A stretch of 64,000 nucleotides of DNA, taken from Spirochaetaceae bacterium. Its GTDB lineage: Bacteria > Spirochaetota > Spirochaetia > DSM-2461. The stretch is taken from the NCBI GenBank assembly GCA_965224705.1, contig OZ245056.1, positions 1,120,001 to 1,184,000 on the forward strand. Reading direction: 5' to 3'. Position numbers and translations under genes: made by a program. The notes under the pieces were generated by a model that made no database searches, was not told where the DNA came from, and was given only the letters and a program-made list of their open reading frames with translations. Positions 1 to 64,000 of this stretch are shown piece by piece (the first letter of the stretch is position 1; every line of letters starts with the position of its first letter).

Positions 1-808
1 CAATGTCAGCACCAACGCCTGGGATACATCCAACAAAGGCTCCTAAAGAACCGTAAACAGTTCCGCTTTTAAAAATAATCTTCCAATCCGATTTTTTGGG
101 AAAGACATGAGAAACTTTTTTTGTCACAACCGATTTTTTAAACATCTCTTCCACGCCGATGAAAGCCTGGCTCAATGCAAATAATCCAATCATGACAGGA
201 ATAAAATTGACTCCGCTAAAAAGATTCATGGAATTAAAACTAAACCGCATGACTCCCGTAATTTTGTCGATCCCTATTGTCGCTATAAGGATGCCAAAAC
301 AGCCGCTTAACAAACCCTTTAGCATTGATTTCCCGGAAATTGAAGAGATTATGCAAAGACCGAAAACAGCGAGCATAAAAAATTCTGGAGCACTGAATTT
401 GAGAGCAAACTTAGCCAGTACAGGTGATACAAAGATGAGGTAAATACCGCTGATTAGTCCACCTATAAAAGAACTGGATGTCGCAATTCCCAGTGCCCGC
501 CCGCCACTTCCGTTTTTAGCCATTTGATAACCGTCAATTGCCGTTGCCGCAGAAGCCGGTGTCCCGGGGGTATTCAGCAATATGGCCGAAATAGATCCCC
601 CATAAACTGCTCCAACATATACCCCAAGCAAAAGAAGAATACTCTGTACGGCTTCCATTCCAAAGGTCAGCGGTAAAACAAGAGCGACCCCCATTGTGGT
701 TGTAAGACCAGGAAGGCAGCCGATACAAATTCCACTGGCAACTCCAAAAACAATATATAAAATTACAGACGGCTGGATAATAAGTTGAAGTGCTTCCAAA
801 TACACCAT
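1..808 (-). CDS. tctA: Tripartite tricarboxylate transporter large permease TctA (runs off the left edge)
   Basis: Not in the ORF track. Manual translation from ATG 808 gives MVYLEALQ...GCLPGLTTTMGVALVLP...YGGSISAILLNTPGTPASAATAIDGY, the TctA signature. GGAG RBS upstream; follows tctC/tctB. Confidence 0.92.
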   Translation of the reverse strand, partial: MVYLEALQLIIQPSVILYIVFGVASGICIGCLPGLTTTMGVALVLPLTFGMEAVQSILLLLGVYVGAVYGGSISAILLNTPGTPASAATAIDGYQMAKNGSGGRALGIATSSSFIGGLISGIYLIFVSPVLAKFALKFSAPEFFMLAVFGLCIISSISGKSMLKGLLSGCFGILIATIGIDKITGVMRFSFNSMNLFSGVNFIPVMIGLFALSQAFIGVEEMFKKSVVTKKVSHVFPKKSDWKIIFKSGTVYGSLGAFVGCIPGVGADI

Positions 809-814
809 TGACTC

Positions 815-1261
815 CTACAGTAAAAAACCAAATCTGAATGGAACTTTCAAAACATATTTAAAAATACAATAAACTATGATTGTAACAGTCAGAGCAGTAG
901 CGATATTTGTATACCATTTATGTTTACCAAACCAGGATAAAAAAACAAAAAGTACAAGAAAAGTTGCCGTACAAAACCCCACATAATACATAACAATGAA
1001 ATACGCTATCAGAGTGAGCATTGTCACATAAACACGCAAATTCTCGGGCTTCAGAACACTCCTTTCTTCCCTATCCGGTTTTAAGAATGTTTTTACGCAT
1101 AGGGCGACTGCTGTTAACAACATAATACCTGCTATCAGCATTGGCCACGCCCCCGGCCCCGGAACACCTTCTTTAGAGGGGGGGAGTTGCAATGCAAAAA
1201 ACATCGTTGAGAGTGCTAATAGCAGAAAAATTCCTGAAGAAATCAGATTTATTTTTTTCAT
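815..1261 (-). CDS. tctB: Tripartite tricarboxylate transporter small permease TctB
   Basis: 148 aa, about 4 hydrophobic helices, GPGAWP motif, between tctC and tctA. Confidence 0.88.
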   Translation of the reverse strand: MKKINLISSGIFLLLALSTMFFALQLPPSKEGVPGPGAWPMLIAGIMLLTAVALCVKTFLKPDREERSVLKPENLRVYVTMLTLIAYFIVMYYVGFCTATFLVLFVFLSWFGKHKWYTNIATALTVTIIVYCIFKYVLKVPFRFGFLL

Positions 1262-1282
1262 TTAACCCTTCATTAAACTCTG

Positions 1283-1336
1283 GCCTGTCGGACTTACGTC
1301 TCACGGCTCGAAGTCTTAAAGTCCGACAGATTCCTA
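1283..1336. repeat. Internally deleted copy of the CTAG-flanked miniature inverted-repeat element
   Basis: ctgtcggactt (1285-1295)...aagtccgacag (1319-1329). Matches both ends of the element at 40511-40679, joined at the microhomology ctcga. Confidence 0.75.
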
Positions 1337-1351
1337 TGACCTGATTACGCC

Positions 1352-2308
1352 TTAAAGATTGCTTATGAGATTCCCGTAAAACTCATTTTCTCTTTCGAGT
1401 TTCAAGGCAAAATCATCCGCTTCAATAATTTCGATGTCATTGTTTGTATTGCGCATAAATTCAATAAAGGTATCGGTTTTGACAGCCTTAAGTATTGAAT
1501 CGGTCAAATACGTAACAATGGTATCCGGTGTTCCCTCAGGAACGCAATAACCTCTCCATGTACCAATAACAACATCATATCCAAGCTCTTTGGCTGTTGG
1601 TACACCTGGGGCATCAGCAAGTCTTTCGGGAGCCAATACTGCAAGTGATTTCAATGCTCCGGCATCAACTTGAGATGCGACTTCCGCATAGGACACCGAA
1701 ACTCCATCAAGATGATCTCCCAGAAGGGAGGTGATTGCAGCCGAGGAACCATCGTAAGGAACATGGACAAATTCAACGCCTGCGGCTTGCTCCATACCAA
1801 CCCCGGCCAGATGCCAAATAGAACCAACTCCCGAATTACCGAGCTGAAGTTTCTGAGCTTTTGCCGCTGCAATCAATTCTTCCAGAGTATTGTAAGGAGA
1901 ATCAGCAGGTACCGTAATGGCCGCATAACCAGAATTGACAATGGCGAGAGGGATGAACCGGGTGTAGTCAAGATCACCGCCATTTCCAGAATGAGGCAGC
2001 ATAACAAGCTCAGGAGCTACCATTGTGACAACCTGACCATCCGGTTTGGCGTTCATTCCGTATGACATGCCAACAGCTCCAGCACCGCCGGTTCTGTTTT
2101 CTACAGCAATCCCATCCGGAAAATCAGCCTTTGCAGCTTCAGCAAGAGCCCGACTCACATTGTCAGAACCGCCCCCGGCGGAATAAGGACAAATAATCGT
2201 GACTGGACCGTTCGGGTAGGAGACAGTATCACCCTCCGATGAACCGTTGGCAAATACCCCCGTTAAAGCAACAGCCCCCATCACAAACAAAACAACGATC
2301 TTTCTCAT
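1352..2308 (-). CDS. tctC: Tripartite tricarboxylate transporter substrate-binding protein TctC (Bug family)
   Basis: Signal peptide, PYSAGGGSD, VENRTGGAGAVG and HVPYDGSS motifs. Confidence 0.92.
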   Translation of the reverse strand: MRKIVVLFVMGAVALTGVFANGSSEGDTVSYPNGPVTIICPYSAGGGSDNVSRALAEAAKADFPDGIAVENRTGGAGAVGMSYGMNAKPDGQVVTMVAPELVMLPHSGNGGDLDYTRFIPLAIVNSGYAAITVPADSPYNTLEELIAAAKAQKLQLGNSGVGSIWHLAGVGMEQAAGVEFVHVPYDGSSAAITSLLGDHLDGVSVSYAEVASQVDAGALKSLAVLAPERLADAPGVPTAKELGYDVVIGTWRGYCVPEGTPDTIVTYLTDSILKAVKTDTFIEFMRNTNNDIEIIEADDFALKLERENEFYGNLISNL

Positions 2309-2401
2309 AAATAACCTCCGATAAATTTTTAACTTGTTCTACAAGTTTTTTTCATATATATAAAGAAGCAGCAAAACAGCCGTTTCCTGATAACTCTTTT
2401 A

Positions 2402-3496
2402 CTACCTCTGAACCCGCCCCGAAGCATCCCCTTTCATCAGAAGTTCCACCTCACCAAGTAGCGAAAAGTTGTAATCCCCGTTAATACTGTGACACAGACA
2501 CGAGGCGGCCGCCGCGAATTGCAGGGCTTTCTGCGGGTCGGAATACTCGCTTGAAGTGAGCGCATAAATCAGTCCAGCCGCAAAGGAGTCTCCTCCGCCG
2601 ACCCGGTCGACAATGTTTCGGATTTGGTAAGGCTGATAACTTCCGTCCGGTCCGTTCGGAGCAAAAAACGCTTTGCCGCCTTCCCTGTCGTAGAGCATGG
2701 CTCCCCAATTGTTGTGCGAGGCCGAAATACTCTCCCGAAGTGTTGTTGCAACTGTCTTGATTTTGGGGAAGCGTTTCATAATTTCCTTTGCAACGCTCAC
2801 ATAACCTTCGTGGGCGATTTGTCCCTGGTTAATGTCTGTGGAATCGGCGTGAATATCCAGAATATCTGCCGAATCCTCTTCGTTAGCGATCAAAACATCC
2901 ACATAATTTAAAACGTCCGGCATAACCTGTCCGGCCAGATCTTTCGCCGACAACGGCGAATTCCAGTTCCACAGTTTTTTACGAAAGTTTAAGTCGCAGG
3001 AAACCGTAATACCCCGTTTTTGCGCTTCGGCACAAAAGGCTATTGTGTTATCGGCAGATTGCCTGGACAGGGCCGGTGTAATCCCCGAAACGTGAAACCA
3101 CCCCGCATCGGCAAAAATACAATCCATATCAAACTCGTCAATAGCGGCCAGACTGATCGCCGAATACTCCCGGTCGTAGATAACCTGGCTGGGCCGCTGG
3201 TTGGCACCGCTTTCCACGTAATAGAGCCCCAGCCTTCCCGGTCTGCGGACAATGTACTGCGTGTCCACGCCGATTCCCCGGAGTTGATTGACACAGGCAT
3301 CACCTATCTGATTTTTGGGGAGGGCTGTCACAAAGCGCGCCTTTTGCCCCATATAGGCATTAGAAACCGCCACATTGGCCTCCGATCCGGCAAATGAGTA
3401 GCGGATCATTCCCGGTAGATTCTGTATGTACTTCATCTGGTGCGGCATATCCATCCGACCCATAATCTCCCCAAAGGTGACAATCGTTTTTTCCAT
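2402..3496 (-). CDS. kdgK: 2-dehydro-3-deoxygluconokinase (PfkB family)
   Basis: VTFGEIM, GSEANVA, DLNFRKKLW, IVDRVGGGDSFAAG. ATG at 3496 overlaps the eda stop (TGATG). Confidence 0.88.
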   Translation of the reverse strand: MEKTIVTFGEIMGRMDMPHQMKYIQNLPGMIRYSFAGSEANVAVSNAYMGQKARFVTALPKNQIGDACVNQLRGIGVDTQYIVRRPGRLGLYYVESGANQRPSQVIYDREYSAISLAAIDEFDMDCIFADAGWFHVSGITPALSRQSADNTIAFCAEAQKRGITVSCDLNFRKKLWNWNSPLSAKDLAGQVMPDVLNYVDVLIANEEDSADILDIHADSTDINQGQIAHEGYVSVAKEIMKRFPKIKTVATTLRESISASHNNWGAMLYDREGGKAFFAPNGPDGSYQPYQIRNIVDRVGGGDSFAAGLIYALTSSEYSDPQKALQFAAAASCLCHSINGDYNFSLLGEVELLMKGDASGRVQR

Positions 3497-4140
3497 CAAA
3501 AACGTTTCCCGACCGCCGCTGCCTTTGCTGCATTTTGTTCAATCCGATCCCAATCACCGGCTTCTATAAGCGTTCTGGAAGCAATCCACGAACCGCCGAC
3601 CGCCCCAATCATCTCCTGGGACAGGTATTCGGCCAAATTGGACTGACTCACTCCGCCAAGTGGAATATACCTTAGCCCCAAATGTGCGTAAGGTGCGTTT
3701 ATGCTTTTCAGGTATTTCAATCCCCCCATCGGCTCAGCCGGAAAGAATTTCAGCAGCCTGACACCGTATTCCAGGGCAGTTTCAATCTCCGACGGAGTTG
3801 CAACACCCGGAAAAAACGGGAGTCCGGCCTTTCCGGCTCTGTCCATGACCCGCCTGTTAAGCCCCGGCGCAACGGCGAAAGCCGCCCCAAGACCACAAAC
3901 CATATCAACCTGATCCGGTTCAATCACGGTTCCGATTCCCAAAAGCATCTGCGGGTATTCAGAAGCAACCAGTTTGACTGCATCCGCCGAATACGGACTG
4001 CGCAGGGCCAGTTCAACGGTGCTGACCCCGCCTTTCAGCAAAGCCTCAATGGTTGGACGAACCTCCTTTTCGCTTTTAAAAACAGTCACAGCGACAATCT
4101 TTTCTGCTAGAATCTTATCCTCAGCGGAAGACTTACCCAT
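3496..4140 (-). CDS. eda: KDPG/KHG aldolase
   Basis: GIGTV, PGVATPSEI, LKFFPAE and PLGGV motifs. ATG at 4140 preferred over TTG at 4149. Confidence 0.9.
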   Translation of the reverse strand: MGKSSAEDKILAEKIVAVTVFKSEKEVRPTIEALLKGGVSTVELALRSPYSADAVKLVASEYPQMLLGIGTVIEPDQVDMVCGLGAAFAVAPGLNRRVMDRAGKAGLPFFPGVATPSEIETALEYGVRLLKFFPAEPMGGLKYLKSINAPYAHLGLRYIPLGGVSQSNLAEYLSQEMIGAVGGSWIASRTLIEAGDWDRIEQNAAKAAAVGKRF

Positions 4141-4861
4141 GAATTTCAAACTCCTTTCTAATTTTTTCGACGGTCCGTATCAGCGGTTCGCTGAACGACT
4201 TTAGTTTTTCCGTTGTCTCCAGAAGCGTTGCTGTTACGCTGATAGCCAGATCGATACCACCCAGACGAAAAGCCACTCCAATGCACTGAATATTCTTTTC
4301 ATCCTGTTCGACTTCCAGTGAATAGCCCTGATTTTTAAACTGCTCAATTTCCTTCTTTAGCAGAGCCGTATCGGTCACCGTGTGCTCTGTGGAAGCAGCC
4401 AGTTCCTCCTGGTCGAAATAAGCATCCAGTTCATCTGGACCGAACAGCATTAAAATCGCCCGCCCCGCACCGGTCTGGTACAGCCTGAGTTCGTTGCCGA
4501 TCCTTGACTTCAAAGCAAAGGAACCGCTTCCTTCCACTTTATCTATGTAAAAGGCCGAATACCCGATGCGCTGGACAAGGTGAACAGTCTCCTCAATTTC
4601 CTGCGACAAACCAATCAGATACGGATGAATTAAGTCGACATAGCGCTGATGCTTGTACTCGGCATTCATCCACCGAACAATGACCGGTCCCAGTACGTAC
4701 AGATCTCCGTTTTTTGCCAGAACCCGAAGATTGGTCAGCTTCTGCAGAGTCCGGTACACGGTCGTCTGGGGCAAAGCCGAGCTTTCCACAATGTCCGTCA
4801 TTGTCAATCCGTCCTCGCTTCGAAACACCGTATTGATAATTTTGATGTCCCTATCATTCAT
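4133..4861 (-). CDS. IclR-family transcriptional regulator
   Basis: N-terminal HTH (LPQTTVYRTLQKL), ETVHL, TGAGRAIL; 242 aa. Confidence 0.88.
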   Translation of the reverse strand: MNDRDIKIINTVFRSEDGLTMTDIVESSALPQTTVYRTLQKLTNLRVLAKNGDLYVLGPVIVRWMNAEYKHQRYVDLIHPYLIGLSQEIEETVHLVQRIGYSAFYIDKVEGSGSFALKSRIGNELRLYQTGAGRAILMLFGPDELDAYFDQEELAASTEHTVTDTALLKKEIEQFKNQGYSLEVEQDEKNIQCIGVAFRLGGIDLAISVTATLLETTEKLKSFSEPLIRTVEKIRKEFEIHG

Positions 4862-4884
4862 GCAGGCTCACAGTCGATTTTAAC

Positions 4885-4946
4885 TTCCGTTTTTCGGAAC
4901 TATATTTCCGATATAAGGATTGTAGCACATCTGCAAAATCTGTCAA
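4885..4946 (-). promoter_or_regulatory. Sigma70-type promoter of the IclR-eda-kdgK-tct operon with candidate IclR operators
   Basis: Minus strand TTGACA (4941-4946)-N16-TACAAT (4919-4924) with TGn extension. Palindrome TTCCG-N5-CGGAA at 4885-4899 and a near copy at 4906-4920. Confidence 0.65.
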
Positions 4947-5171
4947 GTTTTTTTTGAAAATTTTTAATAATTAGTAAGTAATAGGAAAAACTATCTTCCG
5001 ACACAGAATCACACGGTGATCCGGGATAAGAACTCAGGAAATTGAGTTTGCTATCAGCAAGAAAGGCGGAATTCAATGAGAGAAATATGTGAAAAAGAGA
5101 TTTTTATCGCTTTTTCTATTACATAATAATTTTTTTTGGTGTACCCTGCATCGTATAAAAGGGTAAATCTC

Positions 5172-5200
5172 AGGAGTCTGTCGGACTTTAAGACTCCGAG
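5172..5200. repeat. Single end of the CTAG-flanked miniature element
   Basis: aggagtctgtcggactttaag is the reverse complement of the element end at 40657-40677. Confidence 0.6.
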
Positions 5201-5373
5201 ATGGTTCCGCCTCTCACTACTGTCAGCAGACCTTATTTGAACTCGGTATCCCTGCGGCAGAGTCTGTGCTGGGATACTCGAAAGGTTTTACTGAATACCA
5301 CGCTCATCCAGCGGACCTCTTCATCGCCCTAATAAAAAAATCCCCGATAGGGGAAAAGTATAAGGAGTTACTT

Positions 5374-6711
5374 ATGAAACGTTTTCTCCTGACAGTCCTG
5401 GCAATGCTGGCACTGGCTGTCGGATTATTTGCTAACGGTAAAGCGGAGTCCTCCGATCCGGATGGTCCGGTAACACTGACCTATTGGCATCTCTGGGGCG
5501 GTTCGCGTACGGAACTGATTGACCAGTTGATTGCTGATTATATCGCCAAGAATCCCAATGTAACGATTGAAGCGACCTTCACCCCTCCGAATGAGCTGCA
5601 GAAAAAAGTTGTCCAGGCAGCGGGTACCGGCACTTTACCTGACGTGGTTCAGATACATTCCGGTTGGTACGATGCCCTGATGCCCGAGACGACATTAACC
5701 AATCTGGATGATTATCTGAAAGCAGATAACATCGTCATCGAAGATGTGCTCGTTGCCGCTGAAGCAGAACGCAGCTACTACGACGGCAGTGTTTACAGTC
5801 TCCCCAATGTAAACGCAGGAGCCCAGGGATTATTCTTCTATAACAAAGATCTTATGACAAAAGCCGGTCTGGATCCTGTTACGGATGCTCCGACAGACTG
5901 GAACTCCTTCCTTGAGGTCAGCAAAACCCTCGTAGAGAAACTCAATGGAGATCAGCTTGATGTAATTGCCTGGGATCCCTACCAGATGGCAGGGCAGCCG
6001 GCAACAATCATTTTCAGCTATGGTGCCGGTGCACCTACTGTTTCCGACGATGGAACCAGATCCAACCTTAATTCTCCGGGTGTTCTGACTACAGCCAGAG
6101 CCTTCGAAGAATACGTTGATACCGTTTACGGCAAGTTCGGCGGCTACAAAGCGATTCTGGAATGGAACAGCCGGGTTGCCGGAGCCGACACCGGTGCTGC
6201 CCAGGTTCAGGCATTCATTAATGAAGGACAGGCATTCTATGTTTCAGGCTCCTGGACTATCGGACAGGTGAAATCAGGAAATGAGGACATGGAATTCGGT
6301 ATTATTCCTGTTCCAGGATTCAATGGCCCTCATGGTGGTACAGCCAAGAATGGCTGGTCATATGCGGTCAGCGGCAGTTCCAAACAGAAACAGGCTGCTT
6401 TTGAATTCCTGAAATTCATCACGCTGGCTGAAGAAGGAAACGGCGCATTCTGTATCGCACAGGGTCGTCCCTGCCCCATTTCTGCAGTCAATGAAGATCC
6501 TGCATTCGCAGCAATGGGTGACATGTGGACCAACCTTGTGGCTTCAATGAATACCGATATTGTACCTGCTGCACCGGACATCCATCAGGATGCCCTGAAA
6601 CCCTGGCTCCGGGATGTTCCCAACAGACGAATAGCCGGTGAATCCATCGAAGATATCTACGCATCCATCCATGCACAGTACCAGGACTATCTGGACGATC
6701 TGTACAACTGA
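5374..6711 (+). CDS. Carbohydrate ABC transporter substrate-binding protein (CUT1)
   Basis: AAGGAG RBS before ATG 5374, signal peptide MKRFLL...LFANG, motifs GTLPDV and LFFYNKDL. Confidence 0.9.
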   Translation: MKRFLLTVLAMLALAVGLFANGKAESSDPDGPVTLTYWHLWGGSRTELIDQLIADYIAKNPNVTIEATFTPPNELQKKVVQAAGTGTLPDVVQIHSGWYDALMPETTLTNLDDYLKADNIVIEDVLVAAEAERSYYDGSVYSLPNVNAGAQGLFFYNKDLMTKAGLDPVTDAPTDWNSFLEVSKTLVEKLNGDQLDVIAWDPYQMAGQPATIIFSYGAGAPTVSDDGTRSNLNSPGVLTTARAFEEYVDTVYGKFGGYKAILEWNSRVAGADTGAAQVQAFINEGQAFYVSGSWTIGQVKSGNEDMEFGIIPVPGFNGPHGGTAKNGWSYAVSGSSKQKQAAFEFLKFITLAEEGNGAFCIAQGRPCPISAVNEDPAFAAMGDMWTNLVASMNTDIVPAAPDIHQDALKPWLRDVPNRRIAGESIEDIYASIHAQYQDYLDDLYN

Positions 6712-6768
6712 TTAAAAACAGCAGCCCGGGAGTATCCACCCCCGGGTTCCTTTACAGAGGTAAAGACT

Positions 6769-7668
6769 ATGTCCAACCGCATTGAAGGCCCGGCCCAGGT
6801 ACAGGTAAGGACAGTGCTGCTCTTTCTGGCTCCCTGGCTGCTCTCTCTGGTCGTCTTCTGGTACGGGCCGATTCTGTACACCGTGATATTGAGCTTCATG
6901 AAATACCGCCTTATTGGCGGAGGGCGGTTCATCGGTTTTGCCAACTATGTGGAAACGTTCACCGATCCTTTTTTCTGGAAAGGCCTGTCCAATACTTTCG
7001 TTTTCACATTGATGTTCATACCGGCGAATTTTGCTCTCGGACTGCTGACGGCATGGCTTCTGTCATCCGATATACCGGCCAGGGGTCTTTTCCGGAGCAT
7101 TATCTATATTCCGGCCGTACTTCCGGTGATAGCGATACTGGTCCTTGGAAAATTCCTGTTCTATCCCAACGGATTGGTCAACAGCTTCCTGGAACTGTTC
7201 GGCATTCCCGGGCCCTTCTGGCTTTCCAATCCCAGACTGATCAAGCCCACATCAGTACTGCTGATGATCTGGCAGTGCGGAACATCAATGGTAATCTATC
7301 TGGGAGCACTGAAAGCAGTTCCCGGCCATTACTATGAAGCTGCCGAGATTGACGGTCTCAACCGTTTCGGACAATTCCTGAAGATAACCATACCGATGAT
7401 TTCTCCGACGATTTTCTTCCGTGCGATCATGGATCTGATCTTCGGTTTAATGATATTCATTCCCGGACTGGTACTGCCGGAAGGCAATGTCCCGGGTGGC
7501 CCAGGGAATGCATCCCGATTCTATGCATTGCACCTGTATGAGAAAGCATTCCAGCGATTCAACCTGGGCGAGGCATCAACTCTGGCAACCATTCTTATCA
7601 TTATCAGTTTTCTCATCACATTCCTGATTATGAGAACCAGTGAACGATTCGTTCACTATGAGACGTAA
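6769..7668 (+). CDS. Carbohydrate ABC transporter permease
   Basis: FIGFANY, EAA loop YEAAEIDG, hydrophobic helices. Confidence 0.92.
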   Translation: MSNRIEGPAQVQVRTVLLFLAPWLLSLVVFWYGPILYTVILSFMKYRLIGGGRFIGFANYVETFTDPFFWKGLSNTFVFTLMFIPANFALGLLTAWLLSSDIPARGLFRSIIYIPAVLPVIAILVLGKFLFYPNGLVNSFLELFGIPGPFWLSNPRLIKPTSVLLMIWQCGTSMVIYLGALKAVPGHYYEAAEIDGLNRFGQFLKITIPMISPTIFFRAIMDLIFGLMIFIPGLVLPEGNVPGGPGNASRFYALHLYEKAFQRFNLGEASTLATILIIISFLITFLIMRTSERFVHYET

Positions 7669-7672
7669 TCCC

Positions 7673-8506
7673 ATGAAAGCAAGATCCAGAGATAAGCTGA
7701 TAACCCTGATCGTAACGATACTGATCAGTCTTGTATTCCTCTCCCCTTTTGCCTATCTGATATCAACAGCTTTGAAAAGCGTGGATCAACTCCTGAAAGA
7801 ACCCAGAGCACTATTCCCGCTGCCGCTTCACTTTGAGAACTTTCTGACGGTCGTGCGTCAGTATCCTATACACATCTATTTCTTGAATACCATTCTGGTT
7901 GTTATTGGTTCCATTATCGGGAATGTGCTGGTCAGTACTCTGGCCGGTTATGCACTGTCCAGGCTTACATTCAAAGGACGGGAATTCCTTTTCAACCTGA
8001 CATTGGCGACGATGTTCATGCCCTTATTTCTTCTGGTTATACCCCGTTTCATAATCTTCCAGAAAATGGGTGTGATAGGCACACTCTGGCCGCTGATACT
8101 CCCATCTGCATTCGGATCCCCATTCTGCATTTTTCTGATACGGCAGTACTTGAGAAGCATACCGATGGAACTCAGTGAAGCAGCCAAAGTGGACGGCTGC
8201 AGCGAGTTCGTAATATACAGCAGGATAATTCTGCCTCTGGCAAAACCCGTTATCGCTACCGTGGTTATTTTCACCACACAGTGGAGATGGAATGACTTCA
8301 TCGAACCCCTGATCTACCTGCCCAGCCAGAAGCTCTACACAATCACAATGGGACTGTATACCGTTCTGGGAACCAGTGCAGAAGAGATAAACATCCATCT
8401 GGTAATGGCATTCCTTATTATCGCGATTCTCCCGATATTGCTGGTGTTCCTGATTGCCCAGCGGCAATTCGTGGAAGGTACCGCATCAACCGGACTGAAA
8501 GGTTAA
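7673..8506 (+). CDS. Carbohydrate ABC transporter permease
   Basis: AGYALSRL, IPMELSEAAKVDG, WNDFIEPL. ATG 7673 lies just after the previous stop. Confidence 0.92.
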   Translation: MKARSRDKLITLIVTILISLVFLSPFAYLISTALKSVDQLLKEPRALFPLPLHFENFLTVVRQYPIHIYFLNTILVVIGSIIGNVLVSTLAGYALSRLTFKGREFLFNLTLATMFMPLFLLVIPRFIIFQKMGVIGTLWPLILPSAFGSPFCIFLIRQYLRSIPMELSEAAKVDGCSEFVIYSRIILPLAKPVIATVVIFTTQWRWNDFIEPLIYLPSQKLYTITMGLYTVLGTSAEEINIHLVMAFLIIAILPILLVFLIAQRQFVEGTASTGLKG

Positions 8507-8510
8507 TTAC

Positions 8511-10844
8511 ATGACACATAAGACGAAAACGTATGACGTAGTTGTCGCCGGCGGCGGCCTTGCCGGTGTGAGTGCAGCGATTGCGGCGGCACGTCTGGGA
8601 AAAAAAACTGCACTGGTCCAGGAACGGCCCGTTCTTGGAGGCAACAGCTCTTCTGAAATCAGGGTGACTCCCCATGGAGCAGCGGCATTTCACCATTACG
8701 GACGAGAAACAGGGATAATCTCAGAGTTACTTGAAGATGAGAGGCGAAGAAACCACCAGGAAATATTCGAGAACGGATGGACCAACTCTGTCTGGGATAT
8801 GGTGCAGTATGACACCTGTGTTTCCGAAGAAGATCTCGATCTCTACCTGAATACGACGGCCTATGGTGTGCAGATGTCTGATGACCAGACTATTGAATCA
8901 GTAAATGCCCGAATTCTCGGAGCGGAAACAGAACTGGAACTGAAAGCCGGTGTTTTCATTGATGCGACCGGTGATGGGATTATCGCGGACGCTGCCGGCT
9001 GCAGTTCCATGCGCGGATCGGAAAGCAAGAAACTACATGGAGAAATCCATGCACCTGATGCAGGCAGACGTGATGATGAAATGGGGAATTCACTTCACTT
9101 CCGCATCGTGGATACCGGTCATCCTGTTGATTTCATCGCCCCTGAATGGGCCGTAAAACACGATAATCCTTCCTACTTCTGGGACTCCGGAAGGAAGCTG
9201 AAAGACCTGCGCGGCGGGTTCTGGTGGATAGAGATCGCAAAGCCATGGGATACAATCGACGATGCCGAAACTATCAGGCATGAACTGACACGACACCTCC
9301 TTGGTATCTGGGACTGGATGAAAAACCATGATCCGAAAACCAGTAAAGACTGCCGGAATCTGGCTCTGGACTGGATCGGTCAGGTACCGGGTAAACGAGA
9401 GAGCCGCCGCATAGTCGGTAAATACCTGATGACGGAAAATGATATCCAGGACAAAGTTCCGTTTGATGACGAAGTAGCTTTCGGCGGCTGGTTCCTGGAT
9501 CTCCACACACCTGGAGGACTTCTTGCTGAGCACTCTGAGGAACGCAGTAAGGAATCCTACAGTCCCTATGGGCAGAAAGGAGCGGAGAGCTATGTCGGTC
9601 CCTATGCCATTCCGTATCGGGTGATGTGTCCGGAGGGTGTCGATAATCTTCTATTGGCCGGCAGGGCACTGAGCCTGACTCATGCCGCTTTCGGAACTGT
9701 CCGGGTAATGAGTACTCTGGCGCTGATGGGTCAAGCCGCCGGTACTGCCGCCGCACGGGCCCTGGACAGAAATACAGGGATCCAGGATCTTGATCTGCAG
9801 GATCTCCGATCTGTTCAGCAGCGCCTGTTGAGAGATGGTGCATTCCTGATGGGACACCCCGGTACCGATGAAAAAAATCTGGCACCAAAAGCGAAAATAT
9901 CATCAAGTTCCGAGTTCGTCCTTGCCGGAGCCGGTCCTGCTGATACCTGGGCCCATGGCGGCATCGGGTACTGGAAAGATCAGGTCGACCCCCGTATTAC
10001 CGAAAGACTTGATACTGTTCATGCCCAGCTTATTCCGATATCGGGTGAGGTTCAATCAGTGTCTCTGCTGCTCAGAAATGACAGCGAAAGTCCTGTCAGC
10101 CTTGCAGTCCGCATAAGGGAATCGGATCATATCTGGGACTACCGTGTGGAGTCCGGAGAGTTACTCACATCCGTAGAACTGGAGATTGCACCGGGAGAAG
10201 CCTGGTACTGCATTGATCTGAAAGCAGAAAACAGAGGCAGGCGGTTTATCCGGTTGGAAGCCGGTCCTTCCGATAAGGTTCTCTGGATTATGGCCGGTAC
10301 TTTTATACCGTCCTGCGTATCCTATTTCGGAATCACGGAGGAGCGTCTGCGAACCTTCATGCAGGGTGCTACTCTGAGCTTCAAAATCGATCCGCCTCAG
10401 TTTCCCTACCCTGTTGATAATGTCGTTTCCGGATGGACCAGACCCTATAGGGATACCGGATGTTGGCGCTCATCCTCCATCGGCGGTCATGGAGATGCGT
10501 GGATTCGCTTTGACTGGGAAGATCCAGTTGATCTGGAAGATATTCAGATAACCTTTCCCGGGCAGATTCTTCGGGAATACCATGCCTATCCCCCAGGTTT
10601 TAAAGATCCACAGACAGCCAGGGACTATCTTATCGAAGCAATTTACTCCGGGAGCAGCACAGAAGATTGGAAAGAAATCGTGAAAGTTGACGGTAATTAC
10701 AACCGCATCGTAAGGCACAAAGTATCATTAACGGCTCCGATAAAATCACTGCGTTTGCGTATCGCTGCTACAAATGGTGATGATATCGCTGCCGTTTATG
10801 AAGTCCGCTGCTATCCCCCTGGGTCAGGAAAATGGTGCGATTAA
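8511..10844 (+). CDS. FAD-dependent oxidoreductase (PF12831-like) with C-terminal beta-sandwich domain
   Basis: VVVAGGGLAG dinucleotide fold, LGGNSSSEIRV, FIDATGDG, PGKRESRR. Confidence 0.85.
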   Translation: MTHKTKTYDVVVAGGGLAGVSAAIAAARLGKKTALVQERPVLGGNSSSEIRVTPHGAAAFHHYGRETGIISELLEDERRRNHQEIFENGWTNSVWDMVQYDTCVSEEDLDLYLNTTAYGVQMSDDQTIESVNARILGAETELELKAGVFIDATGDGIIADAAGCSSMRGSESKKLHGEIHAPDAGRRDDEMGNSLHFRIVDTGHPVDFIAPEWAVKHDNPSYFWDSGRKLKDLRGGFWWIEIAKPWDTIDDAETIRHELTRHLLGIWDWMKNHDPKTSKDCRNLALDWIGQVPGKRESRRIVGKYLMTENDIQDKVPFDDEVAFGGWFLDLHTPGGLLAEHSEERSKESYSPYGQKGAESYVGPYAIPYRVMCPEGVDNLLLAGRALSLTHAAFGTVRVMSTLALMGQAAGTAAARALDRNTGIQDLDLQDLRSVQQRLLRDGAFLMGHPGTDEKNLAPKAKISSSSEFVLAGAGPADTWAHGGIGYWKDQVDPRITERLDTVHAQLIPISGEVQSVSLLLRNDSESPVSLAVRIRESDHIWDYRVESGELLTSVELEIAPGEAWYCIDLKAENRGRRFIRLEAGPSDKVLWIMAGTFIPSCVSYFGITEERLRTFMQGATLSFKIDPPQFPYPVDNVVSGWTRPYRDTGCWRSSSIGGHGDAWIRFDWEDPVDLEDIQITFPGQILREYHAYPPGFKDPQTARDYLIEAIYSGSSTEDWKEIVKVDGNYNRIVRHKVSLTAPIKSLRLRIAATNGDDIAAVYEVRCYPPGSGKWCD

Positions 10845-13111
10845 AGCCTGAAGTATCCAGGAATGCAGATCAGAGAACTCTGTCCGGCGATCTGGTGATC
10901 GCTGGAGGCGGGCTGGCCGGGACCTGCACTGCAATTACTGCAGCAAGGGAAGGCCTGAAAGTAATTCTCGCTCAGGACCGGTCAGTATTAGGCGGAAATT
11001 CATCCAGCGAGGTGAGATTGTGGGCACTGGGTGCCACTTCACACATGGGGAATAACAACCGCTGGGCCAGAGAGGGCGGTGTTGTTGATGAGATCATGAC
11101 GGAAAACCTCTGGCGAAATCCTGAGGGTAATCCGTTTCTCTTTGATGCGGTCCTGCTTGATAAGGTATGGGAAGAACCTCGAATAACTCTGCTCCTCGAT
11201 ACCGCAGTACACAATGTTGTTATGGACGGAAGGAAGATCAAGGGCCTGGAAGCCTACAACTCCCAGGAATCGATTGTCTATCTGATCAATGCACCGCTTT
11301 TCTGTGATGCGACGGGAGACGGAACAGTCGCCTATCAGGCGGGAGCCTCTTTCAGGATAGGAGCCGAAGAGGCAGAGGAATTCTCAGAACCCCTGGCACC
11401 GAATGAAGACTATGGGGAACTGCTGGGCAGCACAATCTACTTCTATTCAAAAGATGTCGGGAAACCTGTCAGTTTTGTACCCCCGAATTTTGCCCTGAAA
11501 GACATCTCATCGATCCCAGGGTTCAAACGTATAAAAGCTACAGAACATGGTTGTTCCTTCTGGTGGCTGGAGTACGGTGGACGCCTGGATACCATAGGTG
11601 ACACAAGTCTGATCAGGAAGGAACTTCTCAAAATTGTTTATGGTATCTGGAACTATATAAAGAATTCCGGCAACTTCCCGGAGGCTGGGAACCTGACCCT
11701 GGAGTGGGTTGGCAGCATACCTGGAAAAAGAGAGAGCAGAAGGTTTGAAGGAGACTATATGCTCTCTCAATCAGATATCGTCAGGCAGAAAACATTTGCC
11801 GATGCGGTTTCCTACGGTGGATGGGCAATAGACCTTCACCCTGCTGACGGAGTCTATTCGGATAAACCTCCCTGCAGCCAATACCACTCAAGAGGGGTTT
11901 ACCAGATTCCTTACCGCTGTCTCTACAGCCGGGATATCCCAAATTTGTTTCTTGTCGGCAGGCTGATCAGTGCATCCCATATAGCATTCGGGTCCACCAG
12001 GGTCATGATGACCGGAGCCCATAACGGACAGGCAGTCGCTGTTGCAGCTGCAATCTGCAAAGAACAATCCATGTTGCCGGAGAATCTGGCAACAAATCCG
12101 GAACTCAGAACATTGCAGAACAGATTGATTCGGAGCGGACAATTCATCCCACACCTGGAACTGACAGATTCTGAAGACCTGGCAGCCGAGGCGGCATTTG
12201 AAGTTTCCGATACTCTGGTACTCCAGGAAGTGCCGGATTCCGGTGAGACACATGCAGTCCTGGAACCGGAAGGCGTGCTGCTTCCTTTCCAAAAAGGTGA
12301 GATACCGGAGTTCCAGATTACAGTCGATGCGGAATCAGATTTGAATGTTTCAGTTCAACTTCGTCGATCCGACTATTATGGTAATTTCTCACCGGATATC
12401 GTAATCGAAGAAACTGTTATACCGGTGACCAGAGGTCTCTCACAACCGCTGAACATCGCATTCGAGACTGTTCTTGAAAACCCCGAATACCTGACAGTTG
12501 TGGTGCTTCCGGTATCAGGACTTCGTATCCACGAAAGCAGGGCAGAGCTTCCTGGAATCCTCAGGCTCAGGCATAGTTCAAACCCGAAAGTTGCGACATC
12601 ATCGAAACAGAGCCCTCCAGAAGGATCGGGGATTGATCCGATGGAATTCTGGCTGCCAGAACGCAGGCCTGGCGCATCCTTATGGGCCATGCGATTCTCC
12701 ACACCAATGAGAATATACTCGGCAGAAAGGCTGCATGGGGGATATCAGCGTCCCTTTATCGGTGCAAACTGCTGGGCAGTAGAATACCACGAGGGAAATC
12801 CGGAATATATCAAACTACGCTGGCAGCGGAAACAGAAGTTATCCCGGCTCATGCTGGCATTGGATAGCGACCATGACCACCCGATGGAATCAGTACAGCT
12901 TGGACATGGTTCCCGAGTGAGCCCCTTTCTTCCCAGAGCTCTGCTGATCAAAGATGATTGCGAAAACGTGCTTGCTTCCTTCACCGATATACACAACTCA
13001 CGGATCGATCTCAAACTGAAAAAGCCTGTTCTCACCTCTTCAATCAGCATTGAGATTCAGGAGGCCTGGGGCGAAGTGGTTTCCGTATTTCAGATTTCAG
13101 CATATCAGTGA
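10832..13111 (+). CDS. Second FAD-dependent oxidoreductase (PF12831-like), paralogue of the preceding gene
   Basis: IAGGGLAG, LGGNSSSEVRL, FCDATGDG, PGKRESRRF; overlaps the upstream gene by 13 bp. Confidence 0.85.
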   Translation: MVRLKPEVSRNADQRTLSGDLVIAGGGLAGTCTAITAAREGLKVILAQDRSVLGGNSSSEVRLWALGATSHMGNNNRWAREGGVVDEIMTENLWRNPEGNPFLFDAVLLDKVWEEPRITLLLDTAVHNVVMDGRKIKGLEAYNSQESIVYLINAPLFCDATGDGTVAYQAGASFRIGAEEAEEFSEPLAPNEDYGELLGSTIYFYSKDVGKPVSFVPPNFALKDISSIPGFKRIKATEHGCSFWWLEYGGRLDTIGDTSLIRKELLKIVYGIWNYIKNSGNFPEAGNLTLEWVGSIPGKRESRRFEGDYMLSQSDIVRQKTFADAVSYGGWAIDLHPADGVYSDKPPCSQYHSRGVYQIPYRCLYSRDIPNLFLVGRLISASHIAFGSTRVMMTGAHNGQAVAVAAAICKEQSMLPENLATNPELRTLQNRLIRSGQFIPHLELTDSEDLAAEAAFEVSDTLVLQEVPDSGETHAVLEPEGVLLPFQKGEIPEFQITVDAESDLNVSVQLRRSDYYGNFSPDIVIEETVIPVTRGLSQPLNIAFETVLENPEYLTVVVLPVSGLRIHESRAELPGILRLRHSSNPKVATSSKQSPPEGSGIDPMEFWLPERRPGASLWAMRFSTPMRIYSAERLHGGYQRPFIGANCWAVEYHEGNPEYIKLRWQRKQKLSRLMLALDSDHDHPMESVQLGHGSRVSPFLPRALLIKDDCENVLASFTDIHNSRIDLKLKKPVLTSSISIEIQEAWGEVVSVFQISAYQ

Positions 13112-13174
13112 CATGGTTGCCCAATACGGGGAACAGACTCGACATCCCGGCCAAACTTCCCCCATCATAACCCC

Positions 13175-13245
13175 ATGAGAAAAACTGAATTGATCGGTGT
13201 TTATGATAAAAGCGGAAGCGGGGATGCCCGTGAGTGAAGTCTCGG
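13175..13245 (+). pseudogene. Possible IS3-family OrfA N-terminal remnant
   Basis: MRKTELIGV then, after a frameshift, KAEAGMPVSEV. Resembles the start of IS3/IS407 OrfA, but is very short. Confidence 0.3.
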
Positions 13246-13332
13246 ACTACACGGGGACCGCTGAAAGAAGTATAGTAGCCGAAGCATCACCACTGAGATT
13301 GAAGCCTGTTTCGCCGACATCAAGGAGAACCC

Positions 13333-15006
13333 ATGAGATATCGCACACAACGCCGTTTCGGCCATGTTTTTCGAATCCTGGATATCATACGCCGTGCCGT
13401 ACTCGGTGTCGTGTTCTGGTCGCTCGTCATTGCGTTCATCATTTCTCTTCTTGCAAACAGACCGCCTCGCATGAGAACGGAGACAGTGCTGATGGTTTCA
13501 CCTGTCGGCACTCTGACAGATGACTACACGGCTCCTACGAGTTATCAAGGTCTGTCGATTGGTCAATATATGGAGGAAACCCTCCTCGATGATTTGATCA
13601 GGGCCATCGAGAGGGGGAAAGATGATGAACGCATCCTGGGAATTTGGCTCCGTTTGGATACTCTCTACTCCGCAGGACCGGCAGCAGCCGGTGAGCTGGC
13701 CGATGCGCTCATAGAATTCTCCGCATCGGGTAAGCCCATCATTGCCAGTGCGGATACCTACGATACTTCCCGGTATAGAATCGCATCGGCGGCAGACCAT
13801 ATCGTCCTTGATCGGCTGGGCGAGGTTTTTCCCTCGGGTTATGGTCTCTGGCGTGCTTATCTGGCCGAAGGAATAGAAAAAATCGGTGGAGATGTCAGAC
13901 TTTTCCGCTCCGGTGAATCCAAAAGCGCCGCTGAAAACCTCATCCTGAGCGGCATGTCCGAAGCCGCAAGACAAGATGAGGAGCGGCTCTTGGGTGACCT
14001 CTGGCGCGAATGGATCCAGGCCGTTGCCGAAAAGCGAGAAATCCAGCCGGAGACTCTTGAAGAGTGGATCGCCAACTACGATACATACCTAATCGCCGCC
14101 AACGGCAACGCCTCCGCATCGGCGAAAAACGTGTCTCTGATTGATGAAATCGAGACAGGCGGCGTGCTCCAGGAGAGACTCACCCACCTCTTCGGCGAGG
14201 ATTTTGCCACCGTTGATGCCATTGACTACATCACTCGGCTGGGGCCGGGCCGTTTACGGAAGAACCTCGTCGCCGTTGTCCCGGTGGCGGGAACCCTTGT
14301 TTATGGCGAGGGAAACTCCGGTCAGGCTGGCAGCAGCGATGTGGTTTCAGTTATTGAAACCGCCCGGTCTGCACCGGGTGTCAGAGCTATAGTACTGCGC
14401 ATCGACAGTCCGGGCGGTGATGTGAGAGCCGGAGAGGCGATACGCCGCAGTATCCTGGAGACTCGTGAGGATTACAGCCTCCCGGTCGTGGCGTCCCTGG
14501 GAAATATCGCGGCATCCGGCGGATATTGGATTGCCCTTGAAGCGGATCTCATCGTGACAAGACCGGAGACTATCACCGGTTCCATTGGTGTTTTTTCGGT
14601 TTCAATGAGCTTCCAGCGCGGACTTGCCGATTTTCTGGGAATTCGTTTCGATGGATTGGGCACGACACCCTGGTTCGGGGCGGGACATCCTGGCCGAATC
14701 CTCGATGAGAGAACGGCCTCTCTCTATGAGGCAGGAGTGGCGGACATCGATACTTTGTTCAAGAACCTCGTCTCGGAAAAACGTGGATTGACCTTTGATG
14801 AAGTTGAATCCATGGCCGGGGGAATACCCTGGTCTGGGCGCCGGGCCCTGGAACTTGGTCTGGCTGACCGTCCGGGCAGTCTCCAGGACGCACGCCGTTA
14901 CGCGGCGGAACTCGCCGGTCTGGAAGAATGGAGTTCCAGGAGTTTCACTAAAACCCGAGATCTCCGTGAAGTCCTACTCAACCGTATTCTCTGGGGAAGC
15001 CGGTAA
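13333..15006 (+). CDS. sppA: Signal peptide peptidase SppA (protease IV, S49)
   Basis: N-terminal TM helix, two S49 modules, LRIDSPGG, AASGGYW, TITGSIGV. Confidence 0.92.
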   Translation: MRYRTQRRFGHVFRILDIIRRAVLGVVFWSLVIAFIISLLANRPPRMRTETVLMVSPVGTLTDDYTAPTSYQGLSIGQYMEETLLDDLIRAIERGKDDERILGIWLRLDTLYSAGPAAAGELADALIEFSASGKPIIASADTYDTSRYRIASAADHIVLDRLGEVFPSGYGLWRAYLAEGIEKIGGDVRLFRSGESKSAAENLILSGMSEAARQDEERLLGDLWREWIQAVAEKREIQPETLEEWIANYDTYLIAANGNASASAKNVSLIDEIETGGVLQERLTHLFGEDFATVDAIDYITRLGPGRLRKNLVAVVPVAGTLVYGEGNSGQAGSSDVVSVIETARSAPGVRAIVLRIDSPGGDVRAGEAIRRSILETREDYSLPVVASLGNIAASGGYWIALEADLIVTRPETITGSIGVFSVSMSFQRGLADFLGIRFDGLGTTPWFGAGHPGRILDERTASLYEAGVADIDTLFKNLVSEKRGLTFDEVESMAGGIPWSGRRALELGLADRPGSLQDARRYAAELAGLEEWSSRSFTKTRDLREVLLNRILWGSR

Positions 15007-15233
15007 ATCGGCATCGGCATTCACCTCCATACTGTTTCAGGAGGCTCTGGCCTTAGGGCCTCCAATCGACAAATGCTGTGATGCTCTGGGGATTCAAACA
15101 AGGACACCCGCATGAAGATTCAGGTGAAGTCATAACATCAAGGGTAAATTCTAACGGAGAAGAATATCCCTGTGCAGTTTGGATGTATAAGCTGCCAATG
15201 AACGTGAGTAACACTCCTGCCATCCTGCACTCT

Positions 15234-17129
15234 TTAATATCCCACGAATAAATACTCTTTAACATTGTTGTTATTTGAACCAATTTTATGAGATTGTGTT
15301 CCAAAAGAATACCTGTAATCTATGTCAATGACTTCAACATGCTGTTTGTATTGAGACATTAATTTAACCATTTCATCAAGAGTTGGAAGTGAATTTGAAG
15401 AATAAGATACTATCTGAATAGAATCTTTGAATTTCCGAAACAATCGGTTAAAAGCGCCATAGACTCCGTTCCTGTTGGAAAAAGGAGTTGGATAGCTTTT
15501 AAATTTTTTCGTTTTTGTATGGCATTGCATATCAACACCCTGCCAGTTACAGGCAATACCTTCTACAAAGTGATAACGCCGCACATATTCATTATCTGAA
15601 TGGAGACTGCAATAAGGTGGATCCATATAAACCAGATCTGCCTCCGGCCGAATTGTCATGGCATCCCCTCGTCGGGATTTGTTTGCCTGGGCATTATCAA
15701 AAACAGCTCGATTGTAAGCCCTTATAGCATCGAAGAATTGTTCTTCAAAGGTTTTCCGCAGATCTTTTCTGCCATCATCATGCTTGTATCCAACATATGT
15801 AAAAATGCCCCTGGGACGCTTCTTAAAGCAGGCTCTTGTAAGTGCCGATATGGCTATTGCTCGTTCATAAGAATTTCTCAGGTTTGGAATATTGGCACGA
15901 ATATTATCAATCAATATGTTTTCTTCGTCTGTAAAGTATAGTCCTGCAAAAGTGTTTTGAACAAAACGATCATTTTCTACCGATGTAAGTAGAGACTCGG
16001 CTTTGTTCATTGGTAAGACTGTACTGTTATTTTCAATGAGAGCTTTTGTATAGTTTGAACAGAGAGCCATGTAATCATTGGAGACAACTTTTTTCCCTTC
16101 CGCTTTCAGCATATAGCTCACTATTCCTGAACCTGAAAACAAATCCATTGCTGTATCGTATTCAAATTGTCTGATAACATTTTGAATATGCGGGATGAGT
16201 TTTGCCTTTGACCCCATATATCGTGTAGATGGATACTTTGAAACCTGCCCATAAAGAGCTCCAGGTTCCGGACAAACATAGAAATGCCTTCCTGGAGTAA
16301 CTGTTACGATAATATCTTCACCCTTTCGCTTACTTGCTTGGCTGTTGATATTTCGCCTGGTTTGATACACATCTAACTGATAGCGACTGTAAAGATCATG
16401 CACCAGGGGATGATTCGAATTCGTAAGAACCACATGACATCCCATTTCACTCAGCCGAGCTACTTCCACGGCGAGTTCTTGATGATCTTCACTGTAAAAT
16501 TGTTCTTTTGTATAGCGTTTAAAATCACTGTATTCTGAGACGGGGAGGTAGGGAGGATCAAGGAAAATAAAATCATTTGGCTGAGCATACTTCTTAAGAA
16601 CATCTTTGTAATCTTCACAAACAATTATTTTGTTCTGTAACAATTTGGAAGCTGCATATAAGTTATTCGTATCACAAATCTTAGGATTTGCATAGGCACC
16701 ATAAGGAACATTAAATTGCCCTTTCTTATTTACCCTATACAACCCATTAAAACAAGTGCGATTTAAGTAAACTGTTCGTGCTGCAGCTTCCACTGAAGAA
16801 AGCTCAGTCCAGTCTTTTTGTCTTTCCTGATAGAATATTTCCTTTTCGTTTTTATACGTGTTGAGTACATGCACTAATGAATCGATCTCATTGGCAATAA
16901 CACTATACAGGTTGATTAATTCTGGATTGGAGTCTGCAATAACAGCCTGTTCCGGACTGAGTGCGAAAAAAAGAGCCCCTCCTCCAATAAATGGTTCTAT
17001 ATATTTGCCATAATTTTTGGGTGTTCGTGTTAAAAGATATTCCAGAATTTGAGTTTTACCTCCCGCCCATTTCAAAACTGGCCTGGGCTGTGTGAAGCAC
17101 TCTTGCCCGTGAACCAGTGTATTTGACAT
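15234..17129 (-). CDS. Fused two-domain DNA adenine methyltransferase (Dam/D12 class; FokI/AlwI-type architecture)
   Basis: Domain 1: LKWAGGK, EPFIGGG, FLDPPY. Domain 2: RYMGSK, DLFSGSG, YMDPPY. GGAGG RBS before ATG 17129. Visibly AT-rich relative to its flanks. Confidence 0.9.
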   Translation of the reverse strand: MSNTLVHGQECFTQPRPVLKWAGGKTQILEYLLTRTPKNYGKYIEPFIGGGALFFALSPEQAVIADSNPELINLYSVIANEIDSLVHVLNTYKNEKEIFYQERQKDWTELSSVEAAARTVYLNRTCFNGLYRVNKKGQFNVPYGAYANPKICDTNNLYAASKLLQNKIIVCEDYKDVLKKYAQPNDFIFLDPPYLPVSEYSDFKRYTKEQFYSEDHQELAVEVARLSEMGCHVVLTNSNHPLVHDLYSRYQLDVYQTRRNINSQASKRKGEDIIVTVTPGRHFYVCPEPGALYGQVSKYPSTRYMGSKAKLIPHIQNVIRQFEYDTAMDLFSGSGIVSYMLKAEGKKVVSNDYMALCSNYTKALIENNSTVLPMNKAESLLTSVENDRFVQNTFAGLYFTDEENILIDNIRANIPNLRNSYERAIAISALTRACFKKRPRGIFTYVGYKHDDGRKDLRKTFEEQFFDAIRAYNRAVFDNAQANKSRRGDAMTIRPEADLVYMDPPYCSLHSDNEYVRRYHFVEGIACNWQGVDMQCHTKTKKFKSYPTPFSNRNGVYGAFNRLFRKFKDSIQIVSYSSNSLPTLDEMVKLMSQYKQHVEVIDIDYRYSFGTQSHKIGSNNNNVKEYLFVGY

Positions 17130-17468
17130 TTTCCACCCCTCCTGATTTACCTCAATATATATTATCATACACATAGAATTACCACCAATTCTGTATGGTT
17201 GTTTCTATGCTTTATTTTTAGGCAGCCCAATCTCTTTAAATATCTTTCCTGCCAATTCTATTCCCTCTGTACGGTTACACAGTGTTCGAAAGCTTGTTAA
17301 TGGTATTAATGAAAGCAAAACAATTGTCCGTTACGATCAGGCATCACAGTTATTCAATCGCTTGGAATTTAAAAGTGACGGCAGTAGTAGTTTCTGGACG
17401 GGGAAAAAGGAAGTAAGATTTGAAAACCTTCAAGAAAGGTTCTTTGGGTAGTATTTTCTCATCAACTG

Positions 17469-18563
17469 TTATGCTCTTTGAGAAGACTTTCGGACAACTA
17501 ATTCGGCATCAACCAGCATCTTTCTTCCAGGATGGTCAGGATTCTGAATTCTTGTATACATTGTTTTGACAGCCAGAGTCCCAAGTGTGTCGCAGGGTTG
17601 ATGTATGCTGCTGAGAGGCACTCTCATCAACTGCGCGTATTTCAAATCATCAAACCCGACAAGCCGCAGTTGATCCGGCACGATAACACCCAGTTTCTCC
17701 AGAGAGACCAATAAATACGCAGCGGTTTCGTCACTGACACAGACGATATCTTCAGCCCCGGATTTCACCAGTTCTCCACAACGACTGACATCTTTGGTAT
17801 CGATGGAATGTTCCCACTGCGGATTCGGTGATAGACCATGTTCAAGAAGTGCCAGCCGGTAACCATGCAGCCTCAATACTGCCGTTGTGGCCGTAAATGG
17901 ACGGGCAATGAAATCAACTCGCGTGGCTCCCTGATCCAATAAGTGCTTTGTGACAAGAAAACCAGCGCGAATATTGTCAATCCCCACAAGGTCAAAACGG
18001 CTGCGTTCCGGGAAGGCAAGGTAATCGGCGTCAAGTAAAACTATCGGTATATTGTGTTCTGAGAACAGATTAATAACATCTGTATTGCAGCTCACTCTTT
18101 CCGGGTGCAGTTCCATTGGCTGCAGAAAAACTCCGTCAACCTTCAGGTCAATGAAATTTCGTGCGATTCGAAGGAGTTCTTCCCGGTTATCGCCGTGGGC
18201 CGAGGAAGCCCCCCATGACAGGGAAAAACGGTCCGAGGCTATTTTCTCGGCGATTTTGGCACAGATGGGTTCAAAGATCTCCCCCCTCCCCAGTCCGGGA
18301 ACCAGCAGTCCGAATGTTCTGGCAGAGCTTTTTTGCTCATTGCTGGCGACATAGCTGCCCGATCCAACGCGGCGGGTTATCAGCCCCTCGGCAACAAGAT
18401 CGTTGAGTGCCCTTGTCACCGTTGGACGAGAAACATCAAACTGGCTGGCAAACTCCCGTTCTGTGGGAAGTCGGCTGCCTGGCATGAATTTCTTATTCTT
18501 GATTTCATGGCGAATCAAATTGATTATTGATTCATATTTCTTTGTCCCATGCTGAGGACTCAT
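17469..18563 (-). CDS. GntR-HTH / LacI-sensor (AraR-like) transcriptional regulator
   Basis: RLPTEREFASQFDVSRPTVTRAL, RRVGSGSYV, C-terminal VGFDD...PLSSIHQP. Confidence 0.9.
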   Translation of the reverse strand: MSPQHGTKKYESIINLIRHEIKNKKFMPGSRLPTEREFASQFDVSRPTVTRALNDLVAEGLITRRVGSGSYVASNEQKSSARTFGLLVPGLGRGEIFEPICAKIAEKIASDRFSLSWGASSAHGDNREELLRIARNFIDLKVDGVFLQPMELHPERVSCNTDVINLFSEHNIPIVLLDADYLAFPERSRFDLVGIDNIRAGFLVTKHLLDQGATRVDFIARPFTATTAVLRLHGYRLALLEHGLSPNPQWEHSIDTKDVSRCGELVKSGAEDIVCVSDETAAYLLVSLEKLGVIVPDQLRLVGFDDLKYAQLMRVPLSSIHQPCDTLGTLAVKTMYTRIQNPDHPGRKMLVDAELVVRKSSQRA

Positions 18564-18662
18564 TATTTACCTCTTTTCTTGAAAAGCATTGACGGATTTA
18601 TATTTCCAATATATACATTTATATATCCAATTATAACTATTGGAAAGGATTACTACCTGTTA

Positions 18663-20033
18663 ATGCAGCTTTTTCTTGGATTGGACATTGGAACCACCTC
18701 TCTTTCTCTTGTTGTTCTTGACATTGAAAATGGAAATGAACTGTTTAAAACGAACATACAGCACGAATCCCGGAACATTGAAGACCTGTCAGATGAGTAT
18801 ACACTGAATCCTGATAAAATTCTCAATGAAGCGTTGAAACTTGTATTTTCGGCTGTGAGCCAGTATCCGGACATACAGGGAATCGGAATCACAGGTCAGA
18901 TGCACGGAATCATTCTGGTCAATGGATTGGGCCGTGCAGTCAGTCCTGTCTATACCTGGCTGGATATGAGATCGACCAGGCAGGGAGCCGATGGAATGTC
19001 TCCTCTTTCAGCCATGGCCATGGAAATGGGCAAAACACTTCCTCCAGGATATGGTGCGGCAACGCTGTTTGCTCTGGAAAGGGATGGGATGGTTCCTGAT
19101 TCTGCCGCAGCGTTCTGCACAATGCCCGACTATGCCGCCATGAATCTGGTCGGCAGGAGTCAGCCTGTCACAGATCCTGCACTGGGGCACAGTCTTGGTT
19201 TCTTTGATATCGATACGGAATCCTTCCAGTTAGACATCTGGAAGAAGATAACATCATTGAACCTGCCTGAAGTGCTGCCATCAACAACGATGATCGGTTT
19301 GTATAACGGTAGAATACCTGTTACTGTCGCTACCGGGGATAATCAGGCCAGTTTTCTTGCATCAGTTCGTGATCCTGAGCGGGCGATTCTTATAAATATT
19401 GGCACAAGTGGTCAGATCGCCTGCCTGGAATCAAAGAAAACCTCCCCAATCAATCCGCAGCTGGATATTCGTCCATTTCCAACCGGAGAGAAATTGATTG
19501 TCGGTGCCAGTCTATCGGGTGGGAAGTCCTTCGATGTTCTTGCGGATCTTATAGCGGATATTGTGAATCGTGCTGTTCCTGATACCAGATTCAATCCCTA
19601 TGATGTCATCGACAGTTTTGAAACAGCAGATGACAGCAGGAATAGCCTTATTATTGATACAAGCTTTGCCGGAACACGGCTGGACCCATCCAGAACCGGG
19701 ACAATTGAGGGCATAACGCTTAAAAACTTCACAATTGAGCAATTATATTGGGGTTTTTCTGCCGGGATGATTCGAGAGCTGCGAACGATGCTGGAACCAG
19801 AGATGACTCCCTCCAGTGATGCCTACACGGTGATATCTGGTAACTCAATTGTCAAAAACCGATCCCTTCAATTGGAAATCGCAAAACAGTTCAATACTCC
19901 AGTGATGATGCCGCGGTTTAAAGAGTCCGCTGCCCGGGGCGCGGCCCTGATTGCATCGGCCCGTGCTCATCCAGCCCAACTCCATGAACTCGCGGTCAGG
20001 GTGATTACCTACGACACCATGCCGTCAGGTTAA
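18663..20033 (+). CDS. FGGY-family carbohydrate kinase (sedoheptulokinase-like)
   Basis: LGLDIGTTS, GITGQMHG, GDNQASF, INIGTSGQ. ATG 18663. Confidence 0.85.
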   Translation: MQLFLGLDIGTTSLSLVVLDIENGNELFKTNIQHESRNIEDLSDEYTLNPDKILNEALKLVFSAVSQYPDIQGIGITGQMHGIILVNGLGRAVSPVYTWLDMRSTRQGADGMSPLSAMAMEMGKTLPPGYGAATLFALERDGMVPDSAAAFCTMPDYAAMNLVGRSQPVTDPALGHSLGFFDIDTESFQLDIWKKITSLNLPEVLPSTTMIGLYNGRIPVTVATGDNQASFLASVRDPERAILINIGTSGQIACLESKKTSPINPQLDIRPFPTGEKLIVGASLSGGKSFDVLADLIADIVNRAVPDTRFNPYDVIDSFETADDSRNSLIIDTSFAGTRLDPSRTGTIEGITLKNFTIEQLYWGFSAGMIRELRTMLEPEMTPSSDAYTVISGNSIVKNRSLQLEIAKQFNTPVMMPRFKESAARGAALIASARAHPAQLHELAVRVITYDTMPSG

Positions 20034-20870
20034 ACCAAATTCCCGTGCTTTATTCCCCAGAAACGCAACACCGTCAGTAATCATCTTCTCCGGGTCTTTT
20101 ACAATATCCCTCCACATGCAAGTTGCTCTCAGAATATCTTCATTCAAACTGACAAAAGATTCCATAATCAGCGCACCTTTGAATCCAATTTCGGCAAGGC
20201 CGGAGAAAACATCATCCCAATCCACGGTACCGGTACCAGGTGTTCCGCGATGGCTCTCCGACAGATGAATGTATTCCAACCTTTTACCAGCCGTGCGTAT
20301 GGCATCGCTGAAGGATTCTTCTTCAATATTCAGATGGTATGTGTCCAGATGGATGAACATGTTATCTGAGTCTATTCTGTCCATAAGTTCAACAGCTTGT
20401 TGTGAAGTATTGATCAAATAAGTTTCATAGCGGTTTACCGGTTCAATGCCAAGTTTTACCCCTTTTCCCCTGGCATATTCCGCTGTTTTTCGAAGAACAT
20501 CCGCTATGATACGATAATCTGATTCTTCGGGACGCCTTCCCGGCAGCTCTCCAAGTGTACCATAAAGCACACCCGTCAACCGATCACCGCCAGCTTCGCT
20601 TACAGAATTGACCGCACGTTTTAACTCTTCAAATGCTCCTTCAGGATTCTCCGGAAGACTCCTCTCAGAGGGCAGTCCCAGAGAGTAAGCTGCCGTGATA
20701 CCGGATTCCATCAGGAGTTTTTTCGTTTTCGATGCGTCAAAGGTTTCCGGGTGCAGCATGGGTATCTCAACGATGTTCAGCCCAAGACGGGCCGCCTCAG
20801 AAATAACACGGGCACCAGTCGCATTGTTCCATTCCTTTTCCCATACAAAAGCATGAGCTCCAAACTCCAT
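20025..20870 (-). CDS. Ketose 3-epimerase (D-tagatose/D-psicose 3-epimerase family)
   Basis: EPVNRYE, HLDTYH, HLSESHRG and MESF metal/catalytic motifs. Confidence 0.85.
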   Translation of the reverse strand: MEFGAHAFVWEKEWNNATGARVISEAARLGLNIVEIPMLHPETFDASKTKKLLMESGITAAYSLGLPSERSLPENPEGAFEELKRAVNSVSEAGGDRLTGVLYGTLGELPGRRPEESDYRIIADVLRKTAEYARGKGVKLGIEPVNRYETYLINTSQQAVELMDRIDSDNMFIHLDTYHLNIEEESFSDAIRTAGKRLEYIHLSESHRGTPGTGTVDWDDVFSGLAEIGFKGALIMESFVSLNEDILRATCMWRDIVKDPEKMITDGVAFLGNKAREFGLT

Positions 20871-20902
20871 ATTTTTCTCCTATCAGTCCCGGTTGGGACA
20901 AT

Positions 20903-21943
20903 CTATTCAGATCTTCTGCTGTCAGGCAGAGTTTTCCTTGATAAAAGCTGACGCTGATTCTGCCAGTGACGATATGCTATCGCACCAATCAGCAGGGCAC
21001 CCCAGATCGCCACAGTTGCAAATGACCGGATACCCACCAGGTTCAAACCGCTTGTGATCATTTGAAGAATAACAAGGGCCATTATCAAACCGGAAACCTT
21101 GCCGAATCCGCCATCGGGGTTGACACCGCCCAGCATACAGATCAATACGGTCTGGAGCAGAAGGGATGAGCCCTGTCTTGCATTGGCCGAATTGAAACGT
21201 GCAAGCATGATAATGGCCGCGACTCCTCCCAGGGAAGTGGACAGTATATAGGCTTTCACCAGTTCCCTGCGGACATTCACGCCTGAAAACTCTGTGGCGG
21301 ACGCATTGGAGCCGATGAAGTACAGATGATTACCAAATGGACGCCGTCCAAGAACAACTGTTATTGCAAAGGCAGTACCAATCAAAACGAAAAGCGGTAT
21401 CGGCAGTCCCAGAAATCGGCCATTGCCTATTATCAGGAATTCTTCCGGAAGACCTGAAATGACGAATCCCTTCGTGATGGCCAGAGTAATTCCTTCGTAC
21501 AGAATCATTGTTCCGAGAGTGGCCAGAACGGCCGGAACTTCCATGTATCCAATAAGCCATCCATTTATAAATCCAAGAAACACAGAAAAGAGGAGTCCAA
21601 CAGCAATGGTCAATAAAACCATGATGATAACCACCGATTGAGATGCCTCAGGAGGAAGGAGCCGGGTCAGAAGAAGGGCCATCACGACTGCGGAAAGATT
21701 GGCAGAGCTGATAATAGCCAGATTTATACCGGCTGTTATCATGGCAATCATCATTCCCAGGGATAACAGGCCCAGCTCAGGCAACTGAACGGCAAGGTTT
21801 AAAATACTGTCCCTTCCCAGGAATTTCCCCCCGGTTGCCAAAGTCATGACAATGATGGTTGCGGCCAACAGCCATGGCAGTACGGAAATATCGGGATTTC
21901 GAAGATGCCAATGTCGGCTGCCCCGTGCAAGTTTACTGAACAT
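20903..21943 (-). CDS. Monosaccharide ABC transporter permease (CUT2)
   Basis: ITAGINL, LATLGTM, IGSNASATEFSG. ATG 21943 overlaps the upstream stop. Confidence 0.88.
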   Translation of the reverse strand: MFSKLARGSRHWHLRNPDISVLPWLLAATIIVMTLATGGKFLGRDSILNLAVQLPELGLLSLGMMIAMITAGINLAIISSANLSAVVMALLLTRLLPPEASQSVVIIMVLLTIAVGLLFSVFLGFINGWLIGYMEVPAVLATLGTMILYEGITLAITKGFVISGLPEEFLIIGNGRFLGLPIPLFVLIGTAFAITVVLGRRPFGNHLYFIGSNASATEFSGVNVRRELVKAYILSTSLGGVAAIIMLARFNSANARQGSSLLLQTVLICMLGGVNPDGGFGKVSGLIMALVILQMITSGLNLVGIRSFATVAIWGALLIGAIAYRHWQNQRQLLSRKTLPDSRRSE

Positions 21944-22997
21944 CGATAACCCTTTCACGCCGTCTAGCCAGTACAGTTCTCGTGGCCGTGATGCTGATGC
22001 TGATAAGAACAATGGAACCAATGAATACCTGATGCCAGAAAGACTGCACTTTGAGAATGGTCAGGGCATTGGTTATGACGGCAATCAAGGCAACACCAAG
22101 CAATGTTCCTCCGACTGTGCCGGCACCTCCGAAGATACTGGCTCCTCCCAGTACAACGGCAGCGACAACATCAAACTCCTTCCCCACCAGGGCATTCGGG
22201 GCAACTGTTTGAGTATTGAGTGTGTGGACGATTCCAGAAAGCCCGGCTGTAAATCCAAGGAAAGAATATGCGAAGACTCTCAGCTTAAAGATACTCAATC
22301 CCGCACGTCTGCATGCTTCCAGATTCCCGCCCAGTGCGTACAGGCGGCGCCCAAGACGAAGATACTTGAGAATCAAGAATGCAAGTACTGCAACCAGTAT
22401 CCAGATGAGGGTGAGGATTGATAAACCGTACTCAGCTCCATTTGAATCTGTAAAACTGAATATGAATTCTCTTCCTGTGTTCTGAAACCACTTTGGGAAG
22501 TCATAAATCCATCGGCCGCCCGATATAAGCTGAAGAAGTCCGTAGTAGATATTCAGATTTGCTATGGCCACAATAATGGAGGGTGCCCCCAGTTTGTGGA
22601 TGATGAACGCATTGACTGCCCCCAGAGCTATTCCTGTGGCTAATGGAACGAAGACAACCAGTATCGGCGAGATTTCCGGGAGATTTGCCATGAGGAGGGC
22701 CATGAGATATTGCGCAACAGTTGCTGTTGCGAAAAAGGAGATATCAAGGCCGCCAGCGATGAGTACAAACAGGAAGCCTATGGACAGTATCCCGGTATAA
22801 GAATAACTCTTGAGGATCTGAAAACCGTTTCTCGCAGTGAAGAAGCTGGGGGCTGCCAGAGAAATAGAGGCAATGAGAATTACCAGAATCGCAAGGAGAC
22901 TGATCTCATTTTTTTGAAAAAGATTTCTCAGCAGCTGCCGGGATCGACTTGTTTCGTTACGCAAGGTTAAACCTCTCAAGTAATTCCTTTTCTGCAT
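21933..22997 (-). CDS. Monosaccharide ABC transporter permease (CUT2)
   Basis: IAGGLDIS, YALGGN, VAAVVLGGASIFGG. Confidence 0.9.
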   Translation of the reverse strand: MQKRNYLRGLTLRNETSRSRQLLRNLFQKNEISLLAILVILIASISLAAPSFFTARNGFQILKSYSYTGILSIGFLFVLIAGGLDISFFATATVAQYLMALLMANLPEISPILVVFVPLATGIALGAVNAFIIHKLGAPSIIVAIANLNIYYGLLQLISGGRWIYDFPKWFQNTGREFIFSFTDSNGAEYGLSILTLIWILVAVLAFLILKYLRLGRRLYALGGNLEACRRAGLSIFKLRVFAYSFLGFTAGLSGIVHTLNTQTVAPNALVGKEFDVVAAVVLGGASIFGGAGTVGGTLLGVALIAVITNALTILKVQSFWHQVFIGSIVLISISITATRTVLARRRERVIDVQ

Positions 22998-24444
22998 CTG
23001 GCCCCGGTATCACTTCGTCGATGATTCGTCCCCGATCCATCACCAGAACCCTGTGGCAGTTCGACAGAACTTCATGGACTTCATCTGAAATCATAATAAT
23101 GCCAAGTCCTTCAACCGCCAGTTGTTTGATGAAATCATGGACGCTGTTTTTTGCCAGTACATCAATACCGACTGTTGGTTCATCCAGAATAAGGATTCGT
23201 GGATTGGTAGCCAGCCATTTCGAGAGCACAACTTTTTGCTGATTACCTCCCGATAGAGTCTGAACCGGTGCATTCAGATCTGGAATCTTGATTGAAAGTT
23301 CATCAACCCATCTGGAAGCTTCTTCAACCTGAGCCTTCTCATCCAGAAGTCCCAGCCAGCTGGTCAGCCTTTCCAGGACTGTTACCGTTGTATTCGACAG
23401 GATGGACTGAGGCATGACAAGGCCCTGCTCCAGACGGTTTTCAGGCACATAGGCTATTCCAGCCTGTGCAGCAGTTTCATTGGCCGTAAGTTTGAGATTG
23501 CTTCCATCGAGAAGCACCCTGCCTCCGTCCGGAGAATTCATTCCAAAGAGGCTGAGAGCCAGTTCTGTTCGACCGGATCCCAATCGTCCTGTTATGCCCA
23601 GAATCTCGCCCTTATGCAGAGTGAATGAAATATCCTGATAGTTATCCCGTTTCGAAAGATCCTCTACAACAAGAAGCTCTTCCTGATTCTTGAGAACCTC
23701 CGGTGGTTTCACCAGAACCTTTTCACCCGTCATGAGGTAAACAAGCCTGTCCCTATCCAGTTCTGAGGGCTGATATACCCCAATCTTTCTGCCATCCCTG
23801 AAAACAGTGACTCTCTCCGCAATCTCGAATATTTCGTTTAGCTTATGACTGACGAACAAAGTTGCAATTCCTCTGGACTTCAATCGGGTAATGATGTCAA
23901 AAAGAAGATCGACCTCAGTTCGTGTCAATGAGGCTGTGGGTTCGTCAAGAATCAGCAGTTTAAGATCGCTCATGATGACACGGGCAATTTCAACCTGCTG
24001 CTGTTCAGCGATGGATAATGACGCAACCGGTTTATCCAGATTCAGTTTCAAACCAATAAGCTCTGTTGCTTCCCGTGCACGTGATTCAATCATTTTCCAG
24101 TTCACATGAATACCGGGAGTGTCACGGTACAGACTGAAGGCTATATTCTCCTTTGCCGTGAGATTCGGAAACAGGGCGAGATCCTGGTAAATCACTCTGA
24201 TTCCGCGATTCATTGCTTCTCGGGCGGTTAAGGAAATCAGATTTTCGCCGTCAACGCAGATCTTTGCGCCGACTTCCGGCTGTATAACTCCGGATATAAT
24301 CTTTATAATCGTTGATTTACCGGAACCATTCTCACCCACAAGGCAGTGGACTTCACCTGAATGCAGGGTGAGATCCACCGCATTTAATGCACAAACCCCG
24401 GGATAGAGTTTTGTTATGTTCTCAAATTTGATTACTTCTCTCAT
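22957..24444 (-). CDS. Monosaccharide ABC transporter ATP-binding protein (two NBDs)
   Basis: GENGSGKST, LILDEPT, LSGGNQQKV. Confidence 0.95.
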   Translation of the reverse strand: MREVIKFENITKLYPGVCALNAVDLTLHSGEVHCLVGENGSGKSTIIKIISGVIQPEVGAKICVDGENLISLTAREAMNRGIRVIYQDLALFPNLTAKENIAFSLYRDTPGIHVNWKMIESRAREATELIGLKLNLDKPVASLSIAEQQQVEIARVIMSDLKLLILDEPTASLTRTEVDLLFDIITRLKSRGIATLFVSHKLNEIFEIAERVTVFRDGRKIGVYQPSELDRDRLVYLMTGEKVLVKPPEVLKNQEELLVVEDLSKRDNYQDISFTLHKGEILGITGRLGSGRTELALSLFGMNSPDGGRVLLDGSNLKLTANETAAQAGIAYVPENRLEQGLVMPQSILSNTTVTVLERLTSWLGLLDEKAQVEEASRWVDELSIKIPDLNAPVQTLSGGNQQKVVLSKWLATNPRILILDEPTVGIDVLAKNSVHDFIKQLAVEGLGIIMISDEVHEVLSNCHRVLVMDRGRIIDEVIPGPDAEKELLERFNLA

Positions 24445-24469
24445 AATCAGCCCGGGGTCAATTATAATA

Positions 24470-25477
24470 CTAGAATCCGAACGAGTCAGCGTTTTGAGCT
24501 GTTACTTCCGCCGGTGCATGAAAAGTAACAACCGAGCCGTCGATGGCTATGGGCCCGTTCTTCGGCAGATCACCCGCATTCTCCGGAGTGCCGCCCTGGA
24601 GAAGATGTCGCACAAGATAGGCGGAGTCCCAGCCAATATTGTACGGATTGCTTATGTAGTTCGCATTAATTGTACCCTCTGTAAGATAGGATTTCGCCTG
24701 ACTGGGAACCGATCCGCCGACAATGGCGATATCATCCCGATTCAGGGAGGTCGTCGCCTGAGCACCGCCGATTGCTCCCAGGCTGCCGATGTACATAACT
24801 CCTACAAGATCTTCGTAAGCGGCTATCAGCTCCAGAGTTCGATCCTGGGCATCTTCAACACTTTCCGATCCTTCCAGTCGAGATGTTACCTGATACAGGT
24901 CCGGATATGTTTTTTCCTGATGCACGACGGCCATATCGGCTCTTTGATTGTGCGATGTAACCGTTAGCCCCCCCACCATGATGGCATAGCCGCCTTTTGT
25001 TCCAGCTTCACGAACAAAAAGCTCCATCATATCACTGCCGTATTTCTCGGCGATAAGGAACTCAATATCCAGATCCGCATTCTGAATGCCCGGTGCTTCC
25101 TGAGATATCATGAGGATGCCGGCTTCACGTCCTTTTGCCATGATGGGTTCCAGAACTTTTGTGTCATTGGGAACAACGACAATGGCATCCGGCTGCTGTG
25201 CTATGGCATCTTCAAGAATCCGTGCCTGAGCTGCCGGATCCGTGTCAGGAGCTCCAACAACGGAAATTGACAGATCTCCGACTTCTTTCGCATAATCTTT
25301 AAATCCATTTTCCATTGCAGTGAACCATGGGATCCCAACCAGCTTGGGTAGGAAGATAATCCGATAAGCGTCATCATCCTCTTCTGTGACACCACCAGCA
25401 AAACTGCCCAGCGTTACACCCGTTACAAGCATCACAACCAGGGTTCCCTTCAATATGGAAACCAGTAAATTATTCAT
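24470..25477 (-). CDS. Monosaccharide ABC substrate-binding protein (LsrB/rhamnose-binding-like)
   Basis: AGGAGG RBS before ATG 25477, signal peptide, PKLVGIPWF motif. Confidence 0.85.
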   Translation of the reverse strand: MNNLLVSILKGTLVVMLVTGVTLGSFAGGVTEEDDDAYRIIFLPKLVGIPWFTAMENGFKDYAKEVGDLSISVVGAPDTDPAAQARILEDAIAQQPDAIVVVPNDTKVLEPIMAKGREAGILMISQEAPGIQNADLDIEFLIAEKYGSDMMELFVREAGTKGGYAIMVGGLTVTSHNQRADMAVVHQEKTYPDLYQVTSRLEGSESVEDAQDRTLELIAAYEDLVGVMYIGSLGAIGGAQATTSLNRDDIAIVGGSVPSQAKSYLTEGTINANYISNPYNIGWDSAYLVRHLLQGGTPENAGDLPKNGPIAIDGSVVTFHAPAEVTAQNADSFGF

Positions 25478-25819
25478 ATAGCGCCTCCTAAAATCAGCTA
25501 TCATTGATTTTAACGTCCTGGTAAAAATATATCAATACCAATTATGGATTTTTTCCTTACCATTATGTTTTCCAATACGAAACTTGGTAATTACTTCTAT
25601 TCCAATGATGAGGCTGGAAATCAAATTCAATTCTTTGTGCCATTGAGTAAAGGAAGACTGTTGTAATACAATGCTTACCGGACGCCTCAAACATATCTAT
25701 TCCGCTTCCAGGTGTGATCCTTTTTGCCGCTGCGGCATTGTCAGGATGTCGAGGTATTCCCTGAATGTGATGAGGCCCTGCTCATCTTCAACCGGATTAT
25801 CATGTAAGTGAGGTGATTT

Positions 25820-27619
25820 ATGAGTCCTGTCCCTGAACGAAAAGATGCTCCAATTCCTGATACATGGGATCTTTCCTCCCTGTATGCCGATGATGAGGCA
25901 TGGCAATCCGGCCTGGCCGAATTGGAAGGAATGATCCCGGAGGTAACGAAATTCCAGAACACTCTGGGCAAATCAGCCGAATGCCTTGCCAGGGCTCTGG
26001 AATTCATTGTGAGAACTCTGGGAGAGCTTGAAGAACGGCTTGGCTACTATGTGATGCTGAGACATTCCGAAGATATTGGAAACGGAACGGTCCAGGGTCT
26101 CCATGCCCAATATGTGAGTGTTACGACCAGAATTGAAGCAGCAACCAGCTGGATGAAACCGGAAATCATGACGATCAGCGATGATGTGATGGATGATTTC
26201 TTAAAAAATGACCTCCTTGCTGACTTCCGCATCTTTCTTTTCAGGATTCTGAGACTCAAGCCGCATGTACTGAGCGAAAAAGAAGAAACCCTTCTCGCCA
26301 AACAAACTGAATTCGCCCAGACAGCTTCCAATGCCTTTAGCTCTCTCACCAATGCCGACATGGAATTCGGTACGGTAAAAACCTCCGATGAAGAAGAAGT
26401 CACCATAACACACAGCACCTATGCTTCCCTTATGCTCAATACGGACAGGAGTCTCCGTGAGGATGCCTACCGTAAATTCTACCGAGTTTTTGATGGGCAC
26501 AAAAACACCCTGGCCAACCTCTATGCCGGGAGTGTTCACCTGGATAAGTACATTGCTGAAATCCGCGGCTATTCGTCTTCCAGGGAGCAGGCCCTTTACA
26601 GAGACAATGTTCCGGTTGTTCTGTATGACAATCTGGTGAGTACGGTTCGAGACAATCTGCCCACCCTTCATGAGTACTACGAATTGCGTGCTGAACGATC
26701 GGGTGTTTCCGGAGACCTCCGCCATTGGGATACGGCGGTCTCTCTGGTGGATGGAGGCGTCAAAGTGAATCACAGCTGGAACGAGGCGGTGGAAGTCATA
26801 ACGGCGGCCTTGAAACCTCTGGGAACCCAGTATGTGGACACCCTCCGTTCCGGCCTTTCAGGCCGCTGGGCCGACCGCTATGAGAATAAGGGAAAACGCT
26901 CCGGGGCATTCAGTGCAGGATCCTATACTGGCGATCCCTACATTCTCATGAACTTCAAGGAAGATGTATTGAGGGATGTTTTTACGCTGGCCCATGAAGG
27001 AGGCCACTCAATGCACTCATGGTACAGCGTGAGGAATAATCCCTTCCCCCACTATAATTATACTATATTCGAGGCCGAAGTGGCCTCTACCTTCAATGAA
27101 CAGCTTCTGGCTCATGCAATGCTGAATGATACCAGTGACAATGAGCTCAAGGCATTTCTAATTGGCAAGCAGATTGACGATGTTGTCGCTACCATCTACA
27201 GGCAGACCATGTTTGCCGAGTTTGAAAGGGATACACATGCCATGGCCGAATCTGGAAAGCCGCTCACCGCGGATACATTGAGATCCCTGTACCGCAATCT
27301 TCAAGAGGACTACTTTGGACCGGCCATGAATCTTGAAGAAGTCAGTGATCTGGAATGCTTGAGAATTCCACACTTTTACAGTGCATTTTACGTATACAAA
27401 TATGCGACCGGTCTCTCGGCCGCGATGAGTCTGGCCCAGCGTGTACTCAATGGCGGTGAATCTGAGCGGAACGATTACCTGAATTTTCTCAAATCAGGGG
27501 GGTCTCAATTCCCCCTGGACTCATTGAAACTTGCCGGGGTAGATATGACGGGGCCTGATGCCGTCAATACCGCTCTTGGTCAGTTCAAGAAAATGATTGA
27601 CCGGTTCAAAAATCTCTGA
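25820..27619 (+). CDS. pepF: Oligoendopeptidase F (M3B)
   Basis: TWDLS, GKRSGAFS, zinc motif HEGGH, AEVAST, RIPHFY. Confidence 0.95.
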   Translation: MSPVPERKDAPIPDTWDLSSLYADDEAWQSGLAELEGMIPEVTKFQNTLGKSAECLARALEFIVRTLGELEERLGYYVMLRHSEDIGNGTVQGLHAQYVSVTTRIEAATSWMKPEIMTISDDVMDDFLKNDLLADFRIFLFRILRLKPHVLSEKEETLLAKQTEFAQTASNAFSSLTNADMEFGTVKTSDEEEVTITHSTYASLMLNTDRSLREDAYRKFYRVFDGHKNTLANLYAGSVHLDKYIAEIRGYSSSREQALYRDNVPVVLYDNLVSTVRDNLPTLHEYYELRAERSGVSGDLRHWDTAVSLVDGGVKVNHSWNEAVEVITAALKPLGTQYVDTLRSGLSGRWADRYENKGKRSGAFSAGSYTGDPYILMNFKEDVLRDVFTLAHEGGHSMHSWYSVRNNPFPHYNYTIFEAEVASTFNEQLLAHAMLNDTSDNELKAFLIGKQIDDVVATIYRQTMFAEFERDTHAMAESGKPLTADTLRSLYRNLQEDYFGPAMNLEEVSDLECLRIPHFYSAFYVYKYATGLSAAMSLAQRVLNGGESERNDYLNFLKSGGSQFPLDSLKLAGVDMTGPDAVNTALGQFKKMIDRFKNL

Positions 27620-27630
27620 TCCGTAACACA

Positions 27631-28848
27631 ATGACGAAAAGGATTGCACCGGGAACCCATATTGTTCTTATACTCTGTCTTATATCCTGCCAGCCTGAAG
27701 TCGATATCATCCACATTCTGACGGACAAAACGGAGCTGGCAATCGCAGCGGAAATCTTTGCCGGCCTCAATGATGATGTTCAGATTACTCTTCGGCATGT
27801 CCCCTTCATTGATGTGGAAACGCTCAGGGAAAACAAACCTGATTTAGTTGTTGGCGATGATATCAACACGGCAGCAATCAGTTCTCTTCTGGCACCTGTC
27901 AGGTTACAGGCTTCAACATACCCGGCCCTAACCGGCCCCGTAGACTCCCAGGGGAAGCAAATCTTCTTCCCGCTTTCCTTTAATTTACCTGTTGTTATGG
28001 GAAGGAAAGATGTGATGAATTCATTACCCGATCCGGTTGTTATTCGGGAATCGGATATACGTGAGCTGGAAAAATCCTTTGTTCGGCACGATGAGCATGG
28101 ACGCCTGACCCGGCTTGGATTCTCTCCAGGCTGGAATCATGCAAGTTATATTGACATGGTCTGGCTGGAAGTTGGTGATTCTGAGATAGTTTTTGAAAAA
28201 CCGGCCGATATAAACGACGGTTTTCTCCAGGTTGTGACGAATTTGAGGGACTGGATAACCGGATCTGCCGGTAGTCTTGAACTGGAGACTGAGTTCTCAG
28301 AACGATATCATTACCTCCCGGATGAAATACTGCTCAACAAGAGATGGATCAACTTTGCAAGAACAGACTTTTCTACATGGGTTACCATTCCAGGCAATAT
28401 CATCCGTGATTTTGACATCCGTTATTTTTCCGGAGATCGTTTCATCCCTGTTCAGTCTGTCACATGGGGCGGCATTCTCAAAGGGAAGAAATCATCCGAG
28501 AGGGCTGAGGATTTTTTAGGCTGGCTTCTTTTACCTTCAACACAAAAAAGACTGATTGAACGATGGGAACTGGAAGGGCTGACAGTTTTCGGATTCCTCA
28601 ATGGTTTGTCATCAATCCCTGAAGTTAACCAGAAGATTCTACTGGACAGATTTCCAATACTCCGGGGGATGCTTCCAGAAAACCACTATCTGACCGTACG
28701 ACAAAGACTCCCGGACCGATGGGCCAGGATCAGAGATGAAGTTGTTCTTCCCTGGATGCATTCTTCCATATATACATCCGATTTTGTCCAGACTCTTTCT
28801 GAGGCTTACACGGCCTGGGATCTGTCATCCCTTAACCACAGTGAATAG
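27631..28848 (+). CDS. Hypothetical lipoprotein, possibly solute-binding fold
   Basis: 405-aa ORF with lipobox LISC; PLSFNLP; operonic with pepF. Confidence 0.6.
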   Translation: MTKRIAPGTHIVLILCLISCQPEVDIIHILTDKTELAIAAEIFAGLNDDVQITLRHVPFIDVETLRENKPDLVVGDDINTAAISSLLAPVRLQASTYPALTGPVDSQGKQIFFPLSFNLPVVMGRKDVMNSLPDPVVIRESDIRELEKSFVRHDEHGRLTRLGFSPGWNHASYIDMVWLEVGDSEIVFEKPADINDGFLQVVTNLRDWITGSAGSLELETEFSERYHYLPDEILLNKRWINFARTDFSTWVTIPGNIIRDFDIRYFSGDRFIPVQSVTWGGILKGKKSSERAEDFLGWLLLPSTQKRLIERWELEGLTVFGFLNGLSSIPEVNQKILLDRFPILRGMLPENHYLTVRQRLPDRWARIRDEVVLPWMHSSIYTSDFVQTLSEAYTAWDLSSLNHSE

Positions 28849-28935
28849 GAACTGCCGCATCAGGTATTGATTTCAATGGGCTGTGAACAGCACCGAAACT
28901 ATGCTATCATTGTCTCTGTTCTGAATTGAACGAGT

Positions 28936-30345
28936 ATGGATCGGGAGGTTTTCTTGCCGTCACAGCCCCAGCGTCTCTCAATAGCGCATAAAGTTACTCA
29001 AAAGCAGATCATTTCCCACCAGATTATTCAATCGATCAAATTGATGTCCATGTCGCGTGCGGAATTGCAGGAAGCTATTCATGAAGAAGTAGAAAAAAAT
29101 CCGGCTCTGGAAGTTGTTCAGGAAGCCGGTGAAACCGATGTGCCCGCCATGACTGAGGCCGTGACTGACGAATATCAGGAAATGGACTCTGAGTTGTATT
29201 CCGGTGCTTCCGATCCGGGTTCTCAACCGCTTTCTGAAATTGATTCCAACAGTAAGCAGAGTTTCCTTGAAGGGGCTGTTTCCCGGAATGAAACCCTTTA
29301 CGATCATCTCATCAATCAGTTGCGTCTTATAAACATTGATACAGATACAATGAACCTGGCAGAGCAGATAATCTATAATCTCGATGAGAACGGATTCCAT
29401 CGGGAACCGCCCTCTCTTTTCCTCAAAGGAACTGAAAAGGATAAAATTCAATATACCCTGAGTCTGGTGCAGAATCTGGATCCTATCGGGTGTGCCTGCA
29501 AAGACTGGAGCGAATCTCTGCTTGTACAGGCCCGTATTCGGGGCGACAGTCCTCGCTTATTCGAAACATTTATCAATAAAGCTTTGCCGGTGATGGAAAT
29601 ACAAAGTTCTGAAGAAGTCCGTTCTTCTTCTGGAATATCGCTTGATGAATGGGAAGACCTTGAAGAATACATTCGCGTACTGAATCCATTCCCGGGTCGT
29701 CTGTACAGTGCCGATTCAATACAGTATTTGATTCCGGATTTAATTGTACGATGTGAGGAAGGAGAGCATGTTCTTGTGCTCAATGATGAAGCATTGCCGG
29801 TTTTGAGATTGGATCATGATTTTGAGAAGATCAAGAACGGAAAAATTGCTGACAAGAATGCGGAGCGGTACATCAACGAGCATTTTCAGAAGGCCCACCA
29901 CTTCATTGGAAGTCTGGCCCAACGGGACAAAACATTGCTCAAAGCGGCTCAGGCCATTGTTGAATATCAACAGGAATTCTTTACTGATGGCCCCAGAGGT
30001 CTCAAACCACTCACCCTGAAGGATGTTGCGGAGAGGATTGGAGTCCACGAAGCCACTGTTTCCCGCATCACATCCAATAAATGCATTCAGACTGAATGGG
30101 GACTTTTTGAACTCAAGTTTTTCTTTACAAACTCCATATCCGGATCGGGAACTTCGGGTTCCAGTGTATCCAAGGTTGCGGCCAAGGAAATGATTCGGGA
30201 AATACTGAAGGAAATTGACAGCGAAAAAAAGGTTTCCGATCAGAAGATCAGCAATCTTCTCGCACGGAGAGGTATCAGGCTTGCACGGAGAACGGTTGCC
30301 AAATATCGAAAAGAGCTTGATTTTCCATCTTCTTATGTAAGATAA
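28936..30345 (+). CDS. rpoN: RNA polymerase sigma-54 factor
   Basis: Q-rich region I, EKNPALE, HEATVSR, RpoN box ARRTVAKYR. Confidence 0.97.
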   Translation: MDREVFLPSQPQRLSIAHKVTQKQIISHQIIQSIKLMSMSRAELQEAIHEEVEKNPALEVVQEAGETDVPAMTEAVTDEYQEMDSELYSGASDPGSQPLSEIDSNSKQSFLEGAVSRNETLYDHLINQLRLINIDTDTMNLAEQIIYNLDENGFHREPPSLFLKGTEKDKIQYTLSLVQNLDPIGCACKDWSESLLVQARIRGDSPRLFETFINKALPVMEIQSSEEVRSSSGISLDEWEDLEEYIRVLNPFPGRLYSADSIQYLIPDLIVRCEEGEHVLVLNDEALPVLRLDHDFEKIKNGKIADKNAERYINEHFQKAHHFIGSLAQRDKTLLKAAQAIVEYQQEFFTDGPRGLKPLTLKDVAERIGVHEATVSRITSNKCIQTEWGLFELKFFFTNSISGSGTSGSSVSKVAAKEMIREILKEIDSEKKVSDQKISNLLARRGIRLARRTVAKYRKELDFPSSYVR

Positions 30346-30372
30346 TGAATTAACTATACTCAGGAGGCTGCA

Positions 30373-30669
30373 GTGACGGTAGAAATTAGAAGCATCCATG
30401 GATACACACAGGATGATGATACAAAAGCGTATATCGACAAAAGAATGAAGCGTTTGAACAATGTTAAAGAACACATAGCGGATTTGCATATAACTCTGGA
30501 CAGAGAAAGAAATGGTGAATACAAGACGGAATCCACCATTCATTTTCGCTGGGGGGTTATGGGTCACTTAAAGGTATCCAACCGTGATATATACAGGGCT
30601 CTTGACTCACTATTCGAGAAGATTGAAGCAAAAGCAACCAAAGAAAAAGAAAAAATTCAAGAACATTGA
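30373..30669 (+). CDS. hpf: Ribosome hibernation factor (HPF/RaiA)
   Basis: 98 aa directly after rpoN, GGAGG RBS + GTG, DIYRALD motif. Confidence 0.85.
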   Translation: MTVEIRSIHGYTQDDDTKAYIDKRMKRLNNVKEHIADLHITLDRERNGEYKTESTIHFRWGVMGHLKVSNRDIYRALDSLFEKIEAKATKEKEKIQEH

Positions 30670-30679
30670 TATTGTATAA

Positions 30680-31684
30680 ATGGGCAAATTTACAGTACTG
30701 GATTTAATTGACCTTGAACCTGAGCGTCCCAACGCAATGGATCTCCGGTGTTGCAGCGGCCGCCGCGGTTTGTCCAGGGAGATATACTCTACAGAGATTA
30801 ACAGGCCCGGCATGCCCCTTACGGGTTTTTTCGATCAGTTTGTAAGTGAAAGAATTCAAATAATTGGCCGGGGAGAATCAACTTACATTGATTCTGTTCC
30901 GGTTGAGAAACTCATGCCCAATCTTAAACGCCTGTTCTCATACAATATCCCATGTTTCATTTTTTGCTATAAAATTGAGCCGCCGGATTTCTTCAAAAAA
31001 GCATCAGAAGAGTCTGGAATCCCAATTCTACTGACACCGCTGGATTCTTCTTCTCTCATTATTCGTCTTCTGAGAGCTCTGGATGATGTCTTCGCACCAA
31101 GCCAGACCGTCCATGCCGCACTTGTGGCCGTTGAGGGAATGGGTGTACTTATTCAGGGAGAGAGTGGAATTGGTAAAAGTGAAACAGCTCTTGAACTCCT
31201 CGATAGGGGACACCGGCTTATTGCCGATGATGCGGTACTGCTGAAATGTCTGAATGGTAACAGCATCTGGGGATATGGAACCAGCAGGGAATTCAATCAT
31301 CATATGGAAATAAGAGGCATGGGAATAATTGATGTCGCCAGGGTTTACGGGGTTAATGCCGTCAGTGACCGGAAACTTGTCGAAATGGTTTTTGAGCTTG
31401 TCACATGGGACAGCACGGCTCTTTATAACCGCCTTGGTCTTTTGGACGTGACGACAATGCTGCTTGATGTTAATATACCCATGATCACCATACCGGTGAA
31501 ACCGGGACGGAATATCCCAATTATAATCGAGGCGGCCGTTCGAAACCAGCGGCTTAAGTCACAGGGTGTTTACACCGCCCGAGAGTTTAATAAGGCCTAT
31601 ATGCACTACCTGGAAAGTGAAAATGCCAGGAAACAGCGTTTTGGAAGACTGGAAACCAGATGGGGGAAGGATGAAGTCACGTAG
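30680..31684 (+). CDS. hprK: HPr kinase/phosphorylase
   Basis: INRPG, GESGIGKSETALEL, LIADD, MEIRGMGI, PVKPGRN. Confidence 0.96.
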   Translation: MGKFTVLDLIDLEPERPNAMDLRCCSGRRGLSREIYSTEINRPGMPLTGFFDQFVSERIQIIGRGESTYIDSVPVEKLMPNLKRLFSYNIPCFIFCYKIEPPDFFKKASEESGIPILLTPLDSSSLIIRLLRALDDVFAPSQTVHAALVAVEGMGVLIQGESGIGKSETALELLDRGHRLIADDAVLLKCLNGNSIWGYGTSREFNHHMEIRGMGIIDVARVYGVNAVSDRKLVEMVFELVTWDSTALYNRLGLLDVTTMLLDVNIPMITIPVKPGRNIPIIIEAAVRNQRLKSQGVYTAREFNKAYMHYLESENARKQRFGRLETRWGKDEVT

Positions 31685-31943
31685 CGTAACTATTCTTAAC
31701 CGGGCCGGTATGCATGCTCGTCCAGCTTCCATCCTTGTACAGGCAGCACAGGAGTATGAGAGCTCAATCTGGATAGAAAAGGAAAACGTCCGAGTAAATG
31801 CAAAATCAATTATGAACATACTCACCCTGGGCGCAACCTACAAAACAAAACTTCTTATATGTGCGGAAGGGGAGGATGAAGAAAGTGCTGTCAATGAAAT
31901 TGCGTCCCTTTTTGAGAACAAGTTCAAGAACATGAAAGGATGA
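31671..31943 (+). CDS. ptsH: Phosphocarrier protein HPr
   Basis: GMHARPA (His15), NAKSIM (Ser46); ATG 31671. Confidence 0.95.
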   Translation: MKSRSVTILNRAGMHARPASILVQAAQEYESSIWIEKENVRVNAKSIMNILTLGATYKTKLLICAEGEDEESAVNEIASLFENKFKNMKG

Positions 31944-31947
31944 AACC

Positions 31948-33315
31948 GTGAGCCATATCCTTGTCGTTGATGACGATCCAGCCATTCAGAATGCCTTGAG
32001 GAAGATACTGCAGAATGCAGGTTATGACGTTCTTGTCGCTGAAGATGGGAATGAGTGTCTCAGGCTGCTGAAGACTGAACTTGTCGATGTTGTTTTTTTA
32101 GACTTCCGTCTGCCGGGAATTGGAGGGTTTGAGGTACTGGAGGTGATTAAATCTCAGTGGCAGGATATTGAAGTGGTTATGATTTCAGGGCATGCAAATG
32201 TTGAGAATGCTGTAAAGGCTATTAAACTTGGGGCCTATGATTATCTTGAGAAACCACTGCAGACAGCACGAGTTTTGACCATTGCGAGAAATGCTGTTCG
32301 CATGGAAGCTCTTCGCCGGGAGAACACGTCTCTTCGCCAGGGACAGTTCATTGATGAAATGATCGGTTCTACACAGGAAATGCGGCAGATTCAGGACATC
32401 ATCAGCCAGAGTGCTCCATCAGACTCACGTGTAATGATACTTGGAGAAAATGGAACCGGCAAGGAACTGGTCGCTCGAATGATTCATGCAAAAAGCCACC
32501 GGTACAGGGAGAATTTCGTCGTTATGAACTGTGCGGCGATACCTGACAATTTGATAGAAAGTGAACTGTTTGGTCACGAAAAGGGTGCCTTTACCGGTGC
32601 TGTCGCCAGGCACAAGGGGAAATTTGAAATAGCCGATGGAGGGACACTTTTTCTTGATGAAGTAGCTGATATGTCTCTGGATGCCCAGGCCAAGGTTCTT
32701 CGTGCGATTCAGGAAATGACATTCACACCTGTTGGAGGAGAGAATCCAATTCAAGTCGATGTCCGTGTTATTTCGGCGACAAACAAGGACATACTTGGTG
32801 AAGTAAAAGCAGGAACTGTTCGGGAAGATCTGTTCTTTCGGCTCAACGTTATCCCCATTACACTGCCTCCTTTACGGGATCGGAAAGAAGACATACCTGC
32901 TCTCATCGCATATTACCAGCAGCGCCTTGCCCTGGAACGCAAGGAAAATGTACAGAAGCACTTCACCAATGAGGCAATGGAACTTCTTATAGAGTATCCC
33001 TGGCCTGGAAATATCCGGGAACTCAAAAATTTCGTTGAAAGAATTACTATTCTTGTTGAATCGACAGAAGTCTCTGAAGATGTAATGAAGTATTATCTTG
33101 GTGAAGCCGACAGGCATAATCCAGTTGTTCTGCTGGATCATGATTATCAGAATATGAAACTTGCAGAAGCCAGGGAGAAGTTTGAAATGTCCCTGATTCA
33201 ACAGCGTCTTGCTGCGTATAACAACAAAGTATCTGAAACAGCACAGGCCCTTGGTGTTTACACAAGCAATCTGCACAAAAAGATAAAAAAATATGGAATT
33301 GAGATCGTTAAATGA
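31948..33315 (+). CDS. Sigma-54-dependent response regulator (NtrC family)
   Basis: Receiver (VVDDD, LDFRLPG, YLEKP), GENGTGKE, GAFTGA, LFLDEV, C-terminal HTH. Confidence 0.95.
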   Translation: MSHILVVDDDPAIQNALRKILQNAGYDVLVAEDGNECLRLLKTELVDVVFLDFRLPGIGGFEVLEVIKSQWQDIEVVMISGHANVENAVKAIKLGAYDYLEKPLQTARVLTIARNAVRMEALRRENTSLRQGQFIDEMIGSTQEMRQIQDIISQSAPSDSRVMILGENGTGKELVARMIHAKSHRYRENFVVMNCAAIPDNLIESELFGHEKGAFTGAVARHKGKFEIADGGTLFLDEVADMSLDAQAKVLRAIQEMTFTPVGGENPIQVDVRVISATNKDILGEVKAGTVREDLFFRLNVIPITLPPLRDRKEDIPALIAYYQQRLALERKENVQKHFTNEAMELLIEYPWPGNIRELKNFVERITILVESTEVSEDVMKYYLGEADRHNPVVLLDHDYQNMKLAEAREKFEMSLIQQRLAAYNNKVSETAQALGVYTSNLHKKIKKYGIEIVK

Positions 33316-33917
33316 GAAAACCTACAACAAGGCAGATGGAGTTACTCGATTTCATTGAGAGCTTTCATAGAAGAAAACAATACTCGCCAAGCATCCGAGA
33401 GATTGCCGAACATTTCAAAATATCCGTCAAAGGTGCGTACGACCATGTACAGGCACTCAAGAGGAAGGAACTCATCACCCAGCAGAAGAATTGCCCTCGA
33501 TCCATAGGAATTGTAAATCGCTCAATGGAATCAGGCGAACAAAGCATCTTCATTCCTGTCCTTGGTCATGTTGCCGCCGGTACCCCACTATTCGCCGAAG
33601 AGAACTATGATGGTGAGATTGCACTGTCTCCCAGTCTTGTGGGTTCGTTTAGAAATGTCTTTGCCCTCCATGTGGAGGGCGACAGTATGGTTGGCGCAGC
33701 TATTCATGACGGCGATCTGGCCATCATTGCGAAGCAGGAGACGGCGGAGAATGGTCAAATCATTGTTGCGAGGCTGGATGAAGCAGTGACACTGAAACGA
33801 TATTACAAAGAGAAGAACCGTATATGTCTTAAGGCTGAGAATCCTGCTTACAGACCAATGTATAAGAGGGAGGTTCAGATTCTTGGACGTATCATTATGG
33901 TAATTCGGAAGTTTTAG
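33312..33917 (+). CDS. lexA: SOS repressor LexA
   Basis: PSIREI HTH, VAAG cleavage site, GDSM serine, TLKR lysine. Confidence 0.95.
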   Translation: MRKPTTRQMELLDFIESFHRRKQYSPSIREIAEHFKISVKGAYDHVQALKRKELITQQKNCPRSIGIVNRSMESGEQSIFIPVLGHVAAGTPLFAEENYDGEIALSPSLVGSFRNVFALHVEGDSMVGAAIHDGDLAIIAKQETAENGQIIVARLDEAVTLKRYYKEKNRICLKAENPAYRPMYKREVQILGRIIMVIRKF

Positions 33918-33919
33918 CC

Positions 33920-34918
33920 ATGGCGGCAGCCACTCAGCCTGTCTATTTCTTCCCCGGCCCGGAAACCGGGAAAAAAAGAGAGCGTATCAATTCAATTCTA
34001 AGCACTGTGACTGCTCAGGACGGGGAAGAGCCGGAATTGCATAAATTTTATCCCTATGACACTCCCATCGTTGATGTTATCTCCGTTATACAGAATGGTT
34101 CACTTTTCGCATCCCGGCGAGTCGTCGTGTTTTCGGATGTTCATGCCCTGAAATCAGATGGCATAAAAGCAATTATCGCATACATTCATTCCCCAACTCC
34201 AGACGCAATTCTGATACTCACTACCGATCAATCTCCAGGTTCCAGGGAGTATCCGGAAAAGCTGGCAGGATCCTTACCCAGGGACAGCATTGAGGTGTTC
34301 TGGGAGGCATTTGCAGGCGATAAGCGAGGCTGGGTAATGCACTTTTTCAGAGAAAAGAACATTAGAATTGAGAGCAGTGCGGTCGATGTTCTCCTGGATA
34401 TAACGGAAGGAACAACAGATGCATTGAAAGAAGCGTGCCATCATTTATGCTTTTCAATTGATCCAGAGGAATTAATACTTGAAGAGGATATCAATAAGGT
34501 ATTGGAACATGGCCGCGAAGAAACTGTTTACAGCCTTTTTGACCGTTTTTGCAGGAGGGACTTAAATGGAGTGCTGGATGCTTATCATAAACTGATGTAT
34601 TCCTCCCCGGCAACAATGGATAGATTTCTCATGCTGTTCGCGGATCCGGTTGTACACCTCATGAATTTCAAGCAAAAGGTTTCCGAGGGACTGGATGAAG
34701 GTTTTGCCGCAAAAGAATTGAGACTTGGAGGGGGGAAGCGTGCCCTTCGCAGCTATAAAGAAGGTGTCCATCGATACAGCAATACGGAACTCCGTCATGC
34801 AGTAAAAAGCCTGGTGGATCTGGAGGCATGGCTGCGGGATGCACCCCGGGAATTACGCAATCTTAAAACCGAACTCTGGCTATGCCGGGTAATCGGCTCT
34901 CATAATTCCGATCAATAG
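33920..34918 (+). CDS. holA: DNA polymerase III delta subunit
   Basis: VYFFPGPE, SLFASRRVVV; 332 aa; follows lexA. Confidence 0.8.
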   Translation: MAAATQPVYFFPGPETGKKRERINSILSTVTAQDGEEPELHKFYPYDTPIVDVISVIQNGSLFASRRVVVFSDVHALKSDGIKAIIAYIHSPTPDAILILTTDQSPGSREYPEKLAGSLPRDSIEVFWEAFAGDKRGWVMHFFREKNIRIESSAVDVLLDITEGTTDALKEACHHLCFSIDPEELILEEDINKVLEHGREETVYSLFDRFCRRDLNGVLDAYHKLMYSSPATMDRFLMLFADPVVHLMNFKQKVSEGLDEGFAAKELRLGGGKRALRSYKEGVHRYSNTELRHAVKSLVDLEAWLRDAPRELRNLKTELWLCRVIGSHNSDQ

Positions 34919-36693
34919 AGAAGGCGGATGGTTTCTTTCTGCGTTCTGTGTGATATTTTGACATAGCAGGTTTTTGTTGCATCTTCATAATACCAGCCCG
35001 CATAATAGCGTTGAAATTGAGGATCCTGAAACCACTCAATTCCCTGCATATACAGGGAATCAAATTTGTTTATACCCTTGATCGCTATATGGTGTGTACC
35101 ACCTGCAGGAAATTCCAGCAATATCCTTATTTCCTGATTCAATTTCGTTACTGTGAAACCTTCCGCACCGGTGATGGCCCATACTCCCGGATTTAATTCT
35201 TCAGCCAATGATACATGCCTTGGATATGCCTGGAAACCAATGATCTCAGGATAGAAGACTTCCGGAGGAATTGCCCCCGATTGTATAAGATTCCCGTCGC
35301 CTTCTACTTTCAAGGTTTCGGGTAAATTACCATCTTCATCAGCCATGTCCAGAGCTGATATAATCACTTGTTGACCTATTTCCCGGTTGTCATCATCGTT
35401 GAGGAGCAGCACTCCTGCCGTAAGACTGAGTTTTACATCAATGGAACCACCACTTTTTAATAACCACAAACCATTATTCAGCCAGTAAATTCGAGGCAGG
35501 AGATGAACATTGATCAATTCATCGATTGCTTCCTGGCGCAATTCCCTTAAACCCAATTCTCCGGCCTCGTGAAGAAGTGCCACCCGGGCAATTACCTCTT
35601 CACTGGATAATGATGAACCCTGTATTTCCTGAGCAAGGAGTACAATCCTGTTTGCCTGACTCAGATTATTTGTATCGACAAGATAGATCAGGCTGGTTTG
35701 TGGTGCCGGTAACAGGTTCATCAAAGCGATATCCTCCCCTGCTGCGTTGGCACTTCTTTCGACTTCCAGCTCATGGGCATGGCTGTGAGTGACAATATCG
35801 CCCAGAAAAGGGCTTGTCAGCCAGTTGATTTGACGAGGAAATCTTTCTGCCGCATTGAGGGCCGTAGCAAGACTGGCTGTGTAATGTCCATGCTGTATGG
35901 AGTCTGCCAATACAGCCGCAGCCATGGGGGCATCCCATTGTGTCAGGCGATCTGCATTGAAGCGTGTACTCCAGCTTCTTTGAGCCCTTTGAATCCACCG
36001 GTCTACGGCCTGCTGGTAAACATCCTGTGAAGGGAATGAATTCTGCTGCCGCCATTGAACAGCCGTCAGGTAGTCCCTTTTTTTCCATCCCGTTATTTCA
36101 AGAGTGGAAGAATCACTCCCGTTGGCAACTAATTGAATCTTTTCCGATGAAGTATCCCAGGATGAACTTTCCGGCAGTTTAACCGAATAAGCCAGTTCAT
36201 TAGTCGCAAGGCTGAAAACTCCTGGCTGTTCGGGGGAACTTGTTACGAGCGCATCACTGTTGATTTCAAATGGAATTTCCATGGAACGGACCGGCGGAAT
36301 GGTCTCTGGTATGATGGTGTCCAGGCGAAATCCAGGCTCGTCATCACCTGTCTGGATGGAGAAACCTGCACCATGACTGAGTTCAATATAAACAATGCTC
36401 TCTTCCTGCTTCCAATCAACGATGTCCAGTGGATGACGAATGCCGTCAGTCGTGATTAGCACGACTTTATTTCTTTGCGTGATGTCAATTTTTACCATGG
36501 CTTCACTGAGAGTTATACGTCTGATTTCCGGTGAATAGAGGGCCGTTCCACGACTTGTATAACCCTCAATCGATAGAGTGCCGGAACTTGCACTGAAATG
36601 CTTCACCTGAGTTAAGTGAATTATTAAAAAGCCTGCTGCCAGTAGTAGATAAGCTGAGACAAAAGGGAGATAACCTGTCAGGACACGTTTCAT
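34912..36693 (-). CDS. Hypothetical membrane-anchored protein
   Basis: 593-aa ORF with N-terminal TM helix; no motif recognised. Confidence 0.65.
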   Translation of the reverse strand: MKRVLTGYLPFVSAYLLLAAGFLIIHLTQVKHFSASSGTLSIEGYTSRGTALYSPEIRRITLSEAMVKIDITQRNKVVLITTDGIRHPLDIVDWKQEESIVYIELSHGAGFSIQTGDDEPGFRLDTIIPETIPPVRSMEIPFEINSDALVTSSPEQPGVFSLATNELAYSVKLPESSSWDTSSEKIQLVANGSDSSTLEITGWKKRDYLTAVQWRQQNSFPSQDVYQQAVDRWIQRAQRSWSTRFNADRLTQWDAPMAAAVLADSIQHGHYTASLATALNAAERFPRQINWLTSPFLGDIVTHSHAHELEVERSANAAGEDIALMNLLPAPQTSLIYLVDTNNLSQANRIVLLAQEIQGSSLSSEEVIARVALLHEAGELGLRELRQEAIDELINVHLLPRIYWLNNGLWLLKSGGSIDVKLSLTAGVLLLNDDDNREIGQQVIISALDMADEDGNLPETLKVEGDGNLIQSGAIPPEVFYPEIIGFQAYPRHVSLAEELNPGVWAITGAEGFTVTKLNQEIRILLEFPAGGTHHIAIKGINKFDSLYMQGIEWFQDPQFQRYYAGWYYEDATKTCYVKISHRTQKETIRLLY

Positions 36694-36780
36694 TATAAGT
36701 CATGATACTGATGTCTATTCCGCTGGGCAAGGTTGCCCGGTTGTGGAATCGTCGGCTATCATGATTCATAAGGAGAAAAC

Positions 36781-38175
36781 ATGCATCAATTACTCTTACC
36801 TGACAGGAAATCCATACTTCTTTCAGTCAGTGTTTACCTGCTGATAACCATATCCTGCACATCCATACCTGAAAAGTCTGGAGCGATAAACAATATAAGT
36901 CCTGGAGCCTCTTCATCCGAAGAAAAACCCCCGAAAGATCCTTACGAAGAAATAGAAAATTCAGATGATCTACTTGAAACTCTGAACAAACAGGATTGGG
37001 AAAAGATGGATCCTGAAACACAGTTGATCTATGCCGTGCTTCTTTCCAGTAATGGGCAGCTGGATGATTCAAAAACGATTTTGAACACATTGATCAGGAA
37101 TGATCCTTCAATGGGGACTGCGCTGTTTCATTTAGCTCTTGTCGAAGATGCTGGAGGAAATGAGGATGCCAGGAATAAAGCACTGGATTCCGCAATCAAG
37201 GCCGATCCAGACATGGTTGAAGCCCTGGTTTTCCGGGCTGACCTGGCAGTAGAACGTTCGCAGTTCTCCGAAGCTGAAAAGGATTACAGTCATGCATTGA
37301 AACTGGATCCAGAAAATGTGGAAACATTGGTGGGACTGGCGTGGGTATACGCAAAAAATGACAAAAAAGAGAAAGCATTGACTCTCCTAAGTGAAGCACT
37401 GGAAATAGACCCAACTTATATATATGCCAGAGTCGACAGAGCCAGAGTGAATGTCAGTTTGAGCAATTATGAAGATGCCGAAGATGATTTAGATGAGGTC
37501 ATTGCCCTTGAACCGGATGTTGAGTGGCATTATCTGGACAGGGCAAGAATAAGGCTGGCATATTTCAAAGATTTCGAAGGGGCGTTATCGGATCTGACCG
37601 TTGTAGAAGAAATGAATCCGGACAATTTCCTTGCGATGGTATATCTGGCAGGATTACATGAAGAACAACGCCGTTTTACAAGTTCTTTCCGCTACTACAG
37701 GAAAATTCTGGAGAAGCGTCCTGACTACATTGAGGCCTATGCCTCGATGGGAAAGCTTTCCTGGATGGCAGGTCATTATTCTGAAGCGGCCAGGTGGTTT
37801 GAAAAAGCTTCCGCCAACGATCCTGACGAATTCTCCCTGCAATTGATGAGTGCCCTGTCACTGCTTCGGGCTGGCAAAAGAACAGAGGCGAGAGTCATGT
37901 TCGCGGAGACTCTGCGCCGATTCAAGCAGGATGAAACGGCGTATTCAGTCGTCCGATTCTGTAGTGAACGTTCATCAGATGTTTTCGCTGTCAATGCATT
38001 GAATAAAGAGGTGAATGATGTGCTTCGAAACAGATTGTGGTACTACATGGGAGTCATCTACGAATATGAGAACAATCATACCGGTTCTACGGCTGTATTC
38101 GAAAAAATCAGCGAATTAAAGGGCCGGTTGGAATATGACCTGGCATGGGCAGCCCTCAATGGTATGGGAGATTGA
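36781..38175 (+). CDS. Tetratricopeptide-repeat lipoprotein
   Basis: AAGGAG RBS, lipobox ITISC, repeated A(I/L)xxDP TPR units. Confidence 0.85.
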   Translation: MHQLLLPDRKSILLSVSVYLLITISCTSIPEKSGAINNISPGASSSEEKPPKDPYEEIENSDDLLETLNKQDWEKMDPETQLIYAVLLSSNGQLDDSKTILNTLIRNDPSMGTALFHLALVEDAGGNEDARNKALDSAIKADPDMVEALVFRADLAVERSQFSEAEKDYSHALKLDPENVETLVGLAWVYAKNDKKEKALTLLSEALEIDPTYIYARVDRARVNVSLSNYEDAEDDLDEVIALEPDVEWHYLDRARIRLAYFKDFEGALSDLTVVEEMNPDNFLAMVYLAGLHEEQRRFTSSFRYYRKILEKRPDYIEAYASMGKLSWMAGHYSEAARWFEKASANDPDEFSLQLMSALSLLRAGKRTEARVMFAETLRRFKQDETAYSVVRFCSERSSDVFAVNALNKEVNDVLRNRLWYYMGVIYEYENNHTGSTAVFEKISELKGRLEYDLAWAALNGMGD

Positions 38176-38177
38176 AT

Positions 38178-39380
38178 ATGAGTTCTTTCGTATTAGACAG
38201 AGTTTCCGATACACGGATGAAGATAGAAGTTGGAACCAGAAAAATTGTTCTGGTTGGTACAGCCCATGTTTCAGCGGAGAGTCTGGAAGAAGTAAAAACT
38301 TCAATACTTGCGGAATCACCTGATCATGTCTGTGTTGAATTGGATGATGCACGGTTGAAAAACCTTGAAAAGGGGCGTAAATGGTCAAGTACGGATATTA
38401 AGAACGTTCTCCGTAAGAAACAGGGTTTCATGATGATGGCCAATTTGGCTCTGACATCATTCCAGCGGCGTATGAGTTTTGATACTGGAGTACTGCCCGG
38501 TGAGGAGATGAAAGCTGCTGTCGATATCTGCCGGGAAAACAGCATTCCATTCACCTGTGCCGATCGTTCCGTCCAGATCACTTTGAGCAGAGCCTGGCGC
38601 AAAAGTGGTTTCTTTTCAAAGTTAAAACTTGTCTCATCGCTTATCGCATCAGTACTGTCTCGCGAGAAGGCCTCAGCAGAAGAAATTGAGAAGCTGAAAG
38701 AAACGGATGTGATGCAGGGAATGATGAATGAATTGGCGGCCTTTTTACCATCGATTAAAACAGTCCTGATAGATGAAAGGGATTACTTCCTCGCAGCTAA
38801 AATCTTTGATGCTCCCGGTGAGAGAATTCTTGCCGTTGTTGGAGCAGCCCATATCCAGGGCATCTGTAAACTTCTTGAGAAGATGTTCAACGGGCAGCTA
38901 TCCAATGATACCTCTGATATCGAAGTGGTACCACCGAAAGGATGGCTGGGCAAGGCGCTCCCCTGGATTTTACCTGCTGTTATCATTTGTCTATTTGTAA
39001 CAGGCATTGTACGATCCGGATTGGAAAGGGGACTGGAAATGAGTACGATCTGGATCCTTTCCAATGGAATTCCTGCCTCTCTGGGAGCGATAGCTGCACT
39101 GGCCCATCCCCTGACTGTTTTAGTCAGCTTCCTTGGTGCTCCTCTTACTTCCTTGAACCCGACTATTGGCGTAGGAATGGTTGCAGGACTTCTTGAATAT
39201 CTATTCAGAAATCCTCGAATCGTGGATATGGAAAACCTGAATTCCGATATAATTTCTCTGAAAGGCTGGTACCGGAACAGGATTACGCGGATTCTGCTGG
39301 TTTTCTTTCTCAGCTCTCTGGGAAGCAGCATTGGTACCATGGTGGCCATTCCATGGCTGACTCAGGTTATGGGGAAGTAA
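38178..39380 (+). CDS. TraB/PrgY/GumN family protein
   Basis: LVGTAHVS, VCVELD, PGEEM, LIDERD, AVVGAAH, C-terminal TM helices. Confidence 0.9.
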   Translation: MSSFVLDRVSDTRMKIEVGTRKIVLVGTAHVSAESLEEVKTSILAESPDHVCVELDDARLKNLEKGRKWSSTDIKNVLRKKQGFMMMANLALTSFQRRMSFDTGVLPGEEMKAAVDICRENSIPFTCADRSVQITLSRAWRKSGFFSKLKLVSSLIASVLSREKASAEEIEKLKETDVMQGMMNELAAFLPSIKTVLIDERDYFLAAKIFDAPGERILAVVGAAHIQGICKLLEKMFNGQLSNDTSDIEVVPPKGWLGKALPWILPAVIICLFVTGIVRSGLERGLEMSTIWILSNGIPASLGAIAALAHPLTVLVSFLGAPLTSLNPTIGVGMVAGLLEYLFRNPRIVDMENLNSDIISLKGWYRNRITRILLVFFLSSLGSSIGTMVAIPWLTQVMGK

Positions 39381-39416
39381 TGCTCGATCCAGATCGTTAG
39401 AGCTTTGCTGAGTGAT

Positions 39417-40496
39417 TTATGCCGTGTCAGGAAGCTTGCCGGATTTTACCCGGCTCAGGCCCAATGCCCTGAGAATGAGTCCTGGAAGGGGCTTGCCATA
39501 CGGGCGTCTGGAAAGATTGATATACCACCCCCACTTTTTCATTACAGGAATTTTCAAGGTTTCCACAAACTCTATGAGCGTTCCGTCACTATCTTCAATG
39601 TAGGTGAATCGACCGGCGGCCTCTCCCATATCAAACGGCGTATTGGAATCGACGGTGAAAGAGAATCCATTTGAAGACAGTTTCTCTCCCAATGCATCCA
39701 TGCCGTGAACATCAAAGCAAAGATGAATGAAGCCTCCATCACCCCAATACCGGTTCTTAAAAATCTTATCGGGCTGACGATCCAGGGGCTGGACAAGCTC
39801 AATGCGGCATGATCCAAGGATTGGTCCAAATGGTCCTGTTGACTGCTGACCCCGGGAGAGACGCATACGGCGAAATCGTCTCTCTCCGCCATTCAATGGA
39901 TTCCAGTCAGGAAAAAATCCCTCTTCATCGTAGTCGACGACACCGAAACCCAATGTGTCCCGGTATAGTATCAGGGACTTCTCCATGGAAGAAACTCCGA
40001 TCACCGCCCCGACTGGCCCGCCTGTGAGATGGCCTTTCTTCTGGAACCATTCCTCCGACTGTATGATTTGAAATATGTTCCCCCAGGGATCTTTCAGAAA
40101 GAATGTTAGCTGACCATCCAATCCGGCAGCAGGGCTGTTCAAAACATTGCAGCCCTGGCGGAGAAAGTAACGATGAGCAGATTGAATATTCTCACATTTG
40201 ATAATGGCGGCATAGATGCCTGTGTCGCCCACAAGCGGTGGTTTTTTCGGGAAAACAGTATTCCGGCTGGTATACTGCCATATTTCAAATCCGGAACCGC
40301 CCCTGATACTTATGGCAAGTATCGCATCTCTTGCCTGTACTTCACCTCCCGTGTAGGGGGTCATCAATGGGGCTTCGGCGGCCTCCCTGAAGATGGGAAT
40401 ATCCATTCCAAACATGCCGCTGTACCAATGCCAGGCCTCCTCAACATCGGGAATTCCAATGCCTATCTGCTGTATTCCGTTGATAAGATATGACAT
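39417..40496 (-). CDS. VOC/glyoxalase family protein (two domains)
   Basis: GIQQIGIG, KDPWGN, HLCFDV, YIEDSDGTLIEFVE; AGGAG RBS before ATG 40496. Confidence 0.82.
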   Translation of the reverse strand: MSYLINGIQQIGIGIPDVEEAWHWYSGMFGMDIPIFREAAEAPLMTPYTGGEVQARDAILAISIRGGSGFEIWQYTSRNTVFPKKPPLVGDTGIYAAIIKCENIQSAHRYFLRQGCNVLNSPAAGLDGQLTFFLKDPWGNIFQIIQSEEWFQKKGHLTGGPVGAVIGVSSMEKSLILYRDTLGFGVVDYDEEGFFPDWNPLNGGERRFRRMRLSRGQQSTGPFGPILGSCRIELVQPLDRQPDKIFKNRYWGDGGFIHLCFDVHGMDALGEKLSSNGFSFTVDSNTPFDMGEAAGRFTYIEDSDGTLIEFVETLKIPVMKKWGWYINLSRRPYGKPLPGLILRALGLSRVKSGKLPDTA

Positions 40497-40510
40497 GGGG
40501 ACTCCTACTC

Positions 40511-40679
40511 CTAGGAGCCTGTCGGACTTACGCCTCACGGCTCGATTTTTGCCCTTTTTCCCTGCTGCTGCGTTGCCAAAATACTCACGTAGCCCAGCTA
40601 CGCTCCGTTTTTGTCGCCTTGCATCAGGAAAAAATCATCAAAAATCGCCTCGAAGCCTTAAAGTCCGACAGACTCCTAG
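40511..40679. mobile_element. Miniature inverted-repeat element flanked by CTAG
   Basis: ctaggagcctgtcggactt...aagtccgacagactcctag: 19-bp IR with 1 mismatch, CTAG at both ends, no internal gene. Confidence 0.75.
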
Positions 40680-40722
40680 AAAGTCTGTGTACAGAGTGCC
40701 CAATTCATGGAGATAAGTCAAT

Positions 40723-40840
40723 CGGGGTGTCAGAAAGCTTGTTAATCAGAAAAACATCTCTTTAATACGGCTGTTTTGGTGACCTAGGAGTCTGCAATTA
40801 CCAGAAACAGAGAGAATCTAACAAGCTTTCTGACACTCCG
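40723..40840. mobile_element. Second miniature inverted-repeat element
   Basis: gtgtcagaaagcttgtta (40727-40744) / taacaagctttctgacac (40819-40836): perfect 18-bp IR, 22 bp with 1 mismatch. A related single end lies at 17282-17301. Confidence 0.65.
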
Positions 40841-40841
40841 T

Positions 40842-41239
40842 CAGGGCAATCGCATCTAAAATCCACTAGCCAGAGTGTTTTTCAAAGCCTTATTCATGGG
40901 TTTTTAACCGCAGAGGACGCAGAGAGCGCAGAGTGTTCAAGATAAATGTTGACCAATCTGTTTATGCTATAGAGACGAAAAAACCCGGACTAAAGTAAGA
41001 CTTTTTCTCCATTTTTGGGCGTTTTGCCCAAAATGTGGGTGCGTCCATGCGCCCACGGGCAGCTCTAAGCGGTTTTAAGAGCTCCCCTATATCTCTCTGC
41101 GTACCTCTGCGTTCTCTCCGGTTTAATGCCGCTTTGAGGAGATTCCACATTCTTTGAGACACTGGATAAAAATTTCCATTGACCTCGAAAACCAGTGTTT
41201 TCATTTTTTTTTGTAACAGAATTAGATGCGATTGCCCTG
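40842..41239. mobile_element. MITE with ISAs1-like ends, carrying one hairpin repeat unit
   Basis: Perfect 18-bp TIR cagggcaatcgcatctaa / ttagatgcgattgccctg; 10-bp target duplication gacactccgt / ggcactccgt (9/10). Confidence 0.8.
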
Positions 41240-41258
41240 GGCACTCCGTGATTGACAG

Positions 41259-41287
41259 TTGACAGCCCCACTCATCCCCTGTACAAT
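41259..41287 (+). promoter_or_regulatory. Sigma70 promoter of mnmG
   Basis: TTGACA (41259-41264)-N17-TACAAT (41282-41287). Confidence 0.75.
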
Positions 41288-41391
41288 GAGTACGTTTATC
41301 GCATATCCGCTGAAACAATTCCACACAATGATTTCCTGGGGGAACCAGAATGAGTATTTCCAAAGAACCATTATTTTCCTGACGGTAGCCG

Positions 41392-43254
41392 ATGGATTAT
41401 GATGCCCTGGTCGTTGGCGGCGGCCATGCGGGGATAGAGGCCTCCCTTGCCCTCTCACGGATCGGATTCCGTACCATACTGATCACTCAAAACCTTGACA
41501 CTATTGGTCAATTGTCCTGCAACCCGGCTGTCGGAGGTTTGGCCAAGGGGAATATGGTGAGAGAAATTGATGCTCTGGGCGGGGAGATGGGGAGGCTCAT
41601 TGATAAAACAATGATACAATTCCGGGTTCTCAACCGCAGCCGGGGACCAGCCGTTCAGGCCCCCCGGGCCCAGGCAGACAAACCAGCCTACAGACAGAAG
41701 GCCAAACATACCCTGGAACTTCAATCCAACCTGGATCTTTTTCAGGATACAGTTGTTGACCTCCTGACCGGCCCTGCTGACAGCTCACTCCAATCCGGCC
41801 GTCTCCAGACCACAGGCGTATTCACCGAACGGGGCCACCGTATAACGGCCAGGGTTGTTGTCCTCACAACGGGCACCTTCATGAACGGAAAAATATTCAT
41901 CGGTGAATACGAAGGTCAGAATGGCCGTATCGGTGAACCGGCGGCCATGGGCCTGGGTGATGCGTTGAGAAAAAAGGGATTTCGGGTTGGCCGCTTAAAG
42001 ACGGGTACTCCCGCACGAATTCATCGCCGCAGTCTCAATCTGGACAGGATGGAAATACAATTCGGCGATGATGAAGTCTTCCCATTCAGCTTTGACGATA
42101 ATAAACTCAATCGGCCAGCCCTGCCTTGCTACATTACCTATACAAATGAGCATACCCACGAAATTATTCGAAACCACCTGGGCCGTTCCCCATTGTTCTC
42201 CGGGCGGATAGAGGGAAATGGGCCACGGTACTGCCCATCCATTGAGGACAAGGTTGTGAAATTTCCTGACAGGACACGACACCATGTTTTTATTGAACCT
42301 GAAGGGCTGGAAACCGAAGAAATGTATCTCAACGGACTTTCTACCAGCCTGCCGGAAGATGCTCAGGAAGAGTATATTCACAGCATTCCGGGACTGGAAG
42401 AAGCGGAAATCCTGCGTCCGGGTTATGCCGTGGAATACGACTACCTCAATCCCATCGAACTCACACCGGCACTGGAATCCAAGCATCTGCACAACCTTTA
42501 CATTGCAGGTCAAACAAATGGAACAAGCGGCTATGAGGAGGCCGCCGCCCAGGGTTTAATGGCTGGAATCAATGCAGCACGGCAACTCCAGGGCATGGGA
42601 CCCATTATTCTTGATAGAAGTGAAGCCTACATCGGTGTACTTATTGACGACCTCGTAACTCAGGGGACTGAAGAGCCTTACCGGATGTTTACAAGCCGGG
42701 CCGAGCACCGCATCGCTCTGCGTCATGATAATGCTGACCGGCGTTTGTTTCTCAAAGGTGAGATGGCTGGACTTAACTCTTCACAGGCTGCCGAGCGGTT
42801 TGCTGTTAAATGCGATCGTATAGATGAAATCAGGGAACTTCTCCGTAAACGGACACTGAGAGAAGAAGAAGTGATTCAGGGTTCATTGGAGTCACGAAAG
42901 ACAGGAGAAAACTTTGAGCATCTCCTTCGAGATCCCCAAATTACCCTGTCCCATCTCATATCACTGGAACCCAGGATTGCCGTCAATACTCAAACAGACT
43001 GGCTTCATCAGATTGAATTGGATGTGAAGTACGAAGGCTATCTCAAGAGGGAGGAACGGCATGTCAGGCGATTTCGCAAGCTGGAACATGTAACAATCCC
43101 GGACAGCATAGACTGGAATACCGTACCGGGCCTGTCATCGGAAGCCCGTGAGAAGCTCAAAGTTATTCAGCCAGTGAGTGTGGGACAGGCTTCCCGTGTT
43201 CCGGGAGTTCGTTCATCGGATATTGCAATAATATTGGTGCAGATCGGTCGGTAA
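41392..43254 (+). CDS. mnmG: tRNA uridine-5-carboxymethylaminomethyl modification enzyme MnmG (GidA)
   Basis: [55 protein letters not shown]. Confidence 0.98.
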
Positions 43255-43267
43255 TGAGTCTGGAAAA

Positions 43268-43388
43268 CCCGGAGCCTTCCAGAGGCGTGTGGACCGTATG
43301 AACGGCACTTTGCAGGATTGATCAAAGAGACAGCTAAAAAAAGGCGCGCGAATCAACAAGGAGGGGACATTTCCACTGTATCGCAGCA
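43268..43388 (+). pseudogene. Remnant of an integrase-core (rve) IS transposase plus terminal sequence
   Basis: RVDRMNGTLQD then frameshifted LIKE resembles GRVERxNxTLQDRL of IS481/IS1202-like transposases; followed by ggggacatttccact, resembling an IS end. Confidence 0.45.
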
Positions 43389-43522
43389 CCCAGACAACAA
43401 CCCACGGCTTGCCTTGCCGGTGGCCGGGTTGCAAAAAAGGAAGCCATAGCTTAAGGCGGCGGCTTCTTCCTTTGTTTCCACGGGGGATGATTGATTCCCA
43501 TCTCCCCGCGGCTTCGGTGCTA

Positions 43523-46042
43523 TTACTCCACAGTAGTGGTGATGTCCCATAATTCATTTTTGTTAGGCGTGGTCGCCTTATCCTGAGCAAATTTTTTCTC
43601 TACTTGCATGTAAACCGTGTGGCCAGCCAGGAAATTTGTCGGGGGTATGGTGATTGTCACCGTCACTTCATCACTACCCAGAGAAACCCCTTCTGGATTA
43701 ATTATGGTTTGACTAGTAGCATCACCATAGTTATTTACAATCACTATGTTTCCGTGATTACCGATCAATCTTATGGGCTCATCTGCTGCAATGGTAAGCG
43801 AGGTTGCGCCAGTTGCTGCCGAAATTGGACTTAATGTAAACGTTGGGCCTGTCTCGTCTTCGGGGGTGGCTGATTCCTGGTTTGAGAGGTTACCCTCTCC
43901 GGTGGCGTTCGTCGCTGTTACCCCGAAGTAGTGCAGGGTAGCGTTGGGCAGATTCGGTACAACCGCAGTCGCTGCGGTTCCAGAGACCTCAACTTTGGTC
44001 GTCGGCAAGTTCGAGGCATCAAAACCACTGGTGTCATAATACACAGTATAAGCAGTGATGATTCCCACCGTGCCATTACCGCCAGTGAAGCCCGTATCGG
44101 TGAGTGCTGTCCATGAGATTGTAACTTCCCCGTCGCCTGCGGCTGCGGTTATCGTCGGTGCTCCGGGGACCGCATCCGCCGGTGTCGCTGTCGCCGGGGA
44201 GGCTAAACTCTCGTTTGAAAGAGCACCCTCTCCAGTGGCGTTCGTCGCTGTTACCCGGAAGTAGTACTTTGTGCCGTTGGTCAGAGGCGTCACGTCCGCC
44301 GTCAAGGTTCCGCCAGAGACCTCAACCTTGTCAGTCGGCTTGCTTGAGTCAGTAAAACTAGCGGTGTGATAATACACAGTATAAGCGGTGATTGGTCCAT
44401 ATGTTCCATCACTGTTGCTGAAACCCTTATGGGCGGGGGCTGTCCATGAGAGCGTAACTTGCCCGTTGCCCACGACCGTGGCGGTTATAGCCGGTGCTCC
44501 GGGGGGTGTGTTATGCGGCACTCCCACAGTGGCGGAGGCCTCGTCTGAGAGTTCACCTTCCCCAATGGCGTTCGTCGCCGTCATTTTGAAAAAAATCTCT
44601 TGGCCAACATTCTCAGGGAGGAATATGTCCCGAGTACTTAAGTTTTCATCGGCAATCGGAACAGTGCTGACCGCATCATTTTTTCCCCACGAGCTGTCAC
44701 CAGACCGAGTAGAAGAGTCGGTATAATACACCGTGTAACCGGTGATGACTCCCGGCGTGGCATCACCGTTAATGTAACCCGTAAAGGAGGGTTCTGACCA
44801 TGTGAGTTGGATGTTTCCCGCCAGGTCCGTGGCTGCGTCGGTTATATTCGGTGCTCCGGGGGGCGCATTCGGCGGCACTGTCGGGGTGTTTGATACCTGG
44901 TCTGAAGGATCACCTTCCCCGGTGCCGTTGGTTGCCGTTACCCTGAAGAAGTACTCTGTTCCACCAGTCAGGTTTGGCACATCCGCAGTCGTCGCTACGG
45001 TTCCACCAGATTCAGTGACATCAACCTTGGTAGTCGGCAGGTTCCCGGGGACAATAGTATCGGTATCATAGTACACAATATATTTTATGATGACTCCCAC
45101 CGTGCCATTATCATTAATGTAACCCGTGTCGGTGGGTGCTGTCCATGAGACCGTAACTTGTTTGTTTCCCGCGATGGTTTGGAGGTTAGTTGGTGCTCCG
45201 GGGGCCGCATCCGGTGGCACTGTCGTGGTGGCTGAACTTTCGTTTGAAGCCTCACTTTCTCCGGCGGCATTCCACGCTGTTACCACGAAGTAGTACTCTG
45301 TGCCGCCAGCCAGGCCTGTCACTTCCTTTGTCAACGTAGTGGCGCCGGTGACATCGACGGACTCAACACCCGCGGCAGTCCGATCAGTAATGGTCGATGT
45401 AGAGTAGTAGACCGTATATTTGGTGATGACTCCCGTTGTTCCATCGCCGTTGATGAAACCCGTACTGGCGGGGGCTGTCCATTCCAGTGTGACTTTCCCG
45501 GGGCCTGCGGTTGTGGAGGTTAGAGTCGGTACTCCGGGGGCCGCGTTCGCTGGCGGCACTGCCGGGGTGGCCGAGGTTTCGGTTGAAGCCGTACTTTCCC
45601 CGGTCGCATTCGTCGCTGTTACCTTGAAGTAGTACTGTGTACCGTTGGTCAGGCTCACTTCCGCTGTCAAGCCGATGGTGACATCGACTGCCGTAACACC
45701 TGCGGCAGTCAGATCAGTAATGGTCGATTCAGAGTGGTAGACCGTATACTTGGTGATGACTCCCGTTGTTCCGTCACCACCGGTGATGCCCGTGTTACTG
45801 GGGGCTGTCCATACGAGTGTGACTTTCCCATCGCCCGGGGTTGTGGTTGTTATATCCGGTGCTCCGGGGGCTGCGTTGTCGGGCACATCGTCGGGGGTGG
45901 GAGTGGGAGACGGACAGGACGCGAGCAGTACGGTGAGGAGGCTTGCGGTCAGTATGAAGGATGTTGCTGCGAACGCCGAGCGATGGTGCGTTCCGTTTGC
46001 CCTTCTGCATCGTTTGAGAGATTTGAGGTGATTCTGATTCAT
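43523..46042 (-). CDS. Surface lipoprotein with six fibronectin type III repeats and a C-terminal beta-rich domain
   Basis: Lipobox LLASC; six units of PG(A/V)P...W...Y.VY...F..TA.N..GE; Thr-rich; AGGAG RBS. Confidence 0.88.
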   Translation of the reverse strand: MNQNHLKSLKRCRRANGTHHRSAFAATSFILTASLLTVLLASCPSPTPTPDDVPDNAAPGAPDITTTTPGDGKVTLVWTAPSNTGITGGDGTTGVITKYTVYHSESTITDLTAAGVTAVDVTIGLTAEVSLTNGTQYYFKVTATNATGESTASTETSATPAVPPANAAPGVPTLTSTTAGPGKVTLEWTAPASTGFINGDGTTGVITKYTVYYSTSTITDRTAAGVESVDVTGATTLTKEVTGLAGGTEYYFVVTAWNAAGESEASNESSATTTVPPDAAPGAPTNLQTIAGNKQVTVSWTAPTDTGYINDNGTVGVIIKYIVYYDTDTIVPGNLPTTKVDVTESGGTVATTADVPNLTGGTEYFFRVTATNGTGEGDPSDQVSNTPTVPPNAPPGAPNITDAATDLAGNIQLTWSEPSFTGYINGDATPGVITGYTVYYTDSSTRSGDSSWGKNDAVSTVPIADENLSTRDIFLPENVGQEIFFKMTATNAIGEGELSDEASATVGVPHNTPPGAPAITATVVGNGQVTLSWTAPAHKGFSNSDGTYGPITAYTVYYHTASFTDSSKPTDKVEVSGGTLTADVTPLTNGTKYYFRVTATNATGEGALSNESLASPATATPADAVPGAPTITAAAGDGEVTISWTALTDTGFTGGNGTVGIITAYTVYYDTSGFDASNLPTTKVEVSGTAATAVVPNLPNATLHYFGVTATNATGEGNLSNQESATPEDETGPTFTLSPISAATGATSLTIAADEPIRLIGNHGNIVIVNNYGDATSQTIINPEGVSLGSDEVTVTITIPPTNFLAGHTVYMQVEKKFAQDKATTPNKNELWDITTTVE

Positions 46043-46152
46043 TTGATACTCCTATAGTCGGAAGTTTGTTTGGACTCTACAGCCCATTCACGAGTATACC
46101 CATACAATTATTATGATTTTTTTGTTTTGTCCAGGAAAAGCATCGAGATGGG

Positions 46153-46790
46153 CAGGACAATCGCATCTAATTCTATCCCTGAAAAAATACGGAGTAACTC
46201 AAAGAATGTGGAATCTCCTAAAAGCGGGGATAAACCGCAGAGGACGCAGAGGTACGCAGAGAAATACCGCATGGAAAGATTGGTCAATATTTAACCGTGA
46301 ACACTCTGCGCTCTCTGCGGTAAAAAAACCCATGAATAAAGCTTTGAATATAGGAAGGGGGATAAACCGCAGAGGCACGCAGAGGTGCGTAGAGATACGT
46401 AGAGAGAAATATGGCATAAAAAGATTGGTCAATATCTACCGTGAACACTCTGCGCTCTCTGCGGTAAAAAAACCCATGAATAAGGCTTTGAATATAAGGA
46501 AAAGGGATAAACCGCAGGGGACGCAGAGGTGCGTAGAGATACGTAGAGAGAAATATGGCATAAAAAGATTGGTCAATACTTACCGTGAACACTCTGCGCT
46601 CTCTGCGTCCTCTGCGGTTAAAAAACTTATGAATAAAGCTTTGAATATATGGAAGAGGGATAAACCGCAGAGGACGCAGAGGTACGCAGAGAAATATGGC
46701 ATAAAAAGATTGGTCAATATCTACCGTGAACACTCTGCGCTCTCTGCGTCCTCTGCGGTTAAAAAACTTATAAATAATGCGTTGAATACA
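46153..46790 (+). repeat. ISAs1-like end followed by four tandem hairpin repeat units (132-153 bp period)
   Basis: caggacaatcgcatctaa at 46153-46170; gataaaccgcag unit starts at 46229, 46361, 46506 and 46659. Confidence 0.9.
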
Positions 46791-46870
46791 GGAAAAGTTT
46801 CCACTCGGTGTATGGACAAGAATTGCCGCGAAGTCCCTCCCGAGTCGCCTTCGTTTTTGCTGCTGCGGTG

Positions 46871-46926
46871 CCTGCCTGTCGGCAGACAGGTCGCCTTGAA
46901 GTCTTAAAGTCCGACAGGCTTCCAGG
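46871..46926. repeat. Short palindrome plus right end of the CTAG-flanked miniature element
   Basis: cctgcctgtcggcagacagg then tcgccttgaagtcttaaagtccgacaggct. Confidence 0.55.
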
Positions 46927-47008
46927 CTATCAGACTATTCTCGTTACAGAGTCATTTTCGCTGTTTAGGGGGATAAAAAGGCGGGAGAATTTATACATGC
47001 GTCATGGC

Positions 47009-48235
47009 TTACTTGCGCAGGATCAGCGTAAACCGTGTTTCCTCCTCCTTGAATTCCGGTTCCGTTCCGTTGTGCTTTTCCATCTCCGGCATAATGGTAT
47101 GGCTGATTCCCCTCCCCATGTCTTCCACATATCCGCAATCACGCATAACATCCCGCAGCAGTTCATTTCGGGCGGACCGGCATCCGGACTTCATCCTCTC
47201 TATGGTGATGGTGTTCGGCAATCTTCCCGGGGATATTATTTCCAGGCGATTTGAATATATCGACAGCTCCACATCTGTTTTGATTGTGTAATCCCGGTGG
47301 ATCAGCGCATTCACAAGTGCCTCGCGGATCGCATTCAGGGGATAATCCCATCGCTCAACCCTCTGGCCGCCGCCGCGCTCCTCCCGCATGGCAATATTGC
47401 GCTTTACAAAATCAAGCACCAGTTCTACAAGCCCCGGAAACAGCATTGTTCCATCGCCGGCATACAGGGGGATGAGCGGAGCGTTCAGGACTCTCCGTTC
47501 CCTGACAGAAGTCGACTTATTCTCTCCGTCGAATACACAGACCGATATGCCGCTGTTTTTCACAAGCCGTCTGGAATCCTTTCCAAAAAGCAGGACAGCC
47601 GCGATTGTCGGCATTCTGTCCCCATTGGCATCCGCTAGCAATTCCGTATCATAGAGAATGGATTTCCACTCCTTTGCATTGTCGATCGCAGGGACTTTTC
47701 GTCCCCTTATTACCCTGTTCGTGGAAAAATAATCGTAGATCCTTCTCAGATCAAGATCGGCGATTGAGGCATTGATGATCGGCTTCAGAATGAAGCTGCC
47801 GCATAGGGGCGAGGCATAATACAATCGGGCCTCCTGCTCCCTTGTGGCCTCCCGGCTGCTCGTTCCAACACGGATATAGGTTATCCATCTGGAACCGCTC
47901 TTTACCTTGTAGGGCTTGTCCGGCGCATTGTCCGGGAGGCTTACTATTCCGATGGATTTGCCGTCGATAACCAGAGTCTCCCAATGGGGAATCAGGGCGG
48001 GTTCAACGTTGTTAGAACAAAGATTGATTATCTTTTCTTCCCATTTCTTCCCGCTTGTCAATAAACCGGAGATTGAGCTGTCATCCTCAATGCCCAGCAA
48101 TATCCGCCCTCCCGAGAAATTCAGCAAGGCCCCTATCTCCTTTGTCAGGGCCTCATTGCCGATCTTTTCACTCTTGAATTCGATGGAAGACGATTCCCCG
48201 TTTTGAATAATTTCATCCAGGTCAACTTTGCGCAT
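47009..48235 (-). CDS. Schlafen/AlbA_2 domain + HATPase_c_4 (RecG-C-like) protein
   Basis: GESSSIEFKS, ALLNFSGGRILLGIEDD, AIREALVNALIHRDY, RLEIISPG, RNELL, EDMGRGI. Confidence 0.88.
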   Translation of the reverse strand: MRKVDLDEIIQNGESSSIEFKSEKIGNEALTKEIGALLNFSGGRILLGIEDDSSISGLLTSGKKWEEKIINLCSNNVEPALIPHWETLVIDGKSIGIVSLPDNAPDKPYKVKSGSRWITYIRVGTSSREATREQEARLYYASPLCGSFILKPIINASIADLDLRRIYDYFSTNRVIRGRKVPAIDNAKEWKSILYDTELLADANGDRMPTIAAVLLFGKDSRRLVKNSGISVCVFDGENKSTSVRERRVLNAPLIPLYAGDGTMLFPGLVELVLDFVKRNIAMREERGGGQRVERWDYPLNAIREALVNALIHRDYTIKTDVELSIYSNRLEIISPGRLPNTITIERMKSGCRSARNELLRDVMRDCGYVEDMGRGISHTIMPEMEKHNGTEPEFKEEETRFTLILRK

Positions 48236-50525
48236 TCTTGCGTTTCTCCCCCGTTATGGACTCGACTTCTTCCCTAAAAAGTACTATATCCTTACGGCAA
48301 TTTTTTTCGATCTCCTCCAAAAGTGGTTTGACATCTTTGTTCTTCCATTTGTTTTTTTCAAGCCATATATAGAAATAAAATGCCAGATTGCAGTATGTTT
48401 CGCTAAACTTCCAATCGGATTTGTTCCACTCCAGAATTTTGTCGATCAACCCCGATTCGCGGAAGGCTGTCAGCACCAGATACCTCCGCAGGGAAGTGGC
48501 CCTCCACTCAGGCCAAAACTCATCCAGACTGAAATCGCTGCCCAAAAGATGCAGGGCTAACGCGTCTTTGATGTACTCGTTTATCTGCAAAAAGCTGAAA
48601 ATCGGAAACAGAGTGTGGGGCAAATCGTCGTCGTTTATCTGCTGTTCAAGTGATTCAATCAAGGACTTCCAGATTTTTAGGCGGACATCCTTAAGGGAGA
48701 GAAAACAGGCCTGAAGCGACAGGCCGATGGCCTTGTTTTTGGGGAGGGATGTTCCTCTTTTTCCCTGTAGTTTCGACAGTTCATCGGCCCTGTCCGGATT
48801 GTCTCCAAAATAAAAGACGAAACACTTTGTCCACCACGGCGATTTAAGATGCTTTGCGGCACTGCTGATATTGTCAATGCCGCGTCCGGCAAAGAACTCC
48901 TGCAAGAGGTGGTGGCTGAAGCTAATCTTTCCATCAATCTCCCGAACCAGCCGTGATCGCCGGATGATTTCATCGCACAATTGCCGGGTATTGGTCGTGT
49001 GTCCCCTCTCCGCAAGCTCCCTGCCAATCATGGCGTTGAAATCATCCGCAGGCATGTCCGTCCTTTCCTCTGTGTGCATCGTAAAGGCTATTTTCCTGAG
49101 CAAAAAGTCCTTTATCTCATGATGAAACTGGAATTTCATCCCCTTTTCTTTATCCCAGCGCTCCAGCATTATCTCGGTGAATTTCTTGAACAGTTCCGTC
49201 ACATTGGCGGGAATGTCCCGGTTTTCATACTCCGCCGTCCAGGCGAATATGGTAACCAGCAGTGGAGTCAGCTCAAAGCCGTGAATCTCCCTTATTCGGC
49301 TGAGAGTCTTGTCGGCATGGTGCAGAAGGAGTTCTTCATCGCTCCTTGCCAGGTGCTTTTTATTGCTCCGGAGGCTTCTGGAAACAATTTTTTTAGCCTG
49401 ATTCACACTCAACGCTTCAATGCTGTATGAGAGATTGAAAAACTCGCCATCATTGATGTTCTCCCCGGGTCGGGAGACGCATATAAGTCTGGTACGGGGA
49501 TATTGCGGCTTAAATTCCCGCACCAAAAACTGGAGAATCTTTTTGCGTGTTTCCGGTTCTGGTATTTCATCAAAAGCATCGACAAGCAGCATGACACGGC
49601 TCTGTTCAAAGATCTCTTTACTTATGAGAATTTCACCCGAAAGGCTCTTTGATACTTCGCCGCAAAACCCGATAAAATCATTCATGCCGCTGATATGTCC
49701 GTGCATCTCCTTAGCTTGTATAAGCAATGGGAGAATTTTGGATTTTGGTTCAGGATTTCTGGCGATAAGGTATGACAGGCGCCACAGCAGAGTGCTCTTT
49801 CCTGTGCCCGCGTCGGCCTGAATAAAAACATCTTCCTCTTTTTTTATCAGTTCTTTTTCCGTCAGTTCATCAAGCGAAAGCTTCTGCCCCTTCTTGCTGT
49901 CGGTTGTGTGCCTGTAGAGTTTCAATGATGTATAGGAATCGTCAGTAACATGGGTTGTGATAACATCATCCGGATCGAAACTTTCAACCCGTTTCTTGAT
50001 GGCATCATAGTATACAAAGACATCCGCCGTCATGCCCTTCCATACTTCGGGGCAGTGCTCATCGATGAGGGGTATCATATCCTCAATATCGAGGAAACGG
50101 ATGTTATGGCCCTGCAGTTCCTGGTCGATATAGTCGCGTGCGCGTTTGTTGATTGTGCCTCTGGCGCAAAGAATCACCTCGTCCGGTTTTCGCTTTGCCT
50201 TTTCCCCCGGCACATGCACGGGTGTGTCGGCGGCGGTCCGCAGCTGGCACACAAGATTGGCGGCATTGGAAGCCGGGTTCACCGCCATGCTAATCTTACC
50301 CTTCTTGGTCTGAACGGCGATCATCCTTTGTTGTTTCAGTTTGTCTTCTTCAATGAAAAGAATGTCTTTCCCCAACTCATCCGGGCCGTGGTTTTCTCTG
50401 GGATTCCTGTACCCCAGGGAAAGAAACAGAGTTCGCACCACGTCTTCACGGAATTTCTTTTCGTCCAATTCGCCAAGACGCTTCCTTTTTTCTTCCATTG
50501 GAACGGCGATCTTCGGGTAGTCCAT
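48222..50525 (-). CDS. Restriction-endonuclease-like (Mrr/PD-(D/E)XK) domain + NACHT/STAND NTPase
   Basis: HGPDELGKDI...IAVQTKKG nuclease motif, Walker A ADAGTGKST, Walker B LLVDAFDEI, TPLL, FSHHLLQEFFAG; GGAGG 7 nt before ATG 50525. Confidence 0.85.
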   Translation of the reverse strand: MDYPKIAVPMEEKRKRLGELDEKKFREDVVRTLFLSLGYRNPRENHGPDELGKDILFIEEDKLKQQRMIAVQTKKGKISMAVNPASNAANLVCQLRTAADTPVHVPGEKAKRKPDEVILCARGTINKRARDYIDQELQGHNIRFLDIEDMIPLIDEHCPEVWKGMTADVFVYYDAIKKRVESFDPDDVITTHVTDDSYTSLKLYRHTTDSKKGQKLSLDELTEKELIKKEEDVFIQADAGTGKSTLLWRLSYLIARNPEPKSKILPLLIQAKEMHGHISGMNDFIGFCGEVSKSLSGEILISKEIFEQSRVMLLVDAFDEIPEPETRKKILQFLVREFKPQYPRTRLICVSRPGENINDGEFFNLSYSIEALSVNQAKKIVSRSLRSNKKHLARSDEELLLHHADKTLSRIREIHGFELTPLLVTIFAWTAEYENRDIPANVTELFKKFTEIMLERWDKEKGMKFQFHHEIKDFLLRKIAFTMHTEERTDMPADDFNAMIGRELAERGHTTNTRQLCDEIIRRSRLVREIDGKISFSHHLLQEFFAGRGIDNISSAAKHLKSPWWTKCFVFYFGDNPDRADELSKLQGKRGTSLPKNKAIGLSLQACFLSLKDVRLKIWKSLIESLEQQINDDDLPHTLFPIFSFLQINEYIKDALALHLLGSDFSLDEFWPEWRATSLRRYLVLTAFRESGLIDKILEWNKSDWKFSETYCNLAFYFYIWLEKNKWKNKDVKPLLEEIEKNCRKDIVLFREEVESITGEKRKNAQS

Positions 50526-50631
50526 GTCCACGCCTCCATTTCCGCAAAAACTCCCGTCATCAATCAGTAATGACAGTCATCTGCCGATCACCTTGATTAT
50601 ACCAGGCAGAACAATGTCCCTTCAAGCAAGC

Positions 50632-51012
50632 GAGAGATTGGTTAATATTTACCGTGAACACTCTGCGCTCTCTGCGTCCTCTGCGGTTGAGAATTCTTTA
50701 CCACGAAAGACACCAAAATTTGGTGGTTTACTTTCCAGGGTTCCTGAATAAACCCCTCCTCGCTTAGCGGAGATGCCACCTTTTCCCCACTGCTGACGAA
50801 AACCGCGCTCCCAAGTAGCTTTGAGTTCATCTCAAGGCCCTCCATGCGAAAGCCCCCCACACCTGAGCCCCCCACCTCCGTCCCCTCCGTGCCTCCGTAA
50901 GAAACTCCCTTCCAGCTAAGCGAAAGGAGGGGGGATTCTCAAGGGGGAACCCCCCCTTGAGTCGTATTTTTCTTTGTTAAACTTTCTTTTTGTCGAAAAA
51001 AAAGAAAGTTTA
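50632..51012 (+). repeat. Degenerate repeat modules and two strong hairpins in the divergent intergenic region
   Basis: 3' half of the hairpin unit (50632-50688); cctccgtg module near 50874-50900; hairpins ctcaaggggg/cccccttgag (50938-50961) and taaactttcttttt/aaaaagaaagttta (50978-51012). Confidence 0.7.
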
Positions 51013-51045
51013 GGCCCAGCGGCCCGAGCGCCTGCGGCTTGAGCG

Positions 51046-51074
51046 TAGATAAAGCGGTCAAATCATGCTATGCT
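51046..51074 (+). promoter_or_regulatory. Putative sigma70 extended -10 promoter of AAA-nuclease copy 1 (equivalents precede copies 2-5)
   Basis: TAGATA-N17-TATGCT with TGn. Copy 2 has TAGATG (53163-53168)-N17-TATGTT (53186-53191). No Shine-Dalgarno before any ATG. Confidence 0.55.
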
Positions 51075-51084
51075 GAAAAGCATC

Positions 51085-52827
51085 ATGAAAAAGCTGGAAC
51101 AAGGCATCACTGAGTTCAAGGAATTTATCGATGAAAACTGCTACTTCGTCGATAAAACCCATCTTATCGGCTATCTCATCGACCACCCCAGCAAGGTTCA
51201 TTTAATCACCCGGCCCCGGCGCTTCGGCAAAACCCTGAACTTAAGCATGATCCGCTATTTCTTTGAGGCCCCCCCACCGGGCGGCAGTAGCGGCGATGTG
51301 CCGCCCAACGCCTCCCTTTTCGACGGCATGTCCATCACGGAACACCCCCGGTGCCGCGAGTTCATGGGACAGTATCCGGTAATCCACATCAGTTTCAAGG
51401 ACGTGAAAAAATCAACATTTGAGAAAAACCTGAATTTAATCAAAGATGTCATATCGGATGAATTCATCCGGCATGCTTATTTGCTGGAATGCGACTGCAT
51501 GTCAGCAAATGAGAAATCCTTTTTCAATAGAATCCTTCAAAAAGAAGCCGGGGAAGACGATTTCGAGAAATCAATCAAATACCTCTCCGCCTGGCTCCAC
51601 CGCGCCCACGGCAAACCACCCTACATCCTTCTGGACGAGTATGACACCCCCCTCCATTCGGCCCATGTGGATAAGTACTACGATCAGATGATCACCTTTA
51701 TCCGCAGCTTCATGGTGCAGACCTTCAAGGACAACCCCCATCTGAAACAGGCCGTGGTGATTGGCATATTGAAAGTTGCCCAGGAAAGCATATTCAGCGA
51801 TTTTAACAATCCCAGGGTCAGTACATTGCTGGATCCGGAAATTGAAGACAGCTTTGGGTTCACCGAGTCCGAGGTAGAGGCCATGACCGCCTACTTCGGA
51901 CTGGAAGACGAAATGGAAGGCATAAAAGAATGGTACAACGGCTACCTCTTCGGCGGTGATACCGTCATCTACAATCCATGGAGCATAGTCAGTTTTCTTA
52001 GCCGCCCCAGGGCCGGATTGAAACCCCACTGGATAGGCACCAGCGACAACAGGCTGATCAAGGATGTCATCAATTTAGACCGCCGGGAAGCCAAAATGAC
52101 AATAGAAAAACTCCTGCGGAAGGAGGAAGTCCGTAAACCCCTGCTGACCAACATCCCCTACCCTCAGGTGGAAAGCGACCCCGATGTGGTATGGAGCTTT
52201 CTTCTTCACAGCGGCTACCTGAAGGCCTCCGAGAGGCAGCAGGAACACAGGGACATAACATGGCGGCTTTCCATTCCCAACCTGGAGGTGGAAACCGCCT
52301 GGATTACCGTTATTTCCCGCTGGCTAAAGGAAGACATCAAAATAAACGAACACTTCACGGACTTTGTCACCGGCATCCAGGAAGTCAGTCCCCGGCACAT
52401 AGAACGGGGACTGTCCCGGATCCTTCGCGGCTTGGCTAGCTACCATGATACGGCCAGGAGCAAAGAGGAGGGGGAAGACGAGGAATCCAGACGGGAAAAC
52501 TTCTACCACGGTCTGGTACTGGGACTTCTGGCCTGCCTGAGCCCGGCTTATGCCGTTGAGAGCAACCGGGAATATGGTGAGGGCCGCCCGGACATCGTGG
52601 TACTCAAGAAGGGAAACAATCCGGCCCAGGCCGAGGAAGCCGTTCTGCTGGAATTCAAACATGGAACAGCGAAGGACGGCAAAGCCCTGGAAGATTTAGC
52701 CCGTGAAGCCCATACCCAGGCGGTAATGAAGTACATGGACGGAGTAAGGAACAAATGGCATCCGCAGCGGCTGCTTGTTCTGGGGGCGGGGTTCAAGGGC
52801 AGGGAACTGGCGGTTTTTTACGATTGA
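51085..52827 (+). CDS. AAA-ATPase-like (PF09820-type) + PD-(D/E)XK nuclease (PF08011-type) protein, copy 1
   Basis: YFVDKT, Walker A RPRRFGKT, Walker B LLDEYD, WYNGY, YNPWS, SNREYGEGRPDI...LEFK; 580 aa. Confidence 0.92.
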   Translation: MKKLEQGITEFKEFIDENCYFVDKTHLIGYLIDHPSKVHLITRPRRFGKTLNLSMIRYFFEAPPPGGSSGDVPPNASLFDGMSITEHPRCREFMGQYPVIHISFKDVKKSTFEKNLNLIKDVISDEFIRHAYLLECDCMSANEKSFFNRILQKEAGEDDFEKSIKYLSAWLHRAHGKPPYILLDEYDTPLHSAHVDKYYDQMITFIRSFMVQTFKDNPHLKQAVVIGILKVAQESIFSDFNNPRVSTLLDPEIEDSFGFTESEVEAMTAYFGLEDEMEGIKEWYNGYLFGGDTVIYNPWSIVSFLSRPRAGLKPHWIGTSDNRLIKDVINLDRREAKMTIEKLLRKEEVRKPLLTNIPYPQVESDPDVVWSFLLHSGYLKASERQQEHRDITWRLSIPNLEVETAWITVISRWLKEDIKINEHFTDFVTGIQEVSPRHIERGLSRILRGLASYHDTARSKEEGEDEESRRENFYHGLVLGLLACLSPAYAVESNREYGEGRPDIVVLKKGNNPAQAEEAVLLEFKHGTAKDGKALEDLAREAHTQAVMKYMDGVRNKWHPQRLLVLGAGFKGRELAVFYD

Positions 52828-53200
52828 TAAGCTCCGATAATGCCGACTTAAACCCCCGAATTTTTGGATTTCTGGGGTGTGAAATGCTATTGTCACGATT
52901 AAACGTCAATATGCGTGAGCCAGGTTCAATAAACCCATGAATAAGGCTCTTTGAGTATATGAAAGGGGATAAACCGCAGAGGACGCAGAGGTACGCAGAG
53001 AAATACAGCATAGAAAGATTGGTCAACACTTACCGTGAACACTCTGCGCTCTCTGCGGTTATAAAAAAAGGATTCTTCAGCTTTGCGTTCATCCAAAGCC
53101 CCCCCGCAACCACAGAGCCACCACCTCCGTGCCTCCGTGAGCCCCCCCTCCACACCCCCGTATAGATGAAACAGCCAAACCATGCTATGTTTAGTATGGC
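52828..53200 (+). repeat. Conserved inter-copy spacer with one hairpin unit (repeated at 54947-55337, 57084-57474, 59221-59629)
   Basis: 373/391/391/409 bp. Spacers 2 and 3 appear identical; spacer 1 lacks two 9-bp microrepeats. Confidence 0.92.
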
Positions 53201-54946
53201 ATGGAAAAGAATCTGACTCAGGGCATCACCGATTTCAAGAAATTCATCGACAATGATTGTTACTTTGTCGATAAAACCCGTCTCATAGAACATCTTATCA
53301 ATGACCCCAGCGAAGTGCACCTTATCACCCGACCCCGGCGCTTCGGCAAAACCCTGAACTTAAGCATGATCCGCTATTTCTTTGAGGCCCCCCCACCGGG
53401 CGGCAGCAGCGGCGATTTGCCGCCCAACGCCTCCCTTTTCGACGGCATGTCCGTCACGGAACACCCCCGGTGCCGCGAATACATGGGGCAGTATCCGGTT
53501 ATTCATTTGAGCTTTAAGGATGCCAAGGGGGCATCATTCAATGAGTGTATGGAGATAATCAGGGATATGCTCTCTATGGAATACCAGCGGCATGAATACT
53601 TACAAAATTGCGGAGTGCTGCGCGAGGCCGATAAAGAACTGTTTTCCAGAATATTGAACCGAAACAGCACCAACAACGACTGCACCCAATCCATCAAACA
53701 CCTCTCCTTCTGGCTCCACCGCGCCTACGGCAAACCACCCTACATCCTTCTCGACGAGTACGACACGCCCCTGCATTCGGCCCATGTGGACAGGTACTAC
53801 GACCAGATGATCACCTTCATCCGCAGCTTCATGGTGCAGACCTTCAAGGACAACCCCCACCTGAAACAGGCCGTGGTAATCGGCATATTAAAAGTTGCTC
53901 AGGAGAGTATATTCAGCGACTTCAACAATCCCAGTGTGTCCACCATCCTTTCCTCGGCCATGAAGGACTGCTTTGGTTTCACCGAAGCGGAAGTGGAGGC
54001 AATGGCCGCTTACTTTGGACTGGAAGACGCAATGGAGGGCATAAAAGAATGGTACAACGGCTACCTCTTCGGCGGGGACACCGTCATCTACAATCCATGG
54101 AGCATCGTCAACTATCTGCGCTCACCCGAGGAAGGGTTAACACCCCACTGGATAGGCACCAGCGACAACAGGCTGATCAAGGATGTCATCCAATTAGACC
54201 GCCGGGAAGCCAAGATGACCATAGAAAAACTCCTGCGGAAGGAAGAAGTCCGCAAACCCCTGCTGACCAACATTCCCTACCCTCAGGTGGAAAGCGACCC
54301 GGACGTAGTATGGAGCTTTTTACTCCACAGCGGCTACCTGAAGGCCTCCGAGAGGCGGCAGGAACACAGGGACATAACATGGCGGCTCTCCATTCCCAAT
54401 CTGGAGGTGGAAACCGCCTGGATTACCGTTATTTCCCGCTGGCTTAAGGAAGACATCAAGATAAACGAACACTTCACGGACTTTGTCACCGGCATACAGG
54501 AAGCCAGTCCCCGGCACATAGAACGGGGACTGTCCCGAATTCTTCGCGGCTTGGCCAGCTACCATGATACGGCCAGGAGCAAAGAGGAGGGGGAAGACGA
54601 GGAATCCAGACGGGAAAACTTCTACCACGGTCTGGTACTGGGACTTCTGGCCTGCCTGAGCCCGGCGTATGCCGTTGAGAGCAACCGGGAATATGGTGAG
54701 GGCCGCCCGGACATCGTGGTACTCAAGAAGGGAAACAATCCGGCCCAGGCCGAGGAAGCCGTTCTGCTGGAATTCAAACATGGAACAGCGAAGGACGGCA
54801 AAGCCCTGGAAGATTTAGCCCGTGAAGCCCATACCCAGGCGGTAACGAAGTACATGGACGGAGTAAGGAACAAATGGCATCCGCAGCGGCTGCTTGTTCT
54901 GGGGGTAGGGTTTAGGGGCAGGGAACTGGCGGTTTTTTATGATTGA
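53201..54946 (+). CDS. AAA-ATPase-like + PD-(D/E)XK nuclease protein, copy 2
   Basis: Same motifs intact; 581 aa. Confidence 0.92.
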   Translation: MEKNLTQGITDFKKFIDNDCYFVDKTRLIEHLINDPSEVHLITRPRRFGKTLNLSMIRYFFEAPPPGGSSGDLPPNASLFDGMSVTEHPRCREYMGQYPVIHLSFKDAKGASFNECMEIIRDMLSMEYQRHEYLQNCGVLREADKELFSRILNRNSTNNDCTQSIKHLSFWLHRAYGKPPYILLDEYDTPLHSAHVDRYYDQMITFIRSFMVQTFKDNPHLKQAVVIGILKVAQESIFSDFNNPSVSTILSSAMKDCFGFTEAEVEAMAAYFGLEDAMEGIKEWYNGYLFGGDTVIYNPWSIVNYLRSPEEGLTPHWIGTSDNRLIKDVIQLDRREAKMTIEKLLRKEEVRKPLLTNIPYPQVESDPDVVWSFLLHSGYLKASERRQEHRDITWRLSIPNLEVETAWITVISRWLKEDIKINEHFTDFVTGIQEASPRHIERGLSRILRGLASYHDTARSKEEGEDEESRRENFYHGLVLGLLACLSPAYAVESNREYGEGRPDIVVLKKGNNPAQAEEAVLLEFKHGTAKDGKALEDLAREAHTQAVTKYMDGVRNKWHPQRLLVLGVGFRGRELAVFYD

Positions 54947-55337
54947 TAAGCTCCGATAATGCCGACTTAAACCCCCGAATTTTTGGATTTCTGGGGTGTG
55001 AAATGCTATTGTCACGATTAAACATCAATATGCGTGAGCCAGGTTCAATAAACCCATGAATAAGGCTCTTTGAGTATATGAAAGGGGATAAACCGCAGAG
55101 GACGCAGAGGTACGCAGAGAAATACAGCATAGAAAGATTGGTCAACACTTACCGTGAACACTCTGCGCTCTCTGCGTCCTCTGCGGTTATAAAAAAAGGA
55201 TTCTTCAGCTTTGCGTTCATCCAAAGCCCCCCCGCAACCACAGAGCCACCACCTCCGTGCCCTCCGTGCCTCCGTGAGCCCCCCCTCCACACCCCCGTAT
55301 AGATGAAACAGCCAAACCATGCTATGTTTAGTATGGC

Positions 55338-57083
55338 ATGGAAAAGAATCTGACTCAGGGCATCACCGATTTCAAGAAATTCATCGACAATGATTGTTAC
55401 TTTGTCGATAAAACCCGTCTCATAGAACATCTTATCAATGACCCCAGCGAAGTGCACCTTATCACCCGGCCCCGTCGCTTCGGCAAAACCCTGAACTTAA
55501 GCATGATCCGCTACTTCTTTGAGGCCCCGCTGCCGGACGGCGGCAACACTGACGCACCGCCCAATGCCTCCCTTTTCGACGGCATGTCCGTCACGGAACA
55601 CCCCCGGCACCGCGAATACATGGGGCAGTATCCGGTGATTCATTTGAGCTTCAAGAATGTAAAAAGTCCTTCCCATGAGAACAGCATGCATCTCATTCAA
55701 TCCTGCCTGGCCGATGAATTCAGAAGGCATAATTATTTGAAAGACAGCGGCTGCCTCGCTGAAGAGGAATTGACATTGTTCAACAGGATTATCAGGCGCG
55801 AAGGATCGGAACAGGACTGCGCGGAATCCCTTCCTCTCCTCTCCGCCTGGCTCCACCGCGCCTACGGCAAACCACCCTACATCCTTCTCGACGAGTATGA
55901 CACGCCCCTGCATTCGGCCCATGTGGACAGGTACTACGACCAGATGATCACCTTCATCCGCAGCTTCATGGTGCAGACCTTCAAGGACAACCCCCACCTG
56001 AAACAGGCCGTGGTAATCGGCATATTAAAAGTTGCTCAGGAGAGTATATTCAGCGACTTCAACAATCCCAGGGTCAGCACATTGCTGGATCCGGAAATAG
56101 AAGACAGCTTTGGCTTTACCGAGTCCGAGGTAGAAGCCATGACAGCCTACTTTGGACTGGAAGACGAAATGAAGGGCATAAGAGAATGGTACAACGGCTA
56201 CCTCTTCGGCGGGGACACCGTTATCTACAACCCCTGGAGCATAGTCAGTTTTCTTAGCTGCCCCAGGGCCGGACTGAAACCCCACTGGATAGGCACCAGC
56301 GACAACAGGCTGATCAAGGATGTCATCCAATTAGACCGCCGGGAAGCCAAAATGACCATAGAAAAACTCCTGCGGAAGGAAGAAGTCCGCAAACCCCTGT
56401 TGACCAACATCCCCTACCCTCAGGTAGAAAGCGACCCCGATGTGGTATGGAGCTTTCTTCTTCACAGCGGCTACCTGAAGGCCTCCGAGAGGCAGCAAGA
56501 ACACAGGGACATAACATGGCGGCTTTCCATTCCCAACCTGGAGGTGGAAACCGCCTGGATTACCGTTATTTCCCGCTGGCTTAAGGAAGACATCAAGATA
56601 AACGAACACTTCACGGACTTCGTCACCGGCATACAGGAAGCCAGTCCCCGGCACATAGAACGGGGACTGTCCCGCATTCTTCGCGGCTTGGCCAGCTACC
56701 ATGATACGGCCAGGAGTAAAGAGGAGTGGGAGGACGAGGAATCCAGACGGGAGAACTTCTATCACGGCCTGGTACTGGGTCTTCTGGCCTGCCTGAGCCC
56801 GGCTTATGCCGTTGAGAGCAACCGGGAATACGGTGAGGGCCGCCCGGACATCGTGGTGGTCAAGAAGGGAAACAATCCGGCCCAGGCCGAGGAAGCCGTT
56901 CTGCTGGAATTCAAACATGGAACAGCGAAGGACGGCAAAGCCCTGGAAGATTTAGCCCGTGAAGCCCATACCCAGGCGGTAACGAAGTACATGGACGGAG
57001 TAAGGAACAAATGGCATCCGCAGCGGCTGCTTGTTCTGGGGGTAGGGTTTAGGGGCAGGGAACTGGCGGTTTTTTATGATTGA
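55338..57083 (+). CDS. AAA-ATPase-like + PD-(D/E)XK nuclease protein, copy 3
   Basis: Same motifs intact; 581 aa; starts 2137 bp after copy 2. Confidence 0.92.
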   Translation: MEKNLTQGITDFKKFIDNDCYFVDKTRLIEHLINDPSEVHLITRPRRFGKTLNLSMIRYFFEAPLPDGGNTDAPPNASLFDGMSVTEHPRHREYMGQYPVIHLSFKNVKSPSHENSMHLIQSCLADEFRRHNYLKDSGCLAEEELTLFNRIIRREGSEQDCAESLPLLSAWLHRAYGKPPYILLDEYDTPLHSAHVDRYYDQMITFIRSFMVQTFKDNPHLKQAVVIGILKVAQESIFSDFNNPRVSTLLDPEIEDSFGFTESEVEAMTAYFGLEDEMKGIREWYNGYLFGGDTVIYNPWSIVSFLSCPRAGLKPHWIGTSDNRLIKDVIQLDRREAKMTIEKLLRKEEVRKPLLTNIPYPQVESDPDVVWSFLLHSGYLKASERQQEHRDITWRLSIPNLEVETAWITVISRWLKEDIKINEHFTDFVTGIQEASPRHIERGLSRILRGLASYHDTARSKEEWEDEESRRENFYHGLVLGLLACLSPAYAVESNREYGEGRPDIVVVKKGNNPAQAEEAVLLEFKHGTAKDGKALEDLAREAHTQAVTKYMDGVRNKWHPQRLLVLGVGFRGRELAVFYD

Positions 57084-57474
57084 TAAGCTCCGATAATGCC
57101 GACTTAAACCCCCGAATTTTTGGATTTCTGGGGTGTGAAATGCTATTGTCACGATTAAACATCAATATGCGTGAGCCAGGTTCAATAAACCCATGAATAA
57201 GGCTCTTTGAGTATATGAAAGGGGATAAACCGCAGAGGACGCAGAGGTACGCAGAGAAATACAGCATAGAAAGATTGGTCAACACTTACCGTGAACACTC
57301 TGCGCTCTCTGCGTCCTCTGCGGTTATAAAAAAAGGATTCTTCAGCTTTGCGTTCATCCAAAGCCCCCCCGCAACCACAGAGCCACCACCTCCGTGCCCT
57401 CCGTGCCTCCGTGAGCCCCCCCTCCACACCCCCGTATAGATGAAACAGCCAAACCATGCTATGTTTAGTATGGC

Positions 57475-59220
57475 ATGGAAAAGAATCTGACTCAGGGCAT
57501 CACCGATTTCAAGAAATTCATCGACAATGATTGTTACTTTGTCGATAAAACCCGTCTCATAGAACATCTTATCAATGACCCCAGCGAAGTGCACCTCATC
57601 ACCCGTCCCCGTCGCTTCGGCAAAACCCTGAATTTAAGCATGATCCGCTATTTCTTTGAGGCCCCGCTGCCGGGCGGCAGCAGCGGCGATGTGCCGCCCA
57701 ACGCCTCCCTTTTCGACGGCATGTCCATCACGGAACACCCCCGGTGCCGCGAGTTCATGGGACAGTATCCGGTTATTCATTTGAGCTTTAAGGATGTTAA
57801 AAACAACGCATACAGCAAAGCAATCAACCTTGTCCGAGAAGTCATTGCCATTGAATTCAACAGGCATGGATATCTAACCGAACAAGGATTCTTAAACAGC
57901 CGGGAAGAAATTTTCTTCACAAGCATAGTCAATCAGGAAGGTACAGACGAGGACTATGCAAAATCCATCAAGTGGCTCTCCGCCTGGCTCCACCGCGCCC
58001 ACGGCAAACCACCCTACATCCTTCTGGACGAGTATGACACCCCCCTGCATTCGGCCCATGTGGATAAGTACTACGATCAGATGATCACCTTTATCCGCAG
58101 CTTCATGGTGCAGACCTTCAAGGACAACCCCCACCTGAAACAGGCCGTGGTGATCGGCATATTGAAAGTTGCTCAGGAAAGTATATTCAGCGACTTTAAC
58201 AATCCCAGGGTCAGTACATTGCTGGACCCGGAAATTGAAGACACTTTCGGGTTCACAGAATCCGAAGTGGAAACCATGGCCGCCTACTTTGGACTGGAAG
58301 ACGAGATGGATGGCATAAGAGAATGGTACAACGGCTACCTCTTCGGCGGGGACACCGTCATCTACAATCCGTGGAGCATCGTTAGCTTTCTTGGCCGCCC
58401 CAGGGCCGGGCTGAAACCCCACTGGATAGGCACCAGCGACAACAGGCTAATCAAGGATGTCATCCAATTAGACCGCCGGGAAGCCAAGATGACCATAGAA
58501 AGACTCCTGCGGAAGGAAGAAGTCCGCAAACCCCTGTTGACCAACATTCCCTACCCTCAGGTAGAAAGCGACCCCGATGTTGTATGGAGCTTTCTTCTTC
58601 ACAGCGGCTACCTGAAGGCCTCCGAAAGGCAGCAGGAACACAGGGACATAACATGGCGGCTCGCCATTCCCAACCTGGAGGTGGAAACCGCCTGGATTAC
58701 CGTTATTTCCCGCTGGCTAAAGGAAGATATCAAGATAAACGAACACTTCACGGACTTCGTCACCGGCATACAGGAAGCCAGTCCCCGGCACATAGAACGG
58801 GGGCTTTCCCGCATCCTTCGCGGTTTGACCAGCTACCATGATACGGCCAGGAGTAAAGAGGAGTGGGAGGACGAGGAATCCAGACGGGAGAACTTCTACC
58901 ACGGCCTGGTACTGGGTCTTCTGGCCTGCCTGAGCCCGGCATATATCGTTGAGAGCAACCGGGAATATGGTGAGGGCCGTCCGGACATCGTGGTACTCAA
59001 GAAGGGAAACAATCCAACCCAGGCCGAGGAAGCCGTCCTTTTGGAGTTCAAACATGGGAACGCGAAGGACGGCAAGGCCCTGGAAGATTTAGCCCGTGAA
59101 GCCCATACCCAGGCGGTAGAAAAATACCTGGACGGGGTCAGAGAAAAGTGGCATCCTGAGCGCCTGCTTGTTCTGGGAGCAGGGTTTAAGGGCAGGGAAC
59201 TGGCGGTTTTTTATGATTGA
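57475..59220 (+). CDS. AAA-ATPase-like + PD-(D/E)XK nuclease protein, copy 4
   Basis: Same motifs intact; 581 aa; starts 2137 bp after copy 3. Confidence 0.92.
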   Translation: MEKNLTQGITDFKKFIDNDCYFVDKTRLIEHLINDPSEVHLITRPRRFGKTLNLSMIRYFFEAPLPGGSSGDVPPNASLFDGMSITEHPRCREFMGQYPVIHLSFKDVKNNAYSKAINLVREVIAIEFNRHGYLTEQGFLNSREEIFFTSIVNQEGTDEDYAKSIKWLSAWLHRAHGKPPYILLDEYDTPLHSAHVDKYYDQMITFIRSFMVQTFKDNPHLKQAVVIGILKVAQESIFSDFNNPRVSTLLDPEIEDTFGFTESEVETMAAYFGLEDEMDGIREWYNGYLFGGDTVIYNPWSIVSFLGRPRAGLKPHWIGTSDNRLIKDVIQLDRREAKMTIERLLRKEEVRKPLLTNIPYPQVESDPDVVWSFLLHSGYLKASERQQEHRDITWRLAIPNLEVETAWITVISRWLKEDIKINEHFTDFVTGIQEASPRHIERGLSRILRGLTSYHDTARSKEEWEDEESRRENFYHGLVLGLLACLSPAYIVESNREYGEGRPDIVVLKKGNNPTQAEEAVLLEFKHGNAKDGKALEDLAREAHTQAVEKYLDGVREKWHPERLLVLGAGFKGRELAVFYD

Positions 59221-59629
59221 TAAGCTCCGATAATGCCGACTTAAGCCCCCGAATTTTTTGGATTTCTGGGGTGTGAAATGCTATTGTCACGATTAAACGT
59301 CAATATGCGAGAGCCAAATTCAATAAACCCATGAATAAGGCTCTTTGAATACATGGAAAAGGGATAAACCGCAGAGGACGCAGAGGCACGCAGAGAAATA
59401 CAGGATAGAAAGATTAGTCAATACTTACCGTGAACACTTTGCGCTCTCTGCGTCCTCTGCGGTTATAAAAAAAAGAGGATTCTTCAGCTTTGCGTTCATC
59501 TCAAGCCCCCGTACGAAAGCCCCCCCGCACCAGATGCCGCCACCTCCGTGCCCTCCGTGCCTCCGTGAGCCCCCCCCTCCACACCCCCGTATAGATGAAA
59601 CAGCCAAACCATGCTATGTTAAAAGCATC

Positions 59630-61375
59630 ATGAAAAAGAAACTGACTCAAGGTATTACTGATTTCAAAGAATTCATCGACAACGACTGCTATTTTGTCGA
59701 TAAAACCCATCTTATCGCGCACCTTATCGACGACCCCAGCAAGGTCCATTTAATTACCCGCCCCCGGCGCTTTGGAAAAACCTTGAATCTGAGCATGATC
59801 CGCCACTTCCTGGAAGCCCCCCTGCCCACTCCCCAAGACCAGAATTCCCACACATCGTTCACAACTCCCAATGCTTACCTTTTTGAGAATCTTGCAATCG
59901 CCTCCCATCCGCGCTGCGCCGAGTTCATGGGGCAGTATCCGGTTATTCATTTGAGCTTCAAGAATGTGAAAAGTCCTTCCCAGGAGAACAGCATGCGTCT
60001 CATTCAATCCTGCCTGGCCGATGAATTCAGAAGGCATAATTATTTGAAAGACAGAGACTGCCTCGCTGAAGAGGAATTGACATTGTTCAACTGGATTCTC
60101 AGGCGCAAGGGATCTGAACAGGACTGTGCGGAAGCCCTTCGTCAACTCTCCGCATGGCTCCACCGCGCCTACGGCAAACCACCCTACATCCTTCTGGACG
60201 AGTACGACACCCCCCTCCATTCGGCCCATGTGGATAACTACTACGACCAGATGATCGCCTTCATCCGCAGCTTCATGGTGCAGACCTTCAAGGACAACCC
60301 CCACCTGAAACAGGCCGTGGTAATCGGCATATTGAAAATTGCCCAGGAGAGCATATTCAGCGACTTTAACAATCCCAGGGTGAACACATTGCTGGATCCG
60401 GAAATTGAAGACACATTCGGGTTCACAGAATCCGAGGTGGAAACCATGACCGCTCACTTTGGTCTGGAAAATACCATGGATGGTATAAAAAAATGGTACA
60501 ACGGCTACCTCTTCGGCGGAGAAACCGTCATCTACAATCCCTGGAGCATCGTCAGTTTTCTTAGTCGTCCCAAAGCCGGTCTGCACCCGCACTGGATAAG
60601 CACCAGCGACAACAGACTCGTCAAGGAAGTCATCAAACTAAAGCGCCGGGATGCGAAAATGACAACAGAAAAACTTCTACGGAAAGAGGAAGTGCGCAAG
60701 CCGCTCTTGACCAACATTCCCTACACCCAGATAGAAAATGATCCGGATGTGGTATGGAGTTTCCTTCTCCACAGCGGCTACCTCAAAGCTTCCGACATGC
60801 ACCAGGAAGAACTGGGAACCAGCTGGCGGCTCTCCATACCCAACAAAGAATTGGAAACGGCCTGGAAGACTGTGGTGCTGAACTGGCTGAAGGAGGATCT
60901 GTCCATCAACGAGGATTTTACGGACTTTATCAGCGGCATCAGAGAAGCCAATCCCAGGCTGATTGAACGCGGCCTGAAGCGAATCCTGTTTGGCCTGGCC
61001 AGTTATTACGATAGCGCGCGGGACGAGGAGGATAGGCGGGAAAACTTCTACCATGGTCTTGTACTGGGTCTTCTGGCCTATCTTGGCCCGGCCTATACCG
61101 TGGACAGCAACCGGGAGTATGGGAGAGGCCGCTCGGACATTGTGGTGGTCAGAAAGGGAAGCGATCCTGCCCAGGCCGAGGAGGCTTTTGTGTTCGAATT
61201 CAAGCAGGGAAACACCGATGCTGATACCTCACTGGAAGTGCTGGCCCAGGCTGCTTATGCCCAGGCGGTGGAGGGATACCTTGGCGGAGTCAGGGAGAAA
61301 TGGCATCCGAAGGAATTGTTGGTTCTGGGAATTGGTTTCCGGGGGAAAGACTTGTCCCTGTATTGCGAGGCATGA
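59630..61375 (+). CDS. AAA-ATPase-like + PD-(D/E)XK nuclease protein, copy 5 (divergent C-terminal half)
   Basis: ATG 59630 assigned by homology; 581 aa; SNREYGRGRSDI...FEFK. Confidence 0.92.
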   Translation: MKKKLTQGITDFKEFIDNDCYFVDKTHLIAHLIDDPSKVHLITRPRRFGKTLNLSMIRHFLEAPLPTPQDQNSHTSFTTPNAYLFENLAIASHPRCAEFMGQYPVIHLSFKNVKSPSQENSMRLIQSCLADEFRRHNYLKDRDCLAEEELTLFNWILRRKGSEQDCAEALRQLSAWLHRAYGKPPYILLDEYDTPLHSAHVDNYYDQMIAFIRSFMVQTFKDNPHLKQAVVIGILKIAQESIFSDFNNPRVNTLLDPEIEDTFGFTESEVETMTAHFGLENTMDGIKKWYNGYLFGGETVIYNPWSIVSFLSRPKAGLHPHWISTSDNRLVKEVIKLKRRDAKMTTEKLLRKEEVRKPLLTNIPYTQIENDPDVVWSFLLHSGYLKASDMHQEELGTSWRLSIPNKELETAWKTVVLNWLKEDLSINEDFTDFISGIREANPRLIERGLKRILFGLASYYDSARDEEDRRENFYHGLVLGLLAYLGPAYTVDSNREYGRGRSDIVVVRKGSDPAQAEEAFVFEFKQGNTDADTSLEVLAQAAYAQAVEGYLGGVREKWHPKELLVLGIGFRGKDLSLYCEA

Positions 61376-61494
61376 TTTGACGGATGATTGATGAATTGTG
61401 AATCTTCCGGGGCTGTGTCAGGACGAAGGATTTGGTTCATCCGTAGACTTCCCCTCTTTACGAGCTTCCATAGCGCACTCCGTGTAAATCCGTG

Positions 61495-62178
61495 TCATCT
61501 GCGGTTACAAAACCCATGAATAAGGCTCTTTGAGTATATGAAAGGGGGATAAACCGCAGAGGACGCAGAGGTACGCAGAGAAATGAAGCATAGAAAGATT
61601 GGTCAATACTTACCGTGAACACTCTGCGCTCTCTGCGTCCTCTGCGGTTATAAAAAGAAAAGAGGATTCTTCAGCTTTGCGCTCATCTCAAGGCCCCGTG
61701 CGAAAGCCCCCCCATAACCAGAGCCACCACCTCCGTGCCCTCCGTGCCTCCGTGAGAGACACACCCCAGAATCATTGTTTTTCATTTTTGGGGGACTTGT
61801 AATTGGCTTCTAACGTGAACACTCTACGCTCTCTGCGGTTACAAAACTCATGAATAAGCCTCTTTGAGTATATGAAAGAGGGATAAACCGCAGAGGACGC
61901 AGAGAAATACAGCATAGAAAGATTGGTCAATACTTACCGTGAACACTCTGCGCTCTCTGCGTCCTCTGCGGTTATAAAAAGAGAGGATTCTTCAGCTTTG
62001 CGTTCATCCAAAGCCCCCCGCAACCCAGGCCACCACCTCCGTGTCCTCCGTGCCTCCGTGAGAGACACCCCAGAATCGTTGTTTTTGATTTCTAGGGCAC
62101 TTGTAATTGGCTTCTAACGCGAACACTCTGCGTCCTCTGCGGTTACAAAACCCATGAATAAGGCTCTTTGAGTATATG
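61495..62178 (+). repeat. Mosaic cluster of hairpin units and linker modules
   Basis: Full units at 61548 and 61882, half units near 61813 and 62118, cctccgtg linkers; higher-order period about 334 bp. Confidence 0.9.
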
Positions 62179-62269
62179 AGTTGTAATATTGTTGTTAGGC
62201 GTGGCCGCCTTGTCCACAGCAAAATCTGCCTTATTGGGCACATTCTTATGGCGGTGTGCGGGGGTGCCT

Positions 62270-62536
62270 TCAGAGCTTTTCGATCTCTTCTTCGCTTAGG
62301 CCGGTGGCCTTGATGATGAGTTCCATGTCGGCTCCGGCGGCTTTTAATCGCCTGGCTGTTTGCATTATACCCTCTTCCCTGCCATCGTTCCAGGATTCAT
62401 CCAGGCCGCTTAGATAATCCCTTCTCCATTTCTCTTTGGCTTCCAGCCTGTCAAGCATGGCTTGATCGGCAGTGAATGTTGTGTAGAGTTTATGGGCCTC
62501 CTGAATATATGGGTTGTCTCCCAATAGCACGGGCAT
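62270..62536 (-). CDS. Predicted intragenic small C-terminal Rpn protein (RpnS-like, 88 aa)
   Basis: AAGGAGG (62542-62548) lies 5 nt before an in-frame ATG (62536) inside the Rpn gene. Confidence 0.65.
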   Translation of the reverse strand: MPVLLGDNPYIQEAHKLYTTFTADQAMLDRLEAKEKWRRDYLSGLDESWNDGREEGIMQTARRLKAAGADMELIIKATGLSEEEIEKL

Positions 62537-63124
62537 CTCGTCCTCCTTCAAATAACCTTCGTACTTAAAAAAATAGCACCATCGTTCAAAGTCGCTTCCA
62601 ATAGCCAGGTGGGCTTCATCGGGAAATGTCATTTTCGAGAGTTCCATGAACATGATGTACAGATGGTCGGTCAAGACCTGTTCGGGATGATCCATTTCGG
62701 TAAGTTGAAAGCAGGTGTGGTACTCCTCCAGTTGTGGAAAAAGGGGCTCGCCAACCAGATTGATGCAAATAACCGGATTGAGTCTGGAGTAGGCCTCTGA
62801 TTCACGCAGTTGGTTCTGGTAGTTTTTTGCCCAGTATAACAGACTTCGATTGGCAAAATACTTGCCGGTGGAGATCTGTATCTCAACGTTAATGATGCGA
62901 TTGCGGCTGTCTCTTGCCTTGACATCCAGTATAGTTTCCCTGTCGCTGAAGTATTCTTTCAGGTTGTAGGGGTTGAGTATATCGACGCTGGTGACCGGGC
63001 CTAATTCCTTTGGAGTTAAAAATGCATTGATAAAATTCGTCAGCAGGCTGGTGTTTTTCTCATCGCCCAGAAGGGCACGGGCAAACAAGTCAGACAGCGG
63101 ATCGAATGGTCTGGTTGTTTCCAT
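62270..63124 (-). CDS. Rpn-family recombination-promoting nuclease / PD-(D/E)XK putative transposase (PDDEXK_2)
   Basis: PLSDLFA, ILDVKARD, INVEIQ, RSLLYWAKNY, C-terminal GREEG...IIKATGLSEEEIEKL. Confidence 0.92.
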   Translation of the reverse strand: METTRPFDPLSDLFARALLGDEKNTSLLTNFINAFLTPKELGPVTSVDILNPYNLKEYFSDRETILDVKARDSRNRIINVEIQISTGKYFANRSLLYWAKNYQNQLRESEAYSRLNPVICINLVGEPLFPQLEEYHTCFQLTEMDHPEQVLTDHLYIMFMELSKMTFPDEAHLAIGSDFERWCYFFKYEGYLKEDEMPVLLGDNPYIQEAHKLYTTFTADQAMLDRLEAKEKWRRDYLSGLDESWNDGREEGIMQTARRLKAAGADMELIIKATGLSEEEIEKL

Positions 63125-63130
63125 GATTTT

Positions 63131-63159
63131 ACATTACGGGAGTTTTGGCATTTATGCAA
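63131..63159 (-). promoter_or_regulatory. Putative leaderless sigma70 promoter of the Rpn gene
   Basis: TTGCAT (63154-63159)-N17-TAATGT (63131-63136), 6 nt before the ATG; no Shine-Dalgarno. Confidence 0.55.
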
Positions 63160-63189
63160 GGGATGTCTTAGCGTGAAGGGTGAAGTGTG

Positions 63190-63742
63190 AAGCCCCCCTG
63201 CAATCCAGAGCCACCACCTCCGTGTCCTCCGTGCCTCCGTGAGAGACACACCCCAGAATCATTGTTTTTCATTTTTAGGGGACTTGTAATTGGCTTCTAC
63301 CGTGAACACTCTGCGTTCTCTGCGGTTACAAAACCCATGAATAAGGCTCTTTGAGTATATGGAAGGGGGATAAACCGCAGAGGACGCAGAGGTACGCAGA
63401 GAAATGTAGCATAGAAGGATTGGTCGATACTTACCGTGAACACTCTGCGCTTTCTGCGGTTACAAAACCTATGAATAAGGCTCTTTGAGTATATGAAAGA
63501 GGGATAAACCGCAGAGGACGCAGAGAAATACAGCATAGAAAGATTGGTCCATACTTACTGTGAACACTCTGCGCTCTCTGCGGTTAAAAACTTATGAATA
63601 AGGCTCTTTGAGTATATGAAAGGGGGATAAACCGCAGAGGTATGCAGAGAAATGCAGCATAGAAAGATTGGTCGATACTTACCGCGAACACTCTGCGCTC
63701 TCTGCGGTTAAAAAACCCATGAATAAGGCTCTTTGAGTATAT
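63190..63742 (+). repeat. Linker module, half unit and three tandem hairpin units
   Basis: gataaaccgcag at 63369, 63503 and 63626. Confidence 0.9.
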
Positions 63743-63837
63743 GAGTTGTAATATTGTTGTTAGGCGTGGCTGCCTTGTCCGCAGCAAAATCTGCCTTATT
63801 GGGGCACATTCTTATGGCGGTGTGGGGGGGGGTGCCT

Positions 63838-64000
63838 TCAGAGCTTTTCGATCTCTTCTTCGCTCAGGCCGGTGGCCTTGATGATGAGTTCCATGTCGGC
63901 TCCGGCGGCTTTTAATCGCCTGGCTGTTTGCATTATGCCTTCTTCTATACCCTCTTCCCTGCCATCGTTCCAGGATTCATCCAAACCGCTTAGATAATCC
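63838..64000 (-). CDS. Second Rpn-family gene, 3' end only (runs off the right edge)
   Basis: Manual translation DYLSGLDESWNDGREEGIEEGIMQTARRLKAAGADMELIIKATGLSEEEIEKL*, nearly identical to the first copy. Confidence 0.88.
   Translation of the reverse strand, partial: DYLSGLDESWNDGREEGIEEGIMQTARRLKAAGADMELIIKATGLSEEEIEKL

Follow-up and report, generated by a model that had tools for sequence, protein, structure and literature searches.

A tandem array of DUF1703 genes

The window analysed here is a 64,000-nt stretch of contig OZ245056.1 from a Spirochaetaceae bacterium. It contains five intact DUF1703 genes arranged head-to-tail, all on the + strand. Copy 1 (51085..52827) codes for a protein of 580 aa, and copies 2 to 5 (53201..54946, 55338..57083, 57475..59220 and 59630..61375) code for proteins of 581 aa. 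The nuclease chassis belongs to class 1 in copies 1-4 and to class 2 in copy 5. A sequence-only reading had described five such genes with a period of exactly 2137 bp for copies 2-4, and the ORF coordinates bear this out (in-register spacings of 2119, 2137, 2137 and 2170). The two spacers within copies 2-4 are each 391 nt long and identical to each other. A REP-like palindromic element lies in spacer 1 (52968..53057, strand not assigned), with further copies at 55087-55176, 57224-57313, 59363-59452 and 61548-61637. It is not specific to the array, because the motif has 135 matches genome-wide. An extended -10-like element (51066..51074, + strand) sits about 10 nt upstream of the copy 1 start, and similar elements precede most paralogues. 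Inspection by eye revealed no obvious Shine-Dalgarno sequence upstream of the paralogues. The copies probably carry their own promoter and a short leader. A NACHT-Mrr nuclease gene and an AlbA2-RecG-C gene adjoin the array.

DUF1703 proteins combine an N-terminal PF09820 domain (AAA-ATPase_like) with a C-terminal PF08011 nuclease (PDDEXK_9), as described by Knizewski et al. in 2007 (PMC1913061, consulted in part). Copies 2 and 5 scored 149 and 148 bits for PF09820 (cut-off 26.1) and 37.6 and 43 bits for PF08011 (cut-off 25.5). In copy 2, Walker A (RPRRFGKT, residues 44-51) lies at 53330..53353, Walker B (DEYD, residues 185-188) at 53753..53764 and the PD-(D/E)XK nuclease domain (E472, H476, E497, D504, E524, K526, Q546) at 54596..54943, all on the + strand.

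The array is part of a 44-copy family

The five genes are not a local system: they belong to a genome-wide expansion of 44 intact DUF1703 paralogues at 24 loci. Walker A (RPRRFGK[TS]), Walker B (DEYD) and nuclease residues E472, E497, D504, E524 and K526 are intact in all 44 full-length paralogues, extending what had been claimed for the five. By the motifs of PMC1913061, the motif I Glu is present in 44/44 and the motif IV Gln in 42/44. A wider alignment of 142 sequences retained E472 and E497 throughout and H476 in 124. No two of the 44 paralogues reach 97% identity. There are also about ten fragment loci.

We found no conserved partner gene across the DUF1703 loci and no CifA-like partner gene at them. 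The proteins have no N-terminal extension and open directly with the conserved ATPase motif. Copies 2 and 5 matched no PADLOC family, and the protein had no NCBIfam or PHROG match. Defence genes lay near 5 of 20 loci and 1 of 17 control stretches (P=0.13; P = 0.045 only with two loci added by hand), an excess to be read with the caveat that accessory regions draw mobile genes of all kinds. Methyltransferase genes occurred near 2 of the 20 loci, each paired with its own nuclease gene. In a filled/empty-site comparison, the flanks of all four loci compared were not syntenic in genome G009.

The wider family comprises 7,053 clusters (50% identity, E <= 1e-10) and is found in free-living and gut bacteria of many phyla. 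Its distribution is patchy, with members in 22 of 151 genomes of a phylum sample and 8 of 41 relatives. Similar arrays occur in the single-contig genomes G001, G009, G015 and G079. In another family, the members of a three-gene array are 0.91-0.94 identical in the nuclease and 0.25-0.30 in the cassette, and the G015 arrays vary at the insert and the wing. Distant arrays are thus variable at the same site as the window array.

A 61-residue cassette and other swapped modules

Each gene in the array carries a 61-aa cassette, encoded on the + strand at 51400..51582 (allele K1, copy 1), 53519..53701 (K2, copy 2), 55656..55838 (K3, copy 3), 57793..57975 (K4, copy 4) and 59963..60145 (K3', copy 5, 93% identical in nucleotides to the copy 3 cassette). 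Four very different alleles of identical length had been proposed for these positions, and we recovered them, K3 being common to copies 3 and 5. Outside the cassette, amino acid identity was 0.917-0.944 among copies 1-4, which had been called nearly identical, and 0.74-0.77 between copy 5 and copies 1-4. Inside the cassette it was 0.28-0.41 (30-41% within copies 1-4), except for copies 3 and 5 (0.84). Identity between those two was 0.82-1.0 over residues ~90 to 255, beyond the cassette bounds. The cassettes are AT-rich relative to the remaining gene, as had been suspected (GC 0.37-0.48 vs 0.52-0.54), but the first 120 nt of the array genes are equally so (0.41-0.42).

The idea that the genes differ mainly in this one segment holds only in part. 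The cassette is the most variable block, but other modules are swapped too: a loop (61-100), lid segments 248-256 and 301-313, and a wing (384-415) are also allelic. The lid segments co-vary, carry an acidic/basic swap and set copy 2 apart from copies 1, 3 and 4 (second swapped block of the lid domain, 53942..54139, + strand). The winged-helix wing region of copy 2 (54350..54445, + strand) comprises hairpin 381-397 and module 384-415, and this module is also swapped in other paralogues and related arrays.

Across the family the insert is the least conserved region (0.23 identity in 118 distant representatives). Of 120 close homologues, 119 have an insert of 61 aa. Buried positions remain hydrophobic while those between them vary, D+E equals or exceeds K+R in 20 of 20 representatives, and two conserved lysines, K106 and K109, mark the base of the insert. 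K2 is the largest class in the genome; the K1 class recurs at two other loci and in G001, and the K4 class at three other loci and in G001 and G009. Hybrids within the cassette occur at the central ExxRHxYL motif.

The cassette is predicted to be a helical insert in a STAND-like ATPase

The model of copy 2 (pLDDT 91.5) assigns all 581 aa to an ATPase, a lid, a winged helix, a helical linker and the nuclease, and includes no C-terminal repeat sensor domain. Helices 113-130, 132-136, 142-152 and 158-176 follow strand 100-104 and precede the Walker B strand (181-185). By its secondary structure, this confident model places the cassette as a helical insert following strand 2, in the HEH/ISM position of a STAND/Orc1-Cdc6-type ATPase, the equivalence to the ISM being topological. 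Its helical surfaces are of mixed charge. In the parts of the sources consulted, a HEH insert after strand 2 is a hallmark of the STAND/Orc-Cdc6 clade (PMC12839542), and origin specificity of archaeal Orc1 is set by ISM and wing residues (PMC3089459).

The top structural matches were two archaeal ATPases, 2qen with a Z score of 18.1 (rmsd 3.9) and 2fna with one of 16.4 (rmsd 4.2), each with 304 aligned residues and spanning residues 3-409. NLR/CED-4 proteins (Z 14-15) and ORC2 (1w5t; Z 12.7, rmsd 4.9, 309 aligned) came next; TnsC was also among the matches, and Avs3 (8dgc) scored Z 10.9. The best solved match of the nuclease domain was CinB (7et0, Z 11.2, rmsd 3.2, 130 aligned). No conserved Arg precedes strand 5 (arginine finger, box VII) across the 142 sequences; residues 238-244 of the protein read FSDFNNP, and an R/K is found at position 231, after strand 4.

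Cassettes have been exchanged between chassis

Among 146 pairs with near-identical chassis, 79 had divergent cassettes. Cassette and chassis trees rejected each other (AU p <= 0.0013), and all three tested gene segments were mutually incongruent. Seven of the eight multi-member cassette classes occur on more than one nuclease class, and an identical set of five cassette classes is found on nuclease class 1 and on class 2. The constant chassis that had been postulated from the array, with a helical insert that can be swapped between the two Walker motifs, is therefore upheld. Judged by these trees, the cassette alleles are a shuffled palette whose module has moved between chassis.

Neighbouring copies mostly differ in the cassette. 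Adjacent copies share the nuclease in 33 of 35 cases, the wing in 29 and the cassette in 6, and copies at distance two share the cassette in 12 of 18. A permutation test gave 3 observed adjacent-same cassettes against 8.4 expected (P=0.008), a value that overstates the effect because one event can amplify a two-gene unit. Three genomes have arrays with ABAB alternation, in which alleles are repeated. Class K2 lies next to five or more different classes, and many copies stand alone.

The alleles are old and conserved

Between alleles, synonymous sites are saturated (pS 0.70-0.97). Within alleles, dN/dS across genomes was 0.07-0.25 in 25 of 27 pairs, picked by protein similarity, and 0.55 in two; the chassis gave 0.10-0.18. 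At pS 0.25-0.55, unselected pN was 0.10-0.17 in the cassette and 0.04-0.10 in the Walker B block. No pS bin had pN above pS. Of the 120 top homologues, 118 have an allele at least 65% identical to one already in this genome; for two of the four allele classes of G001, this genome holds nothing close. Genomes at gidA pS 0.22 or 0.77 from this one retain K1, K4 and a third class. These comparisons show the alleles to be ancient, under purifying selection and conserved across species. The array had been called diversifying, and in the sense of fast new alleles this is not supported. Saturated synonymous sites, low dN/dS and allele movement together indicate a shuffled palette, not a hypermutating cassette.

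Interpretation and alternatives

We tentatively favor, at somewhat under an even chance, the reading that these proteins act in conflicts as ATP-gated nucleases and that gene conversion resets their specificity, much as restriction enzymes swap recognition domains. Model and gene context show each protein to be a stand-alone STAND/Orc1-Cdc6-type ATPase whose lid and winged helix lead into a PD-(D/E)XK nuclease, and they show neither a separate sensor domain nor a partner gene. Homologous recombination between paralogues, anchored in flanking conserved motifs, would carry old cassettes between chassis. The tree comparisons show the paralogues to be mosaic, and the mechanism is probably of the RecA type. 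Selection would maintain a palette of distinct, individually conserved alleles that presumably differ in function. The resting protein would sit in an ATP-gated off state until the insert, assisted by the lid and wing modules, engages a ligand and licenses the nuclease, which would attack either the DNA of an invader or the infected cell itself. With such a palette, more kinds of invader would be sensed, just as swapped recognition domains achieve in restriction-modification genes.

We infer both the ligand and an anti-phage role, for which the nearby defence genes are only suggestive. The ligand is slightly more probably a protein, given that the cassettes carry a net acidic charge and that STANDs are the nearest folds; recognition of DNA shape or sequence, as for the Orc1 ISM plus wing, is nearly as probable. 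The acidic composition argues against direct binding of the DNA backbone. With dN/dS never above 1 and mostly shared alleles, an invader arms race fits less well than a stable palette. A broader proposal, which we consider rather unlikely, is that DUF1703 proteins are widespread, unrecognised sensor-less STAND immune nucleases. Recognition would lie in the HEH/ISM insert of the ATPase, the lid and the wing serving as secondary dials. Gene conversion would re-deal recognition among dozens of copies, drawing on a trans-species palette; tandem arrays would be selected for side-by-side different specificities.

Neutral concerted evolution is unlikely but the strongest alternative. Conversion would homogenise the conserved parts, while a tolerant insert, diverged long ago and now too different for piecemeal conversion, would hitch-hike as alleles without distinct functions. 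The gene-wide mosaicism, the conversion tracts running past the cassette in copies 3 and 5, the low conservation of the insert, the lack of detected positive selection and the hybrids at ExxRHxYL all agree with it. Whole-cassette replacement should, however, drift alleles to loss, and K1, K4 and the third class persist at the gidA distances given above. Single-unit unequal crossover also predicts AAB or ABB runs, against the rarity of shared cassettes beside shared nucleases in neighbours, and most within-allele dN/dS values are as low as those of the chassis.

Only a little less probable is a selfish DNA-targeting element, a one-gene mobile or recombination-promoting nuclease of the CR-ATPase/REase type. 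As in Orc1 or TnsC, its ISM and wing would grip a DNA target; the nuclease would then cut, repair would spread or shuffle copies, and a new cassette would mean a new target. Such an element would explain the scattered, partnerless loci with a promoter-like element of their own, the patchy distribution and the ORC/Cdc6 and TnsC matches. Both DNA-contacting elements of Orc1 are swapped modules here, K106 and K109 are conserved, and a related architecture is called mobile and Medea1-like in the part of PMC11342252 consulted. We saw by eye no terminal repeats or target duplications at the gene ends, however, and the cassettes are net acidic. All 44 full-length copies also keep their catalytic residues under purifying selection, albeit alongside the fragment loci.

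The cassette could instead be a subunit-compatibility code that decides which of the 44 paralogues co-assemble, with alternating neighbours forming mixed oligomers or avoiding mutual poisoning. We regard this as improbable: the ABAB alternation, the oligomerising STANDs among the nearest folds and the mixed-charge helical surfaces agree with it, but allele pairing is not fixed, given the many neighbours of K2 and the solitary copies, and the box VII arginine is missing, consistent with what we consulted of PMC1913061. More improbable still is a family of host-directed effectors in an animal-associated bacterium, Medea1- or Wolbachia CifB-like, with cassettes matching host targets. The CinB match points that way, as do a DUF1703 gene in Medea, expansions in Cardinium and Rickettsia (PMC6387759, consulted in part) and the origin of 8 of the 14 runs containing window sequence in mollusc metagenomes (two studies); the absence of an N-terminal extension and of a CifA-like partner, and the spread of the family through free-living and gut bacteria, speak against it.

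A mis-joined repeat is very improbable: no public contig among those listed spans the five-copy array and the two spacers are identical, but each copy has many private differences (6-8% of residues outside the cassette), arrays of the same type occur in the four single-contig genomes, and an independent run contains pieces of K4 (2 differences) and of K3' (1 difference). We rejected two further candidates. Antigenic variation of the vls/msp2 type uses one expression locus and promoterless donor cassettes, and here a -10-like element precedes most of the 44 full-length genes, beside which we found only scattered fragments. A diversity-generating retroelement calls for adenine-specific variation against a non-coding template repeat; A-involving mismatches were 0.60 in close cassettes vs 0.53 in the chassis (C/T 0.29), and cassette DNA matched only family genes or one fragment.

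For this very large family, described in 2007, no function has been demonstrated; links have been drawn with Medea and with how the Wolbachia CifB nucleases arose. Module swapping hints at where its target choice may sit and makes function testable. Natural near-isogenic pairs that differ almost only in the 61-aa module provide a ready-made swap comparison and name the surface of interest. If the insert sets specificity, a STAND-type receptor that lacks a repeat sensor would have a new route to diversification.

Comparison with known systems

Avs/AVAST proteins and bacterial NLRs are antiviral STAND nucleases. The DUF1703 proteins resemble Avs/AVAST in joining a STAND-type ATPase to a nuclease effector, but they lack a TPR/WD40/LRR sensor, carry the nuclease at the C-terminus and have no PADLOC match.

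The array had been put forward as a candidate for an undescribed system, which it is not. Siozios et al. (2019, PMC6387759) reported a DUF1703 expansion of 25 copies with intragenic recombination in Cardinium cCpun. It shares with ours the two domains, the RPRRFGK[TS] Walker A, the DEYD Walker B, the E..D..ExK..Q nuclease and the multi-copy expansion. Here there are 44 intact copies, the chassis is homogenised, and the insert keeps old trans-species alleles that differ between neighbours. The consulted parts of that paper report recombination but not homogenisation; breakpoint columns are absent from its RDP4 table. We found no mapping of the swapped module in DUF1703 in the published literature.

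The CR-ATPase8 + CR-REase7 elements, the Tribolium Medea1 DUF1703 gene and the CifB nucleases (PMC11342252) are a further point of comparison. By the published description, as far as we consulted it, the likeness lies in an ATPase followed by an REase, with a His after the first catalytic Glu and a Glu on the first strand (E472xxxH476, E497). That source places the His three residues downstream, whereas here three residues lie between E472 and H476. Our proteins differ in lacking an N-terminal delivery domain and a CifA partner and in being a cell-autonomous bacterial expansion.

PAB2304 (2qen), SSO1545 (2fna) and Orc1/Cdc6 share the NTPase, the strand-2 helical insert, the lid and the winged helix (residues 3-420). 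In DUF1703 the insert has four helices and 61 aa and is net acidic, a nuclease is fused, and the arginine finger before strand 5 of canonical Orc/Cdc6 is absent. The Type III mod genes of Helicobacter pylori, in which target recognition domains move (Furuta and Kobayashi 2012, PMC3467074, consulted in part), include a methyltransferase, unlike the genes here, where the moving module lies inside an ATPase and its role in specificity is putative. In both, a variable domain moves between non-orthologous loci via flanking conserved motifs, trees are incongruent and alleles are found across species.

A five-gene DUF1703 array

The array consists of five intact, head-to-tail genes at 51085-52827, 53201-54946, 55338-57083, 57475-59220 and 59630-61375 (copies 1-5). 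Both copies that we tested by profile search matched PF09820 and PF08011 above cut-off. The array genes are therefore DUF1703 proteins (family as in the available text of PMC1913061). The sequence-only reading had described five intact genes differing mainly in one segment, with a period of exactly 2137 bp for copies 2-4, and both points held. The in-register spacings are 2119, 2137, 2137 and 2170, and copies 1-4 are 91.7-94.4% identical to one another outside residues 107-167. Over the same residues copy 5 is 74-77% identical to copies 1-4. Within residues 107-167 (the cassette), identity between copies is 28-41%, with the exception of copies 3 and 5 (84%).

A -10-like element lies about 10 nt upstream of the start codon in most of the 44 full-length paralogues of this genome (for example at 51066-51084), and no Shine-Dalgarno sequence is obvious upstream of them. 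These upstream regions suggest near-leaderless transcripts. All 30 bins were covered in two RNA-library runs, most spacer bins at low depth; contig depth pools the 44 paralogues, so expression level cannot be read from it. REP-like palindromic repeats in tandem units of 124-153 nt occupy 46226-46833, the spacers within 52968-61637, and 61811-63721. This motif has 135 matches genome-wide, concentrated at 1.0-1.2 Mb, and is abundant in the compared genome G001 too. DNA 3' of gidA in the closest relative (L025, G009:C1:705000-722000) maps elsewhere in our genome, which places the array-bearing block at a synteny break.

The family across the genome

The 3.0-Mb single-contig genome, apparently that of a spirochaete, encodes 44 full-length DUF1703 paralogues at 24 loci, plus fragments. 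Walker A, Walker B and the acidic and lysine residues of the nuclease are intact in all 44, and no pair reaches at least 97% identity. We found no conserved partner gene across the 24 loci. The family is present in 8/41 relatives and in 22/151 genomes of a phylum sample. Short repeats of the nuclease gene's last ~65 codons stand behind several arrays (L122, L134 and L139, at 506.8-507.5, 1645.7-1645.9 and 2215.4-2215.6 kb of the genome) and are probably relics of slipped duplication. A MITE-like repeat of ~165 nt adjoins two DUF1703 loci (L029:6707-6873 and L031:3923-4099) and is multi-copy in G009 at 86-96% identity.

The cassette as a predicted helical insert

A structure model from a 142-sequence alignment (pLDDT 91.5) agrees with the earlier proposal of a swappable helical insert between Walker A and Walker B. 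Strand 2 (100-104) is followed by four helices over 113-176 and the Walker B strand (181-185). Beyond these lie the lid, the winged helix, whose hairpin spans 381-397, and the nuclease. The best structural matches were 2qen (Z 18.1, rmsd 3.9, 304 aligned) and 2fna (Z 16.4), followed by NLR and CED-4 cores (Z 14-15) and ORC2 (Z 12.7). The nuclease matched CinB (Z 11.2, 130 aligned). Foldseek ranked ORC1 and BrxC highest, as weak matches (E 2.5e-4 to 5e-4). We found no arginine finger. Across 20 allele representatives, hydrophobic character is kept at buried positions, variation lies at the positions between, and in all 20 D+E equals or exceeds K+R.

By topology, the HEH insert would correspond to the ISM. 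According to the available text of PMC12839542, the STAND/ORC-Cdc6 clade is marked by a helical (HEH) insert behind strand 2, and that of PMC8195603 assigns STANDs to the CDC6/Orc clade, citing an origin from a transposase. In archaeal Orc1, origin specificity is shaped by both the ISM and the wing (PMC3089459, available text). Sequence searches of solved structures returned nothing significant (best E 0.16 with a single sequence, 0.25 with a profile), a viral fold search gave no matches at E <= 0.001, and NCBIfam, PHROGs and PADLOC gave no family for the DUF1703 protein. Residues 95-185 fell in unnamed or PF09820 clusters only in the ESM Atlas, and a search for literature on the 2fna/2qen insert found nothing useful.

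Cassettes move between chassis

We compared cassettes with the rest of the protein (the chassis) among the 44 paralogues. Near-identical downstream chassis were combined with divergent cassettes in 79/146 pairs, and near-identical cassettes with divergent chassis in 6/36. We built trees of the cassette, of residues 168-322 and of residues 323-578 for 63 genes of three genomes (one truncated G009 gene being excluded here and from the neighbour and pN/pS comparisons). AU tests show conflict between every two of these segments (p <= 0.0013), and mosaicism is therefore gene-wide. Differences above 30% occur in 39-65% of 184 close pairs in windows over residues 101-165, and elsewhere in 36% at 301-315, 22% at 241-255, 19% at 61-75 and 9% at the wing. 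The cassette is thus the peak of this mosaicism, but variation is not confined there: the lid, 61-75 and wing windows vary too.

Of the eight cassette classes with several members, seven are found on two or more nuclease classes, and both chassis classes of the array come with the same set of five cassette classes. The match between copies 3 and 5 spans about residues 90-255, past the cassette edge, and hybrid cassettes are joined at the central ExxRHxYL motif. These tracts and hybrids fit homologous conversion with conserved coding motifs as its anchors, rather than a site-specific recombinase, as the process that would move cassettes. Two lid segments (53942-53968 and 54101-54139 in copy 2) lie 50 residues apart and vary together in charge: where the first is acidic the second is basic, and vice versa, with few exceptions among the 63 genes.

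Alleles are old and constrained

Synonymous differences per site (pS) between the window's alleles are 0.70-0.97. Within allele classes across genomes, dN/dS was 0.07-0.25 in 25/27 pairs and 0.55 in two, for pairs chosen by protein similarity; the chassis of the same pairs gave 0.10-0.18. In pairs taken without such selection, median pN (nonsynonymous) was far below pS in every bin and no bin indicated positive selection, but at intermediate pS the cassette had a higher pN than the Walker B block. The insert is 61 aa long in 119 of the 120 top homologues (13 of them from our genome), and 118 match an allele of our genome at 65% or more. Two of four G001 allele classes have no close match in our genome. 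Alleles K1 and K4 are common to both genomes (gidA pS 0.77), and their pS of 0.4-0.6 leaves room for lateral exchange, which may have occurred.

A silent cassette library was rejected as the source of variation. DGR-type adenine-biased variation was also rejected, as cassette mismatches have no adenine bias. Together with the age and constraint of the alleles and the homologue matches, this argues for a largely shared palette and not for hypermutation. The pattern first seen in the array is real and family-wide, and conserved surface modules shuffled as a palette describe it better than a local hypervariable cassette does.

Adjacent copies differ in their cassettes

Among 17 arrays from three genomes, adjacent copies carry the same nuclease in 33/35 cases, the same wing in 29/35, the same lid in 19/35 and the same cassette in 6/35. 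Copies at distance two share a cassette in 12/18. In the eight arrays of three or more genes, adjacent copies had the same cassette 3 times, where 8.4 were expected; the P value of 0.008 is overstated, since a single event can amplify a two-gene unit. In a four-gene G001 array (L013:4962-12156), two alleles of the cassette and two of the wing occur in each combination once.

A scan of 91 distant loci found a family gene at 88 and two or more at 11; 8 loci supplied pairs above 60% identity, among them L117, which has no score. In the L113 array, from another family, nuclease identity is 0.91-0.94 and cassette identity 0.25-0.30 in 3/3 pairs. Arrays in genome G015 vary at insert and wing, and cassettes are identical in the L114 and L119 arrays. 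Distant arrays thus tend to have their variation at the same place.

Genomic context

Near-full-length defence matches (Type II RM, Cas3, HEC-01A, SspH-like and PD-Lambda-5) were found at 5/20 DUF1703 loci vs 1/17 control stretches (P=0.13), a suggestive context. One of 145 neighbour proteins and 3/20 control stretches were excluded, and by judgement housekeeping matches (ABC ATPases, sigma54 activators, MotB, cysteine desulfurase and intron-type RTs) were not scored as defence in either set. The array is closely preceded by two overlapping minus-strand genes, one for a 769-aa Mrr-type nuclease with NACHT (48222-50531) and one for a 408-aa AlbA_2 + RecG-C protein (47009-48235). A 772-aa relative, 24% identical to the NACHT-Mrr protein, adjoins another DUF1703 locus at 1.533 Mb. 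Tandem Rpn/YhgA-like PD-(D/E)XK genes (TIGR01784; 12 copies in the genome) lie at 62270-63124 (minus strand) and from ~63770 onward. The gene at 43523-46042 (minus strand) encodes a lipoprotein-like protein of 839 aa that carries fibronectin type III repeats in tandem, and it has relatives at several other loci.

Possible functions and relation to known systems

The reading that we tentatively prefer, at somewhat under even chances, is that these proteins are ATP-gated conflict nucleases. The nuclease would be held under ATP gating, the insert would carry most of the target specificity and respond to a ligand, gene conversion would re-deal inserts between copies, and the role would be defence. 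Neutral concerted evolution, with exchange serving no such specificity, is unlikely but the leading rival. A selfish DNA-targeting element is slightly less probable; an empty-site comparison for mobility met only loci without synteny. A subunit-sorting code, in which inserts would govern which copies assemble, is improbable. A host-directed effector is more doubtful again; mollusc metagenomes from two studies make up 8/14 public runs with part of the stretch. An assembly artefact is barely credible. Public read data gave short contigs only, none covering the whole array.

The available text of Siozios et al. 2019 (PMC6387759) reports 25 paralogues in Cardinium with intragenic recombination and scattered expansions, links the family to Medea and calls its function unknown; the head row of its RDP4 table, as available, has no breakpoints. 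Our literature search, with thin coverage of subscription journals, found no paper mapping a swapped module or testing DUF1703 function. An AAA-ATPase-like domain in cifB is described in the accessible part of PMC12445526. That of PMC11342252 ties together the CR-ATPase8/CR-REase7, Medea1 and CifB nucleases, whose signature residues are present in the DUF1703 proteins here. RADAR, PARIS and Old-tin ATPases share PF09820 matches but have other architectures (PMC10952713, in the text available). The parallel that we draw for cassette conversion is with the H. pylori mod genes, whose target recognition domains are re-dealt between genes (PMC3467074, available text).
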